DNA of 64,000 bases, from IMG/VR virus record IMGVR_UViG_3300026478_000263; one strand, 5' to 3'. Below the pieces are notes generated by a model. It worked only from the letters and a program-made list of their open reading frames with translations, was not told where the DNA came from and searched no databases. Source of the stretch: a virus. Lineage: Duplodnaviria; Heunggongvirae; Uroviricota; Caudoviricetes. A program made the position numbers and the translations under genes. Of this stretch, positions 1 through 64,000 are shown piece after piece. Each line of letters starts with the position of its first letter. Position 1 is the stretch's first letter.

Positions 1-177
1 GCTGTCCAAAAGGATATGCTAAATGTAGTTACAATTGGCTTTGGTTTTATTGTTCAAGCCGTTTTAATGGCATTGATATTCTTTAAGTAATTCGATTACC
101 AAACCAGTTGACACCACCTTCGGGTGGTGTTATACTTTTAACTGTCGTAAATTGTTTCACACACAGAAAGGCACATT

Positions 178-642
178 ATGAAAAAGGCACTTTTGGCAAT
201 ATCTATGGTAAGTATTCTTTCTGCTTGTTCAAGCATGAAGGAAATTGAAGTCCGTAAAACTGCGGCACACCCAAGTTGGTATGCTGATTGCGAACAACGA
301 GGCAAAGAAGGCTGGTTTTGGGCACGTGAGGGTTATGTCTATTCTTGCGGTATGGGCGAAAGTCGTTACCAGCAAGCATCAGAAGCACAAGCAGATGCCT
401 TTGCATTAGACGGCTTTGCCAAACGCTTAGGTAGTCGAGTCAATTCTTTGACTAAAGTAGAAATTATCGACGAACGAAAGGCTACTCAGACCCGAGTAGA
501 AACATCTACTGGTAACCAATTGATACAAGATCAATTAGAGTCTAAGAAACATCAGTACTCGTTAAACGGACAATATTACACTTATGTTCGTTTGAAAATG
601 ACTGAAGATACTTTCAATCGTCTTAAGGCAAAGGCTCAGTAA
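178..642 (+). CDS. putative lipoprotein
   Basis: N-terminal signal peptide ending in lipobox LSAC; compact ORF. Confidence 0.5.
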   Translation: MKKALLAISMVSILSACSSMKEIEVRKTAAHPSWYADCEQRGKEGWFWAREGYVYSCGMGESRYQQASEAQADAFALDGFAKRLGSRVNSLTKVEIIDERKATQTRVETSTGNQLIQDQLESKKHQYSLNGQYYTYVRLKMTEDTFNRLKAKAQ

Positions 643-980
643 TGACACACCCTTATACAGTTAAGAACTATCTGTGGTTAGCAATAATTGTAATGTTTGT
701 GATTATTGCTCTACTCTCGGGCTGTAGTTCTGCTCCTACTAAAACGGCACAGTTTTGTAACACATCAAAAACTATCGAAGTAGTCGATGGAGCCAATGTG
801 TCTAGCAAAACTACTGTAAGATGCTCCGATGATTTTATTGAACGTCATGTTCCTGCAAGAATTGGCGTAGATCAAAATTGTCGTCCTGTAGTTACACAAT
901 ATGGAAGAAACTATGTTTGCGAAACACATCGTCAAGGTCATTACGTTTACATTTCTGACCCTGCTAATCTGTCAAACTAG
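642..980 (+). CDS. putative lipoprotein/secreted protein
   Basis: N-terminal TM/signal followed by LLSGCSS lipobox; ATGA start overlap with upstream gene. Confidence 0.4.
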   Translation: MTHPYTVKNYLWLAIIVMFVIIALLSGCSSAPTKTAQFCNTSKTIEVVDGANVSSKTTVRCSDDFIERHVPARIGVDQNCRPVVTQYGRNYVCETHRQGHYVYISDPANLSN

Positions 981-1359
981 TCAGGCTTCAGATCTCCGTG
1001 TTCCATTAAGTGCAACCGGAGGTGTGAGAAATGATTACGATTATCCTGGAAGTGCTGTTAGTGTTTTTGCCAACCTAATTAAAAGTTGGGATGGCGCATT
1101 GAGTAAAGAAGATAGACGTAGACACACAAATGCTGTTATACTAACATTAGAATCTGTACCAGATGGACAGGTTATGGAGTGGTATAACAACACAGAAGAA
1201 TCGTGGGGTAAAATTAAACCGGTATTGTCTTGGCATGTTCAAGGCGGTGTATGCCGTAAATTAATTACTCTAGTTTATAAACAAGGCAAAAGTAGAGAAT
1301 ATGAAGAAGTTGGTTGCTATACATTAGATAGTCAGTTTTGGACTTTTGCTCGCCAATAA
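901..1359 (+). CDS. secreted hypothetical protein
   Basis: hydrophobic signal peptide (FLTLLICQTSQA); overlaps upstream ORF end, true start may be downstream. Confidence 0.4.
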   Translation: MEETMFAKHIVKVITFTFLTLLICQTSQASDLRVPLSATGGVRNDYDYPGSAVSVFANLIKSWDGALSKEDRRRHTNAVILTLESVPDGQVMEWYNNTEESWGKIKPVLSWHVQGGVCRKLITLVYKQGKSREYEEVGCYTLDSQFWTFARQ

Positions 1360-1369
1360 ATAATAGATT

Positions 1370-2737
1370 ATGCGATATCAAACTAGTGACAAACTAATTG
1401 CTTGGCTAACATTGTTCAGCGGATTAACCATATCCGCTGTAGCCATTTATTACAGCGTAGCGGGCCTAATGGCCATTTTCTCTGCGGCTGTTATTCCTAT
1501 CATTGTTATGGGTGTAGCCCTAGAAGTTAGTAAGTTAGCCGCAACTGTTTGGCTAAAACAAAATTGGTCCAGGGCACCTAACTTTATTAGAGGTTATCTA
1601 TTATCCGCTATTGCTATACTAATGCTTATTACCTCTATGGGTATTTTTGGTTTCTTATCCAAAGCACACAGTGACCAAAGTCTAGTAAGCGGCGATGTTC
1701 AAAGTAAGATTGCTATCTATGATGAAAAGATCAAAACCGAAAAAGAAAATATTGAAGCAAACCGTAAAGCACTTAAACAGATGGATGAAGGAGTGGACCA
1801 AGTATTGGGTCGCTCAGCAGATGAAAAAGGTGCCGACAAGGCTGTGGCTTTGCGTAAGTCCCAGCAGAAAGAACGTGCTAGACTTCAAGCAGAAATATCA
1901 CAGTCGCAGAAGTCTATCGCGGAACTTAATGATGCCCGTGCGCCTATTGCCGCCGAGGTACGCAAGGTCGAAGCCGAAGTTGGTCCAATTAAGTATATCG
2001 CATCGTTTGTCTATGGCGAGACAAATGAAACGATTTTAGAAAAAGCAGTTACCTGGGTAATCATTATTATTGTTATAGTATTTGACCCATTGGCTGTTAT
2101 TTTGTTGCTGGCTAGCCAATATAGTTTCCAATGGTTTAGGAAACAAGAAGAGGAAGAACCTGAGCCAGCGCCAATTGTGCCAACTCCAATTGATGCACAG
2201 AATGAACCTAAATACGAAGCAGACGATGGTCCATTAGTCGAAGAGCAAGTCGAACAGATTAAAGAAAGTGCTGATCCGCATCCAATTGGTTGGATGTATC
2301 CTAAACACGCAGACATCCAAAACTATCAAGTAGAAGATGCCGACGATGAAGATGCTGAAATAGTAGAACATGCTAGATCTTATATTCCAGAAGAAGAAAA
2401 GGACATTGTTGAAGACATTGGACTAGAGCAATGGAATAAAATGATTGAAGAAGCAGAACGCGAACTTGAAAAAGAAAAAGAAGCCAAGCGCATTTGGAAG
2501 GAACAGAATCCAGATGACACTATTAAGCATCAGGAAAAATTAAAAGAATCTGGTGTAATTGAAGAGTTACCTTGGAAGGAAACTTTGGACGAGCGTCCTG
2601 GGGATTATATATCCGAAGTAACAGGAGACAGATACAAGCCCGATCTTACAGAAGTCATAGAACCTGACAGTTCAAAAAAAAAGACAACCTACATAGTGAA
2701 GGAACAGAATCAACAAGTGACCAAGACCAAGGAGTAA
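1370..2737 (+). CDS. membrane-anchored coiled-coil protein with acidic C-terminal region
   Basis: 2-3 N-terminal TM helices, long coiled-coil, E/D-rich C-terminus; 455 aa. Confidence 0.5.
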   Translation: MRYQTSDKLIAWLTLFSGLTISAVAIYYSVAGLMAIFSAAVIPIIVMGVALEVSKLAATVWLKQNWSRAPNFIRGYLLSAIAILMLITSMGIFGFLSKAHSDQSLVSGDVQSKIAIYDEKIKTEKENIEANRKALKQMDEGVDQVLGRSADEKGADKAVALRKSQQKERARLQAEISQSQKSIAELNDARAPIAAEVRKVEAEVGPIKYIASFVYGETNETILEKAVTWVIIIIVIVFDPLAVILLLASQYSFQWFRKQEEEEPEPAPIVPTPIDAQNEPKYEADDGPLVEEQVEQIKESADPHPIGWMYPKHADIQNYQVEDADDEDAEIVEHARSYIPEEEKDIVEDIGLEQWNKMIEEAERELEKEKEAKRIWKEQNPDDTIKHQEKLKESGVIEELPWKETLDERPGDYISEVTGDRYKPDLTEVIEPDSSKKKTTYIVKEQNQQVTKTKE

Positions 2738-2774
2738 CCTACGTCCAAAACGCTGAACAAGACACAGAGACATT

Positions 2775-3167
2775 ATGGCAGAGAATACAAAGAAGAAAAT
2801 CAAAATCATAACCGCTCCGGATCGTATATACGATCAAAGTCAAACAATGCTAGTTATTACTCCTAGCGACACACTCAAAGACGCTGTACAGGAATATGCT
2901 TTAGACTGTAGTGAACACTTAAACATATATCTGTACACAGGCGACGAAGACAACATAGCATGGTTACTCAGCGTAGCCAATTCCGTCGACACTATTCTTA
3001 TAGATATGGATAATAGTCCTGTAAGTATAAGCCAGTTCTTTGCTTACATTTTGAGTATTCCTACTACATACTATAGATGCACGAATATGCAAGCACCTTG
3101 GGATTTAATAAATAAAAATCGTTTTTACGACTTTCCAAAATTAACAGAGGAAGATAATGAGGGATAA
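2775..3167 (+). CDS. hypothetical protein
   Basis: intact ORF in operon context. Confidence 0.4.
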   Translation: MAENTKKKIKIITAPDRIYDQSQTMLVITPSDTLKDAVQEYALDCSEHLNIYLYTGDEDNIAWLLSVANSVDTILIDMDNSPVSISQFFAYILSIPTTYYRCTNMQAPWDLINKNRFYDFPKLTEEDNEG

Positions 3168-3390
3168 ACAACTACGTGGTAGTGGAGTTACTGTAAAAGA
3201 CGGTGAACCCGTTGAAAGAGCTCTACGCCGTTTCAAAAAGAAAATACAGGATAGCGGATTATTGCAGGAACTAAGAGATCGCGAGTTCTATGAAAAGCCA
3301 ACAACTGCTCGTAAGCGAGCAAAGTCTGCGGCTAAGAATCGTTGGCAAAAAGAACTGCGTAAACAACAACTACCTAAAAAAATGTATTAA
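3157..3390 (+). CDS. rpsU: 30S ribosomal protein S21
   Basis: 77 aa; motif ALRRFKKK...LQELRDREFYEKPTTARKRAKSAA matches bacterial S21 almost residue for residue. Confidence 0.85.
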   Translation: MRDKQLRGSGVTVKDGEPVERALRRFKKKIQDSGLLQELRDREFYEKPTTARKRAKSAAKNRWQKELRKQQLPKKMY

Positions 3391-3392
3391 AA

Positions 3393-3677
3393 ATGGACGA
3401 ACAAAATAACGAAGTTATGGACATTCTGCAGGAAGAGTGTGCAGAAGTTATTCAAGCAGTAAGTAAAATTAGGCGTTTTGGCATAGACAATGCTAAACAC
3501 GGAACAGAGCAGACCAATCGACAGCACCTAGAAGAAGAACTAGGGGATATGCTGGCTATGATTGATATACTAATGATCAACGAAGTAGTCAGTTGGGGCA
3601 AATTGCACGAAGCAAAAAGGGCAAAAGTCGAAAAGTTAAAAAAATGGTCTAAAATACCAAATTTAGATAAAATCTGA
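3393..3677 (+). CDS. MazG-like nucleotide pyrophosphohydrolase (small)
   Basis: EExxE...EELGD motifs typical of MazG/HisE all-alpha NTP-PPase. Confidence 0.5.
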   Translation: MDEQNNEVMDILQEECAEVIQAVSKIRRFGIDNAKHGTEQTNRQHLEEELGDMLAMIDILMINEVVSWGKLHEAKRAKVEKLKKWSKIPNLDKI

Positions 3678-3694
3678 TATAAATAATTTTGTAG
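3676..3694 (+). promoter_or_regulatory. T4-type late promoter motif GATATAAATAATTTTGTAG
   Basis: TATAAATA core at 3678-3685; near-identical copy at 33150-33168. Confidence 0.4.
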
Positions 3695-3767
3695 AACGCC
3701 AATAGGGTTTTACGAAACGGGCAGTTGCCCACAATTAAAATCTTGCTTAATTATAAGGAGAAATGTT

Positions 3768-5633
3768 ATGAGCAAAGTCATCGGTATCGACTTGGGTACT
3801 ACCAATTCATGCGTAGCAGTCATCGAGTCAGGAAATTCCAAAGTTATTGAAAACAGCGAAGGTGCAAGAACTACACCTAGTATTGTTGCCTATTCTACAG
3901 ACGAAGTACTTGTAGGTGCTAGTGCTAAACGTCAAGCAGTAACAAATCCCAAAAACACAATCTATGCGGCCAAGCGTCTTATTGGACGTAAGTTCAAAGA
4001 ACAGGCTGTACAAAAAGATATTGACCTAATGCCTTACGAAATCATGGAATCCAAGAATGGAGATGCATGGGTTCGCGCACAGGGTAAAGAATTAGCACCT
4101 CCGCAGATTAGTGCTGAAGTTCTGCGTAAGATGAAAAAGACAGCAGAGGATTATTTAGGTGAAAAAGTTACTCAAGCAGTTATCACAGTTCCCGCATACT
4201 TTAATGACAGCCAAAGACAGGCAACTAAGGATGCTGGAAAAATCGCAGGCTTGGAAGTATTGCGTATTATTAACGAGCCTACTGCGGCAGCTCTTGCTTA
4301 TGGTGTTGATAAAAACGACAAAGCAGATCGCAAAGTTGCTGTTTATGACCTTGGTGGTGGTACTTTCGATGTATCGATCATTGAAATTGCCAACGTGGAT
4401 GGCGAAAAACAAATCGAAGTACTAAGCACTAACGGCGACACATTCTTAGGTGGTGAAGACTTTGACCAACGTATTATGGACTACTTGGTCGACGAGTTTA
4501 AGAAAGAGTCAGGCATGAACCTTAAGAAAGACATGTTGGCCTTACAACGTCTAAAAGAAGCCGCTGAAAAAGCCAAGATTGAGTTATCTAGCAGTGCCAG
4601 CACTGATGTTAACTTACCTTACATCACAGCAGACGCAAGTGGTCCTAAGCACATGAATGTTAAGATTACTCGTGCTAAGTTAGAAGCATTGGTAGAAGAA
4701 CTAATCCAACGTAGTATCGAACCATGTAAGGTTGCTATGAAGGATGCAGGTGTTACTCCATCAGAAATTGACGAAGTTATTCTTGTTGGTGGGCAAACAC
4801 GTATGCCCAAGGTACAAGAAGCAGTTGAAAAACTATTCGGTAAGGCTCCACGCAAAGACGTTAACCCAGACGAAGCAGTAGCAGTTGGTGCGGCTATTCA
4901 AGGTTCAGTACTAGCAGGTGATCGTACAGACGTTCTATTGTTAGACGTAACACCATTGTCACTAGGCATTGAAACTATGGGAGGTGTGTTTACTAAACTT
5001 GTACAAAAGAACACAACTATACCTACTAAGGCTAGCCAAGTGTTTAGCACAGCAGAAGATAATCAACCAGCAGTTGATATCAAAGTAGCACAAGGCGAGC
5101 GTGAACTATTCCAATACAACAAACTCCTGGGTGAGTTTAAGTTAGACGGTATTGCTCCAGCACGTCGTGGCACTCCACAGATTGAAGTTACATTTGACAT
5201 CGATGCTAACGGCATTATGAAAATTAGTGCTAAAGATAAAAACACCGGCAAAGAAAATCAAATCACAATTAAGAGTGACAGTGGTCTAAGCAAAGAGCAG
5301 ATCGAACAAATGGTTCGTGATGCAGAAGTTAATGCCGAATCAGATAAGAAGGCACGTGAACTTATCGATGCTAGGAACACAGCCGAGGCGTTGATCAACA
5401 ATGTTGAAAACGACATGAAAGAAACAACACTTTCAGACACAGATAAAACAAAGATCGAAGATGCTGTTAAAGCACTTCAAACAGAATTGACAGGTTCTGA
5501 CAAAGACGCTATCGTACAAAAGACTAGCGAACTAGCAGTGGCCAGTCAAGCGATTGCACAGGCCAAACAGGACAAGCCATTTGAACCTGTTCAGGAAGAT
5601 GCAATCAATGCCGAGTTTAAGGAAACAAACTAA
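3768..5633 (+). CDS. dnaK: chaperone DnaK (Hsp70)
   Basis: [19 protein letters not shown]-terminus, full-length Hsp70 ATPase and substrate-binding domains, 621 aa. Confidence 0.95.
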
Positions 5634-5699
5634 ACTCGTTATGTAGGGTGCCCGGGTGGGGCCCTACTAAAATTCTTGCTTAATTAAAGGAGATATAAA

Positions 5700-6146
5700 A
5701 TGACACAATTAACACGTTTTGACACAGCCGCTCTAAACAGAGCATTAATCGGTTTCGACAATCTATTCGATACTTTCGAAACACGCTTTGCACATCAGAT
5801 TTCGAACAACTATCCTCCATATAATATTGAAAAGTCTGGAGAAAACCAGTATAATATAGTTGTTGCTGTAGCAGGATTCGGTAAAGATGAAGTTGCAGTA
5901 GAAGTGGAAGGTGATCAATTAACTATTCGCGGCGAGAAGGCAATCAATGCTAACGAAGGCGAATACCAAGTTGAGTACTTACACAGAGGTCTTGCTTTCC
6001 GTGATTTCGAACGTAGATTTACTCTAGCAGAACACATGGAAATCAAGTCAGCAGAAATTAAGGATGGTGTGCTTACAATTCAAATCGAGCGCATTGTTCC
6101 TGAAGCACTTCTGCCACGTAAGATTGAAGTGAAAGAAGTTAAGTAA
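5700..6146 (+). CDS. small heat shock protein (Hsp20/IbpA-like)
   Basis: alpha-crystallin domain pattern (GVLTIQI...); 148 aa; shares leader motif with dnaK. Confidence 0.8.
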   Translation: MTQLTRFDTAALNRALIGFDNLFDTFETRFAHQISNNYPPYNIEKSGENQYNIVVAVAGFGKDEVAVEVEGDQLTIRGEKAINANEGEYQVEYLHRGLAFRDFERRFTLAEHMEIKSAEIKDGVLTIQIERIVPEALLPRKIEVKEVK

Positions 6147-6201
6147 AAAATCGGGGGCTCCGGCCCCCACTAATAAATACCATTAAGAATGGAGGGCCAA
6201 T

Positions 6202-6510
6202 ATGCCAACTGTAGACACCGAAATTAAAATTGACGAAAAGATTAAAATCGATATCACTGAACCTAAGCGTTACAAGGTATTGTTTTTAAATGATAACAAA
6301 ACTCCAATCGACTTTGTTATTGAATTACTAATGACTGTGTTTAAGCACTCCAGAGAAAATGCTGAACAGATTACATTAACTGTACACAATGAAGGTTCAG
6401 CAGTAGTAGGTGTTTATACCTACGAGATCGCCGAGCAGAAAGGTGTTGAGGCAACACACCTTGCACGTCAAGCAGGCTTCCCATTACAAATTAAAGTGGA
6501 TTCCGAATGA
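6202..6510 (+). CDS. clpS: ClpS ATP-dependent Clp protease adaptor
   Basis: YKVLFLNDNKTPIDFVIELLMTVF...QITLTVHNEGSAVVGVYTYEIAEQK matches the ClpS core. Confidence 0.85.
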   Translation: MPTVDTEIKIDEKIKIDITEPKRYKVLFLNDNKTPIDFVIELLMTVFKHSRENAEQITLTVHNEGSAVVGVYTYEIAEQKGVEATHLARQAGFPLQIKVDSE

Positions 6511-7061
6511 GTCTAAAAGAACTTACACACGAGCAACATCGCAGAGCAGAAACAAGGCCTTTTGTTAAAGTCTTATTTTCAGGAAATGTAAATCCTAAAC
6601 TATACGCAACATATCTAAAAAATCAACATCCAATGTATGAGATTTTAGAAGTCTGTGCTATGCCACATGGATTACTTTCCGGTCTACCAGAGATACGCAG
6701 AGCACCTGCAATTTTATCTGACTTCATAGAACTATGGGGCTCAGACAATCCTGAAGAACCAAAAATGTGTCCGGTAGTGGATGAATATATCAAATATATT
6801 CTCAGCATCAAAGATGATCCTAAAAAGTTGATGGCACACATTTATGTACGTCACATGGGAGATTTATCAGGCGGTCAAATGATTGCTAAAAGAGTTCCAG
6901 GCAGTGGCAAATACTATCAGTTTGGAGACGAACCTGAAAAGATCAAAGAAGCAATTCGTGCAAAACTAGATGATAGTCTAGCAGATGAAGCAAGAGTATG
7001 TTTTGATTTTGCGGCAAAATTCTTTGATCAAATGATGGATATAGTTCCACACTATGAGTAA
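6507..7061 (+). CDS. heme oxygenase
   Basis: LKELTHEQHRRAE proximal-His motif and overall HO-fold length (184 aa); immediately upstream of bilin reductase. Confidence 0.7.
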   Translation: MSLKELTHEQHRRAETRPFVKVLFSGNVNPKLYATYLKNQHPMYEILEVCAMPHGLLSGLPEIRRAPAILSDFIELWGSDNPEEPKMCPVVDEYIKYILSIKDDPKKLMAHIYVRHMGDLSGGQMIAKRVPGSGKYYQFGDEPEKIKEAIRAKLDDSLADEARVCFDFAAKFFDQMMDIVPHYE

Positions 7062-7734
7062 AGTATGGGACACGCTGATTGAAGTTCAGCATCTTTTAGA
7101 AAGCAGTTTTAATGAAACAGGAACAGAAATCTTTGAACCGGGCATGGATCGCTTTAATCAGCCTGGTTGGGTTAATCGTGTTTGGACCAGTGGGTCTTAT
7201 CGCCGTGCTCACGTTGATGTTGTGGATGCTAGAGAAACCAAAGGACTCTGGATGATGCATTGTTGCATCTTCCCACACTTACACAATCCAGCACCAATTT
7301 ACGGCTTTGACGTTGTAGCAGGCAAGAATAAGATTACTGGCTGTTTTCATGATTACAGCAAAGCAGGAGATTCTAATCATCCTATGATGGAATGGTTTGC
7401 TGATTATGTTAAACGACTCGAATGGCGCAGAGAACGCCAACTACCAGAATGGGCTACCAACATATTCAGCCCTAGCATGGTAGCCGCAGGTAATGTGCAG
7501 AGCGAAGAAGAACTAGCGCAGATTATAGAAATGGCTAAAGATACACTGGCACATTACTTAGAAACTGTAGCAGAAACTAATAATACTACTGAAAATACCA
7601 CAGAAGCGCAGAACTACTACGCAATCAATCAAAAATGTAACCCACATACTCCACGTGTAATGGCTAGTTTAGGCTTAGATGAAGAGGATGTTAGGGTATT
7701 CATACAGGAATGTTTGTTCCCAGAAATTCGCTAA
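7054..7734 (+). CDS. ferredoxin-dependent bilin reductase (PcyX/PcyA/PebS family)
   Basis: FDBR family signature region (WMMHCCIFPH, DVVAGKNK); 226 aa; coupled to heme oxygenase. Confidence 0.75.
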   Translation: MSKVWDTLIEVQHLLESSFNETGTEIFEPGMDRFNQPGWVNRVWTSGSYRRAHVDVVDARETKGLWMMHCCIFPHLHNPAPIYGFDVVAGKNKITGCFHDYSKAGDSNHPMMEWFADYVKRLEWRRERQLPEWATNIFSPSMVAAGNVQSEEELAQIIEMAKDTLAHYLETVAETNNTTENTTEAQNYYAINQKCNPHTPRVMASLGLDEEDVRVFIQECLFPEIR

Positions 7735-7757
7735 ATACAGAATAGACGGATTTTACC

Positions 7758-8666
7758 ATGAGAGCAAAAGAATTCATCACAGAAGCAACCAATGCCGCAC
7801 AACAAGCCGCTATCGCTATTGCTAAAAAGAAAAAGCAAAATGTAAAAGAATTTGCGCCGGATAATAGTGGCGACGAAGAAGAAACATTACTCAAGTACGC
7901 TCGTATTTGGTACAATGGCGATGACGACATACAACAAAAAGTTGAAAAACTATTAAATCGTATGGGTTGGGAAATTGGCGAAATCGAATCAGAAGAAGGC
8001 GGCGCATTTGTTGTGCAGTCTGGCGATGAGCATGGTAAGAGTTATATTGGTTTTGCCCCAGAAGACTTAACTGAAGCCGCCATGGCGGAAGGTGTCGATA
8101 TTGGCCGAGAGTGGATGAGCGACACTGAATTGGATCAGTATGTGCCAGATCGCTTACAACAACAATGGCGTGAATTGTTGGGTTACGATCGCCATGGCAA
8201 TCCAAGTGCATTGTGGGCAAACTTAACAGGCGGATATGAACCGGATGTTAATGATCGTCAACATCGTGCCCTAATGGTTAAAGTGGCTAACAAATGGTTT
8301 GCGGCTAAGAAGATTCCTAATGTTAAATTCTTCAGTGTTAGAGATGCAGACGATGAATTAGAATGGTTAGTTCAAATTGGCCCAGAAGGTATGTCAGAAG
8401 ATTGGCAGAAGGTTAATAAGAAAGACAAAACCGATGGCATGAGCAGTAAAGCCGTTAAAGCATATCGTAGAGAACATCCTGGTAGTAAATTAAAAACAGC
8501 AGTCACTACACCTCCTAGCAAATTAAAGAAAGGATCTAAGGCAAGTAAGCGTAGATCAAGTTTTTGTGCTAGAAGTGATGGCCAAAAGAAAATGCACAAT
8601 ATTGATTGCACTAAGACACCAGACAAGGCAATCTGCAAAGCACGTAAACGTTGGAACTGTGAATGA
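7758..8666 (+). CDS. putative internal head protein with T4-like capsid-targeting N-terminus (MRAKEFI)
   Basis: N-terminus MRAKEFITEA resembles T4 IP capsid-targeting sequence MKTYQEFIAE; Cys/basic-rich C-terminus. Confidence 0.5.
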   Translation: MRAKEFITEATNAAQQAAIAIAKKKKQNVKEFAPDNSGDEEETLLKYARIWYNGDDDIQQKVEKLLNRMGWEIGEIESEEGGAFVVQSGDEHGKSYIGFAPEDLTEAAMAEGVDIGREWMSDTELDQYVPDRLQQQWRELLGYDRHGNPSALWANLTGGYEPDVNDRQHRALMVKVANKWFAAKKIPNVKFFSVRDADDELEWLVQIGPEGMSEDWQKVNKKDKTDGMSSKAVKAYRREHPGSKLKTAVTTPPSKLKKGSKASKRRSSFCARSDGQKKMHNIDCTKTPDKAICKARKRWNCE

Positions 8667-10216
8667 GAGCAAAAGAATTTATTTTATTTGAATCTGAAGG
8701 CGGCATGGCCCGCCGTGCAGAAGAAGCCGGCCGTGGCAAACGTGTAGCATTTAAAAATGCAGATGGAAATGTTATTCATATGATTGCATCTCAAGTGTTT
8801 CCACAAGACGTAGACAAGCGAGACAATTATCAAGAACTAGTTCCAGAGATTATGGACTATGTGAAGGCTAACAATGTAGCAGTATCTAACGCACTAACAC
8901 TTCCGCCAGTGGGCGGACTAAGCATACCTGAAAAAGCAGGTGCCGCATTAGTAATGATTTTTAAAGATGAAAAATCTAAAAAGAACATAGCATGGATCGC
9001 TCTTAAGCCTGCTAAGAAGCCAGGTGCTTATCCAATCTTCTTACAGACTAAACAGTTTTCAGACCTAACTGGTTATGTACAACTAAGCGGCAAAGCAGGA
9101 GAGGAAGATAAAATTTCTGGAGTACAACAACGTGCTCTAACTAATTTAAAACCTGTTGGAATTATTCCTACTAATACAACCATTGCTGTAGATGATATTC
9201 CTACACAAGTGCAAGGTTCTATTCAAGAGCGTGATGATCTAGCAGATGCTATTAAACAACAGGTAGTACAACTATTGCAGGCTGTTGCTTCTGGTAGCAG
9301 TAATCCTGTCCCCGGCGCCGGCGACTATGCTAAGAGTTACGAAATTGATTTAGGTGAAACAGCCGCACCAATTTCATTAATTAAGAAAAAGTTCTTAAGT
9401 GGTGCATGGCAACAGGCCGAAGCCGGAATGGGTTTGAAGTTTGAAGAAGCCGTTGGTGTAGAATTTCCAAACGATCCTGCTGAAAAACTATACGATAGTT
9501 ATTTGAAGTTTTCAGGTGATGTGAAGATTCGTGTAAGTTCCAAAGACAAGCAAGGCGGCGCAAAGGCATCTGTATCTGGTGTGGTAGACGATATAGCGGC
9601 ATACCCGCAACGTTATGAAGGATTGTTTGATCCTAAAGTCAACCCAGGCTTCCAAGAGCTACTAGACATTGTAAACATTATTAAAGACCCTGACATGAGT
9701 TATGTGGCTAAAAGCGCACAATGGAAACGAAATGGTTCTATTGCTGGTGCATTAGAATTAGGTGTCAAAGTAGGCATCATCGATGGTACACAAGCAGAAA
9801 AAATTATGGAAATCATTGACAGCGATCAGCCGCATGTTGATGACGAAACACTAGGCGACTTAAAAGGATTGTTAGTTTATAAAGGCACAGACGATTCGAC
9901 AAGACCAGACTACAGAATTGGTTGGCATTTATTAGCCGCAGTAGCAACTGGCACAGCAAATAAAGTAAACAAGGACTACAAGACAGATGCTTTCTTCAAA
10001 GCAGTTCTGGAACGTTCCAATATGTTACAAGTCAAAACTTCATTACAACAGAAGCCTACTAAGGACGCTGAAGGTAAACCATCAAATGGAGCATACTTCT
10101 CCAATTTTGAAGTTATCTATCCTCCAGTATTCACGGGCACAATTAAATTGGATGCCAGCAGTAACTTCTACGCTACAAGAAGACCAGTTGGTAAAATGGG
10201 TTTCGCAATCCGTTAA
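8663..10216 (+). CDS. putative internal head protein with T4-like capsid-targeting N-terminus (MRAKEFI)
   Basis: N-terminus MRAKEFILFE; paralogous N-terminus shared with 7758 and 17604 genes; 517 aa. Confidence 0.5.
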   Translation: MRAKEFILFESEGGMARRAEEAGRGKRVAFKNADGNVIHMIASQVFPQDVDKRDNYQELVPEIMDYVKANNVAVSNALTLPPVGGLSIPEKAGAALVMIFKDEKSKKNIAWIALKPAKKPGAYPIFLQTKQFSDLTGYVQLSGKAGEEDKISGVQQRALTNLKPVGIIPTNTTIAVDDIPTQVQGSIQERDDLADAIKQQVVQLLQAVASGSSNPVPGAGDYAKSYEIDLGETAAPISLIKKKFLSGAWQQAEAGMGLKFEEAVGVEFPNDPAEKLYDSYLKFSGDVKIRVSSKDKQGGAKASVSGVVDDIAAYPQRYEGLFDPKVNPGFQELLDIVNIIKDPDMSYVAKSAQWKRNGSIAGALELGVKVGIIDGTQAEKIMEIIDSDQPHVDDETLGDLKGLLVYKGTDDSTRPDYRIGWHLLAAVATGTANKVNKDYKTDAFFKAVLERSNMLQVKTSLQQKPTKDAEGKPSNGAYFSNFEVIYPPVFTGTIKLDASSNFYATRRPVGKMGFAIR

Positions 10217-10227
10217 GCCAAATCTAG

Positions 10228-10257
10228 TTGACAAATCTTACGAAGTTCATATATAAT
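10228..10257 (+). promoter_or_regulatory. sigma70-like promoter (TTGACA-17-ATATAA/TATAAT)
   Basis: consensus -35 and -10 with 17-18 bp spacer directly upstream of tRNA-Thr. Confidence 0.5.
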
Positions 10258-10266
10258 AAAAACATT

Positions 10267-10342
10267 GCCCCTTTAGCTCATCTGGTAGAGCAACTGATTT
10301 GTAATCAGTAGGTGGTCTGTTCGAGTCGGACAAGGGGCACCA
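10267..10342 (+). tRNA. tRNA-Thr (anticodon TGT)
   Basis: cloverleaf with 7-bp acceptor, anticodon loop TTTGTAA, T-loop TTCGAGT, encoded CCA. Confidence 0.8.
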
Positions 10343-10364
10343 TTTTTAACTTCAGGAGAAATTT

Positions 10365-11054
10365 ATGTTTGGTGCAAGTTACACAGGTACTGGAATTTAC
10401 CGTTCAGCCGCACAGATCAATGAAGCAATGGGTCGTGTCTATGGACACATGAGCCTAGCAGTTCTTGTGTCTATGATTGTTAGTTACTTTGTAGGTACTA
10501 GCCCAGAATTGTTACAATTCTTCTTTACAGGTGTAATGAAGTGGATTGTAATTTTTGCACCACTGGTTGCTATCTTTGGTGTTAGCATGGTACTATCTAA
10601 TAACCCTAGTAAACAAGTCGCCCAACTATGCTTACATGGTTTTGCGGCATTAATGGGTTTGAGCTTTGCTACAATTTTTGCTATCTTTACCATGGGCAGT
10701 ATTGTTAGTGCGTTTATGGGTGCGGCGATCTTGTTTGGTACAATGAGCTTCTATGGATACTTTACAAAACGTAGTTTGGAAAGTCTTGGACAGTTTATGT
10801 TCATTGGATTGATTGCTATTGTTATTGCCAGTATTGTTAACATCTTTATTGGTAGTAGTGTAATGGCCATGGTTATCAGTGCATTAGCAATTATTATCTT
10901 TCTAGGATTAACTGCTTACGATACACAGCAAATACGAGAAATGGTTTCAATCGACTCTGATCCTGCAACCGAAGTAACAGGTGCATTAACACTATATATG
11001 GATTTTATTAATCTGTTCATTAATTTACTACAGTTGTTTGGTGATAGAAAATAA
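10365..11054 (+). CDS. Bax inhibitor-1/YccA family membrane protein (FtsH modulator)
   Basis: 7 predicted TM helices, 229 aa, C-terminal AYDTQQI...LYMDFINLF motif characteristic of the BI-1/YccA family. Confidence 0.8.
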   Translation: MFGASYTGTGIYRSAAQINEAMGRVYGHMSLAVLVSMIVSYFVGTSPELLQFFFTGVMKWIVIFAPLVAIFGVSMVLSNNPSKQVAQLCLHGFAALMGLSFATIFAIFTMGSIVSAFMGAAILFGTMSFYGYFTKRSLESLGQFMFIGLIAIVIASIVNIFIGSSVMAMVISALAIIIFLGLTAYDTQQIREMVSIDSDPATEVTGALTLYMDFINLFINLLQLFGDRK

Positions 11055-11075
11055 TTAACTAGTATGTTAATTAAT

Positions 11076-11105
11076 AAAAGGGCTCTTCGGAGCCCTTTTT
11101 TATTA
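11076..11105 (+). terminator. rho-independent terminator
   Basis: GGGCTCTTCGGAGCCC hairpin followed by TTTTTTATT. Confidence 0.7.
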
Positions 11106-11168
11106 TGTGGTAATAGAATCTTTCTTGCTCTAGATTAAATAATAGTGAGATAGCCGGGAGCGAACCGA

Positions 11169-11708
11169 ATGAAAAAACTATTATCACTTATAGCATTATT
11201 GCCTATGATTGTATCGGCAGCACCTTTAGGTGATTACACCTTTAAGAGTCCTGCCTTTAACGGCGTAGGTTACAGCAGTCATGTATTAACCATTGAGAAT
11301 CAAGAGCGCACACGTCAGAAAGAACGTGCAGATAAACTACAGGCTGAAATTGACAAAGCAGCCGCAGATAAGAAAAACACCAACCTTGCTAAGTTTGTTA
11401 GTAACTTAGAATCACGTATCTATGCACAGATTAGTCAGAACGTAGCAACCGCTATGTTTGCCAATAACAACTGTACAGCAAGTAGCAACACAAACTGTTC
11501 TGGCAACATTGACTTCCAGGGCAACTATATTAGTTGGGGCAGAGTTAGTAGTGCTAACGATGCTAACTGTTCAACAGCCTACGGATACTGCATTATGTTA
11601 AAGATTGCAGATCCTACAGCCACTAACCCAAGTACAGCATCATGCACAGACACTGGAATGAGTTGTGTGTATGTTCCATTAAGTTCATTCCAAATGCCGG
11701 GGAACTAA
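11169..11708 (+). CDS. csgF: CsgF-like curli assembly protein (secreted)
   Basis: signal peptide; YTFKSPAFNGVG resembles CsgF FQFRNPNFGG motif; downstream QISQNV segment resembles CsgF; directly upstream of csgG. Confidence 0.55.
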   Translation: MKKLLSLIALLPMIVSAAPLGDYTFKSPAFNGVGYSSHVLTIENQERTRQKERADKLQAEIDKAAADKKNTNLAKFVSNLESRIYAQISQNVATAMFANNNCTASSNTNCSGNIDFQGNYISWGRVSSANDANCSTAYGYCIMLKIADPTATNPSTASCTDTGMSCVYVPLSSFQMPGN

Positions 11709-11711
11709 GAC

Positions 11712-12881
11712 ATGAAAAAGACAATACTATCCCTAGCAGTTTTAACTATGCTTTCAGGTTGTGCTGTTATGCAGACAACTGGAGTACTAGACAAGAGTCC
11801 TGAAGTTACAGGGCAAATGACTAATGTTAAGAAAGAATTTGATACAATACCTAGTCCAATCGCTGGAAGACCACTAAGCGTGGCCGTTTATAGTTTTACT
11901 GATAAAACAGGTCAACGTAGACCGCAGGCAAACATTGCCAGTTTATCAACAGCAGTGACACAGGGTGCAGAAACATTCTTAATACAGGCATTACAAAATG
12001 TAGGACGCGGTCAATGGTTCGACGTTGTAGAACGTGTGGGCATTGATAACCTAACTAAAGAACGTTTAATTATTAGGCAAATGCGCGAAGCATATGAAGG
12101 TAAAGATGCTAAACCATTGCTACCAATGCAATTCGCTGGAATTATTGTAGAAGGCGGAATAGTAGGCTACGATCAAAGCACTACCAGCGGTGGTGTAGGT
12201 CAACGTATATTTGGCATAGGCAAAAATACACAGTGGAGCACTGATACAGTAACAGTAAGTTTACGAGCAGTTAGCGTAAACACTGGTAAGGTATTAGCCA
12301 CAGTGACAGTACAAAAGACTATCTTAAGTTCAGCAGACAGCGTATCTGCATTAAAATTCTTTGACGCAGGCACTAAGGCATTTGAAGCAGAAGCAGGTTT
12401 AACTATCAATGAACCTGGCACTTACGCTACAAAGGCAACTATTGAAATGGCAGTCGTAGAGTTAATTAAGGAAGGACAACGTAAAGGTGTATGGGAGTTT
12501 AAACCAGAATCCGCACCAGCGGCCAAGGCACCTGTACCAGCACCAGCGGCCCAGCCGGTAATTAGCTCTGAGATTAAAGAAGAAGTTAAAGTAGAGGAGA
12601 AGAAAGATGTCGTGGTTCAATCACAAACCAAATCCGAAACCGAAACCAAGGCCGTACCCAGTACCGCCGCAAAAGAACTAGAGAAGTTACCTACAGAAGC
12701 AATTCTAAAGGATGCTCAGTTTATATACAAGGAGCCAAACGAAAAGAGTCAAAGGACTTGGCAGTTTAAGCCAAATACACGAGTATTCATAACCGGGAGC
12801 GAAGGTGATTGGGTACAAGTGCAGGACGTAGAGAAGCGTAAAGGGTTTGTTAAAAAAGAAGTAGTTAACAAACAAAAATAA
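11712..12881 (+). CDS. csgG: CsgG curli secretion channel lipoprotein with C-terminal SH3b-like extension
   Basis: lipobox LSGC; long blocks nearly identical to E. coli CsgG (IIVEGGIVGYDQSTTSGGVGQRIFGIGKNTQW...LRAVSVNTGKVL...KTILS); extra Pro/Ala linker plus ~70 aa GDWVQVQ domain. Confidence 0.9.
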   Translation: MKKTILSLAVLTMLSGCAVMQTTGVLDKSPEVTGQMTNVKKEFDTIPSPIAGRPLSVAVYSFTDKTGQRRPQANIASLSTAVTQGAETFLIQALQNVGRGQWFDVVERVGIDNLTKERLIIRQMREAYEGKDAKPLLPMQFAGIIVEGGIVGYDQSTTSGGVGQRIFGIGKNTQWSTDTVTVSLRAVSVNTGKVLATVTVQKTILSSADSVSALKFFDAGTKAFEAEAGLTINEPGTYATKATIEMAVVELIKEGQRKGVWEFKPESAPAAKAPVPAPAAQPVISSEIKEEVKVEEKKDVVVQSQTKSETETKAVPSTAAKELEKLPTEAILKDAQFIYKEPNEKSQRTWQFKPNTRVFITGSEGDWVQVQDVEKRKGFVKKEVVNKQK

Positions 12882-12964
12882 GAAAGAGAGGTAGCACTTT
12901 AAATTTTTTAATGGTCTTAGACCAAGGAGCGAGTTAGGGAAGATAACCTAATTCTGTAAAAACG

Positions 12965-13939
12965 ATGCATAAGAGAATCACAGGCGCTGGTGGGTTGTCG
13001 AGAAAATTACTCACAATTCTGGTGTTGTCTGCAATGACAACATTGGGTTATGCGGCTGACAATAGCATTTACATTGATCAGTCCGGCGATAATAGTACTA
13101 TTACTATGACTCAAGACGGAGCAGGAAACAAAGTAAAGGGTATATTATTAAATGGCACAGCAGGTGGAACAACTGATCCTGCTAAACTAACTGGTGCCGC
13201 ACAGACTATCAACATTGAGCAAACAGGAGCAACTAACGTATTGGCGTTAGGTGTTAACTCAACACAAGGTGGTACTGTACAAGGTTATGCTAATATTGGT
13301 GTGAATTTAAATTACCAAGTAAGTGGTGGTGGAAACACAGGTTACATTAATATTAACAATAATGGTACAGGCACAGCCAGTGGTAACGTTGTTAGTTTTG
13401 TTCAAAGTGGCGGTAGTGCAACTACAACACTTAACATGACTGGTACAAGTAACCAATTAACTGTTGGAACTAGTGGTGGTGCTAACAACACATTTACAGG
13501 TACAATCAACGCTGATGAAACTGTAGCAACTGTTAGTCAAACAGGTGGCGGCGGCAACGCAACTACACTTAACATGACCGGAAACAAAGGTCAAGTTAGT
13601 CTAACAACTGTTGGTGCAACTAACACTACATCTGTAACACAGAGTGCATACGGTGTAACTGGTGCTCAAGCAATTATCAACATCACAGGTTCTGGTAATA
13701 CTACAGACGTAACACAAACTGGTGCGTACGATCACTATGCTAGTATTACTGTAACAGGCGGTAGCAATGGCATTACACTTGCACAAACAGGTGGATCTGC
13801 TACTGGACACAGCACAACGTTATCTGTAACAGGTAGTACTAATACTATTGGTATTACACAACAAGGATCAGTTAGCAATCTAACTAATCTTGCTATATCA
13901 GGAAGTGGCAACACTTACACTATTTTACAGAAAAACTAA
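12965..13939 (+). CDS. curlin-repeat (CsgA/CsgB-like) secreted protein
   Basis: signal peptide; many degenerate repeats of type xTQxGxxNxxxxxxxGxxN (e.g. VTQTGAYD..., ITQQGSVSN...) typical of curlin subunits; Gly/Thr/Asn/Gln-rich. Confidence 0.7.
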   Translation: MHKRITGAGGLSRKLLTILVLSAMTTLGYAADNSIYIDQSGDNSTITMTQDGAGNKVKGILLNGTAGGTTDPAKLTGAAQTINIEQTGATNVLALGVNSTQGGTVQGYANIGVNLNYQVSGGGNTGYININNNGTGTASGNVVSFVQSGGSATTTLNMTGTSNQLTVGTSGGANNTFTGTINADETVATVSQTGGGGNATTLNMTGNKGQVSLTTVGATNTTSVTQSAYGVTGAQAIINITGSGNTTDVTQTGAYDHYASITVTGGSNGITLAQTGGSATGHSTTLSVTGSTNTIGITQQGSVSNLTNLAISGSGNTYTILQKN

Positions 13940-13948
13940 GAGGGTTCC

Positions 13949-15055
13949 ATGAAATTATGGATGGTAGTATTATGCGTTCCGTTGCTGAGTACATCGTTGG
14001 CCTACGCCGCGATAGGCAAAGTAACGGAACAAATCAATACACCCCCGACTATCCAGAGACAGAATTCGACACTAACGGCGTCGAAAGGGACTGGAGTGGA
14101 AATGAACGATGCGATCAAGACCCAGCAGGGCAAGGTGGGGATAACATTTGAGGACGATACTAAAGTCCAAGTCAATGAAAATTCTAAACTTGTAATTGAT
14201 GATTTCGTTTATGATCCAAAAAGTAAGGCGGGTAAACTAGGTGCTAAGATTGCTCTTGGCACAGTTCGTTATGCGTCTGGACAGATTGCTAAGAATTCGC
14301 CTCAGAATGTGGCCCTTTCTACTCCTAGTGCTACTGTTGCTGTACGCGGTACTGACTTTACTGCCACTGTAGACGAGCTAGGCGAAAGTACAATTATTCT
14401 TTTACCTAGTTGTCCTAATGATAGACCAACACGCTCAGTTAGAGATATTGAAACTAACTGTAAGACTGGCAGTATTGAAGTTAGCAATGATGTAGGTACT
14501 GTAATACTAAATCAACCCTTCCAAGTAACTAAAGTTCAAAGTAGAACACAACCTCCTACACCGCCTAAAGTATTAAATCTAAGTGAAATGGCCATTGGCA
14601 ATATGTTAATTGTCAGTCCTCCGCGCGAAGTCAAACAAGCACAACAAGAACAACAGAGAACATTTAATGCTTTAGACTTTGACTTTTTAAAAGAGAAAGG
14701 TTTGGAGAATTATTTAGATATGCAGGCCAATATGATTTATGAAGATAAGTTAGCCAAAAACTTTTTGTCTAATGATTTCCTTGCTAACTTATTCGACATT
14801 GTGGGAAACATACTGGATCAAAAGTTTTTAGATCCTGTAGATCCTGTGCTACCAGACTATAAAAAGTCCAGTGGCATTATAGCCTACAAAGATGATATGA
14901 GTGTTGAACTCTGTCGCGACAACGGTGCTGACATACAATGTGTTAAAACACCACTCACACAAAACTCAACAATATTACAAACACAGGGCAATTTAGAATT
15001 TAAGAACAGAATAAATCAGGGAGGTAATACTATTATTACCTTGATACAAAAATGA
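13949..15055 (+). CDS. secreted hypothetical protein (curli-cluster associated)
   Basis: signal peptide; beta-rich; sits between curlin-repeat genes, ATGA overlap with downstream gene. Confidence 0.4.
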   Translation: MKLWMVVLCVPLLSTSLAYAAIGKVTEQINTPPTIQRQNSTLTASKGTGVEMNDAIKTQQGKVGITFEDDTKVQVNENSKLVIDDFVYDPKSKAGKLGAKIALGTVRYASGQIAKNSPQNVALSTPSATVAVRGTDFTATVDELGESTIILLPSCPNDRPTRSVRDIETNCKTGSIEVSNDVGTVILNQPFQVTKVQSRTQPPTPPKVLNLSEMAIGNMLIVSPPREVKQAQQEQQRTFNALDFDFLKEKGLENYLDMQANMIYEDKLAKNFLSNDFLANLFDIVGNILDQKFLDPVDPVLPDYKKSSGIIAYKDDMSVELCRDNGADIQCVKTPLTQNSTILQTQGNLEFKNRINQGGNTIITLIQK

Positions 15056-17445
15056 TAAAACGTTTATTACAGTTCCTTGTGTTTTTAACTGTGTGCATTA
15101 GCGCACATAGTCAGGCTGTGACTTATAATGCTATTGCTACTGCTTATGTTACTACTACAATTAGTCAACAAGTAGTGTTTGATAGTAATATGCAACAAGG
15201 CGGTACATTTACAATGAGTGTACTAGCACACAACGGCGGCGGCCGTGCAGGACAAAGTGATACGGCTAACGTAAAGATACAGTTCTATAACAGCAGTGGT
15301 GGATTAATCACTAGCGTAAACTCAACTAACTCTGCTAACTTACCAAACCCAAATGCTGTGTGTGGTAATCCTTGTATTGATACTGCGGTACCTTGGACTA
15401 CAGTAACTATCAGTGCAACGCTTACTGCGGCACAAGCAAGCCAAGTAGCCTATGCCACAGTCAGTATGTACGGTATTGATGGAAGTTACTGGGCAGGTGA
15501 TTATGGTCCTTGGTATCGTGCTCCTACATTCCAACTTAATGGCGGCGGCAACTTATTGTATAACCCGGAGTTTGGGCCTTATAATAATATAACAGCACAA
15601 GGTTGGGTATCAAATCCAGGGTTCGGTGCTTGTCAAGGTGCATGGGGCGGATCAAATGCCTGTATCGTTAACAGCGATGGAGTGCCTGGTTCGAGTACAG
15701 TTGGCTTAGTTGCTAACGCTAACGGTGGCGGCCCTAGTGCTACTGGTGGTACTACTAGTGGTACTGCTGGTGGATATAATAACACAATGTCAGTGACCAA
15801 TGCTGGCACGGGCGCAACTGCCGGTGCGGCTCCTGCTCCGACTCCTACAGTAACAGGAACTAGTGTAACTTATACAACTAGAACTGTGGTTAATGGTAAT
15901 ACAACTACTGTTTATCGCACACCTGTAACTACAACAACTTACAGCGACGGAACTAGCACAAGTACAAATGGTACTGAAGCAGTATATCAAACTAAGGTTG
16001 CGTCTAACGTAGTAACTACAAAAATTGTAAACGGTGTTCTGACAACAACTACAACACCAATTAATACAGTTACTACAACCGGCGTTAATGGCAGCACCAT
16101 AGAAGCAAACGGCACAGCAACAACTACAACACAAAACATACAGCAGGGATTAAACTATAAAGTCTACAAATTCGATCCTTACACTTATAACTGCGGTTGG
16201 TTAGGTTGTATTAAAAACTGGTTAGGGCCATATCGTGTACCTGATATGCCACCTGGTGGACAGCCTGTTAGTATTGGTACAACTAGTAACGGAGTTTATG
16301 TTCCGACTAACGGCAGTTTTCCAAATATGGACACTGGTACCTTAGTTAGATTCAACGGAACGATTACTGCTCCGACGACACAAAATTATCCTGCAGGTAC
16401 TGTATATAGATTATACTTCTATAGCAACAGCGATGACGGATTTGTTATGAGTGTAAACGGACAAACAGTTATCAACGATAGATCTACATTCCAACTTCAG
16501 AGTATAGGTGGCTATACAGCGTCTGGCTGGATAGACATAGTAGCAGGACAGACTTATAATTTTGAAGCATGGTACTGGAACGACACCGGCGGCTATGGAC
16601 TACGTTTTCAATGGGACTACGGTGCAGGCCGTATGAACGTACCTAACTCTGCATTTACTACAGGGTGGATTACTGAAACAAATACAATTGACACTAGTGG
16701 ATTTGTTTATTCTAACAGCGCAGTAGTTGACGTGTCGGGTACAACAGTTTTATTAGGACCAGTAGTTGAAGGTGGAACAATTACACAAACAAATGCGCCT
16801 GGTGATCAAGTTATAGGTAGCGGTGGCTCATACGTTCCTCCAGCAGATATAGATGTTAAACAAACTAGAATTAATACTTGGAACAACGGTACACAAAACT
16901 ACAATAACGAATTGTACATCACACAAACATACGGTACTAACAATAATGTAACTATTACACAAAGTGGTACTAAGAACAAAATCGAATTTACCTTAGAAGG
17001 AAACAACAATATTGTTAATAATACTCAAACTGGCAGTAACTACTTAAAGCAAGAAGTGCCTGGGTGGGGCAATAACATAACTACTAATCAGTCAAATGCT
17101 AGTGGTTCAAATTATGCTGAAACTAAAATACAAGGAAATGGTAATACTGTAAATCATACACAAACCGGTAATCACATATTGTTCAGTAAAGTTACAGGCG
17201 ATATTAATACTGTAAACACTACACAGTCTGGCGGTGCTGGCCATTTCGCTGATATTACACTAACAGGAAATAACAACTCAGCACTAGTGACACAAACAGG
17301 AAATACTGCTAACAGAGCAGTTATTGATGTAACTAACGCAGGTGGCCCAGCCAGTGTTGACCTGCAACAAACAGGCGGCAAATCATTTAGCATCATTCAA
17401 AGTTGTACAAATCCAGCGGGTTGTAGCACAGTTGTTCGCCAATAA
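15052..17445 (+). CDS. giant secreted Thr-rich protein with PA14-like domain and C-terminal curlin repeats
   Basis: signal peptide; Thr/Gly-rich low-complexity; PA14-like segment (GYGLRFQWDYGAG); C-terminal repeats VTITQSGTKN / NTTQSGGAGH / VTQTGNTAN of curlin type. Confidence 0.6.
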   Translation: MIKRLLQFLVFLTVCISAHSQAVTYNAIATAYVTTTISQQVVFDSNMQQGGTFTMSVLAHNGGGRAGQSDTANVKIQFYNSSGGLITSVNSTNSANLPNPNAVCGNPCIDTAVPWTTVTISATLTAAQASQVAYATVSMYGIDGSYWAGDYGPWYRAPTFQLNGGGNLLYNPEFGPYNNITAQGWVSNPGFGACQGAWGGSNACIVNSDGVPGSSTVGLVANANGGGPSATGGTTSGTAGGYNNTMSVTNAGTGATAGAAPAPTPTVTGTSVTYTTRTVVNGNTTTVYRTPVTTTTYSDGTSTSTNGTEAVYQTKVASNVVTTKIVNGVLTTTTTPINTVTTTGVNGSTIEANGTATTTTQNIQQGLNYKVYKFDPYTYNCGWLGCIKNWLGPYRVPDMPPGGQPVSIGTTSNGVYVPTNGSFPNMDTGTLVRFNGTITAPTTQNYPAGTVYRLYFYSNSDDGFVMSVNGQTVINDRSTFQLQSIGGYTASGWIDIVAGQTYNFEAWYWNDTGGYGLRFQWDYGAGRMNVPNSAFTTGWITETNTIDTSGFVYSNSAVVDVSGTTVLLGPVVEGGTITQTNAPGDQVIGSGGSYVPPADIDVKQTRINTWNNGTQNYNNELYITQTYGTNNNVTITQSGTKNKIEFTLEGNNNIVNNTQTGSNYLKQEVPGWGNNITTNQSNASGSNYAETKIQGNGNTVNHTQTGNHILFSKVTGDINTVNTTQSGGAGHFADITLTGNNNSALVTQTGNTANRAVIDVTNAGGPASVDLQQTGGKSFSIIQSCTNPAGCSTVVRQ

Positions 17446-17463
17446 AATCTAACTAAATATTGG

Positions 17464-17607
17464 ATGCTGAAAAACATCTTAATATTAGCAATTATTACAA
17501 CCTTAGCAGGCTGCGCCGGAATAGCATTTTGCGACAAAGACGGACGACCCAAGGGTTGCCACTCATGGGATCCTGCTACTCGAAACGGCGCGGCACCAAG
17601 ATCATGA
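17464..17607 (+). CDS. small lipoprotein (47 aa), not in ORF track
   Basis: ATG at 17464 encodes MLKNILILAIITTLAGCAG... with a classical lipobox; stop overlaps next gene start (ATGA). Confidence 0.3.
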   Translation: MLKNILILAIITTLAGCAGIAFCDKDGRPKGCHSWDPATRNGAAPRS

Positions 17608-18140
17608 GAGCAAAAGAATTTATAAAAGAAGCAGAAGCAAGTGACGCCGATTTAAAAGCAAGATATGGTGACTTCGATCCTGAAGATAAAATAATGCTTC
17701 CAACTACAAAATTAAGCAGAGAACCTGCAGCCACGCTTTGGACAGCATATGATGTAGTTAGAAATATTCTAGGTAGAGATAGAGTAACTGACGATGATGA
17801 CGAATTAGGTCCTGGAATGTATTATGTCTACCAGAGTAGCGGAGATCCAATGTTTAGGGATACAGGCGACGGCGTTGGCAGTATCAACTTACCAAATCTA
17901 GACAGCACCGCGGCACGAGACGTTGCTGTTGCGGCCCACGAAGCATATCACGCTTATGTACACGCTAAAAGTAAAGGCGGCTTTGCACACGCTAATGAAA
18001 AGATTATTAACAACTTAGCAGAAAAATGGTTGCGTAAACATTTATCAGGACAAGCCTTACATACAGCATTAGAACAAATTATAGGCAGTAGAATTAGTTA
18101 CGGCCGCAACCACTTACCAAAGCCAGGATTTAAAAAATGA
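17604..18140 (+). CDS. putative injected zinc metalloprotease with T4-like capsid-targeting N-terminus
   Basis: starts MRAKEFIKEAE (internal Met of track ORF 17460..18140); contains HEAYH (HExxH) motif. Confidence 0.5.
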   Translation: MRAKEFIKEAEASDADLKARYGDFDPEDKIMLPTTKLSREPAATLWTAYDVVRNILGRDRVTDDDDELGPGMYYVYQSSGDPMFRDTGDGVGSINLPNLDSTAARDVAVAAHEAYHAYVHAKSKGGFAHANEKIINNLAEKWLRKHLSGQALHTALEQIIGSRISYGRNHLPKPGFKK

Positions 18141-20188
18141 AAATACAATTCAAAAAAATACTAGTAAGTCCATGGACTGCTTTACTAACTCTAGCACTAG
18201 TTGTTGGTGTCAGAGTTGCAGATCCTACATTTGTTGAAAGCGTAAGACTACGTTATTTTGACACATTAATTACAAGTAAAGAAGTTACAGTTAACAACAT
18301 AGTTACTGTAAATATCGACGAAGCCACGTTAGACAAATATGGTCAGTGGCCCTTACCAAGAGCAGAATATGCTAAACTTGTGAAGGAACTATACCAAAGA
18401 AATGCAGGACTTGTTGTACTTAATGTTCTTATGCCAGAGACAGATCGTACTGGTGGAGATGGTGCGCTAGGACAAACTCTAAAAGAGTTCCCTGTAGTAC
18501 TAGGAAGTGCGCCAGCACAGAAAACAAAGAATACACCACGTGTTCCAGGATCGGCTGTACTAGGTCCAGAACATCTAGATCAAATTATTCAATACCCGGG
18601 ACTAATCGCCAACGTTCCTCAACTAGAACAAAATGCCGCAGGTGTTGGCATTACAGGAACACTTCCAGAAGTAGATGGTGTTAATCGCCGCATGCCGTTA
18701 ATTGTTACTGTAGACGGCAAATTATATCCAGCATTGAGTTTAGAGACACTTAGAGTCGCCGCAGGAGACTCTACCTTCCAAGTAAAACTTTTTGAAGGCG
18801 GCGTTGAGAAAATGCGTATTCCAAAGTTTGGTCCTATTGCTACAGATAGTTTAGGAAGAATTTGGATCGATTGGAGCCAAGAAGCTCATAGCGTTAGTGC
18901 TGTTAAACTTCCAAAAGATTTAGGTGGCGCCGTCGTTATTGTAGGTCCTACTGCCGCTGGTATTAGTAATCCGTTACCGACAAGCAAAGGTGCTGTATTT
19001 CCTCACGAAGTGCAGGCCGCAGTAATTGGTACAATGGTTAACGGCATTGTTATTCAACGTCCCGACTATGCCGACGGGGTTGAAATTTTAGCATTAGTAT
19101 CACTTGGCATATTATTAATTTTCTTATCGAGGTGGACTTATGTTGGCATTGGTGCTACTGTGGTTATTGTTGGTGCCATCGTTCCTGGTACTATCTACGC
19201 TTTCAATAATTGGCTCGTCTTGGGAGACGCGACTGCGATCGCGTTTGGCCTTATTATCGTTGCTCTTCATTGTTATGGCGTTAAGTTTATAAGCGAGTTT
19301 TTACAGAAACAGGCAATTAAGAAACAGTTCGCTGGATACTGTAGTAAGGAAGTAGTAGAAATGCTACAAAAAGATCCAGACCTAATCAAGCGTGGTGTGC
19401 GTAAAGACGTATCCGTTATGTTCAGTGACTTGCGTGGCTTTACACCCATTGGAGAACACTACGGTGATGATGTTGCTGGATTAGGCAAGTATATGAACGG
19501 TTACATGGATGCTATTAGTCAGCCTATCATGGACAACAAGGGTATGGTCATAAAGTATGTAGGTGACGCAAGTATGCACATACACGGTGCTCCGATTGAA
19601 GATCCTAATCATGCCCGTACTATTGTTGCTGTTGGTTTACAGATGTTAGATGCTGTTGATGAGTATACTAAACTAATGGAAGCACAAGGCTTACCACCAG
19701 CCGCAATGGGTTGGGGTTGTAACTCAGGTATTGGCTTTATTGGTGAGATGGGATCAACTGACAGACATAGTTACGACATCTTAGGTGACATGGTTTCAAC
19801 CGCCGCTCGTTTAGAAGCACGTTGTAAGGCCTATGGCGTGTTATGTATCATCGGTGCTGAAACTTACAACCGTACTAAAGATGACTTCTTCTATCTAATG
19901 CTAGATAACTTACAACCTAAAGGCAAAACTGTAGCAGACTTAATCTATACAGCATTAAGAACCAAAGGTGAAGATTACAGTAAAGATAAAGTACAGCACG
20001 AGTTGATGCATGCCTTGTATAAACAAAAGAAGTTCGACGAAGCAGCCGCTATGTGTAAAAAACTAAAAGGCAACTTTGGTGGACAAATGGACAAGTACTA
20101 CAAAATCTGGATTGAACGTTGCGAGTTTATGAAAGAACAGAACCTTCCAGATAATTGGAATGGTGAATTCATAGCACATGAAAAATAA
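18137..20188 (+). CDS. CHASE2 sensor domain / class III adenylate(guanylate) cyclase
   Basis: N-terminal TM plus periplasmic CHASE2-like domain and several TM helices; C-terminal cyclase motifs VSVMFSDLRGFT ... KYVGDASM. Confidence 0.8.
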   Translation: MKIQFKKILVSPWTALLTLALVVGVRVADPTFVESVRLRYFDTLITSKEVTVNNIVTVNIDEATLDKYGQWPLPRAEYAKLVKELYQRNAGLVVLNVLMPETDRTGGDGALGQTLKEFPVVLGSAPAQKTKNTPRVPGSAVLGPEHLDQIIQYPGLIANVPQLEQNAAGVGITGTLPEVDGVNRRMPLIVTVDGKLYPALSLETLRVAAGDSTFQVKLFEGGVEKMRIPKFGPIATDSLGRIWIDWSQEAHSVSAVKLPKDLGGAVVIVGPTAAGISNPLPTSKGAVFPHEVQAAVIGTMVNGIVIQRPDYADGVEILALVSLGILLIFLSRWTYVGIGATVVIVGAIVPGTIYAFNNWLVLGDATAIAFGLIIVALHCYGVKFISEFLQKQAIKKQFAGYCSKEVVEMLQKDPDLIKRGVRKDVSVMFSDLRGFTPIGEHYGDDVAGLGKYMNGYMDAISQPIMDNKGMVIKYVGDASMHIHGAPIEDPNHARTIVAVGLQMLDAVDEYTKLMEAQGLPPAAMGWGCNSGIGFIGEMGSTDRHSYDILGDMVSTAARLEARCKAYGVLCIIGAETYNRTKDDFFYLMLDNLQPKGKTVADLIYTALRTKGEDYSKDKVQHELMHALYKQKKFDEAAAMCKKLKGNFGGQMDKYYKIWIERCEFMKEQNLPDNWNGEFIAHEK

Positions 20189-20209
20189 TTTGACAGAGAT
20201 TATAGCAGA

Positions 20210-20959
20210 GTGTACAATAGACAGATGTGTAGAGTTATATCTATATTGGTATTTTTTGCCTTTTTACATCATGGGCAAACAAGCGCCGCCACTGCCAAAC
20301 CTCTGTCTATCACCGCTCAGAGCTGGCTCGTGGCCGATGAATCCGGCAGAATTATTCAAAGCGAAAACATAGATCAACAGCGTAGTATTGCCAGCATTAC
20401 TAAACTAATGACGGCAATGGTTGTGTTAGATGCTAATCAAAACTTAGATGAACAAATCGGTAAGTATACCCGAGCCGAAACAATACAACTAGCATTAGTA
20501 CACAGCGACAACAAAGCGGCTGATCTACTGTGTCAATACTATCCTAATGGTAAGGATGCCTGTGTTAGAGCAATGAATACTAAAGCACATCTGTTAGGTA
20601 TGCACGACACAAAGTATGTCGAACCTACAGGGCTTAGTGTGTTTAATGTAAGCACAGCCACTGATTTAATTAAACTAGTTCTAGCGGCAAAGAACTACGC
20701 AGAGATTATTGAAGCATCACGCACACCGCAGGTTAAAATTAAGATAAAGAAAAAGTGGTTTATCTTTAATAATACTAATCCAATTATTGGCAAGCGTCAT
20801 GAATTTATTGTCAGCAAAACTGGCTACATAAGAGCCAGTGGAGGTTGCATAGTAATGATGTTGGATACAGAAATAGGACGCAGAATTGTAGTAGTACTAG
20901 GAAGTAAGAATACTAAGACACGTATTCCTGAAGCAGAGTTTATTGCTGTTAATTCCTAA
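20210..20959 (+). CDS. D-alanyl-D-alanine carboxypeptidase/endopeptidase (peptidase S11, PBP)
   Basis: signal peptide; SxxK (SITKLM), SxN (SDNKAAD) and KTG (SKTGYI) active-site motifs. Confidence 0.75.
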   Translation: MYNRQMCRVISILVFFAFLHHGQTSAATAKPLSITAQSWLVADESGRIIQSENIDQQRSIASITKLMTAMVVLDANQNLDEQIGKYTRAETIQLALVHSDNKAADLLCQYYPNGKDACVRAMNTKAHLLGMHDTKYVEPTGLSVFNVSTATDLIKLVLAAKNYAEIIEASRTPQVKIKIKKKWFIFNNTNPIIGKRHEFIVSKTGYIRASGGCIVMMLDTEIGRRIVVVLGSKNTKTRIPEAEFIAVNS

Positions 20960-21653
20960 CCTGTGCAAGGTTAAAGAAGCGTAGTACCTTAATATAGATC
21001 CAACCGATATCTAATTCAAACCAACGTTGACGGAAACTAGCATTGGCCCCATCGGCATGATGATTGTTATGTAGTTCCTCACCACCGATCCAAATAGCCC
21101 AAGGCCATAAGTTACGGCTAGTGTCTTTGGTGTCAGTATTACGATATCCCCACCAATGTGCCAGTCCATTAATAACACCAGCGGCCCAGAATGGAATCCA
21201 TATCATTTGAATGCCCCACACAAGAATACCCCAAGGACCAAAGAACAATAAGTCTATGACTAACATTAAGAGAATTCCAAGGCGGCTGTGTAGGGTGTAA
21301 ACATTACGCTCTAGCCAATCATCAGGAGTACCTACTCCTAACTTTTCAACCATTGCGGTATCTTTACTGGCAGAGTGATATAAACTCCAGCCTTTGAATA
21401 GCACAGTTTTAATACCGTAAACTTGTGGACTGTGCGGATCTAAATCTGTATCGCTGGCTTGATGATGTTTGCGATGTATTGCTACCCATTGCTTGGTAAC
21501 CATACCTGTTGTAAGCCAAAGCCAAAAACGCATGAAGTGATTTACTGCTGGATGGAATGTTACTGCTCTGTGTGTTTGTCCTCTATGAAGATAAAGGGTA
21601 ACACAGGCTATGGTGATTTGAACCATCACCAAGGTGGCTATAATTGTTGACAT
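20949..21653 (-). CDS. membrane fatty-acid desaturase (delta-9 acyl-CoA/lipid type)
   Basis: three His boxes (HRGQTH, HRKHHQASDTDLDPHSP, HNNHHAD) and 4 TM helices. Confidence 0.8.
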   Translation of the reverse strand: MSTIIATLVMVQITIACVTLYLHRGQTHRAVTFHPAVNHFMRFWLWLTTGMVTKQWVAIHRKHHQASDTDLDPHSPQVYGIKTVLFKGWSLYHSASKDTAMVEKLGVGTPDDWLERNVYTLHSRLGILLMLVIDLLFFGPWGILVWGIQMIWIPFWAAGVINGLAHWWGYRNTDTKDTSRNLWPWAIWIGGEELHNNHHADGANASFRQRWFELDIGWIYIKVLRFFNLAQVRN

Positions 21654-21655
21654 TA

Positions 21656-22090
21656 TTAACTCTCGCCAGCGGCCGCAGTCTTTTTATCGTCCGGGTCAAC
21701 TTTCTTTGCGCCAATCTTGTCTGCTTCTTCCATTGCTTCGTGGAACTTCTTGTTAGCCTGTGCTTCTACAAGTGCAGTTTCCATAACACGATCCGATTCA
21801 ATCATCTTACCACGTAGGTGTAAGACTGTATTAACTTTTTGGTTAAGACGAATCAAGTCATTGTCTAGCATACGGATACGGTCGATAAGAGCAATCAACA
21901 CAGTATTAGCATCGCTGATAACTGGCTTAACTTCTTTTGTGGCCCATTCCCAAACGTATTTGATAATGAAACCCATACCAACCGCCATAACGATTGGAAA
22001 CCCATACTTATTGACTAACTCTACGACATCCATTATATAATCATCCCTATTATTAAACCAACAACTAATCCAGTAATGCCAGCCTTCCAC
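21656..22090 (-). CDS. hypothetical protein
   Basis: intact minus-strand ORF; true start may be the internal Met at 22033. Confidence 0.35.
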   Translation of the reverse strand: MEGWHYWISCWFNNRDDYIMDVVELVNKYGFPIVMAVGMGFIIKYVWEWATKEVKPVISDANTVLIALIDRIRMLDNDLIRLNQKVNTVLHLRGKMIESDRVMETALVEAQANKKFHEAMEEADKIGAKKVDPDDKKTAAAGES

Positions 22091-22174
22091 ATATCGCTGT
22101 CATACCAAATTGCTCTTGGCTGATCCATCCAATCTTTGATGTGTTGGGGTTGTGCATCATACCACAACTGCCAT

Positions 22175-22372
22175 TTATTCTTCTTGAACATTTACTGGGT
22201 ATCCTTTTACAAATTGCTCTACTGGGTGCATTTTAACCAGCATTGCCTTACCATTAACGTTGGTAATTCTAAAGCAATCGCCGTGCTTCCAACCTAACTT
22301 ATCAATATCAAGTTCTTCATCGAATATGATACCGCTAGGATTTAAATCCCAACTGTAATCAACATACAGCAT
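22175..22372 (-). CDS. hypothetical small protein
   Basis: minus-strand ORF within the small convergent cluster. Confidence 0.3.
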   Translation of the reverse strand: MLYVDYSWDLNPSGIIFDEELDIDKLGWKHGDCFRITNVNGKAMLVKMHPVEQFVKGYPVNVQEE

Positions 22373-22553
22373 TTTCGACTCTTTCCTTAATCAATACATT
22401 GACTCTATTAGCACAGTTTCTAATATCGTCACTAAGGTTACCTCGGCCAACTTCTTGTTCAATTAGTCTGGCTATGTCATGCAACGTTATAATTGCATCT
22501 TGTAATTTTGTATTAGTCTCGTCTAGCATCGTTCTTACCATCTGCTCTAGCAA
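22359..22553 (-). CDS. hypothetical small protein
   Basis: minus-strand ORF, overlaps neighbours by a few codons. Confidence 0.3.
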   Translation of the reverse strand: MLEQMVRTMLDETNTKLQDAIITLHDIARLIEQEVGRGNLSDDIRNCANRVNVLIKERVENAVC

Positions 22554-22794
22554 TACGATCTACGTCAGGGCGTAAACCTAATGCGTTGGACACAATAGTA
22601 TCAATACGTACAACATCGTGGTTCATTGTTTTTACACGATTGTCTAACGCAGTAATAATACCGGCCATACCTTTGATACTTCCCAAAACACCTTGTAGTA
22701 GTAATTTGATTGTTAGGTAAACAAAGTATCCACCTGCCAATGCCGCCGCTACCGGCATACCCAAATCACCAATTATTTTGAATATATCACCCAT
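22513..22794 (-). CDS. small membrane protein
   Basis: two predicted TM helices; 93 aa. Confidence 0.35.
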   Translation of the reverse strand: MGDIFKIIGDLGMPVAAALAGGYFVYLTIKLLLQGVLGSIKGMAGIITALDNRVKTMNHDVVRIDTIVSNALGLRPDVDRIARADGKNDARRD

Positions 22795-22846
22795 TTTACG
22801 CTCCGCTCTTTATACGTGTATTTATGTTAACTGAGTAGATAAGTAT

Positions 22847-22874
22847 TTGACAGGTTAAATAAATGTGTTATAAT
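22847..22874 (+). promoter_or_regulatory. sigma70 promoter with extended -10 (TTGACA-16-TGTTATAAT)
   Basis: TTGACA at 22847-22852, TATAAT at 22869-22874, TG extension; 27 nt upstream of gene 22901. Confidence 0.6.
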
Positions 22875-22900
22875 AGTAGCACTTAATAAAGTAAGGAATC

Positions 22901-23188
22901 ATGTCACAAGCACACGTTCAGAAGTTCGAAGCATCTATGTTTGAGTATTGCTCGGACCATGCCGAAAGGGCATACAAGTTATTTGAAGATGGAGAAGTAG
23001 ATGTTGGATTGGAAAGATTAGGCCATTTAGCAGATATACTCCAAATGTTAAAAAGTTCTAAAAGTTCAAACGGAACTATTAACATTAATACATTTGCACA
23101 AGAAGTAAAAGCATTAGATGAAATAGATAAAGATGCCGTATACACACACTTCCAAGAGAACGGCTTTGGACAATATATACCGGAGTGA
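22901..23188 (+). CDS. hypothetical protein
   Basis: ORF downstream of strong promoter; ATGA overlap with clpP. Confidence 0.4.
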   Translation: MSQAHVQKFEASMFEYCSDHAERAYKLFEDGEVDVGLERLGHLADILQMLKSSKSSNGTININTFAQEVKALDEIDKDAVYTHFQENGFGQYIPE

Positions 23189-23748
23189 AAATGAAAAAAA
23201 TTGATGAGTTCAATGCGGAAGATAGAATTGATCTTAGATTACTGGAAAATTCTACTTTTTATTTGAATGGAGAGATAGATGAAGATACAGTAGGCGAAGC
23301 CATCAAATGGATTCTCTATGAAAATTTACAAGGCGAAGGTAGAACTTTGACCTTGTATATTAACAGCACGGGCGGAGATTTGTATCAGGCTCTAGCGTTA
23401 ATTGATGTAATGCGTAGCAGTCCACATATTGTAAGAACTATTGGAATTGGTGCTGTCATGAGTGCGGCATTTTTAATTTTTGCCTGCGGTGATAAAAAGC
23501 ATCGTTATGCGGCTAGTAATACTAGTTTTATGTGTCACCAATTTACATCCGGAATGGATGCTAAGTATCACGACCTAAAAGCAGAAATGAAAGAAACCGA
23601 ATTGTTAAATGAAAAGATGATAACAATTCTAACCGAAACAACAGGCTTGGTTAAAAGTAGAGTTAAAGCAAAACTACTACCAGCCAGCGATGTTTACCTA
23701 ACTGCACAAGAAGTGGTTGACTTTGGGGTAGCGGATCATATAGTATAG
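23185..23748 (+). CDS. clpP: ClpP-family serine protease subunit
   Basis: 187 aa; GIGAVMSAAFLIFACGDKKHRYAASNTSFMCHQ matches ClpP catalytic Ser/His region. Confidence 0.8.
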   Translation: MKMKKIDEFNAEDRIDLRLLENSTFYLNGEIDEDTVGEAIKWILYENLQGEGRTLTLYINSTGGDLYQALALIDVMRSSPHIVRTIGIGAVMSAAFLIFACGDKKHRYAASNTSFMCHQFTSGMDAKYHDLKAEMKETELLNEKMITILTETTGLVKSRVKAKLLPASDVYLTAQEVVDFGVADHIV

Positions 23749-23886
23749 TGATGTATAAGGTAAGATACTACATGACTGCTGGAACACTTTCATCGAGAAC
23801 GTTTGCTACACTAAGTGAGGCAATAGAGTTTTCGGTGTACAAGGTCGGCTTCATGCAACTCTACGGAATAGATAAGATAGATTAAA

Positions 23887-24723
23887 ATGCGTAATCATTA
23901 TTGGACTTGTTCAAAATTTGCAGATTGGCTTCGTGGTACTACTAAACTAAAGTGTGGGACTAGCGAAGAGTGGGACGAGTGGGAATCTCGTGCTAAAGCC
24001 GCGTATCCTATCCGTTGGTGGTTAGCAGAAGAAGGATTGGATCATTTACAAACAGTTGTATTTTTTATTCCGGATAAACTACATGCTCTCAAATATTACA
24101 TTAACAACCGTTGGGTTACTAAAACTCATGCCCTTACCGCTCATCCTCGTGATATCAAGCCCGGTGATTGGCACGATGTTGGTAATCGTTTTTTACCTTG
24201 TCTCTTTAATGAACTTCAAGATTTTGTCGAGGTTGAACTAGCCTGGTGGCACATAGCATGGAGTGACAAGAGTGAAAGAGAAAAATACAAAGCACCGTTT
24301 TGGGCTACTGGTTGGTTCAGATGGCGCACTTGGCGTTGTCCTCAAGCCGGACTTGACAACCTTGAATGGCAACGTAATCTACGTTGGAAAGAAGACGAAG
24401 TTGGACCAGACAGTAAGAACCTTGGCGAACTTACTCCGCAGGCAGTCAAAGCGCAGGAAATCTTAGACTTGTACACATGGTGGACACAGGTATATCGTAA
24501 TCGTCCAGAGCCGATGGAAGCAAGTGGCTGGACTGCTTACTGTGAAGCCGCACGTTTAGCCAACGGTGGCAAATTAAGTTTCAGTAATGACAAGACTCCT
24601 GAACTTAGAAAGATGAGCGATAAAGCACACAAGTTACTTCGTAAAATCGAAGCAGACTATGAAAAAGAAGATGAGGCTATGATGATTCGCCTAATCAAAG
24701 TGAGGCACGGATTATGGACATAA
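23887..24723 (+). CDS. hypothetical Trp-rich protein
   Basis: 278 aa intact ORF. Confidence 0.4.
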   Translation: MRNHYWTCSKFADWLRGTTKLKCGTSEEWDEWESRAKAAYPIRWWLAEEGLDHLQTVVFFIPDKLHALKYYINNRWVTKTHALTAHPRDIKPGDWHDVGNRFLPCLFNELQDFVEVELAWWHIAWSDKSEREKYKAPFWATGWFRWRTWRCPQAGLDNLEWQRNLRWKEDEVGPDSKNLGELTPQAVKAQEILDLYTWWTQVYRNRPEPMEASGWTAYCEAARLANGGKLSFSNDKTPELRKMSDKAHKLLRKIEADYEKEDEAMMIRLIKVRHGLWT

Positions 24724-24881
24724 GTTATAAGTGTCCTGTCTGTGAAAGTGAGAAACAATATAGCAACAAGTACGATGCGTATTTTTGCGAGTTGTGTAAT
24801 AAGTGGCTAGAAGAACCGTGCAAGGATCCAGAGTGTCAATTCTGTACTACACGGCCAGAAAAGCCCAGCCAAGTTGGCTAA
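24714..24881 (+). CDS. small zinc-ribbon protein (55 aa), not in ORF track
   Basis: MDISYKCPVCESEKQ...CELCNKW...CQFCT: two CxxC pairs; ATGA overlap with upstream gene. Confidence 0.3.
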   Translation: MDISYKCPVCESEKQYSNKYDAYFCELCNKWLEEPCKDPECQFCTTRPEKPSQVG

Positions 24882-24913
24882 AAGTAATAAACATAATAAC
24901 AAGGAGAAACATT

Positions 24914-25114
24914 ATGGCAACAAACAGATTTCAAGATTTTTCAAAACTAATCGAAGCCGCAGAAGGTGACTTTGAAAAGTTCTATGACAAGGGTGTTAAT
25001 GCCGCAGGTACTCGTGTTCGCAAGCACTTACAAGAGTTAGCCAAACTATGTAAAGAAGTTCGTAACGATGTAACCGCAGTAAAGAACGAACGTAAAGAAT
25101 CCGCAGGTAAGTAA
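24914..25114 (+). CDS. small basic alpha-helical protein
   Basis: AAGGAG RBS 8 nt upstream of ATG at 24914 (internal Met of track ORF 24803..25114). Confidence 0.4.
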   Translation: MATNRFQDFSKLIEAAEGDFEKFYDKGVNAAGTRVRKHLQELAKLCKEVRNDVTAVKNERKESAGK

Positions 25115-25497
25115 TGGATAAAAAAGAAATCAAACGCGATGTAGCAACATTCGCTCATATGCTCAAGGAGTTAATGAACGATCCTACACCAGATGTACTA
25201 GTAACATTGGATCGCGACATTCAGCATTTCATCTATGGCAGAACCGCAGTATTAGTAAAACATAATGAAGGCAAGCCAATTGGTACAGTAGCAGATATTG
25301 CCGCAGTAGTTGGGGCGGCCTTTGCTGATGTACTAAAAGAATTTACTAGAGGTCGTGTTAGTGATGCAGAATTAGATACAATAGTCCAAACTGCAAGAGC
25401 CAACTTACTCAGTGGATTTGAAGCAAGAGCTCCTAAGCCTGAAGTAAATACAGAAGCACCGGCAGAAGAGCCAGCAAAAGAGGAAGTAGCACAATGA
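25114..25497 (+). CDS. hypothetical protein
   Basis: ATGG overlap with upstream gene; 127 aa. Confidence 0.4.
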   Translation: MDKKEIKRDVATFAHMLKELMNDPTPDVLVTLDRDIQHFIYGRTAVLVKHNEGKPIGTVADIAAVVGAAFADVLKEFTRGRVSDAELDTIVQTARANLLSGFEARAPKPEVNTEAPAEEPAKEEVAQ

Positions 25498-25703
25498 TTC
25501 CAGCATACAGTGAAGAAGTAAAGATTCATGTACATGAAAAAGATCCAAATCTTCTTCCGCTGGAGCAACAGGTTCGACAACTTCAAGAGCAGGTTCGACT
25601 GTTACAGGAAAGCGTTGAGTATATAAATCGAGAACGCAGTCGTTTAAAAAGCGAACTTGATATAATTAGAAATGCAATGAATAGGAGTAGCAATGGATCG
25701 TGA
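25494..25703 (+). CDS. coiled-coil small protein
   Basis: 69 aa; heptad-like QLQEQVRLLQE. Confidence 0.35.
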   Translation: MIPAYSEEVKIHVHEKDPNLLPLEQQVRQLQEQVRLLQESVEYINRERSRLKSELDIIRNAMNRSSNGS

Positions 25704-25878
25704 AAAAATTCAACACCACATTAAGCATTTACAAAAGAAGCACGACGAATTGGATCGTTTAATTCAAGAAGAGTTTAATAGATACCAAGACGACAAAGCA
25801 GTAAGTAATCTTAAAAAAGAAAAATTACATCTTAAAGATGAAATTGAAAAATTTAAGAAGGACTTAGATTTATTATGA
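25693..25878 (+). CDS. DUF465 (YdcH-like) small protein
   Basis: KKHDELDRLIQEE...LKKEKLHLKDEIEKF matches the DUF465 consensus. Confidence 0.45.
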   Translation: MDREKIQHHIKHLQKKHDELDRLIQEEFNRYQDDKAVSNLKKEKLHLKDEIEKFKKDLDLL

Positions 25879-25970
25879 CGTTGCTGTTCTGGTTAATTAT
25901 CGCCGCAGTGGTCGGTTGGGTCATTTGGTGGATCATGGACTGGCACGATAAATTTCCAGATGGCGAATAA
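25875..25970 (+). CDS. tiny transmembrane peptide (31 aa)
   Basis: MTLLFWLIIAAVVGWVIWWIMDW; ATGA overlap. Confidence 0.25.
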   Translation: MTLLFWLIIAAVVGWVIWWIMDWHDKFPDGE

Positions 25971-25972
25971 CA

Positions 25973-26551
25973 ATGCAGTACAATGAATTTTTAGATTGGG
26001 TAGATATTGACAAGTTTTCAGATGCTTGTAATAACATCTGTCATCAGACAGTATTAAATGAATCCACAAATCGAATGATGAAAGAAAAATTCATTATTGC
26101 GGCAATGCAATTATCTAATCATAAAAAGAACATCGAGTGGACTGACGTTCGCGATTACGATATAAAATTTACCGATTGGACCAATGGCGACGTAGAAGTT
26201 AAAACTGGCAACGAACCTTTGTTCTACGCAAAGTCAGGAACTCCTAAAAAGACAATCAGTCTTAAATTAAAAAATGTTTACGAAAGTAAGAATCAAAGAA
26301 CTACACTAGACAAAGTTTTTAATCATTTAATGATAGTCCAAATTAAAGGAACATTCGCTGTTGCCTTTGTAGATTACGCAACAGTTAAGGCTAATCTAAA
26401 ACAATTAACAGACGGCTTCTTAGTCAAACTAACACACGACCAAATAAATATTGTGTACAAAAAAGATATGAGAAATGAACCGACATCTTGGACAATTGAC
26501 TTAGATCCAAAACCTTGGATATTTGGCACATTAGCAAAGGCAGGCGTTTAA
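25973..26551 (+). CDS. hypothetical protein
   Basis: 192 aa intact ORF. Confidence 0.4.
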   Translation: MQYNEFLDWVDIDKFSDACNNICHQTVLNESTNRMMKEKFIIAAMQLSNHKKNIEWTDVRDYDIKFTDWTNGDVEVKTGNEPLFYAKSGTPKKTISLKLKNVYESKNQRTTLDKVFNHLMIVQIKGTFAVAFVDYATVKANLKQLTDGFLVKLTHDQINIVYKKDMRNEPTSWTIDLDPKPWIFGTLAKAGV

Positions 26552-26885
26552 AGAATTGTTGTAATCCCTTCAAAGCGAAGGACTTCTGGACGCGGGTTCG
26601 ACTCCCGCCAGGTCCACCATAAGGACATAAATTTACTTTGGTATTCATTGTAAATTTACTTTGGTATTGTGTTTTTATGATGGGCCTGCCATGGTTTCGA
26701 CAGGGGTAGATAGTAGAGACGGCAACACGGTAGGCGATGACCGTAAATCAAGCAAAACTAGTAAATGCAAACGCATCTACATTTGAGTACTTCACTGTTG
26801 AAGGCTTCACAGCCGACAATGGTCTAGTAGCAGCCTAAGAAACTGCAACTCCGGGGTAGGACTTACCTTGTAACCCAAACAACCA
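26552..26885 (+). ncRNA. ssrA: circularly permuted (two-piece) tmRNA
   Basis: acceptor piece 26552-26619 ends GGACGCGGGTTCGACTCCCGCCAGGTCCACCA (T-arm + CCA); coding piece starts GGGCCUG at 26682, which pairs with CAGGUCC giving a G3-U70 wobble; tag frame ends ...GLVAA then TAA at 26836. Confidence 0.6.
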
Positions 26886-26910
26886 AAGGGCCTTCGGGCC
26901 CTTTTTTATT
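26886..26910 (+). terminator. rho-independent terminator
   Basis: GGGCCTTCGGGCCC hairpin + TTTTTTATTTT; identical hairpin reused at 35323. Confidence 0.75.
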
Positions 26911-26922
26911 TTACCAAACACA

Positions 26923-26951
26923 TTGACAGATGCCCTGTCCGAGCCTATAAT
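26923..26951 (+). promoter_or_regulatory. sigma70 promoter TTGACA-17-TATAAT
   Basis: perfect consensus hexamers. Confidence 0.6.
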
Positions 26952-26987
26952 ACACAGTATCGCAGTTTTATTTCATAGAAAGATCAC

Positions 26988-28067
26988 ATGACCTATTTCC
27001 TAAAGCAAGGTAGCACTTACCGAGTATCCAAAAAAGAAGCACTTGATATTCAAGAGAAGTTGCCGGCTGGTAACTATGTCGTTAAAAAGGACGAGATGTC
27101 TGGGCAGTTGTTTCTTGAAACAATTGACAAGTTCGAAATCAAAGGCAAGATTTACGGCGATACAAACAAACGTGCCGACCGTATTCTTTATGCGTTTGAG
27201 GATCGTCCCAGTACTACTGGCGTAATGCTTACTGGTGAAAAAGGTTCTGGCAAAACACTATTGGCTAAGATGCTTTCTGTCAAGGGATATGACAAAGGTA
27301 TTCCTACTATTGTAATCAATGCTCCTTGGTGTGGAGACCAATTCAATGCGTTCATTCAAAGTATTGAACAACCTGTAATTGTAGTGTTTGATGAATTTGA
27401 AAAAGTCTATGATGAACACGAGCAAGAACAGATGCTGACTCTGCTGGACGGTGTGTACCCAACCAAAAAGTTGTTTGTGCTTACTTGTAACGACAAATGG
27501 CGTGTTAATAGCCATATGCGTAATCGTCCTGGTCGTGTTTATTACAGCCTTGAGTATAAGGGCTTGGATGCAGACTTCATTCGTGAATACTGCATGGACA
27601 ATCTTCAAAACAAAGAACACATTGAAAAGATTGTAGGTATTGCTGGTACGTTTGACCAATTCAACTTTGACATGCTGAAGGCATTGGTTGAAGAAATGAA
27701 TCGTTTCGACGAAACTCCGCAGGAAGCAATGACTATGCTGAATGCCAAACCAGAATACGGTTCGACTTCTCGTTATGCAATCAAGTTGGTTATCAATGGC
27801 GAAGAAGTCAAAGAAAACAATTTTGAAGACAAGGAATGGGAAGGCAATCCTCTTAACAAGAATGTCAACATTTCTTACAAGGTTATTGAACGTGACGAAG
27901 AAACTGGTGACGAAGATTGGGATTGGCAGGGTATCCGATTCACTCCGGACGAGTTGAAGAAGATTGATGACAATGGTACCAAGTACGTGTTCACTAACAA
28001 GGAAGGTGCAAGCCTTATCCTTACCAAAGTTAAAGAGAAGACTTACTCTTACTGGGACGCTTTTTAA
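26988..28067 (+). CDS. AAA+ ATPase (ClpX/HslU-like Walker A)
   Basis: Walker A GEKGSGKTLLAKML, Walker B VIVVFDEFEK; 359 aa. Confidence 0.7.
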   Translation: MTYFLKQGSTYRVSKKEALDIQEKLPAGNYVVKKDEMSGQLFLETIDKFEIKGKIYGDTNKRADRILYAFEDRPSTTGVMLTGEKGSGKTLLAKMLSVKGYDKGIPTIVINAPWCGDQFNAFIQSIEQPVIVVFDEFEKVYDEHEQEQMLTLLDGVYPTKKLFVLTCNDKWRVNSHMRNRPGRVYYSLEYKGLDADFIREYCMDNLQNKEHIEKIVGIAGTFDQFNFDMLKALVEEMNRFDETPQEAMTMLNAKPEYGSTSRYAIKLVINGEEVKENNFEDKEWEGNPLNKNVNISYKVIERDEETGDEDWDWQGIRFTPDELKKIDDNGTKYVFTNKEGASLILTKVKEKTYSYWDAF

Positions 28068-28074
28068 GCGCAAG

Positions 28075-28105
28075 GGTGTTGTAGAAATACAACACCTTTT
28101 TTACG
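28075..28105 (+). terminator. rho-independent terminator
   Basis: GGTGTTGTAGAAATACAACACC hairpin + TTTTTTAC. Confidence 0.65.
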
Positions 28106-28106
28106 A

Positions 28107-28135
28107 TTGACATTTCTTACTAGATCGCTTATACT
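28107..28135 (+). promoter_or_regulatory. sigma70 promoter TTGACA-17-TATACT
   Basis: consensus hexamers upstream of 28163 gene. Confidence 0.5.
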
Positions 28136-28162
28136 AAAAGCCTAGTAAGAAAGGAGCCCAAA

Positions 28163-28354
28163 ATGTCCGAAGTTAGAGTTAGCACCCTGTACAAAGTCAC
28201 CGTAACTGAGTACGAAGCAGGATGGGGACAGCGTCCTTGCCCAGAAGAAACCAAATTCTTCACTACCCGCGAAGAGGCCGAAACCTACGCAGAAGCCTGT
28301 AATCAAGGCACTTATGAGATCTATTGGAGAGCCCGCATAGATCAAATTGGTTAA
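28163..28354 (+). CDS. hypothetical small protein
   Basis: AAGGAG RBS; 63 aa. Confidence 0.35.
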   Translation: MSEVRVSTLYKVTVTEYEAGWGQRPCPEETKFFTTREEAETYAEACNQGTYEIYWRARIDQIG

Positions 28355-28393
28355 TCTTGTGTCGATGGGTTCATATTTTGGACTCATCGACAG

Positions 28394-28422
28394 TTGACAG
28401 ACCACAGTTCATTTGCTATAAT
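28394..28422 (+). promoter_or_regulatory. sigma70 promoter TTGACA-17-TATAAT
   Basis: consensus; lies inside the first 23 codons of track ORF 28394, so the real start is 28463. Confidence 0.55.
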
Positions 28423-28462
28423 ATACACATACAGTAAACAACTAGGCGCAGAAAGGCTAAAG

Positions 28463-30625
28463 ATGATTATTAACAATGCTCCGCAAAACGAAGCAATTTT
28501 GAGTAATGTAAGTGAAGTGGGCGAGTTCCGTATTCGCAACTCTGCTAAGGCATTTAACATTTTGAGTTCAGGCTTGTATGCTAACAAGATCCGTGCTATC
28601 ATCCGTGAACTGAGTTGTAACGCAGTAGATAGCCATACTGCCGCAGGCAAACAAGATACTCCTTTTGATGTACACTTGCCCAACCAATTGGAACCTTGGT
28701 TTAGTATTCGTGACTATGGTACTGGTTTGAGCCACGAACAAGTTACAAACATCTATACCACATACTTTGAAAGTACTAAGACCAACAGCAACGATTTTAT
28801 CGGCGCATTAGGTTTGGGTTCTAAGAGTCCTTTTAGTTATACAGATAACTTCACGGTAACCGCAATCAAAGACGGCGTTAAAGGTGTTTACTCTGCTTTT
28901 ATTAACGAAGCAGGTGTGCCTAGTATTGCCAAGATGGGTGAAGAACAAACCAGCGAACCCGACGGTGTCGAAGTTAAATTCTCAGTCAGTGACCGTTGGG
29001 ACTTTAGTAAGTTCCAAGAAGAAGCACGATATGTCTACACTTATTTTGCTCTGCGCCCAGTTATCAGCGGTGTCAGCGACTTCCGTTTCCGTGATGTAGA
29101 ATATGATGCTAAGGATATCATTCCAGGCGTTCACTCATACACAGACGGACACCGTCGTGCTGTAGCCATCATGGGCAATATTGCCTATCCTATAGATGTT
29201 CCTAACACAGAACAGGCTATGGGCGAATTGCGCCTGTTGTTGAACTGTGGTTTGGAAATGCACTTTGCTATTGGCGAATTAGACTTCCAAGCAAGCCGTG
29301 AAGGTTTGTCATACATTCCTCAGACTGTAGATGCCATCAAGCGCAAGTTAGAGGCAGTAAATGCTCAGTTGGCTGTTCACGTAGCCAAAGAAGCAGATGC
29401 TATTCCTAACCTGTGGGATCGTGCTATCTTCTTGACTAAGAAGTATCATAATGGTTTGTGGCAAGCGGCGGTTAAGAAGTATGTAGCAGACACTAACCTG
29501 TCTACATTCGATGACAGCCGTTACGGCGGTACTAAGACTTTCAAAATGGGTGTTGAAGATCTTGCTAAGAAATACAACATCGTTATCAGAGGTTTTAACT
29601 ATGCCAAGCACACTAAGGCATATCCTAACCGTAAGGCTGACACACAATACAGTGATAACAAGAACGCTCAAGGGCATTACGATATGTTTGCCTACTGGGG
29701 CATTACTGTAGAGGACCGTGTACAGTTTATCGTTAATGATACCAATATCGGTGCCCTTGAACGTGCCAAGTTCCACTATCGTGAAACTAAGCCAGACAAT
29801 AGTGCTACAGTCTTTGTCTTAGATAAATTAAACAAAGACAAAGTCATGAACACTAAGGCGTTCTTTAAGGCTATTGCTAATCCTCCAGAGGATCGTATTG
29901 TAAAAGCCAGTTCGTTGTCGAAGAAAGAACGTCAAGTTGGTTTGGCAAAGAACGTTACAATCTTGTGTTTGCAAGAACGTGGCACAGGTGGCTACTATCG
30001 TGAACGCGAAATGGTTTGGCGTGATGCTGGTAAGGCTGACAGTTTTGATGATGCTACTACTTACTACTACTTGCCTTTGAGCGGTTTTGAAGTTCAAAGT
30101 AAGTATGGTATGAGCAACGTCAAAGAGTTTTACAACGATTTGAAAGACTGTGGTTTAACTGGTTTGAAGACTACAATCTACGGTGTGCGTAAAGGCGACA
30201 TTGAGTTTATTAAGACTCAAAAGAATTGGGTCAACATTGAAGAGCACATTGTTAGTGTTTTGAGCAAGCCAATTGATAATAAACTTGTTATGAGTTTGGT
30301 ATTGCAGGCTGTTGACAATTTCAACCTGTTGCAGTATAATGAAAGCATCATGTTTAATGTTACTAACAAAAATAGTCCGTATGTTGAATTGGTAAAACAG
30401 TTCAAGGGCTATGAAAAGATTAAGTACAGTGAACAAAGTTTGAAGCGTTTGTGCAATCGTTATGCTCCTGGTGTAACCTTTAGTCCAGAAGCTCAAGTGC
30501 AGAAGTTTACTGATGAATGTGCAACCATTAGTAAGCGTTATCCGTTGTTGGCATACTTGCGTAGTGCGCCAAATCATGAAGTTGCTGAGTACGTTAATTT
30601 GATTGACACACAGAAAGGTGTTTAA
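28463..30625 (+). CDS. Hsp90/HtpG-like GHKL ATPase
   Basis: N-terminal motifs GLYANKIRAIIRELSCNAVDS, DYGTGLS and FIGALGLGSKS align with Hsp90 ATP-binding boxes ([36 protein letters not shown]); 720 aa. Confidence 0.6.
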   Translation: MIINNAPQNEAILSNVSEVGEFRIRNSAKAFNILSSGLYANKIRAIIRELSCNAVDSHTAAGKQDTPFDVHLPNQLEPWFSIRDYGTGLSHEQVTNIYTTYFESTKTNSNDFIGALGLGSKSPFSYTDNFTVTAIKDGVKGVYSAFINEAGVPSIAKMGEEQTSEPDGVEVKFSVSDRWDFSKFQEEARYVYTYFALRPVISGVSDFRFRDVEYDAKDIIPGVHSYTDGHRRAVAIMGNIAYPIDVPNTEQAMGELRLLLNCGLEMHFAIGELDFQASREGLSYIPQTVDAIKRKLEAVNAQLAVHVAKEADAIPNLWDRAIFLTKKYHNGLWQAAVKKYVADTNLSTFDDSRYGGTKTFKMGVEDLAKKYNIVIRGFNYAKHTKAYPNRKADTQYSDNKNAQGHYDMFAYWGITVEDRVQFIVNDTNIGALERAKFHYRETKPDNSATVFVLDKLNKDKVMNTKAFFKAIANPPEDRIVKASSLSKKERQVGLAKNVTILCLQERGTGGYYREREMVWRDAGKADSFDDATTYYYLPLSGFEVQSKYGMSNVKEFYNDLKDCGLTGLKTTIYGVRKGDIEFIKTQKNWVNIEEHIVSVLSKPIDNKLVMSLVLQAVDNFNLLQYNESIMFNVTNKNSPYVELVKQFKGYEKIKYSEQSLKRLCNRYAPGVTFSPEAQVQKFTDECATISKRYPLLAYLRSAPNHEVAEYVNLIDTQKGV

Positions 30626-30626
30626 A

Positions 30627-31424
30627 ATGTTTCCATATTTGATTCAAGGCAAAAATATTGTTGTTGTAATTAACAACAATCCACATACAATTACTTCTAC
30701 TCATATTGCCTATGAGAAAGTCAAAGAAGCAATTAAGACAGGTGACTGGGACACAGTACAGGAAGTAATTGAGCCAAAGAAAATTGTGCTCGAATATGGT
30801 GCTGGTAACATCGCTATCCAAGGAGACAAGTTCTACTGGAAGGGACAAGAGTTCCACAACACATTGGCAGATAGAATTATTTCTATGTACCAAGATGGTT
30901 TCCCAATTGAGCCTATGGTTCAGTTTATGGAGAACTTGATGAGCAACCCAAGTCATCGTGCTGTTACAGAACTGTACAAGTTTTTGGAAAAGGGTAATTT
31001 GCCAATTACCAATGACGGTCACTTCTTGGCATACAAGAAAGTTCGTAAGGACTATAAGGATTGCCACAGTGGTACAATGGATAACTCTGTTGGACAGATT
31101 GTTGAAATGGAGCGCAACCAAGTTGACGACAAGGCCGAAAACACTTGTAGTTCTGGTCTGCACTTCTGCTCACGTGAGTACTTGGACCACTTTGGTGGTG
31201 AACGTACAGTGATCCTTAAGATCAATCCACGTGATGTTGTAAGCATTCCTACTGACTACAATGCGTCTAAGGGTCGTGCTTGCCGCTACGAAGTTATTGG
31301 TGAATTGGGCGTACATCCAGACGATGCTTTCAAAGCACCTGTCCAGGATGAAGCCTACACACAAGAGCAGTTGGATGCCGCTGTTAAGGCCGCAGTCGAT
31401 GCCGCTCTTAAGGTAACACAATGA
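30627..31424 (+). CDS. hypothetical protein
   Basis: AAAGG RBS before ATG at 30627 (internal Met of track ORF 30603). Confidence 0.45.
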   Translation: MFPYLIQGKNIVVVINNNPHTITSTHIAYEKVKEAIKTGDWDTVQEVIEPKKIVLEYGAGNIAIQGDKFYWKGQEFHNTLADRIISMYQDGFPIEPMVQFMENLMSNPSHRAVTELYKFLEKGNLPITNDGHFLAYKKVRKDYKDCHSGTMDNSVGQIVEMERNQVDDKAENTCSSGLHFCSREYLDHFGGERTVILKINPRDVVSIPTDYNASKGRACRYEVIGELGVHPDDAFKAPVQDEAYTQEQLDAAVKAAVDAALKVTQ

Positions 31425-31597
31425 TTAGACTTTGGCTAGTCTTTGCAATCCTTGCCGTCCTGATCCATTTAGGTATTACTACCTGGAGGAAAATGGAGGG
31501 CAAGGAGCGTTGGTCATTGACAAAGTCATTGGCCTATAGTATAATTGTTTCACTGTTAGCACTAATGGTGATGACAGCAATCGTAATTTTATTTTAA
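31421..31597 (+). CDS. small membrane protein (58 aa), not in ORF track
   Basis: MIRLWLVFAILAVLIHLG... two TM helices; ATGA overlap. Confidence 0.3.
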   Translation: MIRLWLVFAILAVLIHLGITTWRKMEGKERWSLTKSLAYSIIVSLLALMVMTAIVILF

Positions 31598-31606
31598 GGA
31601 AAAACA

Positions 31607-32407
31607 ATGAAGCGTATTTTAACTCTCTCTATTCTTGCCGCCGCAGTTTTGGCAACGGGTTGTACTCGTATCGAAACTGGTGAAGTTGGTCTCCGTGTCG
31701 GTTTTGACAAGCAGGTCAAGAATGAGGAATTGCTTCCTGGTTCGTTTAACCAAACTATTATCGGCGATGTACTTACATTCCCAACTAAGGAAATTAGTGT
31801 CAAAGTTGAAGACATGACTCCATTGGCTAAAGATAATAGCACAATGAAGGACTTTGATGCGTTGGTTACTTATAATATCAATCAAGCACAAGTGGCCGAG
31901 ATTTATAATACAAAAAATAAATCATTCCACGCTAGTCATAATGGCGATGTTTACTTGATGTATAATTACATCTTTAATGCTTCACGTAATGCTATCTACA
32001 AAGCCGCACGTAAGTATGAAGCATTGGAAATGGGTGATGCACGTCAAGCAATGGAAACTGAAATCAAAGAACAAGTTACTCGTACACTGGCTGAAGAAAA
32101 GTTGGATGGTACTATTGTAATTGGACAAGTTCTTATTCGTAACATTGTGCCTGCAGACTCTGTTGTAGCCAGCGCCAACGAATTGGTCAAAGCCAAGAAC
32201 GAGTACAAGACCGAAGAAGTCAAAGTTGCTACTGCTAAGAAACGTAACGAATCGATGCAGGCCAATCCGATGGCAATTCCATTGTTGAAGGCGGAGGCAG
32301 AAGCAGAAGCCATGCGTAAGTTGCCCGATGCTATTGCCAACTTCAAAGGTCAAACTTTGGTTATCAACGGTGTTGTAACTCCTACTGTTACTACCAACGG
32401 TAAGTAA
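31607..32407 (+). CDS. SPFH/band-7 (HflK/C-, prohibitin-like) lipoprotein
   Basis: lipobox LATGC; SPFH-like core IETGEVGLRVGFDKQV... with coiled-coil and Ala/Glu-rich tail. Confidence 0.7.
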   Translation: MKRILTLSILAAAVLATGCTRIETGEVGLRVGFDKQVKNEELLPGSFNQTIIGDVLTFPTKEISVKVEDMTPLAKDNSTMKDFDALVTYNINQAQVAEIYNTKNKSFHASHNGDVYLMYNYIFNASRNAIYKAARKYEALEMGDARQAMETEIKEQVTRTLAEEKLDGTIVIGQVLIRNIVPADSVVASANELVKAKNEYKTEEVKVATAKKRNESMQANPMAIPLLKAEAEAEAMRKLPDAIANFKGQTLVINGVVTPTVTTNGK

Positions 32408-32408
32408 T

Positions 32409-32618
32409 ATGTTAAAACGTTTACTTTGGCAACGCAGTGGCGGACATTACCTCTTTTGGCTGTCCGCCATTTATCTAGTAGTTGGCTTTGCTAACATTGC
32501 CTACAAATTTACAGAAGCAGAATACATCCAAATGGTTTGGATTCTTTGCTTAATGATTCCGCTGGTAGTTAAACCCGTAGCACGTTGGCTCAACATGACT
32601 ACAATTTGGGAACGATAA
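32409..32618 (+). CDS. small membrane protein
   Basis: two TM helices; 69 aa. Confidence 0.35.
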   Translation: MLKRLLWQRSGGHYLFWLSAIYLVVGFANIAYKFTEAEYIQMVWILCLMIPLVVKPVARWLNMTTIWER

Positions 32619-32619
32619 T

Positions 32620-32693
32620 GCGCTTGAAGCTCAATGGATAGGCAGGGACTTCTAAACTCCCGATAGCAGGTTCGATTCCTGTCTAGCGCACCA
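32620..32693 (+). tRNA. tRNA-like gene with anticodon CTA (amber-suppressor type), slightly non-canonical
   Basis: acceptor GCGCTTG/CTAGCGC (one U-U), D-arm, anticodon stem GGGAC/CTCCC with loop TTCTAAA (CUA), T-arm GCAGG-TTCGATT-CCTGT, discriminator A, encoded CCA. Confidence 0.45.
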
Positions 32694-32714
32694 TTTTTAA
32701 GAAAGAGAAGTAGT

Positions 32715-32963
32715 ATGGATATGGATCAGGCGGCAGTATTTTTAGCCGGATCAGTTTTAACAGTTTTAGGATTCTTGATAATCCTAGGCGGTATTCTTAT
32801 CGCTAATAACTTAGTTGCCAAATATTGGAAGTCGTGGGGTTGGTCATGGATGCCACATTGGGCACATGAACCACAACGGTTTATGACACAAGAAGAATCT
32901 GAAAAGATTCCGCCATATATGAAAGACAATCATGGCAAAGAAGAAACAAGCAAAACAGTTTAA
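32715..32963 (+). CDS. small membrane protein
   Basis: N-terminal TM helix, 82 aa. Confidence 0.35.
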   Translation: MDMDQAAVFLAGSVLTVLGFLIILGGILIANNLVAKYWKSWGWSWMPHWAHEPQRFMTQEESEKIPPYMKDNHGKEETSKTV

Positions 32964-33156
32964 CTACGCAGTAGGACATTACTGGGAAGGCGAAACCGGC
33001 TCGGTAGGAACTTATGCTTACGGTAATGACATCTTCTACGGTACTATGGAACAGGCACAGAGCTTCTTGAAGTATGTTCAGGAAGAGAACAAGAAGAAAA
33101 AAGTGGCTGATCGCAGAGATTGGAGAATTTTTCAACTGATCGAAGTGCCGATATAA
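32932..33156 (+). CDS. hypothetical small protein
   Basis: 74 aa ORF; overlaps upstream gene end. Confidence 0.3.
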   Translation: MAKKKQAKQFNYAVGHYWEGETGSVGTYAYGNDIFYGTMEQAQSFLKYVQEENKKKKVADRRDWRIFQLIEVPI

Positions 33157-33168
33157 ATAAATTTGTAG
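33150..33168 (+). promoter_or_regulatory. T4-type late promoter motif GATATAAATAAATTTGTAG
   Basis: TATAAATA core 33152-33159; near-identical to motif at 3676. Confidence 0.4.
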
Positions 33169-33235
33169 GGTGGTCCTACACTAACACTCTTTAATAACTA
33201 GGCGTTTAGAGTGTACGCCGTAAAAAGGAAGAACC

Positions 33236-33994
33236 ATGATGTATAATCAAAAACTAGTAGCCTCTATCAAATCAAAAGGCAAAGTGCTCCGTGAATTCAA
33301 GGACACAGTCTATATTCCGTTCGCTAGCGAATATAGTATCTTACTCAAAAATCTTAATACAACTCGTGCTGTCGTAAATGTGTTTATCGACGGAGAGAAT
33401 GTCGTCCCTGGCGGATTGGTCATTGACCCGGGTCGGACTGTCGACTTAGAGCGTTGGATTAAAAACGGCAATCTCTCCGAAGGTAACAAGTTTAAGTTTA
33501 TCGAACGCACAAGTGCAATTGAAGATGGTCCACGTGGTATCAAACTAGAAGACGGGTTAATCCGTGTTGAATATCAATTTGAAATTCCACGCCCTATTCT
33601 AAACATTCCTACTTGGAGCTCAACTACTCTTACTAGGGGTATTAGTGGTAGTACAGGAGATTGGGCAAGCCCGATGGGTGCTACTTACTCTACCAATGCC
33701 AGTCTTAACAGTATGAATGTAACAGCAAGTGCCGCAAGTTTTAAAAATGAAACCGGCATTACTGTTCCAGGTAGCAAGTCCACTCAGTCATTCCAACATG
33801 TCACAGTTGGCGCACTAGAATCTACAGTACACAATATTGTGCTGAGACTAGTAGGCGACTTGGGAGATAACAAACCTGTTGAAAAGGCAGTGACAGTTAA
33901 AGCCAAACCAAAATGCGTAACTTGCGGCAAGCAGAATAAAGCTCACGCTAAGTTCTGTTCAGAATGCGGTACTGCATTAGAAATATTTGCGTAA
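33236..33994 (+). CDS. hypothetical protein with C-terminal zinc ribbon
   Basis: 252 aa; CVTCGK...CSECG C-terminal motif. Confidence 0.45.
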   Translation: MMYNQKLVASIKSKGKVLREFKDTVYIPFASEYSILLKNLNTTRAVVNVFIDGENVVPGGLVIDPGRTVDLERWIKNGNLSEGNKFKFIERTSAIEDGPRGIKLEDGLIRVEYQFEIPRPILNIPTWSSTTLTRGISGSTGDWASPMGATYSTNASLNSMNVTASAASFKNETGITVPGSKSTQSFQHVTVGALESTVHNIVLRLVGDLGDNKPVEKAVTVKAKPKCVTCGKQNKAHAKFCSECGTALEIFA

Positions 33995-33995
33995 A

Positions 33996-34030
33996 TAAAA
34001 ACACGGGGGGTGAAAGTCCCCCTTTAACTA
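33996..34030 (+). terminator. rho-independent terminator-like hairpin
   Basis: GGGGGGTGAAAGTCCCCC hairpin followed by TTTAAC. Confidence 0.45.
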
Positions 34031-34075
34031 AAGGAAACGAAAATGAAATAGATTGAATATGCTTGTAAGGACCTA

Positions 34076-34615
34076 GTGTTCCATTTTAACAAAAAACACT
34101 TAGAAGATCAGACCATACCTATGTGGGTCTTAAAATTTCATGGGGAGACATTATATGTCAATCACGTAGACTGTACAGTTGCTTGGAGCACCAAGGAAAC
34201 ACCAGACAACAGTCATACAAAAGGTAGCATTAAAGTCAAGAACGTACTATTACGTGTCGACGATGAAAACAATGCTCAAATCTCCGAACTCACGTTAATA
34301 GATAAATTTAGACTACGTAACCAAAAGTTAGGTATTACTAGAATTATGTTTAGACCTCATAGCGAAATGCACAAAGCATTGTTGGCTAACGAATACAAGC
34401 ACGGTCCTATGAAATACATTCAAGGTAGATGTACTAGTACATTTATTATTTGTGATCTTTTGGATAGGAAACAAGTAACGTTCGCCCAACTCAAGTATGA
34501 TGATTGGAGAGAAGTTAAACCAAACGAGTCGTACTACACACAATACGATGACACTAAAGGATCCAATTTACATGTCGACTATGGACACCCAAGTACACCG
34601 TTTGAATATAGTTGA
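34076..34615 (+). CDS. hypothetical protein
   Basis: 179 aa intact ORF. Confidence 0.4.
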   Translation: MFHFNKKHLEDQTIPMWVLKFHGETLYVNHVDCTVAWSTKETPDNSHTKGSIKVKNVLLRVDDENNAQISELTLIDKFRLRNQKLGITRIMFRPHSEMHKALLANEYKHGPMKYIQGRCTSTFIICDLLDRKQVTFAQLKYDDWREVKPNESYYTQYDDTKGSNLHVDYGHPSTPFEYS

Positions 34616-34750
34616 TTTGGCACTAAAATATATTGACTACTGATTTACACTTATATATACTATACAAAGTGATTTAGTATAATCGCTTTTAATTGCCGTA
34701 CGGAAGGTATGTAAATTTGCCGTACGGTTTACACATAAGGAAAATTTAAA

Positions 34751-35311
34751 ATGAAAAAATTTGTTATTGCAACTCTGTTTGCCGCTGTTGCCGGTGTCGC
34801 TTCTGCGGCAGGTAACGTAGTTGGATTGGAATATAAATTCGAAGATCCACGTGGCACAGGAGCCAACCAACAAGGTTATGAGTTTACTATCGGTACACAA
34901 GCCGCATCAAATGTTGGTGTTGACCTAAAAGGTGAAAACATGTACACAAATGGTAACGGTGCAAACTCTAGTAAACTAGAAGTTGGTGTTACTCCAACAG
35001 TTGGTATTACAGACAAACTAAGCGGATATGTTCGCGGTGCAGTCGGTGAGAAATGGCAAGTTGGTAATCGTTTCGATTACTACTCTGTTGAACCAGGTGT
35101 TAAGATTGCAGTTAATGATCGTTTTGGTCTAAGAGCTGGTTATCGTTATCGTACTGGTTTCTCCAGTGGCGACAACTACATGACACGCACTTGGAGAATT
35201 GGTGCTGACTACGGTGTTACTAAAAATGGTACAGCCTTTCTTGGATTTGATCGCCAGGAAGGTGATATCAACAGTAACGTAGTAAGTGTTGGTTACAAGT
35301 ACGGTTTCTAA
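34751..35311 (+). CDS. outer-membrane beta-barrel protein (OmpW/OmpA-like small porin)
   Basis: signal peptide AVAGVASAAG; alternating beta-strand pattern; C-terminal ...GYKYGF aromatic terminus typical of OMP barrels. Confidence 0.6.
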   Translation: MKKFVIATLFAAVAGVASAAGNVVGLEYKFEDPRGTGANQQGYEFTIGTQAASNVGVDLKGENMYTNGNGANSSKLEVGVTPTVGITDKLSGYVRGAVGEKWQVGNRFDYYSVEPGVKIAVNDRFGLRAGYRYRTGFSSGDNYMTRTWRIGADYGVTKNGTAFLGFDRQEGDINSNVVSVGYKYGF

Positions 35312-35322
35312 TCAAACCAAAA

Positions 35323-35350
35323 TTAATAAAGGGCCTTCGGGCCCTTTTGT
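35323..35350 (+). terminator. rho-independent terminator
   Basis: GGGCCTTCGGGCCC hairpin + TTTTGTTATT. Confidence 0.7.
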
Positions 35351-35484
35351 TATTGAAAAAACCTATAAGCGTTATTAAAATAATTATTGGAAAAACCTAT
35401 TGATTTTGCATTTTAATAGGATATATAATATACACATACAACGAAGAGTTGTTATAGTTTTCAAACACACACAAGGAGAAACAA

Positions 35485-36024
35485 ATGAAAACAGTTGGAC
35501 ATAAATTAGAAAAATTCGCAATTACTGGTGTTAAGCCAGGACAACCAGAAGATGCTTTCTTTGACATTACAGATGAAAGTTTTGCTGGCAAGTGGAAAGT
35601 AATCGTTTACTACCCAAAGGACTTCACATTCGTTTGCCCTACAGAGATTGTAGCCTACGATAAACTAGCAGGTGACTTTGCTGACCGTGACGCAGTATTG
35701 CTAACAGGTAGCACAGATAACGAGTTTTGTAAAATCGCATGGCAAAAAGCACACCCAGACTTACAGAAAATTACACATACACAATTTGCAGACACACAGC
35801 GTGGCGAGTTGTCATTGATTGAGCAGTTGGGTGTATTTTATGCTCCAGCAGGTGCGGCTCTACGTGCTACATTTATTGTTGACCCAGAGAACGTTATCCA
35901 GCACGTTACTGTCAACAACTTGAACGTTGGTCGTAGCCCAGAAGAAACTTTACGTATTCTTGATGCGCTACAAACTGGTGAGTTGTGCGCTTGTAACCGT
36001 ACAGTAGGCGGCGAAACTCTTTGA
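35485..36024 (+). CDS. peroxiredoxin (AhpC/TSA family)
   Basis: peroxidatic Cys motif FTFVCPTEI; 179 aa. Confidence 0.85.
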   Translation: MKTVGHKLEKFAITGVKPGQPEDAFFDITDESFAGKWKVIVYYPKDFTFVCPTEIVAYDKLAGDFADRDAVLLTGSTDNEFCKIAWQKAHPDLQKITHTQFADTQRGELSLIEQLGVFYAPAGAALRATFIVDPENVIQHVTVNNLNVGRSPEETLRILDALQTGELCACNRTVGGETL

Positions 36025-36458
36025 TAGGATCAATTATGCTTGATTGTTTAATCCTAGGCGATAGCCTAGCAGTAGGAGTAGGACAAGTTCGTACAGAATG
36101 TGTTACTCGTGCTAAGAGTGGCATTAACAGTTATGACTATGTTAATCGTCATGTGTTACACACTCAGGGCACTACACAGGCAAAAAATGTAATCATTAGT
36201 CTAGGGTCAAACGATACAGCAAAAATAAACACAGTGGAGGAACTAGACAGTCTAAGACAACTAGTAGACGCCACTCGTGTTTATTGGATTGTACCTAATA
36301 TCAAGGACGATAAGAGACGGGCAGTTCTTGCAGTAGCAGAAAAATACAAGGACTTTGTAATAGATGCTAGAAAGCACGAAACTAGCCCGGATCACGTACA
36401 CCCAACTTACAAAGGCTATAAAAGCATAGCCAAAGCAACTAAAGGAGACACACTATGA
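36021..36458 (+). CDS. SGNH/GDSL-like hydrolase (putative)
   Basis: LILGDSLAVGVG N-terminal block typical of the SGNH family; ATGA overlaps on both sides. Confidence 0.4.
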   Translation: MIGSIMLDCLILGDSLAVGVGQVRTECVTRAKSGINSYDYVNRHVLHTQGTTQAKNVIISLGSNDTAKINTVEELDSLRQLVDATRVYWIVPNIKDDKRRAVLAVAEKYKDFVIDARKHETSPDHVHPTYKGYKSIAKATKGDTL

Positions 36459-36973
36459 CACAATGGGTTGATCAATTAAAAGAAGGTTTACCAGAATACG
36501 CCAAGGACACAAAACTAAATCTGGATGCAGTAATCAAGCGTAGTACACTATCAGATGTTGTAGAAGCAGAAGGTTGTGCATTGGCCGCGGCTATGAGCAC
36601 CGGCAATGGAAAATTGATTAGTTTCATCATGAGCAACATCACAGACGAAAAAGAACGTGATGCCGCGATGACCGCTGGTTCAATTATGGCACAGAACAAC
36701 GTTTGGTATCCATATGTTGAGATGGCAGACGATGAGCAACTAAAGGGCTTGCCAGCACAGTTACGCATGAACGCTATCGCAAGCCATGGCGGAACTACCA
36801 AGGCTCGCTTTGAAGCATACAGTCTTGCCGCAAGTATTGTTGGCAAGTGTCATTTCTGTGTTAAGGCGCACTACGAAACATTGAAGAAGGAAGGCTACAC
36901 CGTAGAACAACTTCGTGACATCGGACGTATTGCCGCAGTGATCAATAGTCTAGCAAAAGTACTAAACGGTTAA
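36455..36973 (+). CDS. AhpD-like alkylhydroperoxidase (carboxymuconolactone decarboxylase family)
   Basis: CHFCVKAH CxxC-H motif; co-transcribed with peroxiredoxin. Confidence 0.75.
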   Translation: MTQWVDQLKEGLPEYAKDTKLNLDAVIKRSTLSDVVEAEGCALAAAMSTGNGKLISFIMSNITDEKERDAAMTAGSIMAQNNVWYPYVEMADDEQLKGLPAQLRMNAIASHGGTTKARFEAYSLAASIVGKCHFCVKAHYETLKKEGYTVEQLRDIGRIAAVINSLAKVLNG

Positions 36974-37030
36974 TACAAAAGTGTGGCGGTTTTCAAAATG
37001 TTGCAAAATCGCCACATTTCAACATAGGTA

Positions 37031-37059
37031 TTGACAAGTTTTATAAATACTCATATAAT
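37031..37059 (+). promoter_or_regulatory. sigma70 promoter TTGACA-17-TATAAT
   Basis: perfect hexamers; tandem with the promoter at 37124. Confidence 0.55.
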
Positions 37060-37123
37060 ACAAATATTGTAAAGCAATCACTTTCCACAAAACATTAGGT
37101 TGTCCAAAAAAGACAAAAAGATG

Positions 37124-37152
37124 TTGACAAAGATGTTGAAAGGCATTACAAT
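37124..37152 (+). promoter_or_regulatory. sigma70 promoter TTGACA-17-TACAAT
   Basis: consensus; drives small ORF 37211 and possibly the tRNA array. Confidence 0.5.
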
Positions 37153-37210
37153 ACAAAGACAGTAGCAATTCCGCTACAACTTTTAAGAAGGTAAGAAAAA
37201 GAGAAACAAA

Positions 37211-37372
37211 ATGCAAACGATTAGTTTACATAGACAAACGATATCTAAACAAGCCAAAGCGCCGGCATGTATGTCCGCCTATTGGTCACAGTTTAGTAAT
37301 GTCGGGCTAGGTCTAGGTAATGATCGTACACCTGAGATTATCGTAGGGTTCTTGGAGGATCGTGTAAGTTAA
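37211..37372 (+). CDS. hypothetical small protein (53 aa), not in ORF track
   Basis: RBS-like AAGAAGG upstream; followed by terminator hairpin 37395-37425. Confidence 0.3.
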   Translation: MQTISLHRQTISKQAKAPACMSAYWSQFSNVGLGLGNDRTPEIIVGFLEDRVS

Positions 37373-37394
37373 CAGTAACATACACAATAACTTT

Positions 37395-37425
37395 TAAGAA
37401 CCCTGGACTAAAAACCCAGGGTTTT
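37395..37425 (+). terminator. rho-independent terminator
   Basis: AACCCTGG..CCAGGGTT hairpin + TTTTTGTTTT. Confidence 0.65.
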
Positions 37426-37815
37426 TTGTTTTGTAAGATTTGGAAATGAAAATGAATTTTGAAGATTTTAGAAAACAGAAAAGTGCCAAAGTGCTAAGTG
37501 AGCATGAACTGGACGACGATGCTTTTGAAAAACTCATCGAAGAAAAGTTTAATCGTGCTCGTGCTTATCACACAGCACTTTACAAGAGAGAAGTTGAGCT
37601 CGTAGAGCAAGACTAATCTCAAACGTGTTATAGGGAACGCGACCCTGCCTGCACGTAAAACATGGGCTTAATGTGGGCGGCCTACCGGATGGTAAGTTCT
37701 AGGCGATAACTAGAATGTGTAAAAAGGTAGCGTATTAAAGCATACTGCCGAACAATCAAATGGCAGTAGCCGATGAGTAGTATGCTTTAATACACACTTT
37801 CGAAAGAGAGTGTTA

Positions 37816-37890
37816 TGTATCCCTAGTGTTAATGGCAGCACGACAGTCTCCAAAACTGCTAGTCGGGGTTCGAGTCCCTGGGGGTACGCC
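37816..37890 (+). tRNA. tRNA-Trp (CCA)
   Basis: acceptor GTATCCC/GGGGTAC, anticodon loop CTCCAAA, T-loop TTCGAGT, CCA encoded. Confidence 0.75.
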
Positions 37891-37895
37891 AATAA

Positions 37896-37973
37896 TGCAA
37901 CGGTGGCAGAGAGGCCCAATGCAACGGATTGCAAATCCGTAAAACCGTCAGTTCAAATCTGACCCGTTGCTCC
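37896..37973 (+). tRNA. tRNA-Cys (GCA)
   Basis: acceptor GCAACGG/CCGTTGC, anticodon arm ACGGA-TTGCAAA-TCCGT, T-arm GTCAG-TTCAAAT-CTGAC. Confidence 0.8.
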
Positions 37974-37981
37974 AGGTTATA

Positions 37982-38071
37982 TCCCCCGTTAGCTCATGGA
38001 GAGCAGGTCGGCTTATAACCGATTAATCTAGATAAGGTCCAGGATGAGGTTCGATTCCTCAACGGGGGACC
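37982..38071 (+). tRNA. class II-like tRNA (90 nt, long variable arm), anticodon loop CTTATAA (formal anticodon TAT) - isotype unresolved
   Basis: acceptor CCCCCGT/ACGGGGG + A + CCA, T-arm TGAGG-TTCGATT-CCTCA, 21-nt variable region. Confidence 0.5.
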
Positions 38072-38243
38072 ATAAGGAGAATATTATGGCAGTACTTGTA
38101 GTGTTAGTTATAATGTTCGTGTTGTATCAAGTTTTGAAAAAATATTAAAAGGAGAGTAGCATGAAACGTGCTAAACGTTAGTGTCACTCTAGATCTCCCG
38201 TATGGTCTAGGGTTGGCACGTAAAATCAAATCAATACGTACAA

Positions 38244-38319
38244 CCCTGTTTAGCGTCAATGGTAGCGCACTTGACTCTTAATCAATGAGGTGTGAGTTCG
38301 AATCTCACAGCAGGGACCA
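38244..38319 (+). tRNA. tRNA-Lys (CTT)
   Basis: anticodon loop CTCTTAA, T-arm GTGAG-TTCGAAT-CTCAC, CCA encoded. Confidence 0.7.
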
Positions 38320-38322
38320 TAT

Positions 38323-38397
38323 GGGGGTATAACTTAATGGTTAAAGTAGCGGGCTTTTAACCCGTAAATCAGAGTTCGATTCTCTGTGCCCCTACCA
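38323..38397 (+). tRNA. tRNA-Lys (TTT)
   Basis: anticodon arm GCGGG-CTTTTAA-CCCGT, T-arm CAGAG-TTCGATT-CTCTG. Confidence 0.8.
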
Positions 38398-38579
38398 TAT
38401 GAAAGCATTCTTAACTGGTCGCATAGCGTCAGTAGTAAGGACGGGCCACCATCTTATGACGAAAAAGGCATAAGAGTGCTTCCATATGGTAGTGTATAAA
38501 AACAAACTAACCACAGCCAGGAACTATAGACTCTGGGTGCATAGCGCATTGTCGTTAGTTTCTTTTTGTATAGTATTAT

Positions 38580-38653
38580 TCCTGGATAGTTAAATGGTAT
38601 AACAATCGGCTGATAACCGGTCATTCTGAGTTCAATTCTCGGTCCAGGAACCA
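38580..38653 (+). tRNA. tRNA-Ile (GAT)
   Basis: perfect acceptor TCCTGGA/TCCAGGA, anticodon loop CTGATAA. Confidence 0.75.
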
Positions 38654-38659
38654 ATTTAC

Positions 38660-38734
38660 ATAGCGTTCGACTTCTGGGGAGGTCATCACCCTTTCAAGGT
38701 GACTAGGCGGGTTCGATCCCCGTACGCTATACCA
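38660..38734 (+). tRNA. tRNA-Glu (TTC)
   Basis: perfect acceptor ATAGCGT/ACGCTAT, anticodon arm TCACC-CTTTCAA-GGTGA. Confidence 0.75.
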
Positions 38735-38819
38735 GAGCAAATAGAGATCTTGTGGGTTCATCCATGTTCTCTCAATGTTTGTTAGTTTCAATGGGTGGTA
38801 TAGAAACTAACACCAATTT

Positions 38820-38894
38820 GGGGGCAGTAGTGGGCTACGGTCTTCCCTTGCAAGGAAGATGTCTAGAAGGATTCGATTTCCTCGGCCTCCACCA
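38820..38894 (+). tRNA. tRNA-Ala (TGC)-like with truncated D-arm
   Basis: acceptor GGGGGCA/GGCCTCC with G3-U70, anticodon arm CTTCC-CTTGCAA-GGAAG; D region only 15 nt, variable 8 nt. Confidence 0.45.
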
Positions 38895-38983
38895 AATTTG
38901 CGACAATGGTGGGTTAACCGGCCTTGCCGGGGCATTCTAGATTACCGCGAAGGTTCGAGTCCTTCGGTCGCAATTATTTTTAT

Positions 38984-39061
38984 CTCTGCGTAATGTCAAT
39001 CTGGTAGACGGCCTGATCTGGAGTCAGGAGGCTGTACGTTCGAATCGTACCGTGGAGACCA
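38984..39061 (+). tRNA. tRNA-Pro (TGG)-like (C33 in anticodon loop)
   Basis: anticodon arm CCTGA-TCTGGAG-TCAGG, T-arm GTACG-TTCGAAT-CGTAC, CCA encoded. Confidence 0.5.
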
Positions 39062-39066
39062 ATTTT

Positions 39067-39141
39067 GCCCTTGTATCCTTAGTGGTAGAGGTCCTGTTTT
39101 GTAAGCAGGGTGTGGTGGTTCGATTCCATCCTGGGGCACCA
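39067..39141 (+). tRNA. tRNA-Thr (TGT), second copy
   Basis: anticodon arm CCTGT-TTTGTAA-GCAGG, T-arm GGTGG-TTCGATT-CCATC. Confidence 0.6.
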
Positions 39142-39367
39142 AGTTTTGTAAGTGTCAGCAAGAGAATGTCACGCTATTGTAGGTAAGTTCGAACTACCTT
39201 AATAGTAAAAGGGGACGGGTTCAACTCCCGGGGGATCGGAAGATCCCTGCAGATTGGTTGCTAACTGGACTAGTATCCCAAGTGACGTACCGAGTCCCAG
39301 CCGGCTTTATATACATGGGTGAATGGTTGCTATAACGATGGGGCAACTACTTACAAATTCAATCTGT

Positions 39368-39441
39368 TGGCCTATGGTGTAATGGTAACACAACTGACTT
39401 TGACTCAGTCGTTCCAGGTTCGAGTCCTGGTAGGCCTGCCA
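39368..39441 (+). tRNA. tRNA-Gln (TTG)
   Basis: anticodon arm ACTGA-CTTTGAC-TCAGT, discriminator G, weak 1-72 pair as in bacterial tRNA-Gln. Confidence 0.7.
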
Positions 39442-39448
39442 ATTTTAA

Positions 39449-39525
39449 CGGTCCTTAACTCAATGGATTAGAGTGCCAGTCTTCGAAACTGGAGGTTGGG
39501 AGTTCGAGTCTCTCAGGGCCGGCCA
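39449..39525 (+). tRNA. tRNA-Arg (TCG)
   Basis: anticodon arm CCAGT-CTTCGAA-ACTGG, D-stem ACTC/GAGT. Confidence 0.75.
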
Positions 39526-39527
39526 AT

Positions 39528-39602
39528 GGTGTTGCTAGTGTAGTGGTCCGCACGGCTGTCTGTGAAACAGTAAGGCAGGGTTCGATTCCCGGCTTCACCC
39601 CA
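39528..39602 (+). tRNA. tRNA-His (GTG) with G-1
   Basis: anticodon arm GCTGT-CTGTGAA-ACAGT, extra 5' G pairing with C73, two U-U mismatches in acceptor stem. Confidence 0.6.
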
Positions 39603-39608
39603 AATATC

Positions 39609-39684
39609 GCCGCTTTAGCAAATGTGGTCATTGCACCGGTTTGAAGCACCGAGGAACTTGGTTCGATCCCAAGGGGCGGCACCA
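39609..39684 (+). tRNA. tRNA-Phe (GAA)
   Basis: anticodon loop TTGAAGC, T-arm CTTGG-TTCGATC-CCAAG. Confidence 0.75.
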
Positions 39685-39691
39685 TAATTAT

Positions 39692-39768
39692 GCCCTTGTA
39701 CGCTAATTGGTAATGCGAATGGATTTAAAATCCGTTGTGTGTAGGTTCGAATCCAACCAAGGGTACCA
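39692..39768 (+). tRNA. type-I (short variable arm) tRNA with anticodon TAA (Leu codon UUA) - atypical
   Basis: anticodon arm ATGGA-TTTAAAA-TCCGT, 5-nt variable loop, discriminator A, CCA encoded. Confidence 0.55.
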
Positions 39769-39769
39769 T

Positions 39770-39841
39770 GCCTCTGCTGATGGAGCAGTGCCAGGTCTTC
39801 TAAACCAGGTTATAGTAGTTCGAATCTACTCAGAGGCGCCA
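39770..39841 (+). tRNA. tRNA-Arg (TCT)-like, short D-arm
   Basis: perfect acceptor GCCTCTG/CAGAGGC, anticodon loop CTTCTAA, T-arm AGTAG-TTCGAAT-CTACT; 72 nt. Confidence 0.5.
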
Positions 39842-39843
39842 AG

Positions 39844-39917
39844 GCTCTTGTAGGTAAATGGTATACCAGTGTCTTGGTACGACACAATCGAAAGTTCGAT
39901 TCTTTCCTTGAGCACCA
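39844..39917 (+). tRNA. tRNA-Thr (GGT)
   Basis: anticodon arm GTGTC-TTGGTAC-GACAC; two U-U mismatches in acceptor. Confidence 0.65.
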
Positions 39918-39922
39918 GATAT

Positions 39923-40000
39923 ACCCCTGTGGACAAATTGGTAAAGTCGTCTCTCTCAAAAGGAGAAGTTCTCTCCGTTCGAATCGGAGCAGGGGTACCA
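39923..40000 (+). tRNA. type-I tRNA with anticodon CAA (Leu codon UUG) - atypical
   Basis: perfect acceptor ACCCCTG/CAGGGGT, anticodon arm TCTCT-CTCAAAA-GGAGA, 6-nt variable loop, discriminator A. Confidence 0.55.
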
Positions 40001-40046
40001 CATTTGTAGCAGATTCTATCTACAACGAATTATACAAGTAAAACAA

Positions 40047-40136
40047 CGAAGCGTGGCAGAGTCCGGTTTATTGCACCTGTCTTGAAAACAGACGATCCGA
40101 AAGGGTCCGTGAGTTCGAATCTCACCGCTTCGGCCA
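40047..40136 (+). tRNA. tRNA-Ser (TGA)
   Basis: class II, perfect acceptor CGAAGCG/CGCTTCG, anticodon loop CTTGAAA, long variable arm GATCC-GAAA-GGGTC. Confidence 0.8.
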
Positions 40137-40143
40137 AAAGGTG

Positions 40144-40172
40144 TTGACTTGTTTAACAGTTGATCGTATAAT
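40144..40172 (+). promoter_or_regulatory. sigma70 promoter TTGACT-17-TATAAT inside tRNA array
   Basis: consensus hexamers 9 nt upstream of tRNA-Ser(GCT). Confidence 0.55.
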
Positions 40173-40180
40173 ACAAATAT

Positions 40181-40275
40181 AGTGAGTTGGCCGAGCTGGT
40201 CGAAGGCACCTTCCTGCTAAGAAGGCATTCCTGCAAAAACGGGGATCAAGGGTTCGAATCCCTTACTCACTGCCA
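40181..40275 (+). tRNA. tRNA-Ser (GCT)
   Basis: class II, perfect acceptor AGTGAGT/ACTCACT, anticodon arm CCTTC-CTGCTAA-GAAGG. Confidence 0.8.
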
Positions 40276-40282
40276 AAATGTC

Positions 40283-40311
40283 TTGACTAGTTTCTAAAGT
40301 TCATATACAAT
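40283..40311 (+). promoter_or_regulatory. sigma70 promoter TTGACT-17-TACAAT inside tRNA array
   Basis: consensus hexamers upstream of tRNA-Tyr. Confidence 0.5.
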
Positions 40312-40362
40312 AGAGACTAGTTAAGAAATTAACCTAGTTCTTTAAAAATTTCAAGCAGATAT

Positions 40363-40448
40363 GGATGTGTAGGAAAATTGGTAACCCCAGTGGACTGTAA
40401 ATCCGCCGCCTTACGGCACTGCTGGTTCGACTCCAGCCGCATCCACCA
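40363..40448 (+). tRNA. tRNA-Tyr (GTA)
   Basis: class II, anticodon arm GTGGA-CTGTAAA-TCCGC, T-arm GCTGG-TTCGACT-CCAGC. Confidence 0.75.
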
Positions 40449-41093
40449 TTAAGAAATAGCATTGACGGGTATCGTCTATGGACGCATAGACTTATGAAGG
40501 ATAAGGCCATCTTACCCTTCTGAGAAAACCGTGAACAATGGCTTATGAGGAGAATCGAACTCCACTCAGAAATACGTTTCATCCCATAGGGTGTAATGTT
40601 ATTTTTTAATGGTAAAAATTTAAGGGTAGTTTATTATCCTGTTGGCGGTTCGCCGTTGACGAAGAATAAGTTGAGTGATCAACCCAAAGGAGGTAAGCCT
40701 ACGCAACTCCGCCAGTAATGGTTCATGTAAACAAGCCTGCTCACTACCGCGAGGTAGCGTTCACTGAGAAGACCGGTGGATGTAACAATGAAGCAAGTGT
40801 TAGGGAAAGAATGTGTATCGACTGGCCCGCAAGGGAACCAGGGTGCATGAAAAGTAACGGGTGGTGCTGACTTCCTAACAAAACCAACTTGCGAATTGGT
40901 ATGAGAAAGGGTAGTGTATTTGTCCAAGGGGTCGCTCCTAAGGGCTTGTATGCAATATTAATGGTTAGTGGACTGTTTTGATGCAGGACATTGATCGTGA
41001 AATATCACTGAGTAGTCCGCGAGACAAAAGGTATGTGGTGAGTTGTATTCAGTAATCCAAAAGGTTATTGAGCAACAGAGGCAGCTCATCGCG

Positions 41094-41169
41094 GTAGGTT
41101 TGATATAGCGTAATGGTAACGCAATTGCCTCTTAAGCAATGGACTGTTGGTTCGATCCCAACTATCGAT
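41094..41169 (+). tRNA. tRNA-Lys(CTT)-like, defective acceptor stem, no CCA (possible pseudo-tRNA)
   Basis: D-arm GCG-TAATGGTAA-CGC, anticodon arm ATTGC-CTCTTAA-GCAAT, T-arm GTTGG-TTCGATC-CCAAC; 5' acceptor pairs poorly. Confidence 0.3.
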
Positions 41170-41588
41170 TATAAAATGCAAAGACTGCCTCGGTCATATG
41201 TGAAAAGCATCTAATACTCGAGCCGCAAGGTAATCGAGTCAGACGTAGCTCGCAAGGTGAAATCTGTTTATGCTGGAAGTTTCGTAAGTGGTTAGCGCCG
41301 CTGAATGGCTCGCAAGGTCAACGGAGTAGATAGCGTAGAATAGCATATGGCGACAAGACTACTGCCTGTCTTTAAAAACGGCGATGCTGATAGTGGACAT
41401 AGGTACAGTAATGGCTTATGTGGATGTCTAGAGAAGGTTGGCTCGCAAGGCTGACTATAATGCTAGAGGCACTATTGGCTAACGTATAATCTCAGCGTTA
41501 GCACTATTCTAAAACACATTAGCTCGAACCGAATAACGGCATTATAAATGCTTCTGGTAGTTGGTTAGTGTGTTTCAGAATAGAATTT

Positions 41589-41665
41589 GCACCGTTAGCT
41601 CAGTTGGTCAGAGCGCCGGCCTGTCACGTCGGAGGCCAGGGGTTCAAGTCCCCTACGGTGCGCCA
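41589..41665 (+). tRNA. tRNA-Asp (GTC)
   Basis: perfect acceptor, anticodon loop CTGTCAC identical to the E. coli tRNA-Asp loop. Confidence 0.85.
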
Positions 41666-41679
41666 AGATAACTATTAAT

Positions 41680-42483
41680 ATGAAAACACTTTTAATTTTA
41701 GGAGATTGCCAAAGTAATGGCAATAATTGTTTGGCTGGTGACATAGTCAACGACGATGCTCCGAGGACTTGGAGTCTACGTTTCCATAATGATTTTAGAA
41801 GTGTTTTTAAATGGTATCTAAAACATAGAAAAGAAAACAATGTTACAACACCTATGCCCAATGGCAATATGGAAAATGTTGTTTGGCATTATCTATGGGA
41901 AGAAGAACAAAAAGCCGCATGGCCTAATTTCTTAAATGTTTCCAATGTAGTTAATATATCTATTAACGGTGGACATTTTATAGGTCATCACAAAAGATTA
42001 AAACAGTACCTAGCAGAGAATCCTAAACCGGATCATGTATTAGTTACAGATTACACGTTTAGTCATATAGCACACAGTTTCAAATATAACAATCAACGAT
42101 ATGTATTTGAACGTGAAAATTATGTAGACGGAGAATGGAATCCAGATAGATATCCAATTGAAGTTCATAAAAAGCGATTAAACGGTATTGCTTTTCAAAA
42201 AAGTCAAAGCAAAGATTGGCATATTCGTAGACATAGAAATGGTTACAATATGTTAATTAAGTTTTTAGATTCTCAAAATATTAAATGGACGACTGTTAGG
42301 TTTGGAGATCCTAATCCTGACAACTCAGAAATTTTTAAAGAGTTTATGCACACTGGTATAGATTGTACTGAATACGGAAAACAGTATATGAGTGCTAATG
42401 GTGAGAATGCAAAAATTAAATTGTCTGTGCAAGAAAAAATTGCAACGACAATTCAGGAATACTTAAATAGTATTGTCAGTTAA
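41680..42483 (+). CDS. SGNH/GDSL-like hydrolase (putative) embedded in tRNA array
   Basis: N-terminal LILGDCQSNGNN resembles the GDS(L) block; 267 aa intact ORF. Confidence 0.4.
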   Translation: MKTLLILGDCQSNGNNCLAGDIVNDDAPRTWSLRFHNDFRSVFKWYLKHRKENNVTTPMPNGNMENVVWHYLWEEEQKAAWPNFLNVSNVVNISINGGHFIGHHKRLKQYLAENPKPDHVLVTDYTFSHIAHSFKYNNQRYVFERENYVDGEWNPDRYPIEVHKKRLNGIAFQKSQSKDWHIRRHRNGYNMLIKFLDSQNIKWTTVRFGDPNPDNSEIFKEFMHTGIDCTEYGKQYMSANGENAKIKLSVQEKIATTIQEYLNSIVS

Positions 42484-42484
42484 T

Positions 42485-42568
42485 GCCCTGGTGGTGGAAT
42501 GGTAGACACGCTGGTCTTAGAAGCCAGTGGCGAGAGCCGTGAGAGTTCGAGTCTCTCCTGGGGCACCA
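42485..42568 (+). tRNA. tRNA-Leu (TAG)
   Basis: class II with 13-nt variable arm, anticodon arm CTGGT-CTTAGAA-GCCAG. Confidence 0.8.
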
Positions 42569-42574
42569 AAATAT

Positions 42575-42650
42575 GCGGGTGAAGTGTTTGTGGTTACACG
42601 TCAGTCTTCCAAACTGAAATAGACGAGTTCAACTCTCGCCTCCCGCTCCA
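42575..42650 (+). tRNA. tRNA-Gly (TCC)
   Basis: anticodon arm TCAGT-CTTCCAA-ACTGA; U-U at 6-67. Confidence 0.7.
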
Positions 42651-42655
42651 TCATT

Positions 42656-42732
<77 letters not shown>

Positions 42733-42742
42733 ATGTTAGTTT

Positions 42743-42817
42743 GCCTGGTTAGCTCAGTGGTAGAGCGTCTCGTTTACACCGAGAGGGTCGGCAGTTCGAA
42801 ACTGTCACCAGGTACCA
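42743..42817 (+). tRNA. tRNA-Val (TAC)
   Basis: anticodon arm TCTCG-TTTACAC-CGAGA. Confidence 0.8.
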
Positions 42818-42824
42818 AGTTTAT

Positions 42825-42900
42825 TCCCTAGTAGCTCAGCGGTAGTAGCACCTGACTGTTAATCAGGGTGTCGGTGGTTCGATCCCACCCTGGGGAGCCA
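42825..42900 (+). tRNA. tRNA-Asn (GTT)
   Basis: anticodon arm CCTGA-CTGTTAA-TCAGG. Confidence 0.8.
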
Positions 42901-42906
42901 AGTAAT

Positions 42907-42982
42907 GCACGGTTCGTCTATCGGTTTAGGACACTGGCCTTTCACGTCAGTAAGACGGGTTCGATTCCCGTACCGTGTACCA
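42907..42982 (+). tRNA. tRNA-Glu (TTC), second copy
   Basis: anticodon loop CTTTCAC as in E. coli tRNA-Glu. Confidence 0.75.
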
Positions 42983-43030
42983 TATATGGCCTTTGGATAA
43001 GTTATAAACTTTGCCTTAGGTTCTTCATAT

Positions 43031-43106
43031 GCGGGAGTAGCTCAGTTGGTAGAGCATTACCTTGCCAAGGTAAATGTCGCGAGTTCGAACCTCGTCTCCC
43101 GCTCCA
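43031..43106 (+). tRNA. tRNA-Gly (GCC)
   Basis: perfect acceptor GCGGGAG/CTCCCGC, anticodon arm TTACC-TTGCCAA-GGTAA. Confidence 0.85.
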
Positions 43107-43172
43107 GTTTTGCCAAAAGGCATTGATTTAGATTTAAAAGATTGTATAATAGAAACATTAAAGGAAAAACAA

Positions 43173-43745
43173 ATGAATATCTCCCTACGTAAGGCAAATG
43201 CACTTCAGAACAGTATCAACGATACCGTCAAAGGTTTCCAGTTTGAGACCACAGTAAAAATCAACGAGTTCCAAGAAGCGGAACAAGAAATTTCCAAAGT
43301 TGCAGGAACACTCTGCGACAACCTTACACGCAGAGATGCGTTAGTGGAAGCACTTTACGAGATTCGTAAAAGTGTCAGCGGTGCTAACACAGAAGTTAGA
43401 ATCGACACTAGATTGGCCGATGTTGCACATCTAGAAAAACAAATCCAATTCTACAACGGATTGGCTAGTAAGACCGTTCGCGAAAGCGCAAAGGTTGTAG
43501 CAGGTCGTTTGGACAAGATCCGTAACGACAAAAGCGAAAACCGTCGTAGCATCTATGGCTACAACGACACAGTAGACACTAGTGTGCTCACTCGTGAAGA
43601 TCTAGACGGATTCCGTCGTAGAGTGGCAACTGCTAAAAAGCAGAAACAAAAACTTCAGGATGAAATCCTAGAGTTAAATGTTCAGACAACTATCCAATTG
43701 TCTGACAAAACAGAAGCAGTTCTGCAAGCAGAAGGTTTACTGTAA
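43173..43745 (+). CDS. hypothetical coiled-coil protein
   Basis: AAAGGAAAAAC RBS then ATG at 43173 (track ORF 43074 N-terminus overlaps tRNA-Gly and was trimmed). Confidence 0.4.
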   Translation: MNISLRKANALQNSINDTVKGFQFETTVKINEFQEAEQEISKVAGTLCDNLTRRDALVEALYEIRKSVSGANTEVRIDTRLADVAHLEKQIQFYNGLASKTVRESAKVVAGRLDKIRNDKSENRRSIYGYNDTVDTSVLTREDLDGFRRRVATAKKQKQKLQDEILELNVQTTIQLSDKTEAVLQAEGLL

Positions 43746-44082
43746 CAGACCCCGCGTTAACTCAGCGTGATAGAGTTAGGTAATTGCTACACCTTAATGG
43801 CTCGGTGCATTGGATCTACCGCAAGGCTTGTTTAAAGCGACTTGAGAAATCACAAAGGCGGACCTCAGCACCGTCTAAATGGAAAGGCTAGTGGACAGAG
43901 TAACAGCTCGGTTTAGGGCTCCTGTGGTGGGAGTGGCTAGACACTTTATAAATGCTCTCTGAGCTGAACTACACTGGATAACACGAGTTAGGTGCTAAGT
44001 CGACTACCCACCGAAAGTGCCAGGAAGATAAGGAGCTCAGCAGGTTTCGTTCGAGTCGAACAGAGAGCACCTATAAAGTTAT

Positions 44083-44156
44083 CGCGGGATAGAGAAACGG
44101 TAACTCAAGAGTCTCATAAGCTCTAGATCCTGGTTCGATTCCAGGTCCCGCAACCA
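44083..44156 (+). tRNA. tRNA-Met (CAT) with C1-A72 mismatch (initiator-like acceptor end)
   Basis: begins CGCGGGA, ends TCCCGCAACCA as in bacterial tRNA-fMet; anticodon loop CTCATAA. Confidence 0.65.
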
Positions 44157-44695
44157 AGTTTTGGCAAAGGCGAAAGCCCGAGCCTGGAGTAGAGAAGGAG
44201 ATTAGGATAGACAGACTTAGGCTACATGCCTAAGGTTTGATCTCTTATAGAGACCGAACATCAACTACTGGCAAAACGTCTTGAAAACGTTTCGTGCTTG
44301 TGTGAACCAGTTCTATATATTAATCGACTTTGTGAGTTGCTAACTGGAAATATACAGGTCCCTGTGCTTTGCGCCTTGTGACTTGTTAAGGGTATCTTTA
44401 TAGAGCCCGCTTGTACATTGTCCAGTCTATTACTTGCCTTTCTCTCTCCACCCCTTTTATTAGTAAGTAGTTAAGGTTCTAAAAGCATCCGCAAGGAGTT
44501 AACAAAGATCGGAAGTTTTTGTTAATTGAAGTTATAAACTTTAATGCTGTAGAGTATATGTATCAAGCGCCGGTGCAAGGTGAGCGGATTGAGACTACAA
44601 GAACTTCATGTTGGGCTAGACAAAGAGAGGGACGAATCGCACCGTCGGATGGCCTTACCCAAACCAAAACTCTCGGGACATCTTACTAATAATCT

Positions 44696-44770
44696 GGTAA
44701 CGTAGCATAATGGTCGTGCACCTCCTTCATACGGAGCAAGGTGTGAGTTCGAATCTCACCGTTACCACCA
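44696..44770 (+). tRNA. tRNA-Met/Ile2 (CAT), second CAT tRNA
   Basis: perfect acceptor GGTAACG/CGTTACC, anticodon loop TTCATAC. Confidence 0.7.
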
Positions 44771-44793
44771 TAACACCATAATCTGCCCACTAA

Positions 44794-45249
44794 ATGCTAA
44801 ATAGTTATATGCTAACATTAATCAGAGAAACTACTAATCCATTACTTGACTATATCAAGGATGATCCAGTACGTCCAGAAATTCCCAAAGAATTTCGTGT
44901 TAGCGGTAGCAGATTTGTCGCCACCACTGTAGAAGGCGAAAAACCACGTGCAATGGTCTGTGTTAGTCTGCACGATTTTGTGCCAACAACTGTTGAAGAT
45001 TTGGCTAAAACACCCACAGAACCAACTACAGCAATCTTCTATACAATTTGGAGTTATGCGCCGGGTGCGGCCGCAGAGCTACTTTTTGGTGTAGTGGATC
45101 AAATAAAAGAACTTTTCCCAACTGTTAATCGTTTTGTAACACTTAGCCCAAAAACTGAAATGGCCTACAAGTTCCATATCAGAAATGGTGCCTGTGTGTT
45201 GCAAGAAAACGACAACACAGTGAACTACGAATACCTCATAACCCGTTGA
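44794..45249 (+). CDS. hypothetical protein
   Basis: 151 aa ORF between tRNA genes. Confidence 0.4.
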   Translation: MLNSYMLTLIRETTNPLLDYIKDDPVRPEIPKEFRVSGSRFVATTVEGEKPRAMVCVSLHDFVPTTVEDLAKTPTEPTTAIFYTIWSYAPGAAAELLFGVVDQIKELFPTVNRFVTLSPKTEMAYKFHIRNGACVLQENDNTVNYEYLITR

Positions 45250-45280
45250 CAAACTGCTGAAAAGGTTATATACTTAGTAT

Positions 45281-45388
45281 GTGACCGTGAGCGAATAGGC
45301 AGAGCTCCAGGACTGTTGTGAAACACTCCGTGGGTCGGGACTAGGCGATATGCCGTCCTTGGAGGTTCGAACCCTCCCGGTCACACCA
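45281..45388 (+). ncRNA. 108-nt tRNA-like RNA (canonical acceptor/T-arm/CCA, non-canonical 72-nt core)
   Basis: perfect 7-bp acceptor GTGACCG/CGGTCAC + A + CCA and T-arm GGAGG-TTCGAAC-CCTCC, but no standard D/anticodon arms could be folded. Confidence 0.4.
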
Positions 45389-45398
45389 AATTCCCTCC

Positions 45399-45473
45399 CT
45401 CGCTATAGTTCAATGGATAGAACGACTCTCTCCTAAAGAGTAAGTCTACGTTCGATTCGTAGTAGCGGGACCA
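45399..45473 (+). tRNA. tRNA-Arg (CCT)
   Basis: anticodon arm ACTCT-CTCCTAA-AGAGT, T-arm CTACG-TTCGATT-CGTAG. Confidence 0.8.
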
Positions 45474-45509
45474 ATTGACAAAATATTGAAGTGAAGATAT
45501 AATAATTGA

Positions 45510-45728
45510 ATGTATAAAGTAATATGGAAAGATGTAAACAAGAATGTTTACGAACGAGATTTTGATAATCTTGGCCCAGCAATGGATTGGGCAAAAACAT
45601 TGGCAGTATTTGTAACTATCAAAAGTAGCGAATACGAAATTGTTGGCATGTTTGGTGCTGACAGCATTGTAGATGGAAAGTGTCCAGACGGTGTAGATTA
45701 CACCTGGATGAAACGGCGAAAGCAGTAA
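45510..45728 (+). CDS. hypothetical small protein
   Basis: 72 aa ORF. Confidence 0.35.
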   Translation: MYKVIWKDVNKNVYERDFDNLGPAMDWAKTLAVFVTIKSSEYEIVGMFGADSIVDGKCPDGVDYTWMKRRKQ

Positions 45729-45737
45729 GGAGATATC

Positions 45738-46109
45738 ATGGGATATTGGGACAGAGAATATTGTAACGTTGATGTGTTGAAGGGCAAGACTTTGTCCAAC
45801 ATCAACGAGAGTGGCGACGAGATCGTTTTTGAAACCACAGATGGCGAACGCTATCGTATGTATCACGAGCAAGACTGTTGCGAAAGCGTAAGCATAGAAA
45901 GCATAGTCGGCGATTTGCAGGACTTAGTAGGTTCAGAGATTCTAATAGCAGAAGAAGTTGATGGCGAAAGCCCAGCCGACTTCGAAGCATACGAGTCTTA
46001 CACATGGACTTTCTACAAGTTTGCAACTCGCAAGGGTTATGTGGACATTCGTTGGCTAGGTCAATCGAATGGCTATTACAGTGAAAGAGTTGATTTTGTA
46101 AAGGAGTAA
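45738..46109 (+). CDS. hypothetical protein
   Basis: 123 aa; GGAG RBS. Confidence 0.4.
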   Translation: MGYWDREYCNVDVLKGKTLSNINESGDEIVFETTDGERYRMYHEQDCCESVSIESIVGDLQDLVGSEILIAEEVDGESPADFEAYESYTWTFYKFATRKGYVDIRWLGQSNGYYSERVDFVKE

Positions 46110-46111
46110 TT

Positions 46112-46480
46112 ATGTCAATGTACAACATGATATTTGGCATGAATCCCGATAGCGGAAAGTTACTTGAAATTCTAGGCAAAACTGCAAGCGACTTTGGTCG
46201 TTTCCGTAATGTCTATATGGATGAAGGTTACATTGTTGTTCATACACGTAATGGTGGTGGTAACCGTGAAGACTACGAAGATGTTTTTGATGAAATGTCA
46301 GAACATCCTTGGTACAGTCATGATGAGGACGACTCATTTGACTGCACTTATGCTAACATCTATTTCAAGGTTCCAGAAAACTACAAGGATTTTCTTGCTA
46401 TTATGAATCTTAACGAAGGTCAAAAGCCTAGTGAACAATGGGCTGAACTTTTCGGAATGATGGAAGCAATGAAAAAATAA
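46112..46480 (+). CDS. hypothetical protein
   Basis: 122 aa; tightly packed operon. Confidence 0.4.
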   Translation: MSMYNMIFGMNPDSGKLLEILGKTASDFGRFRNVYMDEGYIVVHTRNGGGNREDYEDVFDEMSEHPWYSHDEDDSFDCTYANIYFKVPENYKDFLAIMNLNEGQKPSEQWAELFGMMEAMKK

Positions 46481-46489
46481 GGAGGCATT

Positions 46490-46957
46490 ATGCCTTGGAT
46501 TGAAAATGTAGCCGCCGATGATATCCCAAAAAGATTTCATCACGAAGCAGGCGAAAATAGTATGCTGATTAGTATCGTTGACCCGGCGAGCTGGCGTCCT
46601 ACTCCTGCCCATAAGTTCAAGGAAATTCATAACTTTGAATTTTTGGACGTGGAGGAAAACGACCACGTAGACGACGAAGCAATGAAGTGTAGTCAAGAAC
46701 AAGCCAATCAACTTGTGGCTCTTTTACAACACGCTTTGGATAACAAAATGAACGTTGTTGTTCATTGTTTTGCTGGAATTTGTCGTAGCGGTGCTGTATG
46801 CGAAGTAGGCGTAATGCTGGGCTTTCAGGATACAGGGCGGTTTAGAAGCCCTAATCTGCTCGTTAAGCACAGAATGATGCGAGCCTTGGGTTGGACCTAC
46901 GATGCGGACGAAAAGCCCAACATCGACGATTGGCGCACATACAAGCCCGTTGTATAA
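46490..46957 (+). CDS. dual-specificity/protein-tyrosine phosphatase (CX5R)
   Basis: VHCFAGICRSGA active-site P-loop (HCxxGxxRS). Confidence 0.7.
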   Translation: MPWIENVAADDIPKRFHHEAGENSMLISIVDPASWRPTPAHKFKEIHNFEFLDVEENDHVDDEAMKCSQEQANQLVALLQHALDNKMNVVVHCFAGICRSGAVCEVGVMLGFQDTGRFRSPNLLVKHRMMRALGWTYDADEKPNIDDWRTYKPVV

Positions 46958-46984
46958 AAACAACATTTGCCCTGTCTTCGAGAG

Positions 46985-47013
46985 TTGACAGGGCGTTCTT
47001 TTGGCTGTATAAT
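46985..47013 (+). promoter_or_regulatory. sigma70 promoter TTGACA-17-TATAAT
   Basis: perfect hexamers upstream of 47038 gene. Confidence 0.6.
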
Positions 47014-47037
47014 ATAACAAGAAAGAAGAGCGAAAAA

Positions 47038-47586
47038 ATGAAAACATGGATTACAAGCGACTTACACTTTGGACATAAGAACATCATGAAGTTCTGTCCA
47101 GTGACGAGAGCACGATTTAAAGACGACGTTGCATATATGAACAACGCCATGGCCGAAGAATGGAACCATAAAGTCAAACCTGAAGACACAGTCTACATCT
47201 TAGGCGATGTAGCGTTCATGTCAGGTAGTGATGCTGGTAGAATGGTAAAGCGTTTGAATGGCACAAAGATTTTAATTAGAGGAAATCATGACCGTAAGAC
47301 ATTGATGGACGAAACGTTCCGTGGTGCGTTTGCAGAAGTACACGAGTATTTGGATATTACATATGATGGTCACAAGATTGTCATGTTTCACTATCCGATT
47401 GCTGAGTGGGATCAAATGCACAGAGGAGCATTACATTTTCATGGTCACTTACACGGAGGTGTTAGTGGATTAGAAAAGTATCGTGCATTCGATGTAGGTA
47501 TGGATTCAACCGGTGAGATTGTTGTGTCAATGGAATATGCGATTGGCAGAATTAAAAACAACGAAATTAAGGGTCATCATGTTTAA
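47038..47586 (+). CDS. metallophosphoesterase (calcineurin-like)
   Basis: DLHFGH, GDVAF, GNHD motifs; start trimmed to the Met after the promoter. Confidence 0.65.
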   Translation: MKTWITSDLHFGHKNIMKFCPVTRARFKDDVAYMNNAMAEEWNHKVKPEDTVYILGDVAFMSGSDAGRMVKRLNGTKILIRGNHDRKTLMDETFRGAFAEVHEYLDITYDGHKIVMFHYPIAEWDQMHRGALHFHGHLHGGVSGLEKYRAFDVGMDSTGEIVVSMEYAIGRIKNNEIKGHHV

Positions 47587-48463
47587 AGATGAATTGAAGG
47601 AGTATGTAAACACTAGTAACCTAGTCAACATGAAAGAATGTGGCGATGGTATCTATGTGCTAAAGTACAAGAAGAAAGTGTTCTACGATAACTTGTGGAA
47701 CGAATACATCGCCGAATGTCGAGGTACTATTGTAGACTCTGAGTTTAATGTAGTACAACGACCATTCACAAAGATCTATAACTATGGTATTGAAAAGGAA
47801 GCACCAGTGCTATCCGACGATACTGAGATCACAGCACTTCGTAAAGTTAACGGCTTTATGGTTGCTATGACTTGGCACAATGGAGATATCCTAGTTTCAA
47901 CAACAGGTTCTACTTCAGGCGAGTTTGTCGATATGGCAAAGGAATATATCACTGATAACTTCCGTGATGTACTAAGATGTGCCCCAGATTTTACTTTTAT
48001 GTTTGAGTGCGTTCATCCAACTGACCCACACATCATACCTGAAGAACCTGGACTGTACTTTATCGGATTCCGTCACAAAGACTGGAACGGTAAGTTATAC
48101 TACGAAAAGTTTACGCTAGAACCTTTGGGCAAGCATCTTGGATGCCTCCCTGTGGATATCTTTACTACTACAGTAGGCGAGTTAAAGGCTCTAGTAAAGA
48201 CTGTTAAGCACGAAGGTTTTGTATTCTATACTAAGGACGGCGTTGGTTCTAAGATCAAGTCACCTTACTACTTGACTTCAAAGTGGGTTGCTCGCAATCC
48301 ACGCACAGACAAGTTAGTAGACTTGAACAAAGACATCAAGCACAATTTAGACGAAGAATACTATCCACTAGTGGATGCTATCCGTGCTAACATTGAGGAG
48401 TATACTGCTATGGACGAGCAAGCTCGTTTATCTTGGGTACGCAACTATATGGAGACAGTATGA
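47579..48463 (+). CDS. RNA ligase-like nucleotidyltransferase (putative)
   Basis: KVNG lysine motif variant and overall Rnl-like length; ATG at 47579 overlaps upstream stop; sits next to a kinase and phosphoesterases. Confidence 0.5.
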   Translation: MFKDELKEYVNTSNLVNMKECGDGIYVLKYKKKVFYDNLWNEYIAECRGTIVDSEFNVVQRPFTKIYNYGIEKEAPVLSDDTEITALRKVNGFMVAMTWHNGDILVSTTGSTSGEFVDMAKEYITDNFRDVLRCAPDFTFMFECVHPTDPHIIPEEPGLYFIGFRHKDWNGKLYYEKFTLEPLGKHLGCLPVDIFTTTVGELKALVKTVKHEGFVFYTKDGVGSKIKSPYYLTSKWVARNPRTDKLVDLNKDIKHNLDEEYYPLVDAIRANIEEYTAMDEQARLSWVRNYMETV

Positions 48464-48693
48464 GATGTGAAGATGAAAGTCATTTGCCTGTAGCAGAGCA
48501 AAGCCTAGTGTTCCGCTTGTATAAACGAGCAGAGATACGTAGGCAGATTCCTGGCAGGTTAGCAGTCACAGAAGGTAAGCCCGACAAGATTGCTAACTTG
48601 TTAGAAGAAGCCGCAATGGAAATTCAAATGCTAAGGGCAACCTTAGCCGAAATCAGTAAGCATACAAAAGGAAGGGACAACTTTCAACCATGA
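48460..48693 (+). CDS. hypothetical small protein
   Basis: ATGA overlap start MRCEDESHL. Confidence 0.3.
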   Translation: MRCEDESHLPVAEQSLVFRLYKRAEIRRQIPGRLAVTEGKPDKIANLLEEAAMEIQMLRATLAEISKHTKGRDNFQP

Positions 48694-49148
48694 AGTGTTA
48701 TCAATTAATCGGAGTGCCAGGTGCAGGTAAGAGCACTTGGATTAAGAATCAAGACTGGGCTAAGGATATTCCTGTGGTTAGCACAGATAAGTTTGTGGAA
48801 GAATACGCTGAAAAAATGGGTAAAACCTACAACGAAGTTTTTGATGAATATATGCCTATTGCCGTAAAGTTGATGGCTAACCAAGTCGAAATTTGTAAGG
48901 CAAATAATTTAGATATCATCTGGGATCAGACCAGTGTTTCGATTAAGAGCCGTAAGCGTAAGTTCAATATGTTGCCTAACTATGAACATATTGCTGTGGT
49001 ATTTCCAACTCCTAAAAAGGAAGAATTGGATCGACGTTTAGCCAGTCGTCCAGGCAAGAACATTCCAGATTCAGTTATGCGTAGCATGATTGATACTTTT
49101 GAAATGCCAACCGAAGACGAAGGCTTTAAGGAAATCTGGAGAACTTGA
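48690..49148 (+). CDS. P-loop polynucleotide kinase-like protein
   Basis: Walker A GVPGAGKST at N-terminus, 152 aa, resembles T4 Pnk kinase domain / AAA_33. Confidence 0.55.
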   Translation: MKCYQLIGVPGAGKSTWIKNQDWAKDIPVVSTDKFVEEYAEKMGKTYNEVFDEYMPIAVKLMANQVEICKANNLDIIWDQTSVSIKSRKRKFNMLPNYEHIAVVFPTPKKEELDRRLASRPGKNIPDSVMRSMIDTFEMPTEDEGFKEIWRT

Positions 49149-49184
49149 CCTTCTCCAGATAACTATACTTTTAAGGAGTGTGGT

Positions 49185-49370
49185 ATGGTAGCAAGAAACG
49201 ACATCACAGGCGACTCTATTCAAACCAAAGGAGTCACTGACAACTATCGTAATAATTACGATAACATTTTTCGAAAAAATAAAAAGACAGATGCAGAAAA
49301 GTTTGATGAAGCAATAATGAAAAACGAATACTACGATTTGGACGAATCGAACGATAAACCCAAGAAGTAA
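49185..49370 (+). CDS. hypothetical small protein
   Basis: 61 aa ORF. Confidence 0.3.
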   Translation: MVARNDITGDSIQTKGVTDNYRNNYDNIFRKNKKTDAEKFDEAIMKNEYYDLDESNDKPKK

Positions 49371-49372
49371 AC

Positions 49373-49401
49373 TTGACTTTACATTAATAAGATAGTATAA
49401 T
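49373..49401 (+). promoter_or_regulatory. sigma70 promoter TTGACT-17-TATAAT
   Basis: consensus hexamers 8 nt upstream of gene 49409. Confidence 0.55.
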
Positions 49402-49408
49402 CATAAGC

Positions 49409-49771
49409 ATGGACTATCTAACTATTGCACTCATTCTATTGGCTTTACTTCAGGTTAAGCATTGGTACATTGACTTTGTTAATCAAAGTGACGAAGAGGT
49501 CAAGCATAAAGGAATTTATCTCGACTGGCGTGGCATTAAACACAGTCTAAAACACGGCTTTGGTACAACCGTAGTCGTGCTAACTGTGGCCAATCTTAAT
49601 GTAGCACTGGCTATGGGTGCGTTAGATTTTATAATGCACTACCACATAGACTGGGCTAAAATGAATTGGGGTAATAGAGATATTACTACTAAGGAATTTT
49701 GGAATCATTTAGGCCTAGATCAAATGGCTCATCAACTAGGTTATCTTTTAATCATTTTCATTCTGGTATAA
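49409..49771 (+). CDS. membrane protein
   Basis: 3-4 TM helices; 120 aa. Confidence 0.4.
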   Translation: MDYLTIALILLALLQVKHWYIDFVNQSDEEVKHKGIYLDWRGIKHSLKHGFGTTVVVLTVANLNVALAMGALDFIMHYHIDWAKMNWGNRDITTKEFWNHLGLDQMAHQLGYLLIIFILV

Positions 49772-49774
49772 TAT

Positions 49775-50308
49775 ATGGCACAACACTTAATGGTCGACTT
49801 GGAAACTCTTGACACAAAGACTACAGCAACTATTCTTACCTTGGGCGCAGTAAGGTTTGATCCGTTTACAAATGCACCCATGAAAGAACTTTATCTGCGT
49901 GTGGAGATAGACAGCCAAGATGCTCTAGGTTGTACTGTAAGCGACGACACACTAAAATGGTGGAATCAGCAGGATACTAACATCATGGAGGAAGCATTTG
50001 ATCCAAGGGATCGTATTCCAATCCATGAAGTTATTAATCAGTTTCATGCACTAGCATGGGGGTGCAGTCATTTTTGGAGTCACGGTGCTACTTTTGACTT
50101 AATGATTTTGCAGAATATCTACGAAAAATTAGGTCGTGCATATCCTTGGAACTTCTGGGAAATGCGTGACACACGTACATTGTTTGAACTAGCAGATCCT
50201 GAAATGCCGCAGGATGCAAAACACAATGCGTTAGAAGATGCTAAACGACAGGCTATAGGAGTGCGTAATGCCTACAGAAAACTCGGATTCACCGGATACA
50301 AACGTTAA
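49775..50308 (+). CDS. DEDDh 3'-5' exonuclease (DnaQ-like)
   Basis: Exo I motif MVDLETLDT and C-terminal HNALEDA (Exo III) motif. Confidence 0.65.
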   Translation: MAQHLMVDLETLDTKTTATILTLGAVRFDPFTNAPMKELYLRVEIDSQDALGCTVSDDTLKWWNQQDTNIMEEAFDPRDRIPIHEVINQFHALAWGCSHFWSHGATFDLMILQNIYEKLGRAYPWNFWEMRDTRTLFELADPEMPQDAKHNALEDAKRQAIGVRNAYRKLGFTGYKR

Positions 50309-50861
50309 AATAAGCTCAAGCCCAGAGCGTCATAGTTTTCAATTAAACGGATATATCGAACGTTGTGCGGAAGAAGGTAAAGAGCCTAGAGAAGATTACT
50401 TAAATCTTTTTAAAACCTTTCGTGAACAAGACGAAGAAAACATGTCTAACCCCGAATGGCAGGAAAATAATTTAGAATACGACCTACGTAGTACAGATTG
50501 GATTCTAGCCAAGGTTCGTAACAGCGATGCCTATGCACAGAATCTTTATGCGGCTATGTGTAATATGCGTTTTGTTCGTAAAGAAATGTTTCCTTATCTG
50601 CGACAAGATCCTGACAAAGATTTGTGGAGTGCTAGTTGGCGTAGTGCTGGCGGCATTGTTGCAGATATGCGTCAAGAAGGTGATTACATTGATTGGTACT
50701 GTTCAGGTATGGGCGGACTTAATCAAGAGTACGATGCTAAAGAAACTAATGAACAATGGCAAAAGCGTACAGGATATGTGCCCGAAGGCATTGTTACAGA
50801 AGAAATAGAAGCAGATTTACTTAAACTAGGTTGGATTCCTGTACCCTGGGAAGACGAATAA
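50268..50861 (+). CDS. hypothetical protein
   Basis: 197 aa; 40-nt overlap with upstream gene, start uncertain. Confidence 0.4.
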   Translation: MPTENSDSPDTNVKISSSPERHSFQLNGYIERCAEEGKEPREDYLNLFKTFREQDEENMSNPEWQENNLEYDLRSTDWILAKVRNSDAYAQNLYAAMCNMRFVRKEMFPYLRQDPDKDLWSASWRSAGGIVADMRQEGDYIDWYCSGMGGLNQEYDAKETNEQWQKRTGYVPEGIVTEEIEADLLKLGWIPVPWEDE

Positions 50862-50865
50862 ACTA

Positions 50866-50897
50866 CAAACTTTACCCGCTTCGGCGGGTATTTTTTT
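50866..50897 (+). terminator. rho-independent terminator
   Basis: CCCGCTTCGGCGGG hairpin + TATTTTTTTGA. Confidence 0.75.
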
Positions 50898-50951
50898 GAC
50901 TATTGTATCTATACCAAAACTCGCTAAATATAGGATAAGCGAGGATTTCCC

Positions 50952-53111
50952 ATGGCATATACACCATTAAATTTAGGCGACGGCATTAGTAGAGAACCGT
51001 TAGGATCAGCCTTAAAAAAGATTGATACAATGATCGGAGAATTGTACACTACAATTCCAGAAGGTGACTTTTCAGCAGTATCACAAAATATTGTTCCAGA
51101 CAGTGATTTAACATACAACTTAGGTAGCCCTACAAATCGTTGGCACAGTTTATATGTTGGTTCTGGATCTGTGTATATTGGCGATGCCAAACTATCAGCA
51201 ACTACTAATGGACAGGTTATTCTTCCTGGTGTTTATGATCCTACTGGACACCAAGCAGTTGAAGTCTATCCCAAAGCAGGTCCAGTACAAGACAGAACAT
51301 GGGGGAACGCTTTAAATGTTAAATTAATCGATGCTTTTGCATGGGCAGTATTAGGTGGTACACAACTAACTGTTCCCTATGGATGGATCAGAGCAACGTA
51401 TTCTGCAACATTAGATGCTGATGGTTATATCAGCGGCGCCACCGTAGACACTGGCGGTAACCACTATTCTGACAGCGATATCAATGGAGTTGTTGATGTT
51501 GCTACAATCTGTACAGATTATATGTATGTTTACATCGGTGGCGTAACTGATCCGTTTGCCTCCTTTGTAGCGTCCGATTGGCAACAGATTCCTTTCGCTG
51601 TTCGCTGTCAAGCAACTGCTACCACTTTAAGTGCAACTATTGGTCAGAGTGTAAGTTATAACGATTTGTTAGATGCACCTAATCAAAATTTAAACACAAC
51701 AGATAGCGTAGAATTTGCAGACGTCACAACTCCTTCGATTACTAATAGTACTAATACTTGGTCATTTGGTACAGACGGTGCGTTAGATTTTCCTACTAAT
51801 TTAAAAATTGCTAAGTTAGGCGACTATAGCCCAAGTCTCGGAACGATGATGATTCAGGCACTAAATGAATCAATACATATTGCGGCACCGGGTAATAATT
51901 CTCAGATATTAGTAGGCTGGACATCTTCTAACGGTCTCGATTTGGCGACCATTGGCTTTAATTCTGATTCCGATGGATTAAAGGCAGTAAAGATTTCAAC
52001 TGGTAACTATGGTGCAACCGTGCATGGTTGGATATTTGGAGACGATGGTACTCTAACATTACCAGCAGGTGGCACTATTGCATTTGACAACGGTACATTG
52101 GCTGTGGACGGATATACAAGAAATACTAACGACCCGTTTGCCATTAATGTTGCCGATACCGCAGGTAGCATTACACTTAACTGGGGTGTAAGTCATAGCG
52201 CATATACTAATAAAATTATTTTAAATAATACCGGTGTTAAATTAACTACAAACGGTACTAAAGATTTTACATTTAATACAGACGGTTCAGTAACACTACC
52301 TAACAACGGTATTATTAATGCAGGCAGTGCTGCCAATGGACAAGCATCAGTTGGTTGGAAAGAATTCCTAGCAGGTCCAACTATTGGTTGGGGGCTATAT
52401 GCTGAGAACGATATCTATATTCAAACGTTCAACGATATTACCAAGCCTACATGGGTATTCAAAGAAAACGGCACAACAAGATTTCCAGGGTTCACATTCC
52501 CAGCCACAGACGGAACCAGTGGACAAGTTCTAGCAACAAACGGTTCAGGAACATTGGCATGGACAACAATTAGCGGCGGAGGTGGTGGCACAGATATTTC
52601 TACGGCCAGTATTAATGACCTGGCAGATGTGACTGTTTCTAGTCCAAGTGTTGGGCAAGTTTTAAAATGGAATGGTAGTGCATGGGTTAATGATACCGAT
52701 GCAACTGGTGGCGGGGGCGGCGGTGGTACACTATCGACCAGAACAACACGTTCTGTTACTACTTCTTCGATAGCAAACTTAGCCAGTGCTAATGCTACAA
52801 TTACAGGCTTCAGTGGTTATGCGTTATTAAGTATTCAAACTAGTGCGGCGGCTTGGGTAACTGTTTATACATCTTCTGCGGCACGTACAGCAGATGCTAG
52901 TCGTGCAATTACAGATGATCCAGTACCAGGTAGTGGAGTAATTGCTGAGGTAATTACTACCGGAGCACAAACACAAACATTTACTCCTGGTGTATTTGGC
53001 TATAACGATGAATCTAGTCCAACTACAGATATACAAATTAAAGTAGTTAACAGAAGCGGCTCAACAGCGGCTATTACTGTTACAGTAAAACTACTACAAT
53101 TGGAAGCATAA
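50952..53111 (+). CDS. putative tail fiber / virion structural protein
   Basis: 719 aa, beta-rich, Gly/Thr/Asn-rich with poly-Gly linkers, directly upstream of large S8-domain structural protein. Confidence 0.45.
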   Translation: MAYTPLNLGDGISREPLGSALKKIDTMIGELYTTIPEGDFSAVSQNIVPDSDLTYNLGSPTNRWHSLYVGSGSVYIGDAKLSATTNGQVILPGVYDPTGHQAVEVYPKAGPVQDRTWGNALNVKLIDAFAWAVLGGTQLTVPYGWIRATYSATLDADGYISGATVDTGGNHYSDSDINGVVDVATICTDYMYVYIGGVTDPFASFVASDWQQIPFAVRCQATATTLSATIGQSVSYNDLLDAPNQNLNTTDSVEFADVTTPSITNSTNTWSFGTDGALDFPTNLKIAKLGDYSPSLGTMMIQALNESIHIAAPGNNSQILVGWTSSNGLDLATIGFNSDSDGLKAVKISTGNYGATVHGWIFGDDGTLTLPAGGTIAFDNGTLAVDGYTRNTNDPFAINVADTAGSITLNWGVSHSAYTNKIILNNTGVKLTTNGTKDFTFNTDGSVTLPNNGIINAGSAANGQASVGWKEFLAGPTIGWGLYAENDIYIQTFNDITKPTWVFKENGTTRFPGFTFPATDGTSGQVLATNGSGTLAWTTISGGGGGTDISTASINDLADVTVSSPSVGQVLKWNGSAWVNDTDATGGGGGGGTLSTRTTRSVTTSSIANLASANATITGFSGYALLSIQTSAAAWVTVYTSSAARTADASRAITDDPVPGSGVIAEVITTGAQTQTFTPGVFGYNDESSPTTDIQIKVVNRSGSTAAITVTVKLLQLEA

Positions 53112-53112
53112 T

Positions 53113-55767
53113 ATGACAACACCAATTCCTCATCTAGGGAATCCAGAAGATCAAAGTCTTAAAGAATACATTGTTACCTTAAAAGACTTTAAAGACTCGG
53201 AAGAGTTTTATAAAGATATGGAAACACCTAGCGGAAATTTATACATTCCTGATCGAATGGTAGAGTGTGTTAACAGACGACCTATTAGTCGAAATACACA
53301 TTATATGTTGACCTATGACGAAGCGGCACAGGTTAGAAACGATCCTAGAGTTTTTACTGTTGAATTAAATCATACAGATCTTGGTATGGTTATCGGCTGT
53401 GACGGGTTTACTCAAACTAGTTCAAACTTTGACAAACGTGTGGCCAGCGACAGCGTCGATATCAACTGGGGCCTGTTACGACTAAACAGAAAAACAGATA
53501 TTAGTAATTGGGGTATTACTGGCACAGTTAATCAAGCGGCAACTATTATTATGGATGCCAGTGGTAAAAATGTTGACGTAGTTGTTATGGACGATGGAAC
53601 TCCGTACCCTACTGTGTACGAATATGCACAGAATCCAGATGGTACTGGTTATAGCCGAATGGTTGAATACAACTGGGAGCAACACAATCCTGTAGTAACT
53701 GGTGGTGCGGCAGGCGAATACAGTTATCCGGGTTACCGATTACAAGAACATGGTGGACATACTACTGGAAACTGTGCAGGTAACACACAAGGGTTTGCTC
53801 GCGATGCTAATATCTATAATATTACATTCTACGATAGCATAGATTATGTAAGAGAATTTCATAAAAATAAACCAATCAATCCGTTGACTGGTGTTAAAAA
53901 TCCAACAGTTATGAATAACAGTTGGGGATATCGTTTAAATGGAATTACAGAGTCTAGCATTAGTTCTGTGTATTATAGAGGTGTTACATATAATCGTCCT
54001 AGTACAGGATGGACTACAGCAGATTTAGACACATTTAGGATCCGTACTGGTGCGGCATTGCCAACACAAAGTTCCGCAACGGATATAGATATGATTGAGG
54101 CGATGAGCGAAGGCGTCATCATTGTAGCCAGCGCAGGAAATAGTTATTGGTATATAGATGTTCCTGGAGGTCCTGACTATGACAATTATATGGTCTACGG
54201 AGGAGTTAGTTACTATATTCACCGAGGTAGTAGTCCTGGCTCGGCAAATGGTGGCACAGAAGATACAAAAATTATCTGTAGCGGAGCAATAGGACAACAC
54301 AACGAAGCAACAAATGCTAGTATCTACGCCTCGACTGGTATTGAGGTCGGCGACTACAAAGCAGAATTTAGTAACTACGGTCCTCGCATTGATGTATATG
54401 CACCCGGTTCTGGTGTTCAAAGTGTTTGGAATAGTGGAGCATCGTTGTATGATGGGACTGCCGCTACTGATCCAAGAGTTACTGCATTAGGCGGATCTGA
54501 CTCAATTAATAATAATTTTAAAAAGTGTCCTGGCACTAGTATGAGTTGTCCTAATACCGTAGGTGTAATTGCCTGTTATGCAGAAAAATATCCTCGTATG
54601 ACACAGGCAGATGCTCGTGCATTAATAGCCGCAATTAGTACAGACACAGTATTAAGTACCAACGGCGGAACGTTTGATGGTAAAGATGCTGGGTTTACTT
54701 ACAATCCAAATAGTTGTAGAAAGATGTTGTTCTTTCAAGGAACAAGACATCCAGGTCAAGAAGTCGGTGGATATTATCCAACACCTTTCCCAACAGTAAA
54801 CAACTGGTACAGACCTACCAGTGGACAAGTATATCCAAGAAAGAAAACTCTTAACAGTTATAATAAGGCCGCAACATTTAGTCTAGCAGTAGACGATTCA
54901 ACAGTATCAAATACTCAAACTGCTACAGTAACATTAACTACTACTAACGTTGCTAATGGTACACAGGTTCCTTATATTATTACAGCAAAGCCTGCGCCGT
55001 CCGGTTCATTGACTACTACTGCGTTCTCTGGTGTTTATACTGCTGATGCTATAGTTACTGGTATAACTTTAGATACAAGACCTAACAGCGGAAATAGATT
55101 CTTAACTACTGGTTTACCTAACGGTTCCAGTAGTGTTATTACAAATAGTATATTAGGTGCCCTAGCATTGTCTAGTTCAACACCTACTGTGCCTGGAGCG
55201 TTGACCTTTGTTGGCAGTCAAGACGATGGATACTGGACTGTTCCACTGCCGTTCAATGTAACATTCTGTGGTACAACATACAATACAATTTATATTGGAA
55301 CAAATACATATATCACATTTGGTGCTGGTTCATCAAACTGGAGTCAGTTAAATGGTACTAACCCTCCTTATCCAAAGATAATGATAAGTTCTGCAGACAA
55401 TAGTTGTCAACGAATCTATTATGGTGCAGAAGGCACAGCACCTAACAGAACTTTCCGTGTTCGCTGGGAGGGAACAGCGTCTACATCTGGCACACTAGGT
55501 TCACCTAATATGGTTTACGAAGCAGTCTTTTACGAAGCCACTCCTAATCAAGTTGATGTACATACAGGAGTTAACGCTCGTTGGTCTACTACTGTAGCAA
55601 CATATCCATTTGCGGCTGGTGATGTTAGTGTTCCATTAACTGGAGTAATGACGGTTAGCAGTAATACCGCATCATTACCAATAACTATTAACACCCAATC
55701 GGCGCTGACTATGAATGTGCGTTTGGGGATATTTCCTGCACCAAATGTCAATATATCGGTAAACTAA
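53113..55767 (+). CDS. large structural protein with subtilisin-like (S8) peptidase domain
   Basis: Asp (VVVMDDGT), His (HGGHTTGNCAGN) and Ser (GTSMSCPNTVG) catalytic-triad motifs; 884 aa with Thr-rich beta C-terminal region. Confidence 0.65.
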   Translation: MTTPIPHLGNPEDQSLKEYIVTLKDFKDSEEFYKDMETPSGNLYIPDRMVECVNRRPISRNTHYMLTYDEAAQVRNDPRVFTVELNHTDLGMVIGCDGFTQTSSNFDKRVASDSVDINWGLLRLNRKTDISNWGITGTVNQAATIIMDASGKNVDVVVMDDGTPYPTVYEYAQNPDGTGYSRMVEYNWEQHNPVVTGGAAGEYSYPGYRLQEHGGHTTGNCAGNTQGFARDANIYNITFYDSIDYVREFHKNKPINPLTGVKNPTVMNNSWGYRLNGITESSISSVYYRGVTYNRPSTGWTTADLDTFRIRTGAALPTQSSATDIDMIEAMSEGVIIVASAGNSYWYIDVPGGPDYDNYMVYGGVSYYIHRGSSPGSANGGTEDTKIICSGAIGQHNEATNASIYASTGIEVGDYKAEFSNYGPRIDVYAPGSGVQSVWNSGASLYDGTAATDPRVTALGGSDSINNNFKKCPGTSMSCPNTVGVIACYAEKYPRMTQADARALIAAISTDTVLSTNGGTFDGKDAGFTYNPNSCRKMLFFQGTRHPGQEVGGYYPTPFPTVNNWYRPTSGQVYPRKKTLNSYNKAATFSLAVDDSTVSNTQTATVTLTTTNVANGTQVPYIITAKPAPSGSLTTTAFSGVYTADAIVTGITLDTRPNSGNRFLTTGLPNGSSSVITNSILGALALSSSTPTVPGALTFVGSQDDGYWTVPLPFNVTFCGTTYNTIYIGTNTYITFGAGSSNWSQLNGTNPPYPKIMISSADNSCQRIYYGAEGTAPNRTFRVRWEGTASTSGTLGSPNMVYEAVFYEATPNQVDVHTGVNARWSTTVATYPFAAGDVSVPLTGVMTVSSNTASLPITINTQSALTMNVRLGIFPAPNVNISVN

Positions 55768-55806
55768 AAGTTGACATTTTTAAACTAATATAATAAACTA
55801 AGGATT

Positions 55807-55980
55807 ATGAACGAATCAAAAACGTACACGGTAGAGGAAATATTCGAAGACATACCTGGAGATCCAGATAATGTCATGTTCAAAATTCCTCCTGAAATCT
55901 GTGAAAAAATGGGATGGAAAGAAGGAGATAAAATTCATATCTCCGTAACCGATGGTCGTATGATCTTTACTAAAGAATGA
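55807..55980 (+). CDS. AbrB/SpoVT/MazE-like small DNA-binding protein (57 aa), not in ORF track
   Basis: [17 protein letters not shown] swapped-hairpin-like motif; AAGGAT RBS; ATGA overlap with infA. Confidence 0.35.
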
Positions 55981-56192
55981 GCAAAAGCGATTTATTAGAA
56001 ATGGAAGGATCCATTTCTGAAGTATTACCTAGCAATATGTTTAGGGTAACTTTGGAAAATGGGCATGTTCTTACTTGCTACACTAATGGCCGACTGCGCC
56101 AAAATAAAATCAAAATCATCTTGGGCGACAAAGTTCGGATTGAAATGAGCCCTTACGATTTGTCCAAAGGCCGAATTACATACCGCCTTTGA
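55977..56192 (+). CDS. infA: translation initiation factor IF-1
   Basis: 71 aa; [64 protein letters not shown] aligns along the full length of bacterial IF-1. Confidence 0.85.
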
Positions 56193-56193
56193 C

Positions 56194-56222
56194 TTGACTT
56201 TTAAATAATTTGACTGTATAAT
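56194..56222 (+). promoter_or_regulatory. sigma70 promoter TTGACT-17-TATAAT
   Basis: consensus hexamers upstream of 56288 gene. Confidence 0.55.
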
Positions 56223-56287
56223 ATTCCATATACACAATAATAATGTTGTGTGTAGGTGGCCAAGAGAAGGCCTAGAAAGGAAATTAT

Positions 56288-57433
56288 ATGACACAAAAAA
56301 CCCATGCTCAGATTATCAACGAGCAATATCTCAAATCGGATAGCCATTTTGTAACTCTACAAGAACGTTTGGCTGAAGCACTCAAAACCGCTCCTATGTT
56401 TGTTGGACTACTCACCGGAGTAGTTGACGAATTTAAACGTCGTCACAAAGAATGGACAACCTTTACCGACCTGCTGTTGTGCCAAGCAATCATGGTGCCA
56501 ATGGACAAGATCCTAATTGACTCCACGATGCAACGCAGTCTTAATCTGCGACATGTTCTAAACATTCTTCAACACTTCCGTAGCACAATGACTATGGCTA
56601 TTCAAGTTTATATTGACGAAGACAAGCCTGGTTATTACATTGCCTGGGACGGACAGCACACCGCAATTACTCTTTACATTATTCTTACCAAAGTGTTCGG
56701 TGAACGCACAGCACAAACAATGGTGCCAGTGGTTGTGTATAATGTAAAACACAAATTAGAAATTCGTCGTAACTTTATTTTGTTAAACGGCGATGCTAAA
56801 GAAGAACTTGACTTCATTGACAAGTACAAGCAAATGGTTTATGGCTCTAAGGTTGACGGTGCAGATGACACCGAATGGACTGACACAGCCAAGAAGAACG
56901 ATTATCTTGCGGCCGCTGGCTTGTTTGCCACACACAGCAAGTTTGGTGACGAAGACCAACCTGGTGCGTTCAGTTTGTTGGCTGACACACTTATGAGCAA
57001 GAGTCTGAAGACTCGTAAGGATCCGGAAGTCACCCGTATGTTTGCTCAGTACTGGACTTACTTAAACCAACAACGTCCTGTAGAACCTAAGGAAGCACGT
57101 CAGTTATACGAATACTTTAATCTGTGTTTTGAACAAGGCATTACTGTTGATGACAAATACTTGCTAGACTTTGCGGCATTTACAAAAGAATACTTCGATG
57201 GTGACTTTGGCCCCAACGGTCCGTTCTGGGATAAGGTTAAGATGGCCTATGAAGAATGGTACAAGAAGGCCAACCCAGAGTCATACGCAGAGTCAGGATT
57301 GCGTGGCTTTACTTCAGAAATGCGTACAGGTATTCCGTTCTTGATTGCACAGGTTAAGAAGAGTACTAAATTGAAGACACCAGAATATTCTGCTAACAAC
57401 GGTTTTACTGTTGCTAAGAAAGACTTGTGGTAA
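56288..57433 (+). CDS. DUF262/DGQHR-type ParB-like nuclease-domain protein
   Basis: IAWDGQHTAITLYI block resembles the DGQQR/DGQHR motif of DUF262 (GmrS N-domain) and DndB/ParB-like proteins. Confidence 0.45.
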   Translation: MTQKTHAQIINEQYLKSDSHFVTLQERLAEALKTAPMFVGLLTGVVDEFKRRHKEWTTFTDLLLCQAIMVPMDKILIDSTMQRSLNLRHVLNILQHFRSTMTMAIQVYIDEDKPGYYIAWDGQHTAITLYIILTKVFGERTAQTMVPVVVYNVKHKLEIRRNFILLNGDAKEELDFIDKYKQMVYGSKVDGADDTEWTDTAKKNDYLAAAGLFATHSKFGDEDQPGAFSLLADTLMSKSLKTRKDPEVTRMFAQYWTYLNQQRPVEPKEARQLYEYFNLCFEQGITVDDKYLLDFAAFTKEYFDGDFGPNGPFWDKVKMAYEEWYKKANPESYAESGLRGFTSEMRTGIPFLIAQVKKSTKLKTPEYSANNGFTVAKKDLW

Positions 57434-57434
57434 T

Positions 57435-57905
57435 ATGTCCAAGCTCAGAGATCCTAATAAGGATAAACTCAAAGGACAGAGTATCCTTAAGGAACAATAT
57501 CGCTTACAATGCAAATGTAAGTTAGAAGATTGTGACAATGACCTTACAATCTTCGATGGTCCTGGTAGCGATGGTTACTGTCGTGAACACCAACTGCAAT
57601 TAACAGAGTACGGTGGTATGGGCAAAGCGGATCGTCCACACACATTCTATCGTGGGTGGGTGTGCGAGAAGTGTGGATACGATCCTCGTGTTGATCCGCA
57701 GTTTGACGATATCGAAGATCCGTTCCATAAATTACGTTGTATGCGTGGTGTAATGCACGGCGACCACTTAGAACGTCAAAGCGATGGTGGTAAAGATGTT
57801 GCAGAAAATATTCAAACACTCTGCTGTCGTTGTCACATGATTAAGACTTACAAAGAAAAAGATTATCTTAAGGGTAATAAAGGAGAATCTAATGGAAGTA
57901 ATTAA
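57435..57905 (+). CDS. HNH endonuclease with N-terminal Cys-rich zinc module
   Basis: HGDHLERQSDGG...NIQTLCCRCHMIK HNH motif; ATG at 57435 (internal Met of track ORF 57411). Confidence 0.65.
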   Translation: MSKLRDPNKDKLKGQSILKEQYRLQCKCKLEDCDNDLTIFDGPGSDGYCREHQLQLTEYGGMGKADRPHTFYRGWVCEKCGYDPRVDPQFDDIEDPFHKLRCMRGVMHGDHLERQSDGGKDVAENIQTLCCRCHMIKTYKEKDYLKGNKGESNGSN

Positions 57906-58137
57906 CATCAACGACCGCAACGAAAAACGTCGCAAAGAAAATATGCTGGATGTTATCGAAGAAGTGCGTAAGCGTATCGAAGAAGGTAGCATGGAAGAAT
58001 TTGTCATGGCCAGTATAGACAAAGATGGCGAAGTAAACATTCACGCCAGCGTTAAAGACCTTATTGGCGGGGTAGGCTTATTTGAAATAGGCAAAAACAT
58101 TCTTATTCAACAACAAACGATGATCGATTATGAATGA
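57892..58137 (+). CDS. hypothetical small protein
   Basis: 81 aa ORF. Confidence 0.35.
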   Translation: MEVININDRNEKRRKENMLDVIEEVRKRIEEGSMEEFVMASIDKDGEVNIHASVKDLIGGVGLFEIGKNILIQQQTMIDYE

Positions 58138-58843
58138 TTTTACTCCATTAAATGAACGTACATGGCCTGCTGAAAATGTTTTGGCTATGGCCTGTGCTAT
58201 TTTTAGAACTAAAGGCTATACCAGCGTTAGTGCTTTTACCAATGCAGATCCTGACAGCGATGAACGCTGGAATAGCAAAGAACATTTGAGTTATCAAATG
58301 GTTCCGGACTTGAATAAAGATTATAAAGTACTGGTCAAAGTTACTCAGGAAGATACAGATACAGCCAGTGCTATTATACATTATTATCGTAGACTGACAT
58401 TTGGTGTTATTGCAGACAATCTCAACGACTATATGCAACGAGTGTTTTCTAGTACTCAAAAACCTGAAGTAATTTTTAAAGACTTTGGTATTTTGGCCAG
58501 CGTTCCTAGTTTGTATTTCAAAGAAATGGAAAAGAAACGTATTATCACAGAGTCCAAAACTGCCAAACAAGAGCATATCGGAGTAGTAGGTGAGCCAATT
58601 TTACTGAATATTAGATATGTTAATACTAGATATGTCAAAAAACTTAACTGCTATGCCCACGATGCTGTCACAGATGGCGGTCATTTGGTAAACTTTTTGA
58701 ATAAGTCTGCACTAGGTAAGACTGGAGAGACTCAAACTATACGTGCCAGAGTCAAAGCACACGGTGTAAATTACACAACCAAATCCATTGAAACCCAATT
58801 AAATTATGTCAAACCAATTGACAAAGAGTTAATTTGGCAGTAA
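58130..58843 (+). CDS. hypothetical protein
   Basis: 237 aa ORF. Confidence 0.4.
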   Translation: MNDFTPLNERTWPAENVLAMACAIFRTKGYTSVSAFTNADPDSDERWNSKEHLSYQMVPDLNKDYKVLVKVTQEDTDTASAIIHYYRRLTFGVIADNLNDYMQRVFSSTQKPEVIFKDFGILASVPSLYFKEMEKKRIITESKTAKQEHIGVVGEPILLNIRYVNTRYVKKLNCYAHDAVTDGGHLVNFLNKSALGKTGETQTIRARVKAHGVNYTTKSIETQLNYVKPIDKELIWQ

Positions 58844-58875
58844 AATAATAGCATAGTTAAATTTTAGGAGATATT

Positions 58876-60198
58876 GTGAGCGATCCATGCCAAAATGTTA
58901 TTAGTACACTAGAAGATCATCCTAGTCGTTTGAACAAAGAAGCAATCATTCTTGCACAAGCGGAGGCAGGTAACAACGAATTCTTCGAAGGTGTGCGTCT
59001 TGCATTAGATCCAATGATTACCTTTGGACTTAAACAAATCCCAGAGAAAACAGATGCAGACGGTCCAGGCTTAGACTGGGGCAGTTTTACTCTCGCTATT
59101 ACTGGCTTTGTCACTCGCAATGTCACCGGTAATACAGCGAGGGATATGATTCAAACAATGATAAAGTCAGCCACTAAGAAACAGTGGAATGGCTGGTATC
59201 GTCGTATCCTTATTAAAGACTTGCGTTGTGGCGTAAGCGAAAAAACAATCAACAAAGTTGTGGAGAAGAAATATGCTCACTATAGTGTGCCTGTGTTTAG
59301 TTGCCAGCTCGCTCACGATAGCGCAAATCATGAGGCTAAGGTGGTTGGAAAGAAACTTATCGAAGTCAAACTTGATGGAGTACGAGTTATTACTATCGTC
59401 AGGGCCGACGGGCGTGTTGATATGTTTAGTCGTAACGGCAAAGAGCTTGTCAATTTTCCTCACATAGCAGAGCAGATTAGTGCAGTAGTTAAACAAGATC
59501 CTCCGCCATATGATTTGGTGCTAGACGGCGAAGTTATGTCTAGCAGTTTCCAAGATTTGATGAAGCAGGTACACCGCAAGAGTGATGTACAAAGCGATGA
59601 TGCTGTACTTAATTTGTTTGACGTACTACCTTTGTCAAACTTTGAACAAGGCTCTTGGGATAAAAGCCAATCGGATCGTAGCGATATGGTCTACTACTGG
59701 CACAAGAAACATAAAGATGCGTTACCTAATGTAGCAGTTGTTGGACACGAACTTGTCGATCTCGATACTGATGCAGGTAAAAAACGTTTCAAAGAAATTA
59801 ATCAAAAGGCAATCGATGGCGGTTACGAAGGTATTATGATCAAAGATCCTAATGCTGGATATGAATGTAAACGTAGTGTGGCTTGGCTTAAACTAAAGCC
59901 ATTTATCGAAGTGTCATTGGCTGTTACAGCAGTAGAAGAAGGAACAGGTAAAAATGTCGGAAAACTTGGCGCTTTTGTTTGCGAAGGCAGAGACGATGGA
60001 CGTGATATCATTGTTAATGTTGGTAGCGGTTTTACTGATGCTGATCGCGATGCTTATTGGTCCGGTCGTGAAGAGGTGGTTGGCAAAATCGTTGAGGTAC
60101 GTGCTGACGCTATCACACAAAACCAGGATGGAAGTTACTCTTTACGCTTTCCGCGCTTCTTACATTTTAGAGGGTTCCAAAGTGGCGAGAAAATTTGA
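58876..60198 (+). CDS. ATP-dependent DNA ligase
   Basis: motif I KLDGVR (IEVKLDGVRVI), 440 aa, adenylation + OB-fold layout; GTG start with GGAG RBS. Confidence 0.8.
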   Translation: MSDPCQNVISTLEDHPSRLNKEAIILAQAEAGNNEFFEGVRLALDPMITFGLKQIPEKTDADGPGLDWGSFTLAITGFVTRNVTGNTARDMIQTMIKSATKKQWNGWYRRILIKDLRCGVSEKTINKVVEKKYAHYSVPVFSCQLAHDSANHEAKVVGKKLIEVKLDGVRVITIVRADGRVDMFSRNGKELVNFPHIAEQISAVVKQDPPPYDLVLDGEVMSSSFQDLMKQVHRKSDVQSDDAVLNLFDVLPLSNFEQGSWDKSQSDRSDMVYYWHKKHKDALPNVAVVGHELVDLDTDAGKKRFKEINQKAIDGGYEGIMIKDPNAGYECKRSVAWLKLKPFIEVSLAVTAVEEGTGKNVGKLGAFVCEGRDDGRDIIVNVGSGFTDADRDAYWSGREEVVGKIVEVRADAITQNQDGSYSLRFPRFLHFRGFQSGEKI

Positions 60199-60211
60199 TA
60201 TCCGCAGAAGT

Positions 60212-60433
60212 ATGCACAAGGATATGCTCTATGGAGCATTACTAGAACTTAGCCAAAACGGTAGAGTCTGGCACGAAAGTACTGTAAGTCCTGAATACAG
60301 TCACTTAACTGAAGACGGTAAGAATGCTATTATTCATGTAGTCGAAGAAATGTTTCGCGGATTGCAGACAATTCATAAACAAGAAGTCAAAGAAGAAGCC
60401 AAACGTCAAACGTTAGAAGGACTGAAGTCGTGA
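60212..60433 (+). CDS. hypothetical small protein
   Basis: trimmed from track ORF 59954 (N-terminus overlapped ligase out of frame); ATG 60212. Confidence 0.3.
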   Translation: MHKDMLYGALLELSQNGRVWHESTVSPEYSHLTEDGKNAIIHVVEEMFRGLQTIHKQEVKEEAKRQTLEGLKS

Positions 60434-60684
60434 GTAAAGCAAAGCATAAACCTTATCAATGGATTGATGGCGAAACTGCGGATCGAATTACTAGTCTTAA
60501 TCTAAAAGACTATCGTGCTTACTTGAAAAAAGAATTACGTCAATGGAAAAAGAATCCTAAAACAGAATCAAATCCAGACGGCTATTGGTTACACCCTGAA
60601 GATGTTGTAATCAATATGCGTACCATTGAAGCATTAGATTTAATTATTAGCCATTTCCCTGAAACCTCGGATGATATAAAATGA
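60430..60684 (+). CDS. hypothetical protein
   Basis: 84 aa. Confidence 0.35.
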   Translation: MSKAKHKPYQWIDGETADRITSLNLKDYRAYLKKELRQWKKNPKTESNPDGYWLHPEDVVINMRTIEALDLIISHFPETSDDIK

Positions 60685-61163
60685 CAGAAGATCAAGAGTA
60701 TAACGAATACGAAGCCTTTGCTAAACGTATGGAAGAAAGATTTCCATTAATGTTTGCGGAACGCTACGGCGGATTTGCTGTAGGTAAAGGTTGGTGGCCT
60801 ATCCTAGAAAATCTCTGTGCCAATATACAGGGCAGGATTGATTGGGCAAAGAAGCAACACGATTGGGACGTTGAAAATAAAAAAGAACCTGCTCGTGAAC
60901 TTATTCCGCAGGTAGTTGTAGAACAAATTAAAGAAAAGTTTGGCGGGCTTCGTTTCTATTATCAAGGCGGTGACGAATACATTCACGGCATGGTTACCAT
61001 GGCAGAATCCTGGGCAGACTCTTGTTGCGAAGAATGTTGTGCTCCTGGCAAACGTAGAGATGGCGGATGGATTCGTACGCTATGCGATATGCACGAAGCA
61101 GAGTATCAGAAAAAACGTCAATCACCCGAGGATTATGCCAAACAAAACGGTTTAGAACTTTAA
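60681..61163 (+). CDS. hypothetical Cys-rich protein
   Basis: 160 aa, CCEECC cluster. Confidence 0.4.
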   Translation: MTEDQEYNEYEAFAKRMEERFPLMFAERYGGFAVGKGWWPILENLCANIQGRIDWAKKQHDWDVENKKEPARELIPQVVVEQIKEKFGGLRFYYQGGDEYIHGMVTMAESWADSCCEECCAPGKRRDGGWIRTLCDMHEAEYQKKRQSPEDYAKQNGLEL

Positions 61164-61174
61164 GGAGAAGTAGC

Positions 61175-61678
61175 ATGGCAACCTGGACAGTAAGAACTTA
61201 TTACAAAAAGAGTGTACAAGAAGTTGAATTTTGGGTTCAACGAGAAGGTAAAGGCAGAATTACTACCACCAATGGATTCCGTTGGGGAGAATGGTCAGTA
61301 GAAACCAGTGACGACAATCCTCCAGAATTTGAATTTACAGAAGTTCCTGGAGGCGATGGCCGAAAAGACAGCATCAATATGCTAGACTGCTCATACAATA
61401 ATATTGAAGAAGTTGAACTTATCAGTATGGACGACGGTGGTTGCTGGTATGATATCGAGTTTGATGGCCTAACAGAAGAAGAGGAAGAAGAACTGCAAGA
61501 GTTTATCGACGAGAATAGCATTTACGATTTAGAAGATCGCGAAGATTCATGGTATCAAGATGAAACTGAATGGTGGATTTGGGGTCCTATTGAGATTAAA
61601 AACGAAGACGGCGAAACTGTACGCATCATCTGTGCAGATGAAGACGGTAATGTTATTGACTTTAAGGACGAAGAATGA
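61175..61678 (+). CDS. hypothetical acidic protein
   Basis: GGAGAAG RBS then ATG at 61175; Glu/Asp-rich. Confidence 0.4.
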   Translation: MATWTVRTYYKKSVQEVEFWVQREGKGRITTTNGFRWGEWSVETSDDNPPEFEFTEVPGGDGRKDSINMLDCSYNNIEEVELISMDDGGCWYDIEFDGLTEEEEEELQEFIDENSIYDLEDREDSWYQDETEWWIWGPIEIKNEDGETVRIICADEDGNVIDFKDEE

Positions 61679-61896
61679 ACGAACGAATTCAACAACTTGA
61701 GCAACAGGCTCGTATCTATGCTGTCAAGCAAAACGAAACTACAGCAATGCCGTATAGTCAAGCATACGCAGAAAAGTATGTAGAGTTGATGGAACGAATG
61801 GTGTTGGATGCAATGGTAGAATCTGAATGGTTTCATGGCAAGGCAACCAATAATCAGCGAACCCAAGCGTATGTGGCAAGAACATTTCGGAGTTGA
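61675..61896 (+). CDS. hypothetical small protein
   Basis: 73 aa. Confidence 0.35.
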   Translation: MNERIQQLEQQARIYAVKQNETTAMPYSQAYAEKYVELMERMVLDAMVESEWFHGKATNNQRTQAYVARTFRS

Positions 61897-61899
61897 AGA

Positions 61900-62439
61900 A
61901 TGAGCAAAGTATATCTGATCAAACCGTTAGAAAAGAAAAGTATCTGCTGGCACATTGAAATGTACCGCGAAAATGCGGATGGTTCAATTAGTTGGTTCAA
62001 CATCGATGATCACTATCGTTGGGGTCAAGGGTTTGTTGAAGAAGACATGGATTGTAACTTGCCTTTAGAAGGCGATGCTCAAGCACACGCTAAGACAGAC
62101 TGCGGTTGGGGGTCTGAATTAGATGACCAACACGCTTGTTGGTTTGAATTTAGCGATGATATCACTGAAGAAGAGCAAGAACAAATTAAAGAGTGTTACC
62201 TAGAAGGCGATCCAGACGATGACGACGAGCGCAGTGGTGCGGCTTGGTTGTTTGAAGGCAATCATGATTGGCAAGTTGAAGATGACTACCTAGTTATCGA
62301 CGCTCCTTTCCAAGTCAGTCTCTGTGAAGATGACGGTACTGTTGTTGAAGAAAACGTTAAATTACGTACTAGAGAAGAACTTGCTGAGTCTGTTCGAAAA
62401 TGGCAGGAAGAAAATGGGAACAATAAGTGGCCGTTTTAA
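61900..62439 (+). CDS. hypothetical acidic protein
   Basis: 179 aa, Asp/Glu-rich. Confidence 0.4.
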   Translation: MSKVYLIKPLEKKSICWHIEMYRENADGSISWFNIDDHYRWGQGFVEEDMDCNLPLEGDAQAHAKTDCGWGSELDDQHACWFEFSDDITEEEQEQIKECYLEGDPDDDDERSGAAWLFEGNHDWQVEDDYLVIDAPFQVSLCEDDGTVVEENVKLRTREELAESVRKWQEENGNNKWPF

Positions 62440-62809
62440 TTGGCCTGTAACTATGCCCACTCCAAACAATTACAATAATAATCCTCCGGGTCATTACAAA
62501 CATCAATATAATTTAATCGATGACAAGGTTGTAGAGTTCAAAGAACTAATTGTACATCGATTTAAAATGGGAGATGTGGAAGATCCAGACCTGTATGCCG
62601 CACAACCATTATTAGAATGGCAGGAAAGCGAATCGGGTAAATGGGTTATGAGTCACGCTGTAGAAACTCCTATATGGCATAGACATATGGCTCCAATGAA
62701 CTATCATACCGATTATGCTATAACAGCCAAACTAACTGCTCAAGATGCTACATTTTTTATATTAAAATGGGGCAATAGCATTGACAGAATCGGTACATTT
62801 CAAGTATAA
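62414..62809 (+). CDS. hypothetical protein
   Basis: internal Met of track ORF 62324; upstream part overlaps previous gene. Confidence 0.35.
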   Translation: MGTISGRFNWPVTMPTPNNYNNNPPGHYKHQYNLIDDKVVEFKELIVHRFKMGDVEDPDLYAAQPLLEWQESESGKWVMSHAVETPIWHRHMAPMNYHTDYAITAKLTAQDATFFILKWGNSIDRIGTFQV

Positions 62810-62816
62810 TACTAGT

Positions 62817-63668
62817 ATGAAAATTAAACTTGTGTCAGATCTCCATTTAGAGTTTAGCGACATCAATATCCAAAATGATCAGGATTACGATGTGCTTATT
62901 CTTGCCGGCGATATTATGATTGCAGAGGAACTCTACGACCATCCTGTTGTGCCCAGCATCTACGAGTATGGTGCGTTTGCTGACCTTGGACGTAAACAAC
63001 AAAGGGTAGCTCGCTTTCGTGACTTTTTGAAACGTTGCAGTTTCCAATTCCCAAATACAATTTACGTAGCGGGTAACCATGAATTCTATCACGGTAAATG
63101 GAATCGTACACTTACTGTACTATCTGAGGAGTGCGCTCAGTTCCCTAATGTCTACTTCTTGGAGGCAGGCTCAAAGAAAATTGATGATGTAACATTTATT
63201 GGTGGTACATTGTGGACTGACATGAACAAAGGTGATCCTTTGACACTCCATGCTGTGCGGGATATGATGAATGACTTTCGTGTTATCAAAAAGGAAGAAG
63301 AAGGTTACACTAACCTTAAGCCACATGATACTGTTATCCGTCATCGTCATATGCTTGGCTACATCAAAAATGTAGTAGCAGAACGCCCTGACGAAAAGTT
63401 TGTTGTAGTAGGACATCATTCGCCGAGTTTCCAAAGTGTACACGAACAGTACAGAGGTGAAACACTAATGAACGGTGCTTACCACAGTGATTTGAGTGAG
63501 TTCATCTTGGATCGTCCACAAATCAAACTGTGGGTACACGGTCACACTCATCATTGTTTTGATTATATGATTGGTGAAACAAGAGTTGTGTGTAATCCAC
63601 GTGGTTACGAATCAGATGGTTACAGCGAAGATAGTGGCTGGAACCCTAACATAGTATTGGAAGTATAA
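62817..63668 (+). CDS. metallophosphoesterase (calcineurin-like)
   Basis: DLHLEF, GDIM, GNHEFYHG, GHHS, GHTH motifs; ATG 62817. Confidence 0.7.
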   Translation: MKIKLVSDLHLEFSDINIQNDQDYDVLILAGDIMIAEELYDHPVVPSIYEYGAFADLGRKQQRVARFRDFLKRCSFQFPNTIYVAGNHEFYHGKWNRTLTVLSEECAQFPNVYFLEAGSKKIDDVTFIGGTLWTDMNKGDPLTLHAVRDMMNDFRVIKKEEEGYTNLKPHDTVIRHRHMLGYIKNVVAERPDEKFVVVGHHSPSFQSVHEQYRGETLMNGAYHSDLSEFILDRPQIKLWVHGHTHHCFDYMIGETRVVCNPRGYESDGYSEDSGWNPNIVLEV

Positions 63669-64000
63669 TGAAAGTTGGATTAAGTTATAGCCGTTGTGTT
63701 CGAGACATTGTTGATGGTGTTGTAGATATCAATGATGTTCTTGTTCTCATTACTCGTACGGACTTTGATCCGCATAACGATGAACAATGGGGCAATATTT
63801 GGGAAGGCTACGGCGGTGGTCGTAGTGCGGGCAGTATCTGGAGTAACCCAGAATGGACTGGTTATCATAACGAACAACAGTTTCGTGATATTAGCATCGA
63901 ATTGTATGATTCGGGTAAAATGCACCAGCCAAGAAAGTTTGGCGCACATCCAAGTCGTCGCCCAGAGATTTGGTTAGAAACAGTTTTGCCTAGCAGTGAG
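63668..64000 (+). CDS. hypothetical protein (3' partial, runs off window)
   Basis: TAATG overlap start, open frame to window end. Confidence 0.3.
   Translation, partial: MKVGLSYSRCVRDIVDGVVDINDVLVLITRTDFDPHNDEQWGNIWEGYGGGRSAGSIWSNPEWTGYHNEQQFRDISIELYDSGKMHQPRKFGAHPSRRPEIWLETVLPSSE

What the first reader, a model, noticed from the sequence alone, without database searches (positions are those of the whole stretch)
46490..50308. RNA/DNA end-repair style gene set: phosphatase, metallophosphoesterase, RNA ligase-like, P-loop kinase, DEDDh exonuclease
The cluster sits directly after the tRNA array. It encodes a CX5R dual-specificity phosphatase, a calcineurin-like phosphoesterase, an Rnl-like nucleotidyltransferase, a Pnk-like P-loop kinase and a DnaQ-like exonuclease. 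T4 uses Pnk plus RNA ligase to heal tRNAs cleaved by host anticodon nucleases. The juxtaposition here suggests an analogous, but differently composed, tRNA repair or RNA-processing toolkit.
Basis: inference. Interest (0 to 1): 0.6.

Follow-up and report, generated by a model that had tools for sequence, protein, structure and literature searches.

The report
Jumbo-phage RNA end-healing and ligation genes
Next to its large tRNA gene array, an uncultured freshwater-type jumbo phage carries a probable kit for mending cut RNA; this is a known kind of phage counter-defence, here with one unusual extra enzyme, a cysteine phosphatase.

Summary
All five enzyme genes are real and intact at the stated coordinates. 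It has the KxNG lysine and motifs III, IV and V, and both its profile and its predicted fold hit T4 RNA ligase 1 best.

The five genes are not one unit.
- The core is a translationally coupled operon behind a perfect sigma-70 promoter: metallophosphoesterase, short Rnl1-type ligase, a 77-aa protein, a Pnk-type kinase and a 61-aa ORF.
- The cysteine phosphatase lies in the upstream transcription unit. It stays linked to the phosphoesterase and ligase in about 80 related jumbo-phage contigs despite many rearrangements. In more distant phages it sits beside the phosphoesterase, the kinase and tRNA arrays even without a ligase nearby.
- The DEDDh (DexA/Rv2179c-like) exonuclease has its own promoter and is linked to the ligase in 0 of 82 relatives. 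It is probably not part of the system.

A phosphoesterase–Rnl1–kinase module is already annotated in many cultured phages, such as rV5-like, Otagovirus, Pakpunavirus, ACP17 and RSP15. RNA repair next to tRNAs in jumbo phages has been reviewed. This is therefore a variant of a known kind. The new element is the phosphatase, which has one homologue in 50,697 phage records. All functions are inferred from homology and gene linkage.

The parts
37817..45473 (+). tRNA array: 31 tRNA genes covering 19 amino acids (no Ala). A GOLLD RNA is embedded at 41035-41498.
   Evidence: ARAGORN and Rfam. 31 of the window's 33 tRNA genes end in an encoded CCA.
45475..45503 (+). Perfect sigma-70 consensus promoter (TTGACA-17-TATAAT). 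It is the start of the unit orf72-DUF7448-orf122-DSP. The -10 box ends 6 nt before the orf72 ATG.
   Evidence: The window holds 20 consensus matches with at most 1 mismatch against 0.9 expected, 19 of them on the + strand.
45510..45728 (+). orf72, a 72-aa protein of unknown function. It co-travels with the module and with the cysteine phosphatase.
   Evidence: Present in 54 of 82 ligase-anchored loci. It lies next to the phosphatase in distant phages. No Pfam hit.
45738..46109 (+). DUF7448 protein (123 aa). In the closest relative it sits between the phosphoesterase and the ligase.
   Evidence: PF24240 at 4.1e-32. L003/L004 gene order. Found next to the phosphatase in distant loci.
46112..46480 (+). 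orf122, function unknown. It is only occasionally conserved near the module.
   Evidence: No family hit. Present in 9 of 82 loci.
46490..46957 (+). Stand-alone cysteine phosphatase of the DSP/PTP superfamily (155 aa). C93 and R99 lie in HCFAGICRSG. D53 in FLDVE is a candidate general acid. Proposed role: 3'- or 2'-phosphomonoesterase partner of the kinase and phosphoesterase.
   Evidence: Linkage evidence.
46985..47013 (+). Perfect sigma-70 consensus promoter of the core operon.
47038..47586 (+). Calcineurin-type metallophosphoesterase (182 aa, aq_1665/phrog_547 family). Proposed role: 2',3'-cyclic phosphodiesterase and 3'-phosphatase.
   Evidence: Motifs D8xH10, G56-D57, G82-N83-H84, H118 and G136-H137-x-H139 are invariant.
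47579..48463 (+). Short Rnl1-family RNA ligase (294 aa). K89 in KVNG is the predicted adenylylation site. The C-terminal domain is reduced compared with T4 Rnl1.
48460..48693 (+). s77, a 77-aa basic protein predicted to be helical. ATGA overlaps couple it to the ligase upstream and the kinase downstream. Function unknown; it may be an adaptor.
   Evidence: Overlaps. Present after the ligase in 72 of 82 relatives. No homology to the small proteins at the same position in other phages.
48690..49148 (+). Stand-alone polynucleotide 5'-kinase-like P-loop kinase (152 aa) with K14/S15, D33 and R115/R119.
49185..49370 (+). s61, a 61-aa ORF and the last gene before the next promoter. It is not conserved in relatives.
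   Evidence: 3 of 82 loci.
49373..49401 (+). Sigma-70-like promoter (11 of 12 positions match). It starts a separate unit: DUF3307, exonuclease, orf197.
49409..49771 (+). DUF3307 membrane protein. It lies inside the finding's range but is not part of the conserved module.
   Evidence: PF11750 at 1.5e-5 and phrog_2470 at 1.1e-16. Present in 3 of 82 loci.
49775..50308 (+). DEDDh 3'-5' exonuclease of the Rv2179c/T4 DexA family (177 aa). It is probably functionally separate from the repair module.
   Evidence: PF16473 at 131 bits. PDB 8kel 'Exodeoxyribonuclease' at 2e-4. Linked to the ligase in 0 of 82 relatives.
50873..50890 (+). Intrinsic terminator-like hairpin followed by a T-run. It ends the third unit.

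Best explanation
The region encodes an early-expressed RNA end-healing and end-sealing system of an uncultured jumbo phage (about 330 kb).

**Core operon.** It runs from promoter 46985 and contains, in order, a metallophosphoesterase, a short Rnl1-type ligase, s77, a Pnk-type kinase and a 61-aa ORF.

**Proposed pathway.**
1. [quoted passage not shown]
2. The metallophosphoesterase opens and removes the cyclic phosphate. This is by analogy with the phosphatase domain of Clostridium thermocellum Pnkp and with lambda phosphatase.
3. The cysteine phosphatase, encoded just upstream, clears the remaining 3'- or 2'-monophosphate.
4. The kinase phosphorylates the 5'-OH.
5. The ligase is adenylylated on K89 and seals the 3'-OH to the 5'-phosphate.

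**Shown here.** Gene integrity, catalytic motifs, folds, homologies, operon anatomy and conserved linkage.

**Inferred.** Every enzymatic activity, the division of labour between the two phosphatases, the substrate (tRNA) and the role of s77.

The exonuclease and the DUF3307 gene form a separate unit and are not counted as part of the system.
For: **Ligase**
- phrog_562 at 2.8e-50.
- A family profile hits T4 Rnl1 at 3.9e-10, with R54, K75, K99, G102, E159, E227/G228 and K240/K242 aligned to identical residues (8-sequence alignment). T4 F77 aligns with Y67, a conservative change.
- AF2 model pLDDT 88.8. Best fold hits are T4 Rnl1 at 5.7e-12, then fungal tRNA ligase Trl1.

**Kinase**
- AAA_33 at 9e-17, phrog_505 'polynucleotide kinase' at 7.5e-9, bacterial Pnkp model at 4e-7 and PDB Pnkp1 4xrp.
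- tblastn hit to the C-terminal part of the phage RM378 protein annotated 'probable poly A polymerase', at 3e-6.
- P-loop, D33 and R115/R119 align with T4 Pnk K15, D35 and R122/R126.

**Phosphoesterase**
- All five metal-site motifs are invariant.

**Operon anatomy**
- ATGA or 8-nt overlaps join phosphoesterase/ligase, ligase/s77 and s77/kinase.
- The promoter is a perfect consensus.

**Linkage within the clade**
- In loci with at least 6 kb on both sides of the ligase: phosphoesterase 21/21, s77 21/21, cysteine phosphatase 19/21, kinase 15/21, tRNAs 15/21.
- These genes occur in at least 20 different orders.

**Linkage across distant phages**
- Phosphoesterase or HD hydrolase, then Rnl1, then ATPase/kinase, in ACP17, RSP15, KNP2, M5.1, K8, 2L372X and VspSw_1.
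- In distant loci the cysteine phosphatase lies next to the phosphoesterase (27/60 within 1.5 kb), overlaps the kinase gene (L127) and lies near tRNA arrays (21/36 within 4 kb), even without a ligase nearby.

**Literature**
- Jumbo phages pair ATP-dependent RNA ligases with polynucleotide kinases and phosphoesterases, occasionally of the calcineurin-like or HD type, alongside tRNAs (PMC7824862).
- CthPnkp and lambda phosphatase have 2',3'-cyclic phosphodiesterase activity (PMC2190708).
Against: - No biochemical data exist for this short Rnl1 subfamily, for the aq_1665-type phosphoesterase or for this cysteine phosphatase family.
- T4 Rnl1 K119, which I recall as essential in T4, is Thr (STTGS) throughout the subfamily.
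- The C-terminal domain is about 58 residues shorter than in T4. As I recall, that domain gives T4 Rnl1 its tRNA specificity.
- The window's ligase gets no Pfam hit on its own. It scores far below the NCBIfam equivalog cut-off (31.7 against 242).
- The kinase is missing within 6 kb in 6 of 21 well-covered relatives.
- The phosphatase fold match is generic DUSP, with no special resemblance to RNA phosphatases.
- The phosphatase and phosphoesterase often occur with no ligase within 8 kb, so they may have another shared role.
- Linkage among relatives with about 70% identity partly reflects shared ancestry.
- Distant cultured phages with the module often have no tRNAs nearby.
Confidence: 0.68

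Rival explanations
1. The module serves routine maturation or quality control of the phage's own RNA island rather than repair of nuclease damage. That island comprises the 31-gene tRNA array, the tRNA embedded in the GOLLD RNA and the two-piece permuted tmRNA. The enzymes would trim phosphorylated ends and join or circularise processing intermediates.
For: - The module lies in a dense RNA-gene island: tRNAs, GOLLD at 41035-41498 and a permuted tmRNA at 26466-26908.
- tRNAs lie within 6 kb of the ligase in 15 of 21 relatives.
- The cysteine phosphatase often abuts tRNA arrays even without a ligase.
- The GOLLD-embedded tRNA-Lys lacks an encoded CCA.
Against: - Bacterial tRNA and tmRNA maturation normally yields 3'-OH and 5'-phosphate ends through RNase P/Z/E and exonucleases, and needs no ligase (general knowledge).
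- The same phosphoesterase-Rnl-kinase module occurs in cultured phages with no tRNA within 5-8 kb: KNP2, M5.1 and ACP17.
- The closest characterised relatives work in break repair (T4 Rnl1/Pnkp) or in tRNA splicing (fungal Trl1).
Confidence: 0.12
2. The two phosphatases, and perhaps the kinase, act on small molecules or proteins rather than RNA ends. Examples would be degrading cyclic-nucleotide immune signals or dephosphorylating host proteins. Their adjacency to the ligase would then be early-region synteny without a shared pathway.
For: - The cysteine phosphatase has a generic dual-specificity protein phosphatase fold.
- The phosphoesterase's only other structural relative by sequence is the phosphodiesterase GpdQ, and that match is weak.
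- The phosphatase-phosphoesterase pair occurs without a ligase within 8 kb in many distant loci.
- Calcineurin-like phosphodiesterases in jumbo phages have been proposed to attack nucleotide signals (PMC7824862).
Against: - Translational coupling joins phosphoesterase/ligase and ligase/s77/kinase.
- The phosphoesterase is next to an Rnl1-type ligase in six very different cultured phage lineages.
- The phosphatase gene overlaps a Pnk-type kinase gene in L127.
- The kinase carries the T4 Pnk-like lid arginines.
Confidence: 0.12
3. All five enzymes, including the DEDDh exonuclease, form one tRNA repair or processing toolkit. The exonuclease would trim damaged 3' ends before ligation.
For: - The genes lie close together on one strand.
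- The exonuclease family is named for a 3'-5' exoribonuclease (PF16473).
- RNase effectors can remove extra nucleotides, so end-trimming or end-restoring steps are plausible (PMC7824862).
Against: - The exonuclease lies behind its own promoter, together with a membrane protein.
- No exonuclease homologue lies within 8 kb of the ligase in 82 relatives.
- None lies near the phosphatase in 79 of 80 distant loci.
- Its solved relative is the entry 8kel 'Exodeoxyribonuclease', 227 aa. I take this to be T4 DexA, a DNA exonuclease (the identification is from my own knowledge).
Confidence: 0.06

Closest known systems
T4 Pnkp (pseT) plus RNA ligase 1 (rnlA), the tRNA repair pathway that counters the PrrC anticodon nuclease
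   Same: - Rnl1-clade ligase with the same catalytic residues.
- Pnk-type kinase with P-loop, Asp general base and lid arginines.
- Kinase and ligase genes lie close together in T4 as well; pseT and rnlA are about 1.4 kb apart.
- Early expression from host-type promoters is plausible.
   Different: - The kinase is a stand-alone 152-aa protein without the HAD (DxDxT) phosphatase domain.
- The phosphatase function is presumably supplied by a separate metallophosphoesterase and a cysteine phosphatase.
- The ligase is 80 aa shorter, with a reduced C-terminal domain.
- Thr replaces T4 K119.
- A clade-specific 77-aa protein is inserted between the ligase and the kinase.
Phosphoesterase-RNA ligase-ATPase/kinase modules annotated in cultured phages: Vequintavirinae (KNP2, 4MG), Otagovirus M5.1, Pakpunavirus K8, Plateaulakevirus 2L372X, Busanvirus ACP17 and Ralstonia phage RSP15
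   Same: - Same short Rnl1 subfamily, 36-48% identical, with STTGS and the short C-domain.
- Same aq_1665-type phosphoesterase, 35-43% identical.
- Same gene order: phosphoesterase, ligase, small protein, P-loop NTPase.
   Different: - Their P-loop 'ATPase' is a different, shorter subfamily without the RxxxR lid.
- They often add an HD phosphohydrolase.
- None has the cysteine phosphatase within the 3.5-8 kb flanks examined.
- The interposed small proteins are unrelated to s77.
- Most are not next to tRNA arrays.
Bacterial Pnkp/Hen1 and Pnkp1-Rnl-Hen1 RNA repair systems (Clostridium thermocellum, Capnocytophaga gingivalis)
   Same: - Same chemical logic and the same three enzyme classes: P-loop kinase, binuclear metallophosphoesterase, ATP-dependent ligase.
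- The kinase matches the bacterial Pnkp model TIGR04075 at 4e-7 and PDB Pnkp1 4xrp at 2.9e-3.
   Different: - Here the three activities are separate small proteins, not one fused polypeptide.
- The ligase is Rnl1-type.
- No Hen1 methyltransferase was seen among the cluster genes.
- The phosphoesterase belongs to a different subfamily; it gave no detectable sequence hit to the CthPnkp phosphatase.
HD-Pnk enzymes (phage RM378 Pnk; Runella slithyformis HD-Pnk)
   Same: The kinase is most similar to the C-terminal kinase domain of the RM378 protein (28% identity, 3e-6) and to phrog_6931, which has the same architecture.
   Different: No HD domain is fused or adjacent in this window. Phosphate removal must be done by other folds.
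DSP-PTPase domains predicted in RNA repair proteins (Pfam PF22784 'Swiss Army Knife protein, DSP-PTPase phosphatase domain') and cysteine-phosphatase RNA 5'-triphosphatases (baculovirus BVP, PIR1; from my own knowledge)
   Same: - HCX5R(S) cysteine phosphatase fold.
- Weak match to PF22784 (4.8e-4, 20.6 bits).
- Genomic association with RNA repair enzymes.
   Different: - The score is below the family cut-off of 27.
- This is a stand-alone 155-aa protein with no fusions among 150 representatives.
- A conserved Asp (D53) suggests monoester chemistry with a general acid rather than triphosphatase chemistry. This is inference.

Membership tests
Rnl1 family RNA ligases (T4 RnlA type) | Motif I lysine nucleophile (KxxG) | tested here: met
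   K89-V-N-G92 aligns with T4 K99-E-D-G102. K89 and G92 are invariant in 46 relatives.
Rnl1 family RNA ligases (T4 RnlA type) | Nucleotidyltransferase motifs III, IV and V (T4 E159, E227-G228, K240/K242) | tested here: met
   E143, E212-G213 and K225/K227 align and are invariant.
Rnl1 family RNA ligases (T4 RnlA type) | Rnl1-specific N-terminal elements (T4 R54, K75, F77) | tested here: met
   R48 in ECRG and K65 in PFTKIYN align with T4 ECRG and PMEKFFN. T4 F77 aligns with Y67, a conservative change.
Rnl1 family RNA ligases (T4 RnlA type) | T4 Lys119 (recalled as essential in T4) conserved | tested here: not met
   T4 KSKGS aligns with the invariant STTGS, so K119 corresponds to T109. The same holds in all short Rnl1-like ligases of cultured phages.
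Rnl1 family RNA ligases (T4 RnlA type) | Full C-terminal helical domain (T4 residues 255-374) that confers tRNA specificity | tested here: not met
   Only about 55 residues follow motif V. There are 11-aa and 47-aa deletions relative to T4, although the DxEY segment and the last helix align. The model shows 4-5 short helices there.
Rnl1 family RNA ligases (T4 RnlA type) | Overall fold closest to Rnl1 | tested here: met
   Foldseek top hits are T4 Rnl1 structures 9do4, 2c5u and 5tt6 at 5.7e-12 to 7.7e-12. They rank ahead of Trl1, Rnl3, Rnl2 and DNA ligases.
Rnl1 family RNA ligases (T4 RnlA type) | Curated model thresholds (NCBIfam TIGR02308 equivalog; Pfam PF09511) | tested here: not met
   TIGR02308 scores 31.7 bits against a cut-off of 242. 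The window protein has no Pfam hit at E<=0.1, although many relatives at 70% identity carry a precomputed PF09511 hit. It is a member of the clade, not an equivalog of T4 RnlA.
Rnl1 family RNA ligases (T4 RnlA type) | ATP-dependent sealing of 3'-OH/5'-PO4 RNA ends | not testable with these tools
   Needs enzymology.
Polynucleotide 5'-kinase (T4 Pnk / RM378 Pnk kinase domain) | P-loop GxxGxGK(S/T), Asp general base and lid arginines (T4 K15, S16, D35, R122/R126) | tested here: met
   G8-T16, D33, R115 and R119 align in an 8-sequence alignment with T4 and RM378. T4 R38 is not conserved; it is Val here and Met in RM378.
Polynucleotide 5'-kinase (T4 Pnk / RM378 Pnk kinase domain) | Significant sequence similarity to characterised polynucleotide kinases | tested here: met
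   RM378 protein at 3e-6, and phage genes annotated as polynucleotide kinase. phrog_505 at 7.5e-9. TIGR04075 at 4.3e-7, far below its whole-protein cut-off because only the kinase domain is present. BLAST against T4 Pnk finds only the P-loop.
T4-type bifunctional Pnkp | Fused HAD (DxDxT) 3'-phosphatase domain | tested here: not met
   The protein is 152 aa and consists of the kinase domain only.
Bacterial Pnkp/Hen1 system | Kinase, metallophosphoesterase and ligase fused in one polypeptide, partnered with a Hen1 2'-O-methyltransferase | tested here: not met
   There are three separate genes. No methyltransferase was found among the cluster genes scanned. The rest of the genome was not available.
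Calcineurin-like metallophosphoesterases | Five metal-binding motifs: DxH, GD, GNH(D/E), H, GHxH | tested here: met
   D8/H10, G56-D57, G82-N83-H84-D85, H118 and G136-H137-x-H139 are invariant across 7 diverse homologues. PF00149 scores 32.9 against a cut-off of 21.5.
Calcineurin-like metallophosphoesterases | 2',3'-cyclic phosphodiesterase or 3'-phosphatase activity on RNA (as in CthPnkp and lambda phosphatase) | not testable with these tools
   The only solved relative is aq_1665, whose function is unknown.
Cysteine phosphatases (DSP/PTP superfamily) | HCX5R(S/T) P-loop on a DUSP-type fold | tested here: met
   H92-C93-F-A-G-I-C-R99-S100, with H, C, G, R and S invariant. The AF2 model (pLDDT 85) matches VH1, DUSP12 and DUSP28 at E 3e-4 to 1e-3. 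Tc-R-P and Y_phosphatase score above their cut-offs; DSPc scores below its cut-off.
Cysteine phosphatases (DSP/PTP superfamily) | Substrate class: protein, RNA end or lipid | not testable with these tools
   The only evidence is linkage to the phosphoesterase, kinase, ligase and tRNAs.
DEDDh exonucleases, Rv2179c-like/DexA family | DxE, D and Hx4D motifs, and the family model threshold | tested here: met
   D8-x-E10, D108 and H150-x4-D155 are present. PF16473 scores 131 bits against a cut-off of 27. PDB 8kel matches at 2e-4.
Membership of the exonuclease in the repair module | Conserved linkage or co-transcription with the ligase, kinase and phosphoesterase | tested here: not met
   The exonuclease is linked in 0 of 82 ligase-anchored loci. 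A separate promoter lies at 49373.

The most novel reading that the evidence does not exclude
The stand-alone HCX5R cysteine phosphatase is a polynucleotide end-healing enzyme. It would act as a 3'- or 2'-phosphomonoesterase alongside a Pnk-type kinase and a metallophosphoesterase. That would add a cysteine-phosphatase class to the known end-healing phosphatases (HAD, metallophosphoesterase, HD and 2H).

Together with orf72, DUF7448 and s77, it would form part of a phage 'translation-protection island' with the tRNA array, the GOLLD RNA and the tmRNA.

One sub-variant: the short Rnl1 ligase has a predicted fold that resembles fungal Trl1 about as well as it resembles T4 Rnl1. It might seal 2'-phosphate ends, with the cysteine phosphatase then removing the junction 2'-phosphate.
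Probability: 0.3. Interest if true: 0.55.

Novelty: new variant of a known kind. Interest (0 to 1): 0.35.

Why it matters
tRNA-cleaving defences such as PrrC, RloC, PARIS, retrons and Cas13 are now seen as a major arm of bacterial immunity. Phage tRNA arrays are viewed as one counter-measure, and RNA repair is the other.

This locus puts both counter-measures side by side in a very abundant group of uncultured jumbo phages. These phages probably infect freshwater Betaproteobacteria. The module itself, phosphoesterase-Rnl1-kinase, is widespread in cultured phages. As far as I could find, none of its three enzyme subfamilies has been characterised biochemically.

The new point is a small cysteine phosphatase that stays tied to the phosphoesterase, the kinase and tRNA arrays. 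If it works on RNA ends, it would be a new class of end-healing enzyme and possibly a useful reagent. If not, the finding is an ordinary example of a known phage strategy.

Tried and rejected
1. **Nucleotide search of 46000-51000 against 50,697 phage records.** No match. The phage has no close cultured relative.
2. **Single-sequence PDB search with the ligase.** Nothing found. A family profile was needed.
3. **Burroughs & Aravind 2016 (NAR, RNA repair systems).** This is the key comparative paper, but the library does not hold it. Statements about it rest on my memory and on its citation in PMC7824862.
4. **Bacterial homologues of the cysteine phosphatase, sought for context.** The genome-contig scan returned only two short MAG contigs of about 2.6-2.7 kb. 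That is uninformative, and the family looks restricted to phages.
5. **Domain fusions of the cysteine phosphatase.** The 150 best representatives are all stand-alone proteins, and the few longer ones carry no second Pfam domain.
6. **The one cultured-phage homologue of the phosphatase (Synechococcus phage BUCT-ZZ01).** It sits among unannotated genes with no tRNAs.
7. **Homology between s77 and the small proteins at the same position in ACP17, KNP2 and M5.1.** None.
8. **Homology between the window's kinase and the ACP17 'ATPase'.** P-loop only. They are different subfamilies.
9. **PADLOC scan of ten cluster proteins.** No defence-system matches apart from a generic DEDDh hit for the exonuclease.
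10. **Literature search for experiments on the phosphoesterase-Rnl1-kinase phage module.** None found.
11. **Rejected: the long TTG ORF 46891-47586 as the phosphoesterase gene.** The ATG at 47038 follows the promoter at 46985-47013 and matches the N-termini of the homologues.
12. **Rejected: the GTG start at 47513 for the ligase.** Homologues start at the MFKDELKEY of the ATG at 47579.

Full report
**What the window is**

The window comes from an uncultured jumbo phage. Nearly all genes are on the + strand.
- It encodes DnaK (3768-5633), ClpP, RIIA and an ATP-dependent DNA ligase.
- It carries 33 tRNA genes.
- Rfam also finds a permuted, betaproteobacterial-type tmRNA (26466-26908) and a full-length GOLLD RNA (41035-41498).
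- It has no nucleotide-level relative among 50,697 deposited phage genomes.
- The ligase has thousands of metagenomic homologues, many on contigs of 330-370 kb.
- Among cultured phages, the nearest ligase homologues belong to phages of Burkholderiales hosts: Acidovorax ACP17, Variovorax and Ralstonia RSP15.

**Checking the observation**

- **Cysteine phosphatase (46490-46957).** It carries HCFAGICRSG. Two Pfam cysteine-phosphatase models pass their cut-offs, though DSPc does not. The AlphaFold model (pLDDT 85) has a dual-specificity phosphatase fold.
- **Metallophosphoesterase.** It starts at the ATG at 47038, not at the upstream TTG. All five metal-binding motifs are present.
- **Ligase.** It starts at the ATG at 47579.
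- **Kinase (48690-49148).** It is an AAA_33 P-loop kinase.
- **Exonuclease (49775-50308).** It is a clear member of the Rv2179c-like DEDDh family at 131 bits. Its solved relative is the PDB entry 8kel 'Exodeoxyribonuclease', which I take to be T4 DexA.

The last tRNA ends at 45473, and three small ORFs lie between it and the phosphatase.

- A profile of the family hits T4 RNA ligase 1 (PDB 2c5u) at E = 3.9e-10 over the whole nucleotidyltransferase domain.
- Pairwise BLAST against T4 RnlA gives 3e-7.
- Aligned residues include K89 (KVNG; T4 K99), R48 (R54), K65 (K75), E143 (E159), E212-G213 (E227-G228) and K225/K227 (K240/K242).
- The AlphaFold model (pLDDT 88.8) matches T4 Rnl1 best (5.7e-12). 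Next come the fungal tRNA ligase Trl1 and archaeal Rnl3; Rnl2 and DNA ligases match only distantly.

Two differences from T4 are shared with a large subfamily of short Rnl1-like ligases in cultured phages.
- T4 K119 is Thr, within STTGS.
- The C-terminal domain is about 58 residues shorter.

It also falls far below the NCBIfam equivalog threshold. It is therefore an Rnl1-clade ligase but not an equivalog of T4 RnlA.

**The kinase**

Its best matches are polynucleotide kinases.
- phrog_505, the bacterial Pnkp model and Pnkp1 of the Capnocytophaga repair complex.
- The C-terminal part of a phage RM378 protein annotated 'probable poly A polymerase'. I recall this as the characterised RM378 5'-kinase/3'-phosphohydrolase, with an HD domain followed by a kinase domain.

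In alignment, the P-loop, D33 and R115/R119 coincide with T4 Pnk K15/S16, D35 and R122/R126. The protein has no phosphatase domain.

**Anatomy**

Consensus sigma-70 promoters are strongly enriched in the window. There are 20 with at most one mismatch against 0.9 expected, and 19 are on the + strand. Three of them divide the region.

| Promoter | Genes in the unit |
|---|---|
| 45475 | orf72, DUF7448, orf122, cysteine phosphatase |
| 46985 | phosphoesterase, ligase, s77, kinase, s61 |
| 49373 | DUF3307, exonuclease, orf197, ending at a strong terminator at 50873 |

Within the second unit the genes overlap by 8, 4 and 4 nt, which indicates translational coupling.

**Conservation within the clade**

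I fetched 80 viral contigs carrying a ligase 67-72% identical, plus three other loci. I located homologues of every gene with jackhmmer.

In loci with at least 6 kb on both sides of the ligase:

| Feature within 6 kb of the ligase | Loci |
|---|---|
| Phosphoesterase | 21/21 |
| s77 | 21/21 |
| Cysteine phosphatase | 19/21 |
| Kinase | 15/21 |
| orf72 | 15/21 |
| tRNAs | 15/21 |
| Exonuclease | 0/21 |

- The exonuclease is absent from all 82 loci overall.
- The linked genes occur in at least 20 different orders, and tRNAs lie sometimes upstream and sometimes downstream.
- Linkage is therefore kept through repeated rearrangement.
- The phosphatase is the most conserved protein of the set. It is 80-91% identical where the ligase is about 70% identical.

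**Conservation across distant phages**

The order phosphoesterase, Rnl1-like ligase, small protein, P-loop ATPase/kinase recurs widely, often with an HD hydrolase as well. I found it in:
- Busanvirus ACP17 and Ralstonia phage RSP15, the latter just downstream of its tRNAs;
- Vequintavirinae (KNP2), Otagovirus (M5.1) and Pakpunavirus (K8);
- Plateaulakevirus (2L372X);
- a Vibrio T5-like phage, where an HD hydrolase accompanies the ligase and no phosphoesterase or ATPase is annotated.

Some of these genes are already annotated 'RNA ligase/RNA repair' or 'polynucleotide kinase'. A review of jumbo phages states that ATP-dependent RNA ligases co-occur with polynucleotide kinases and phosphoesterases, occasionally calcineurin-like or HD, alongside tRNAs, as a counter to tRNA-cleaving defences (PMC7824862). 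The module type is therefore known from comparative genomics. I found no biochemical study of it.

**The cysteine phosphatase is the unusual part**

- It has one homologue in 50,697 phage records.
- Bacterial genomes yielded only two short, fragmentary MAG contigs with a homologue.
- It forms 747 clusters of stand-alone proteins of about 140 aa in a 1.8-billion-protein library, with no fusions.

I anchored on divergent members and fetched 80 more viral loci.
- The phosphatase is next to a phosphoesterase in 27 of 60 loci (within 1.5 kb).
- It is sometimes followed by an overlapping Pnk-type kinase gene (L127: phosphatase 7998-8477, kinase 8465-8944, phosphoesterase 9011-9616).
- It lies within 4 kb of tRNA arrays in 21 of 36 loci.
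- An Rnl1 ligase is within 4 kb in only 5 of 36.

So the phosphatase belongs with the end-healing enzymes and the tRNA island rather than with the ligase as such. Its fold match is generic, and its substrate cannot be decided by computation.

**Interpretation**

The best explanation, at about 0.68 confidence, is an early-expressed RNA healing-and-sealing system.
- The phosphoesterase opens and removes 2',3'-cyclic phosphates. CthPnkp and lambda phosphatase do this (PMC2190708).
- The cysteine phosphatase removes the remaining monoester.
- The kinase phosphorylates 5'-OH ends.
- The ligase seals.
- The likely substrates are tRNAs cut by host anticodon nucleases.

All activities are inferred.

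Rival explanations:
- maturation of the phage's own RNA island (0.12);
- phosphatases acting on non-RNA substrates, with the adjacency being mere synteny (0.12);

**Verdict**

The exonuclease should be dropped and the phosphatase singled out. This is a new variant of a known kind, of moderate interest. The testable new idea is a cysteine-phosphatase class of RNA end-healing enzyme.

Noticed in passing
window 41035-41498 (+): A full-length GOLLD RNA (Rfam RF02032, 207 bits against a gathering score of 150) lies inside the tRNA array. It encloses tRNA-Lys(ctt) at 41098-41171, one of only two tRNA genes here whose called 3' end is not an encoded CCA. GOLLD RNAs with tRNAs in their linker, near phage tRNA islands, are described in PMC12286853. 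Here one sits about 5 kb upstream of an RNA repair module.
   Followed up: partly
window 26466-26908 (+): A permuted (two-piece) tmRNA of the betaproteobacterial type (RF01850 at 129 bits, RF04321 at 138 bits; ARAGORN tag peptide ANASTFEYFTVEGFTADNGLVAA). It points to a betaproteobacterial host. A related phage contig (L018, 5575-6000) encodes an SmpB-like protein. No SmpB was found in this window.
   Followed up: partly
window 32620-32693 (+): An isolated tRNA with a CTA anticodon (amber suppressor; ARAGORN calls it 'Pyl') scores 38 bits in Rfam. It may signal stop-codon reassignment or suppression late in infection.
   Followed up: no
window 37983-38072 (+): tRNA-Ile with a TAT anticodon is 90 nt long, unusually long for a class I tRNA. 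It may have an insertion or an intron.
   Followed up: no
whole window, e.g. 26923, 28394, 30312, 31517, 37031, 45475, 46985: There are twenty near-perfect sigma-70 consensus promoters (TTGACA-17-TATAAT, at most 1 mismatch) against 0.9 expected by chance, and 19 are on the + strand. At 45475 and 49373 the -10 box ends 6-7 nt before the ATG, which suggests leaderless mRNAs.
   Followed up: partly
L032 7232-7444 and L053 7235-7447 (relatives), next to the phosphoesterase gene: A 70-aa ORF resembles the C-terminal part of a class I peptide release factor (…GDKIRTYRFQDDRVQDH…). In L005 a 35-aa gene has a weak PCRF hit. Release-factor fragments sit inside the tRNA/RNA-repair island of related phages.
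   Followed up: no
L005 590-3737 (348-kb contig JACCDX010554180.1): Three fatty-acid desaturase (PF00487) genes lie in a row, a few kb upstream of the ligase in a related jumbo phage. This is unusual auxiliary metabolism for a phage.
   Followed up: no
L087, L088, L174, L176 (cultured phages KNP2, M5.1, K8, VspSw_1): The phosphoesterase-Rnl1-kinase module of cultured phages sits next to NAD+ salvage genes (nicotinamide or nicotinate phosphoribosyltransferase, PRPP synthetase), Sir2 and a macrodomain protein. This window's module has no such neighbours.
   Followed up: no
window 3768-5633, 23185-23748, 31607-32407, 35485-36024: The phage encodes DnaK/Hsp70 (about 68% identical to bacterial DnaK), ClpP, a Band-7/SPFH protein and an AhpC-type peroxiredoxin. 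This is a large set of host-like proteostasis and stress genes.
   Followed up: no
window 45510-45728 and 45738-46109; L095-L101: orf72 (conserved …EIVGMFG.DSI.DG.CPDG…) and a DUF7448 protein repeatedly sit just upstream of the cysteine phosphatase and beside tRNA arrays, even in distant phages that lack the ligase. Their function is unknown.
   Followed up: partly
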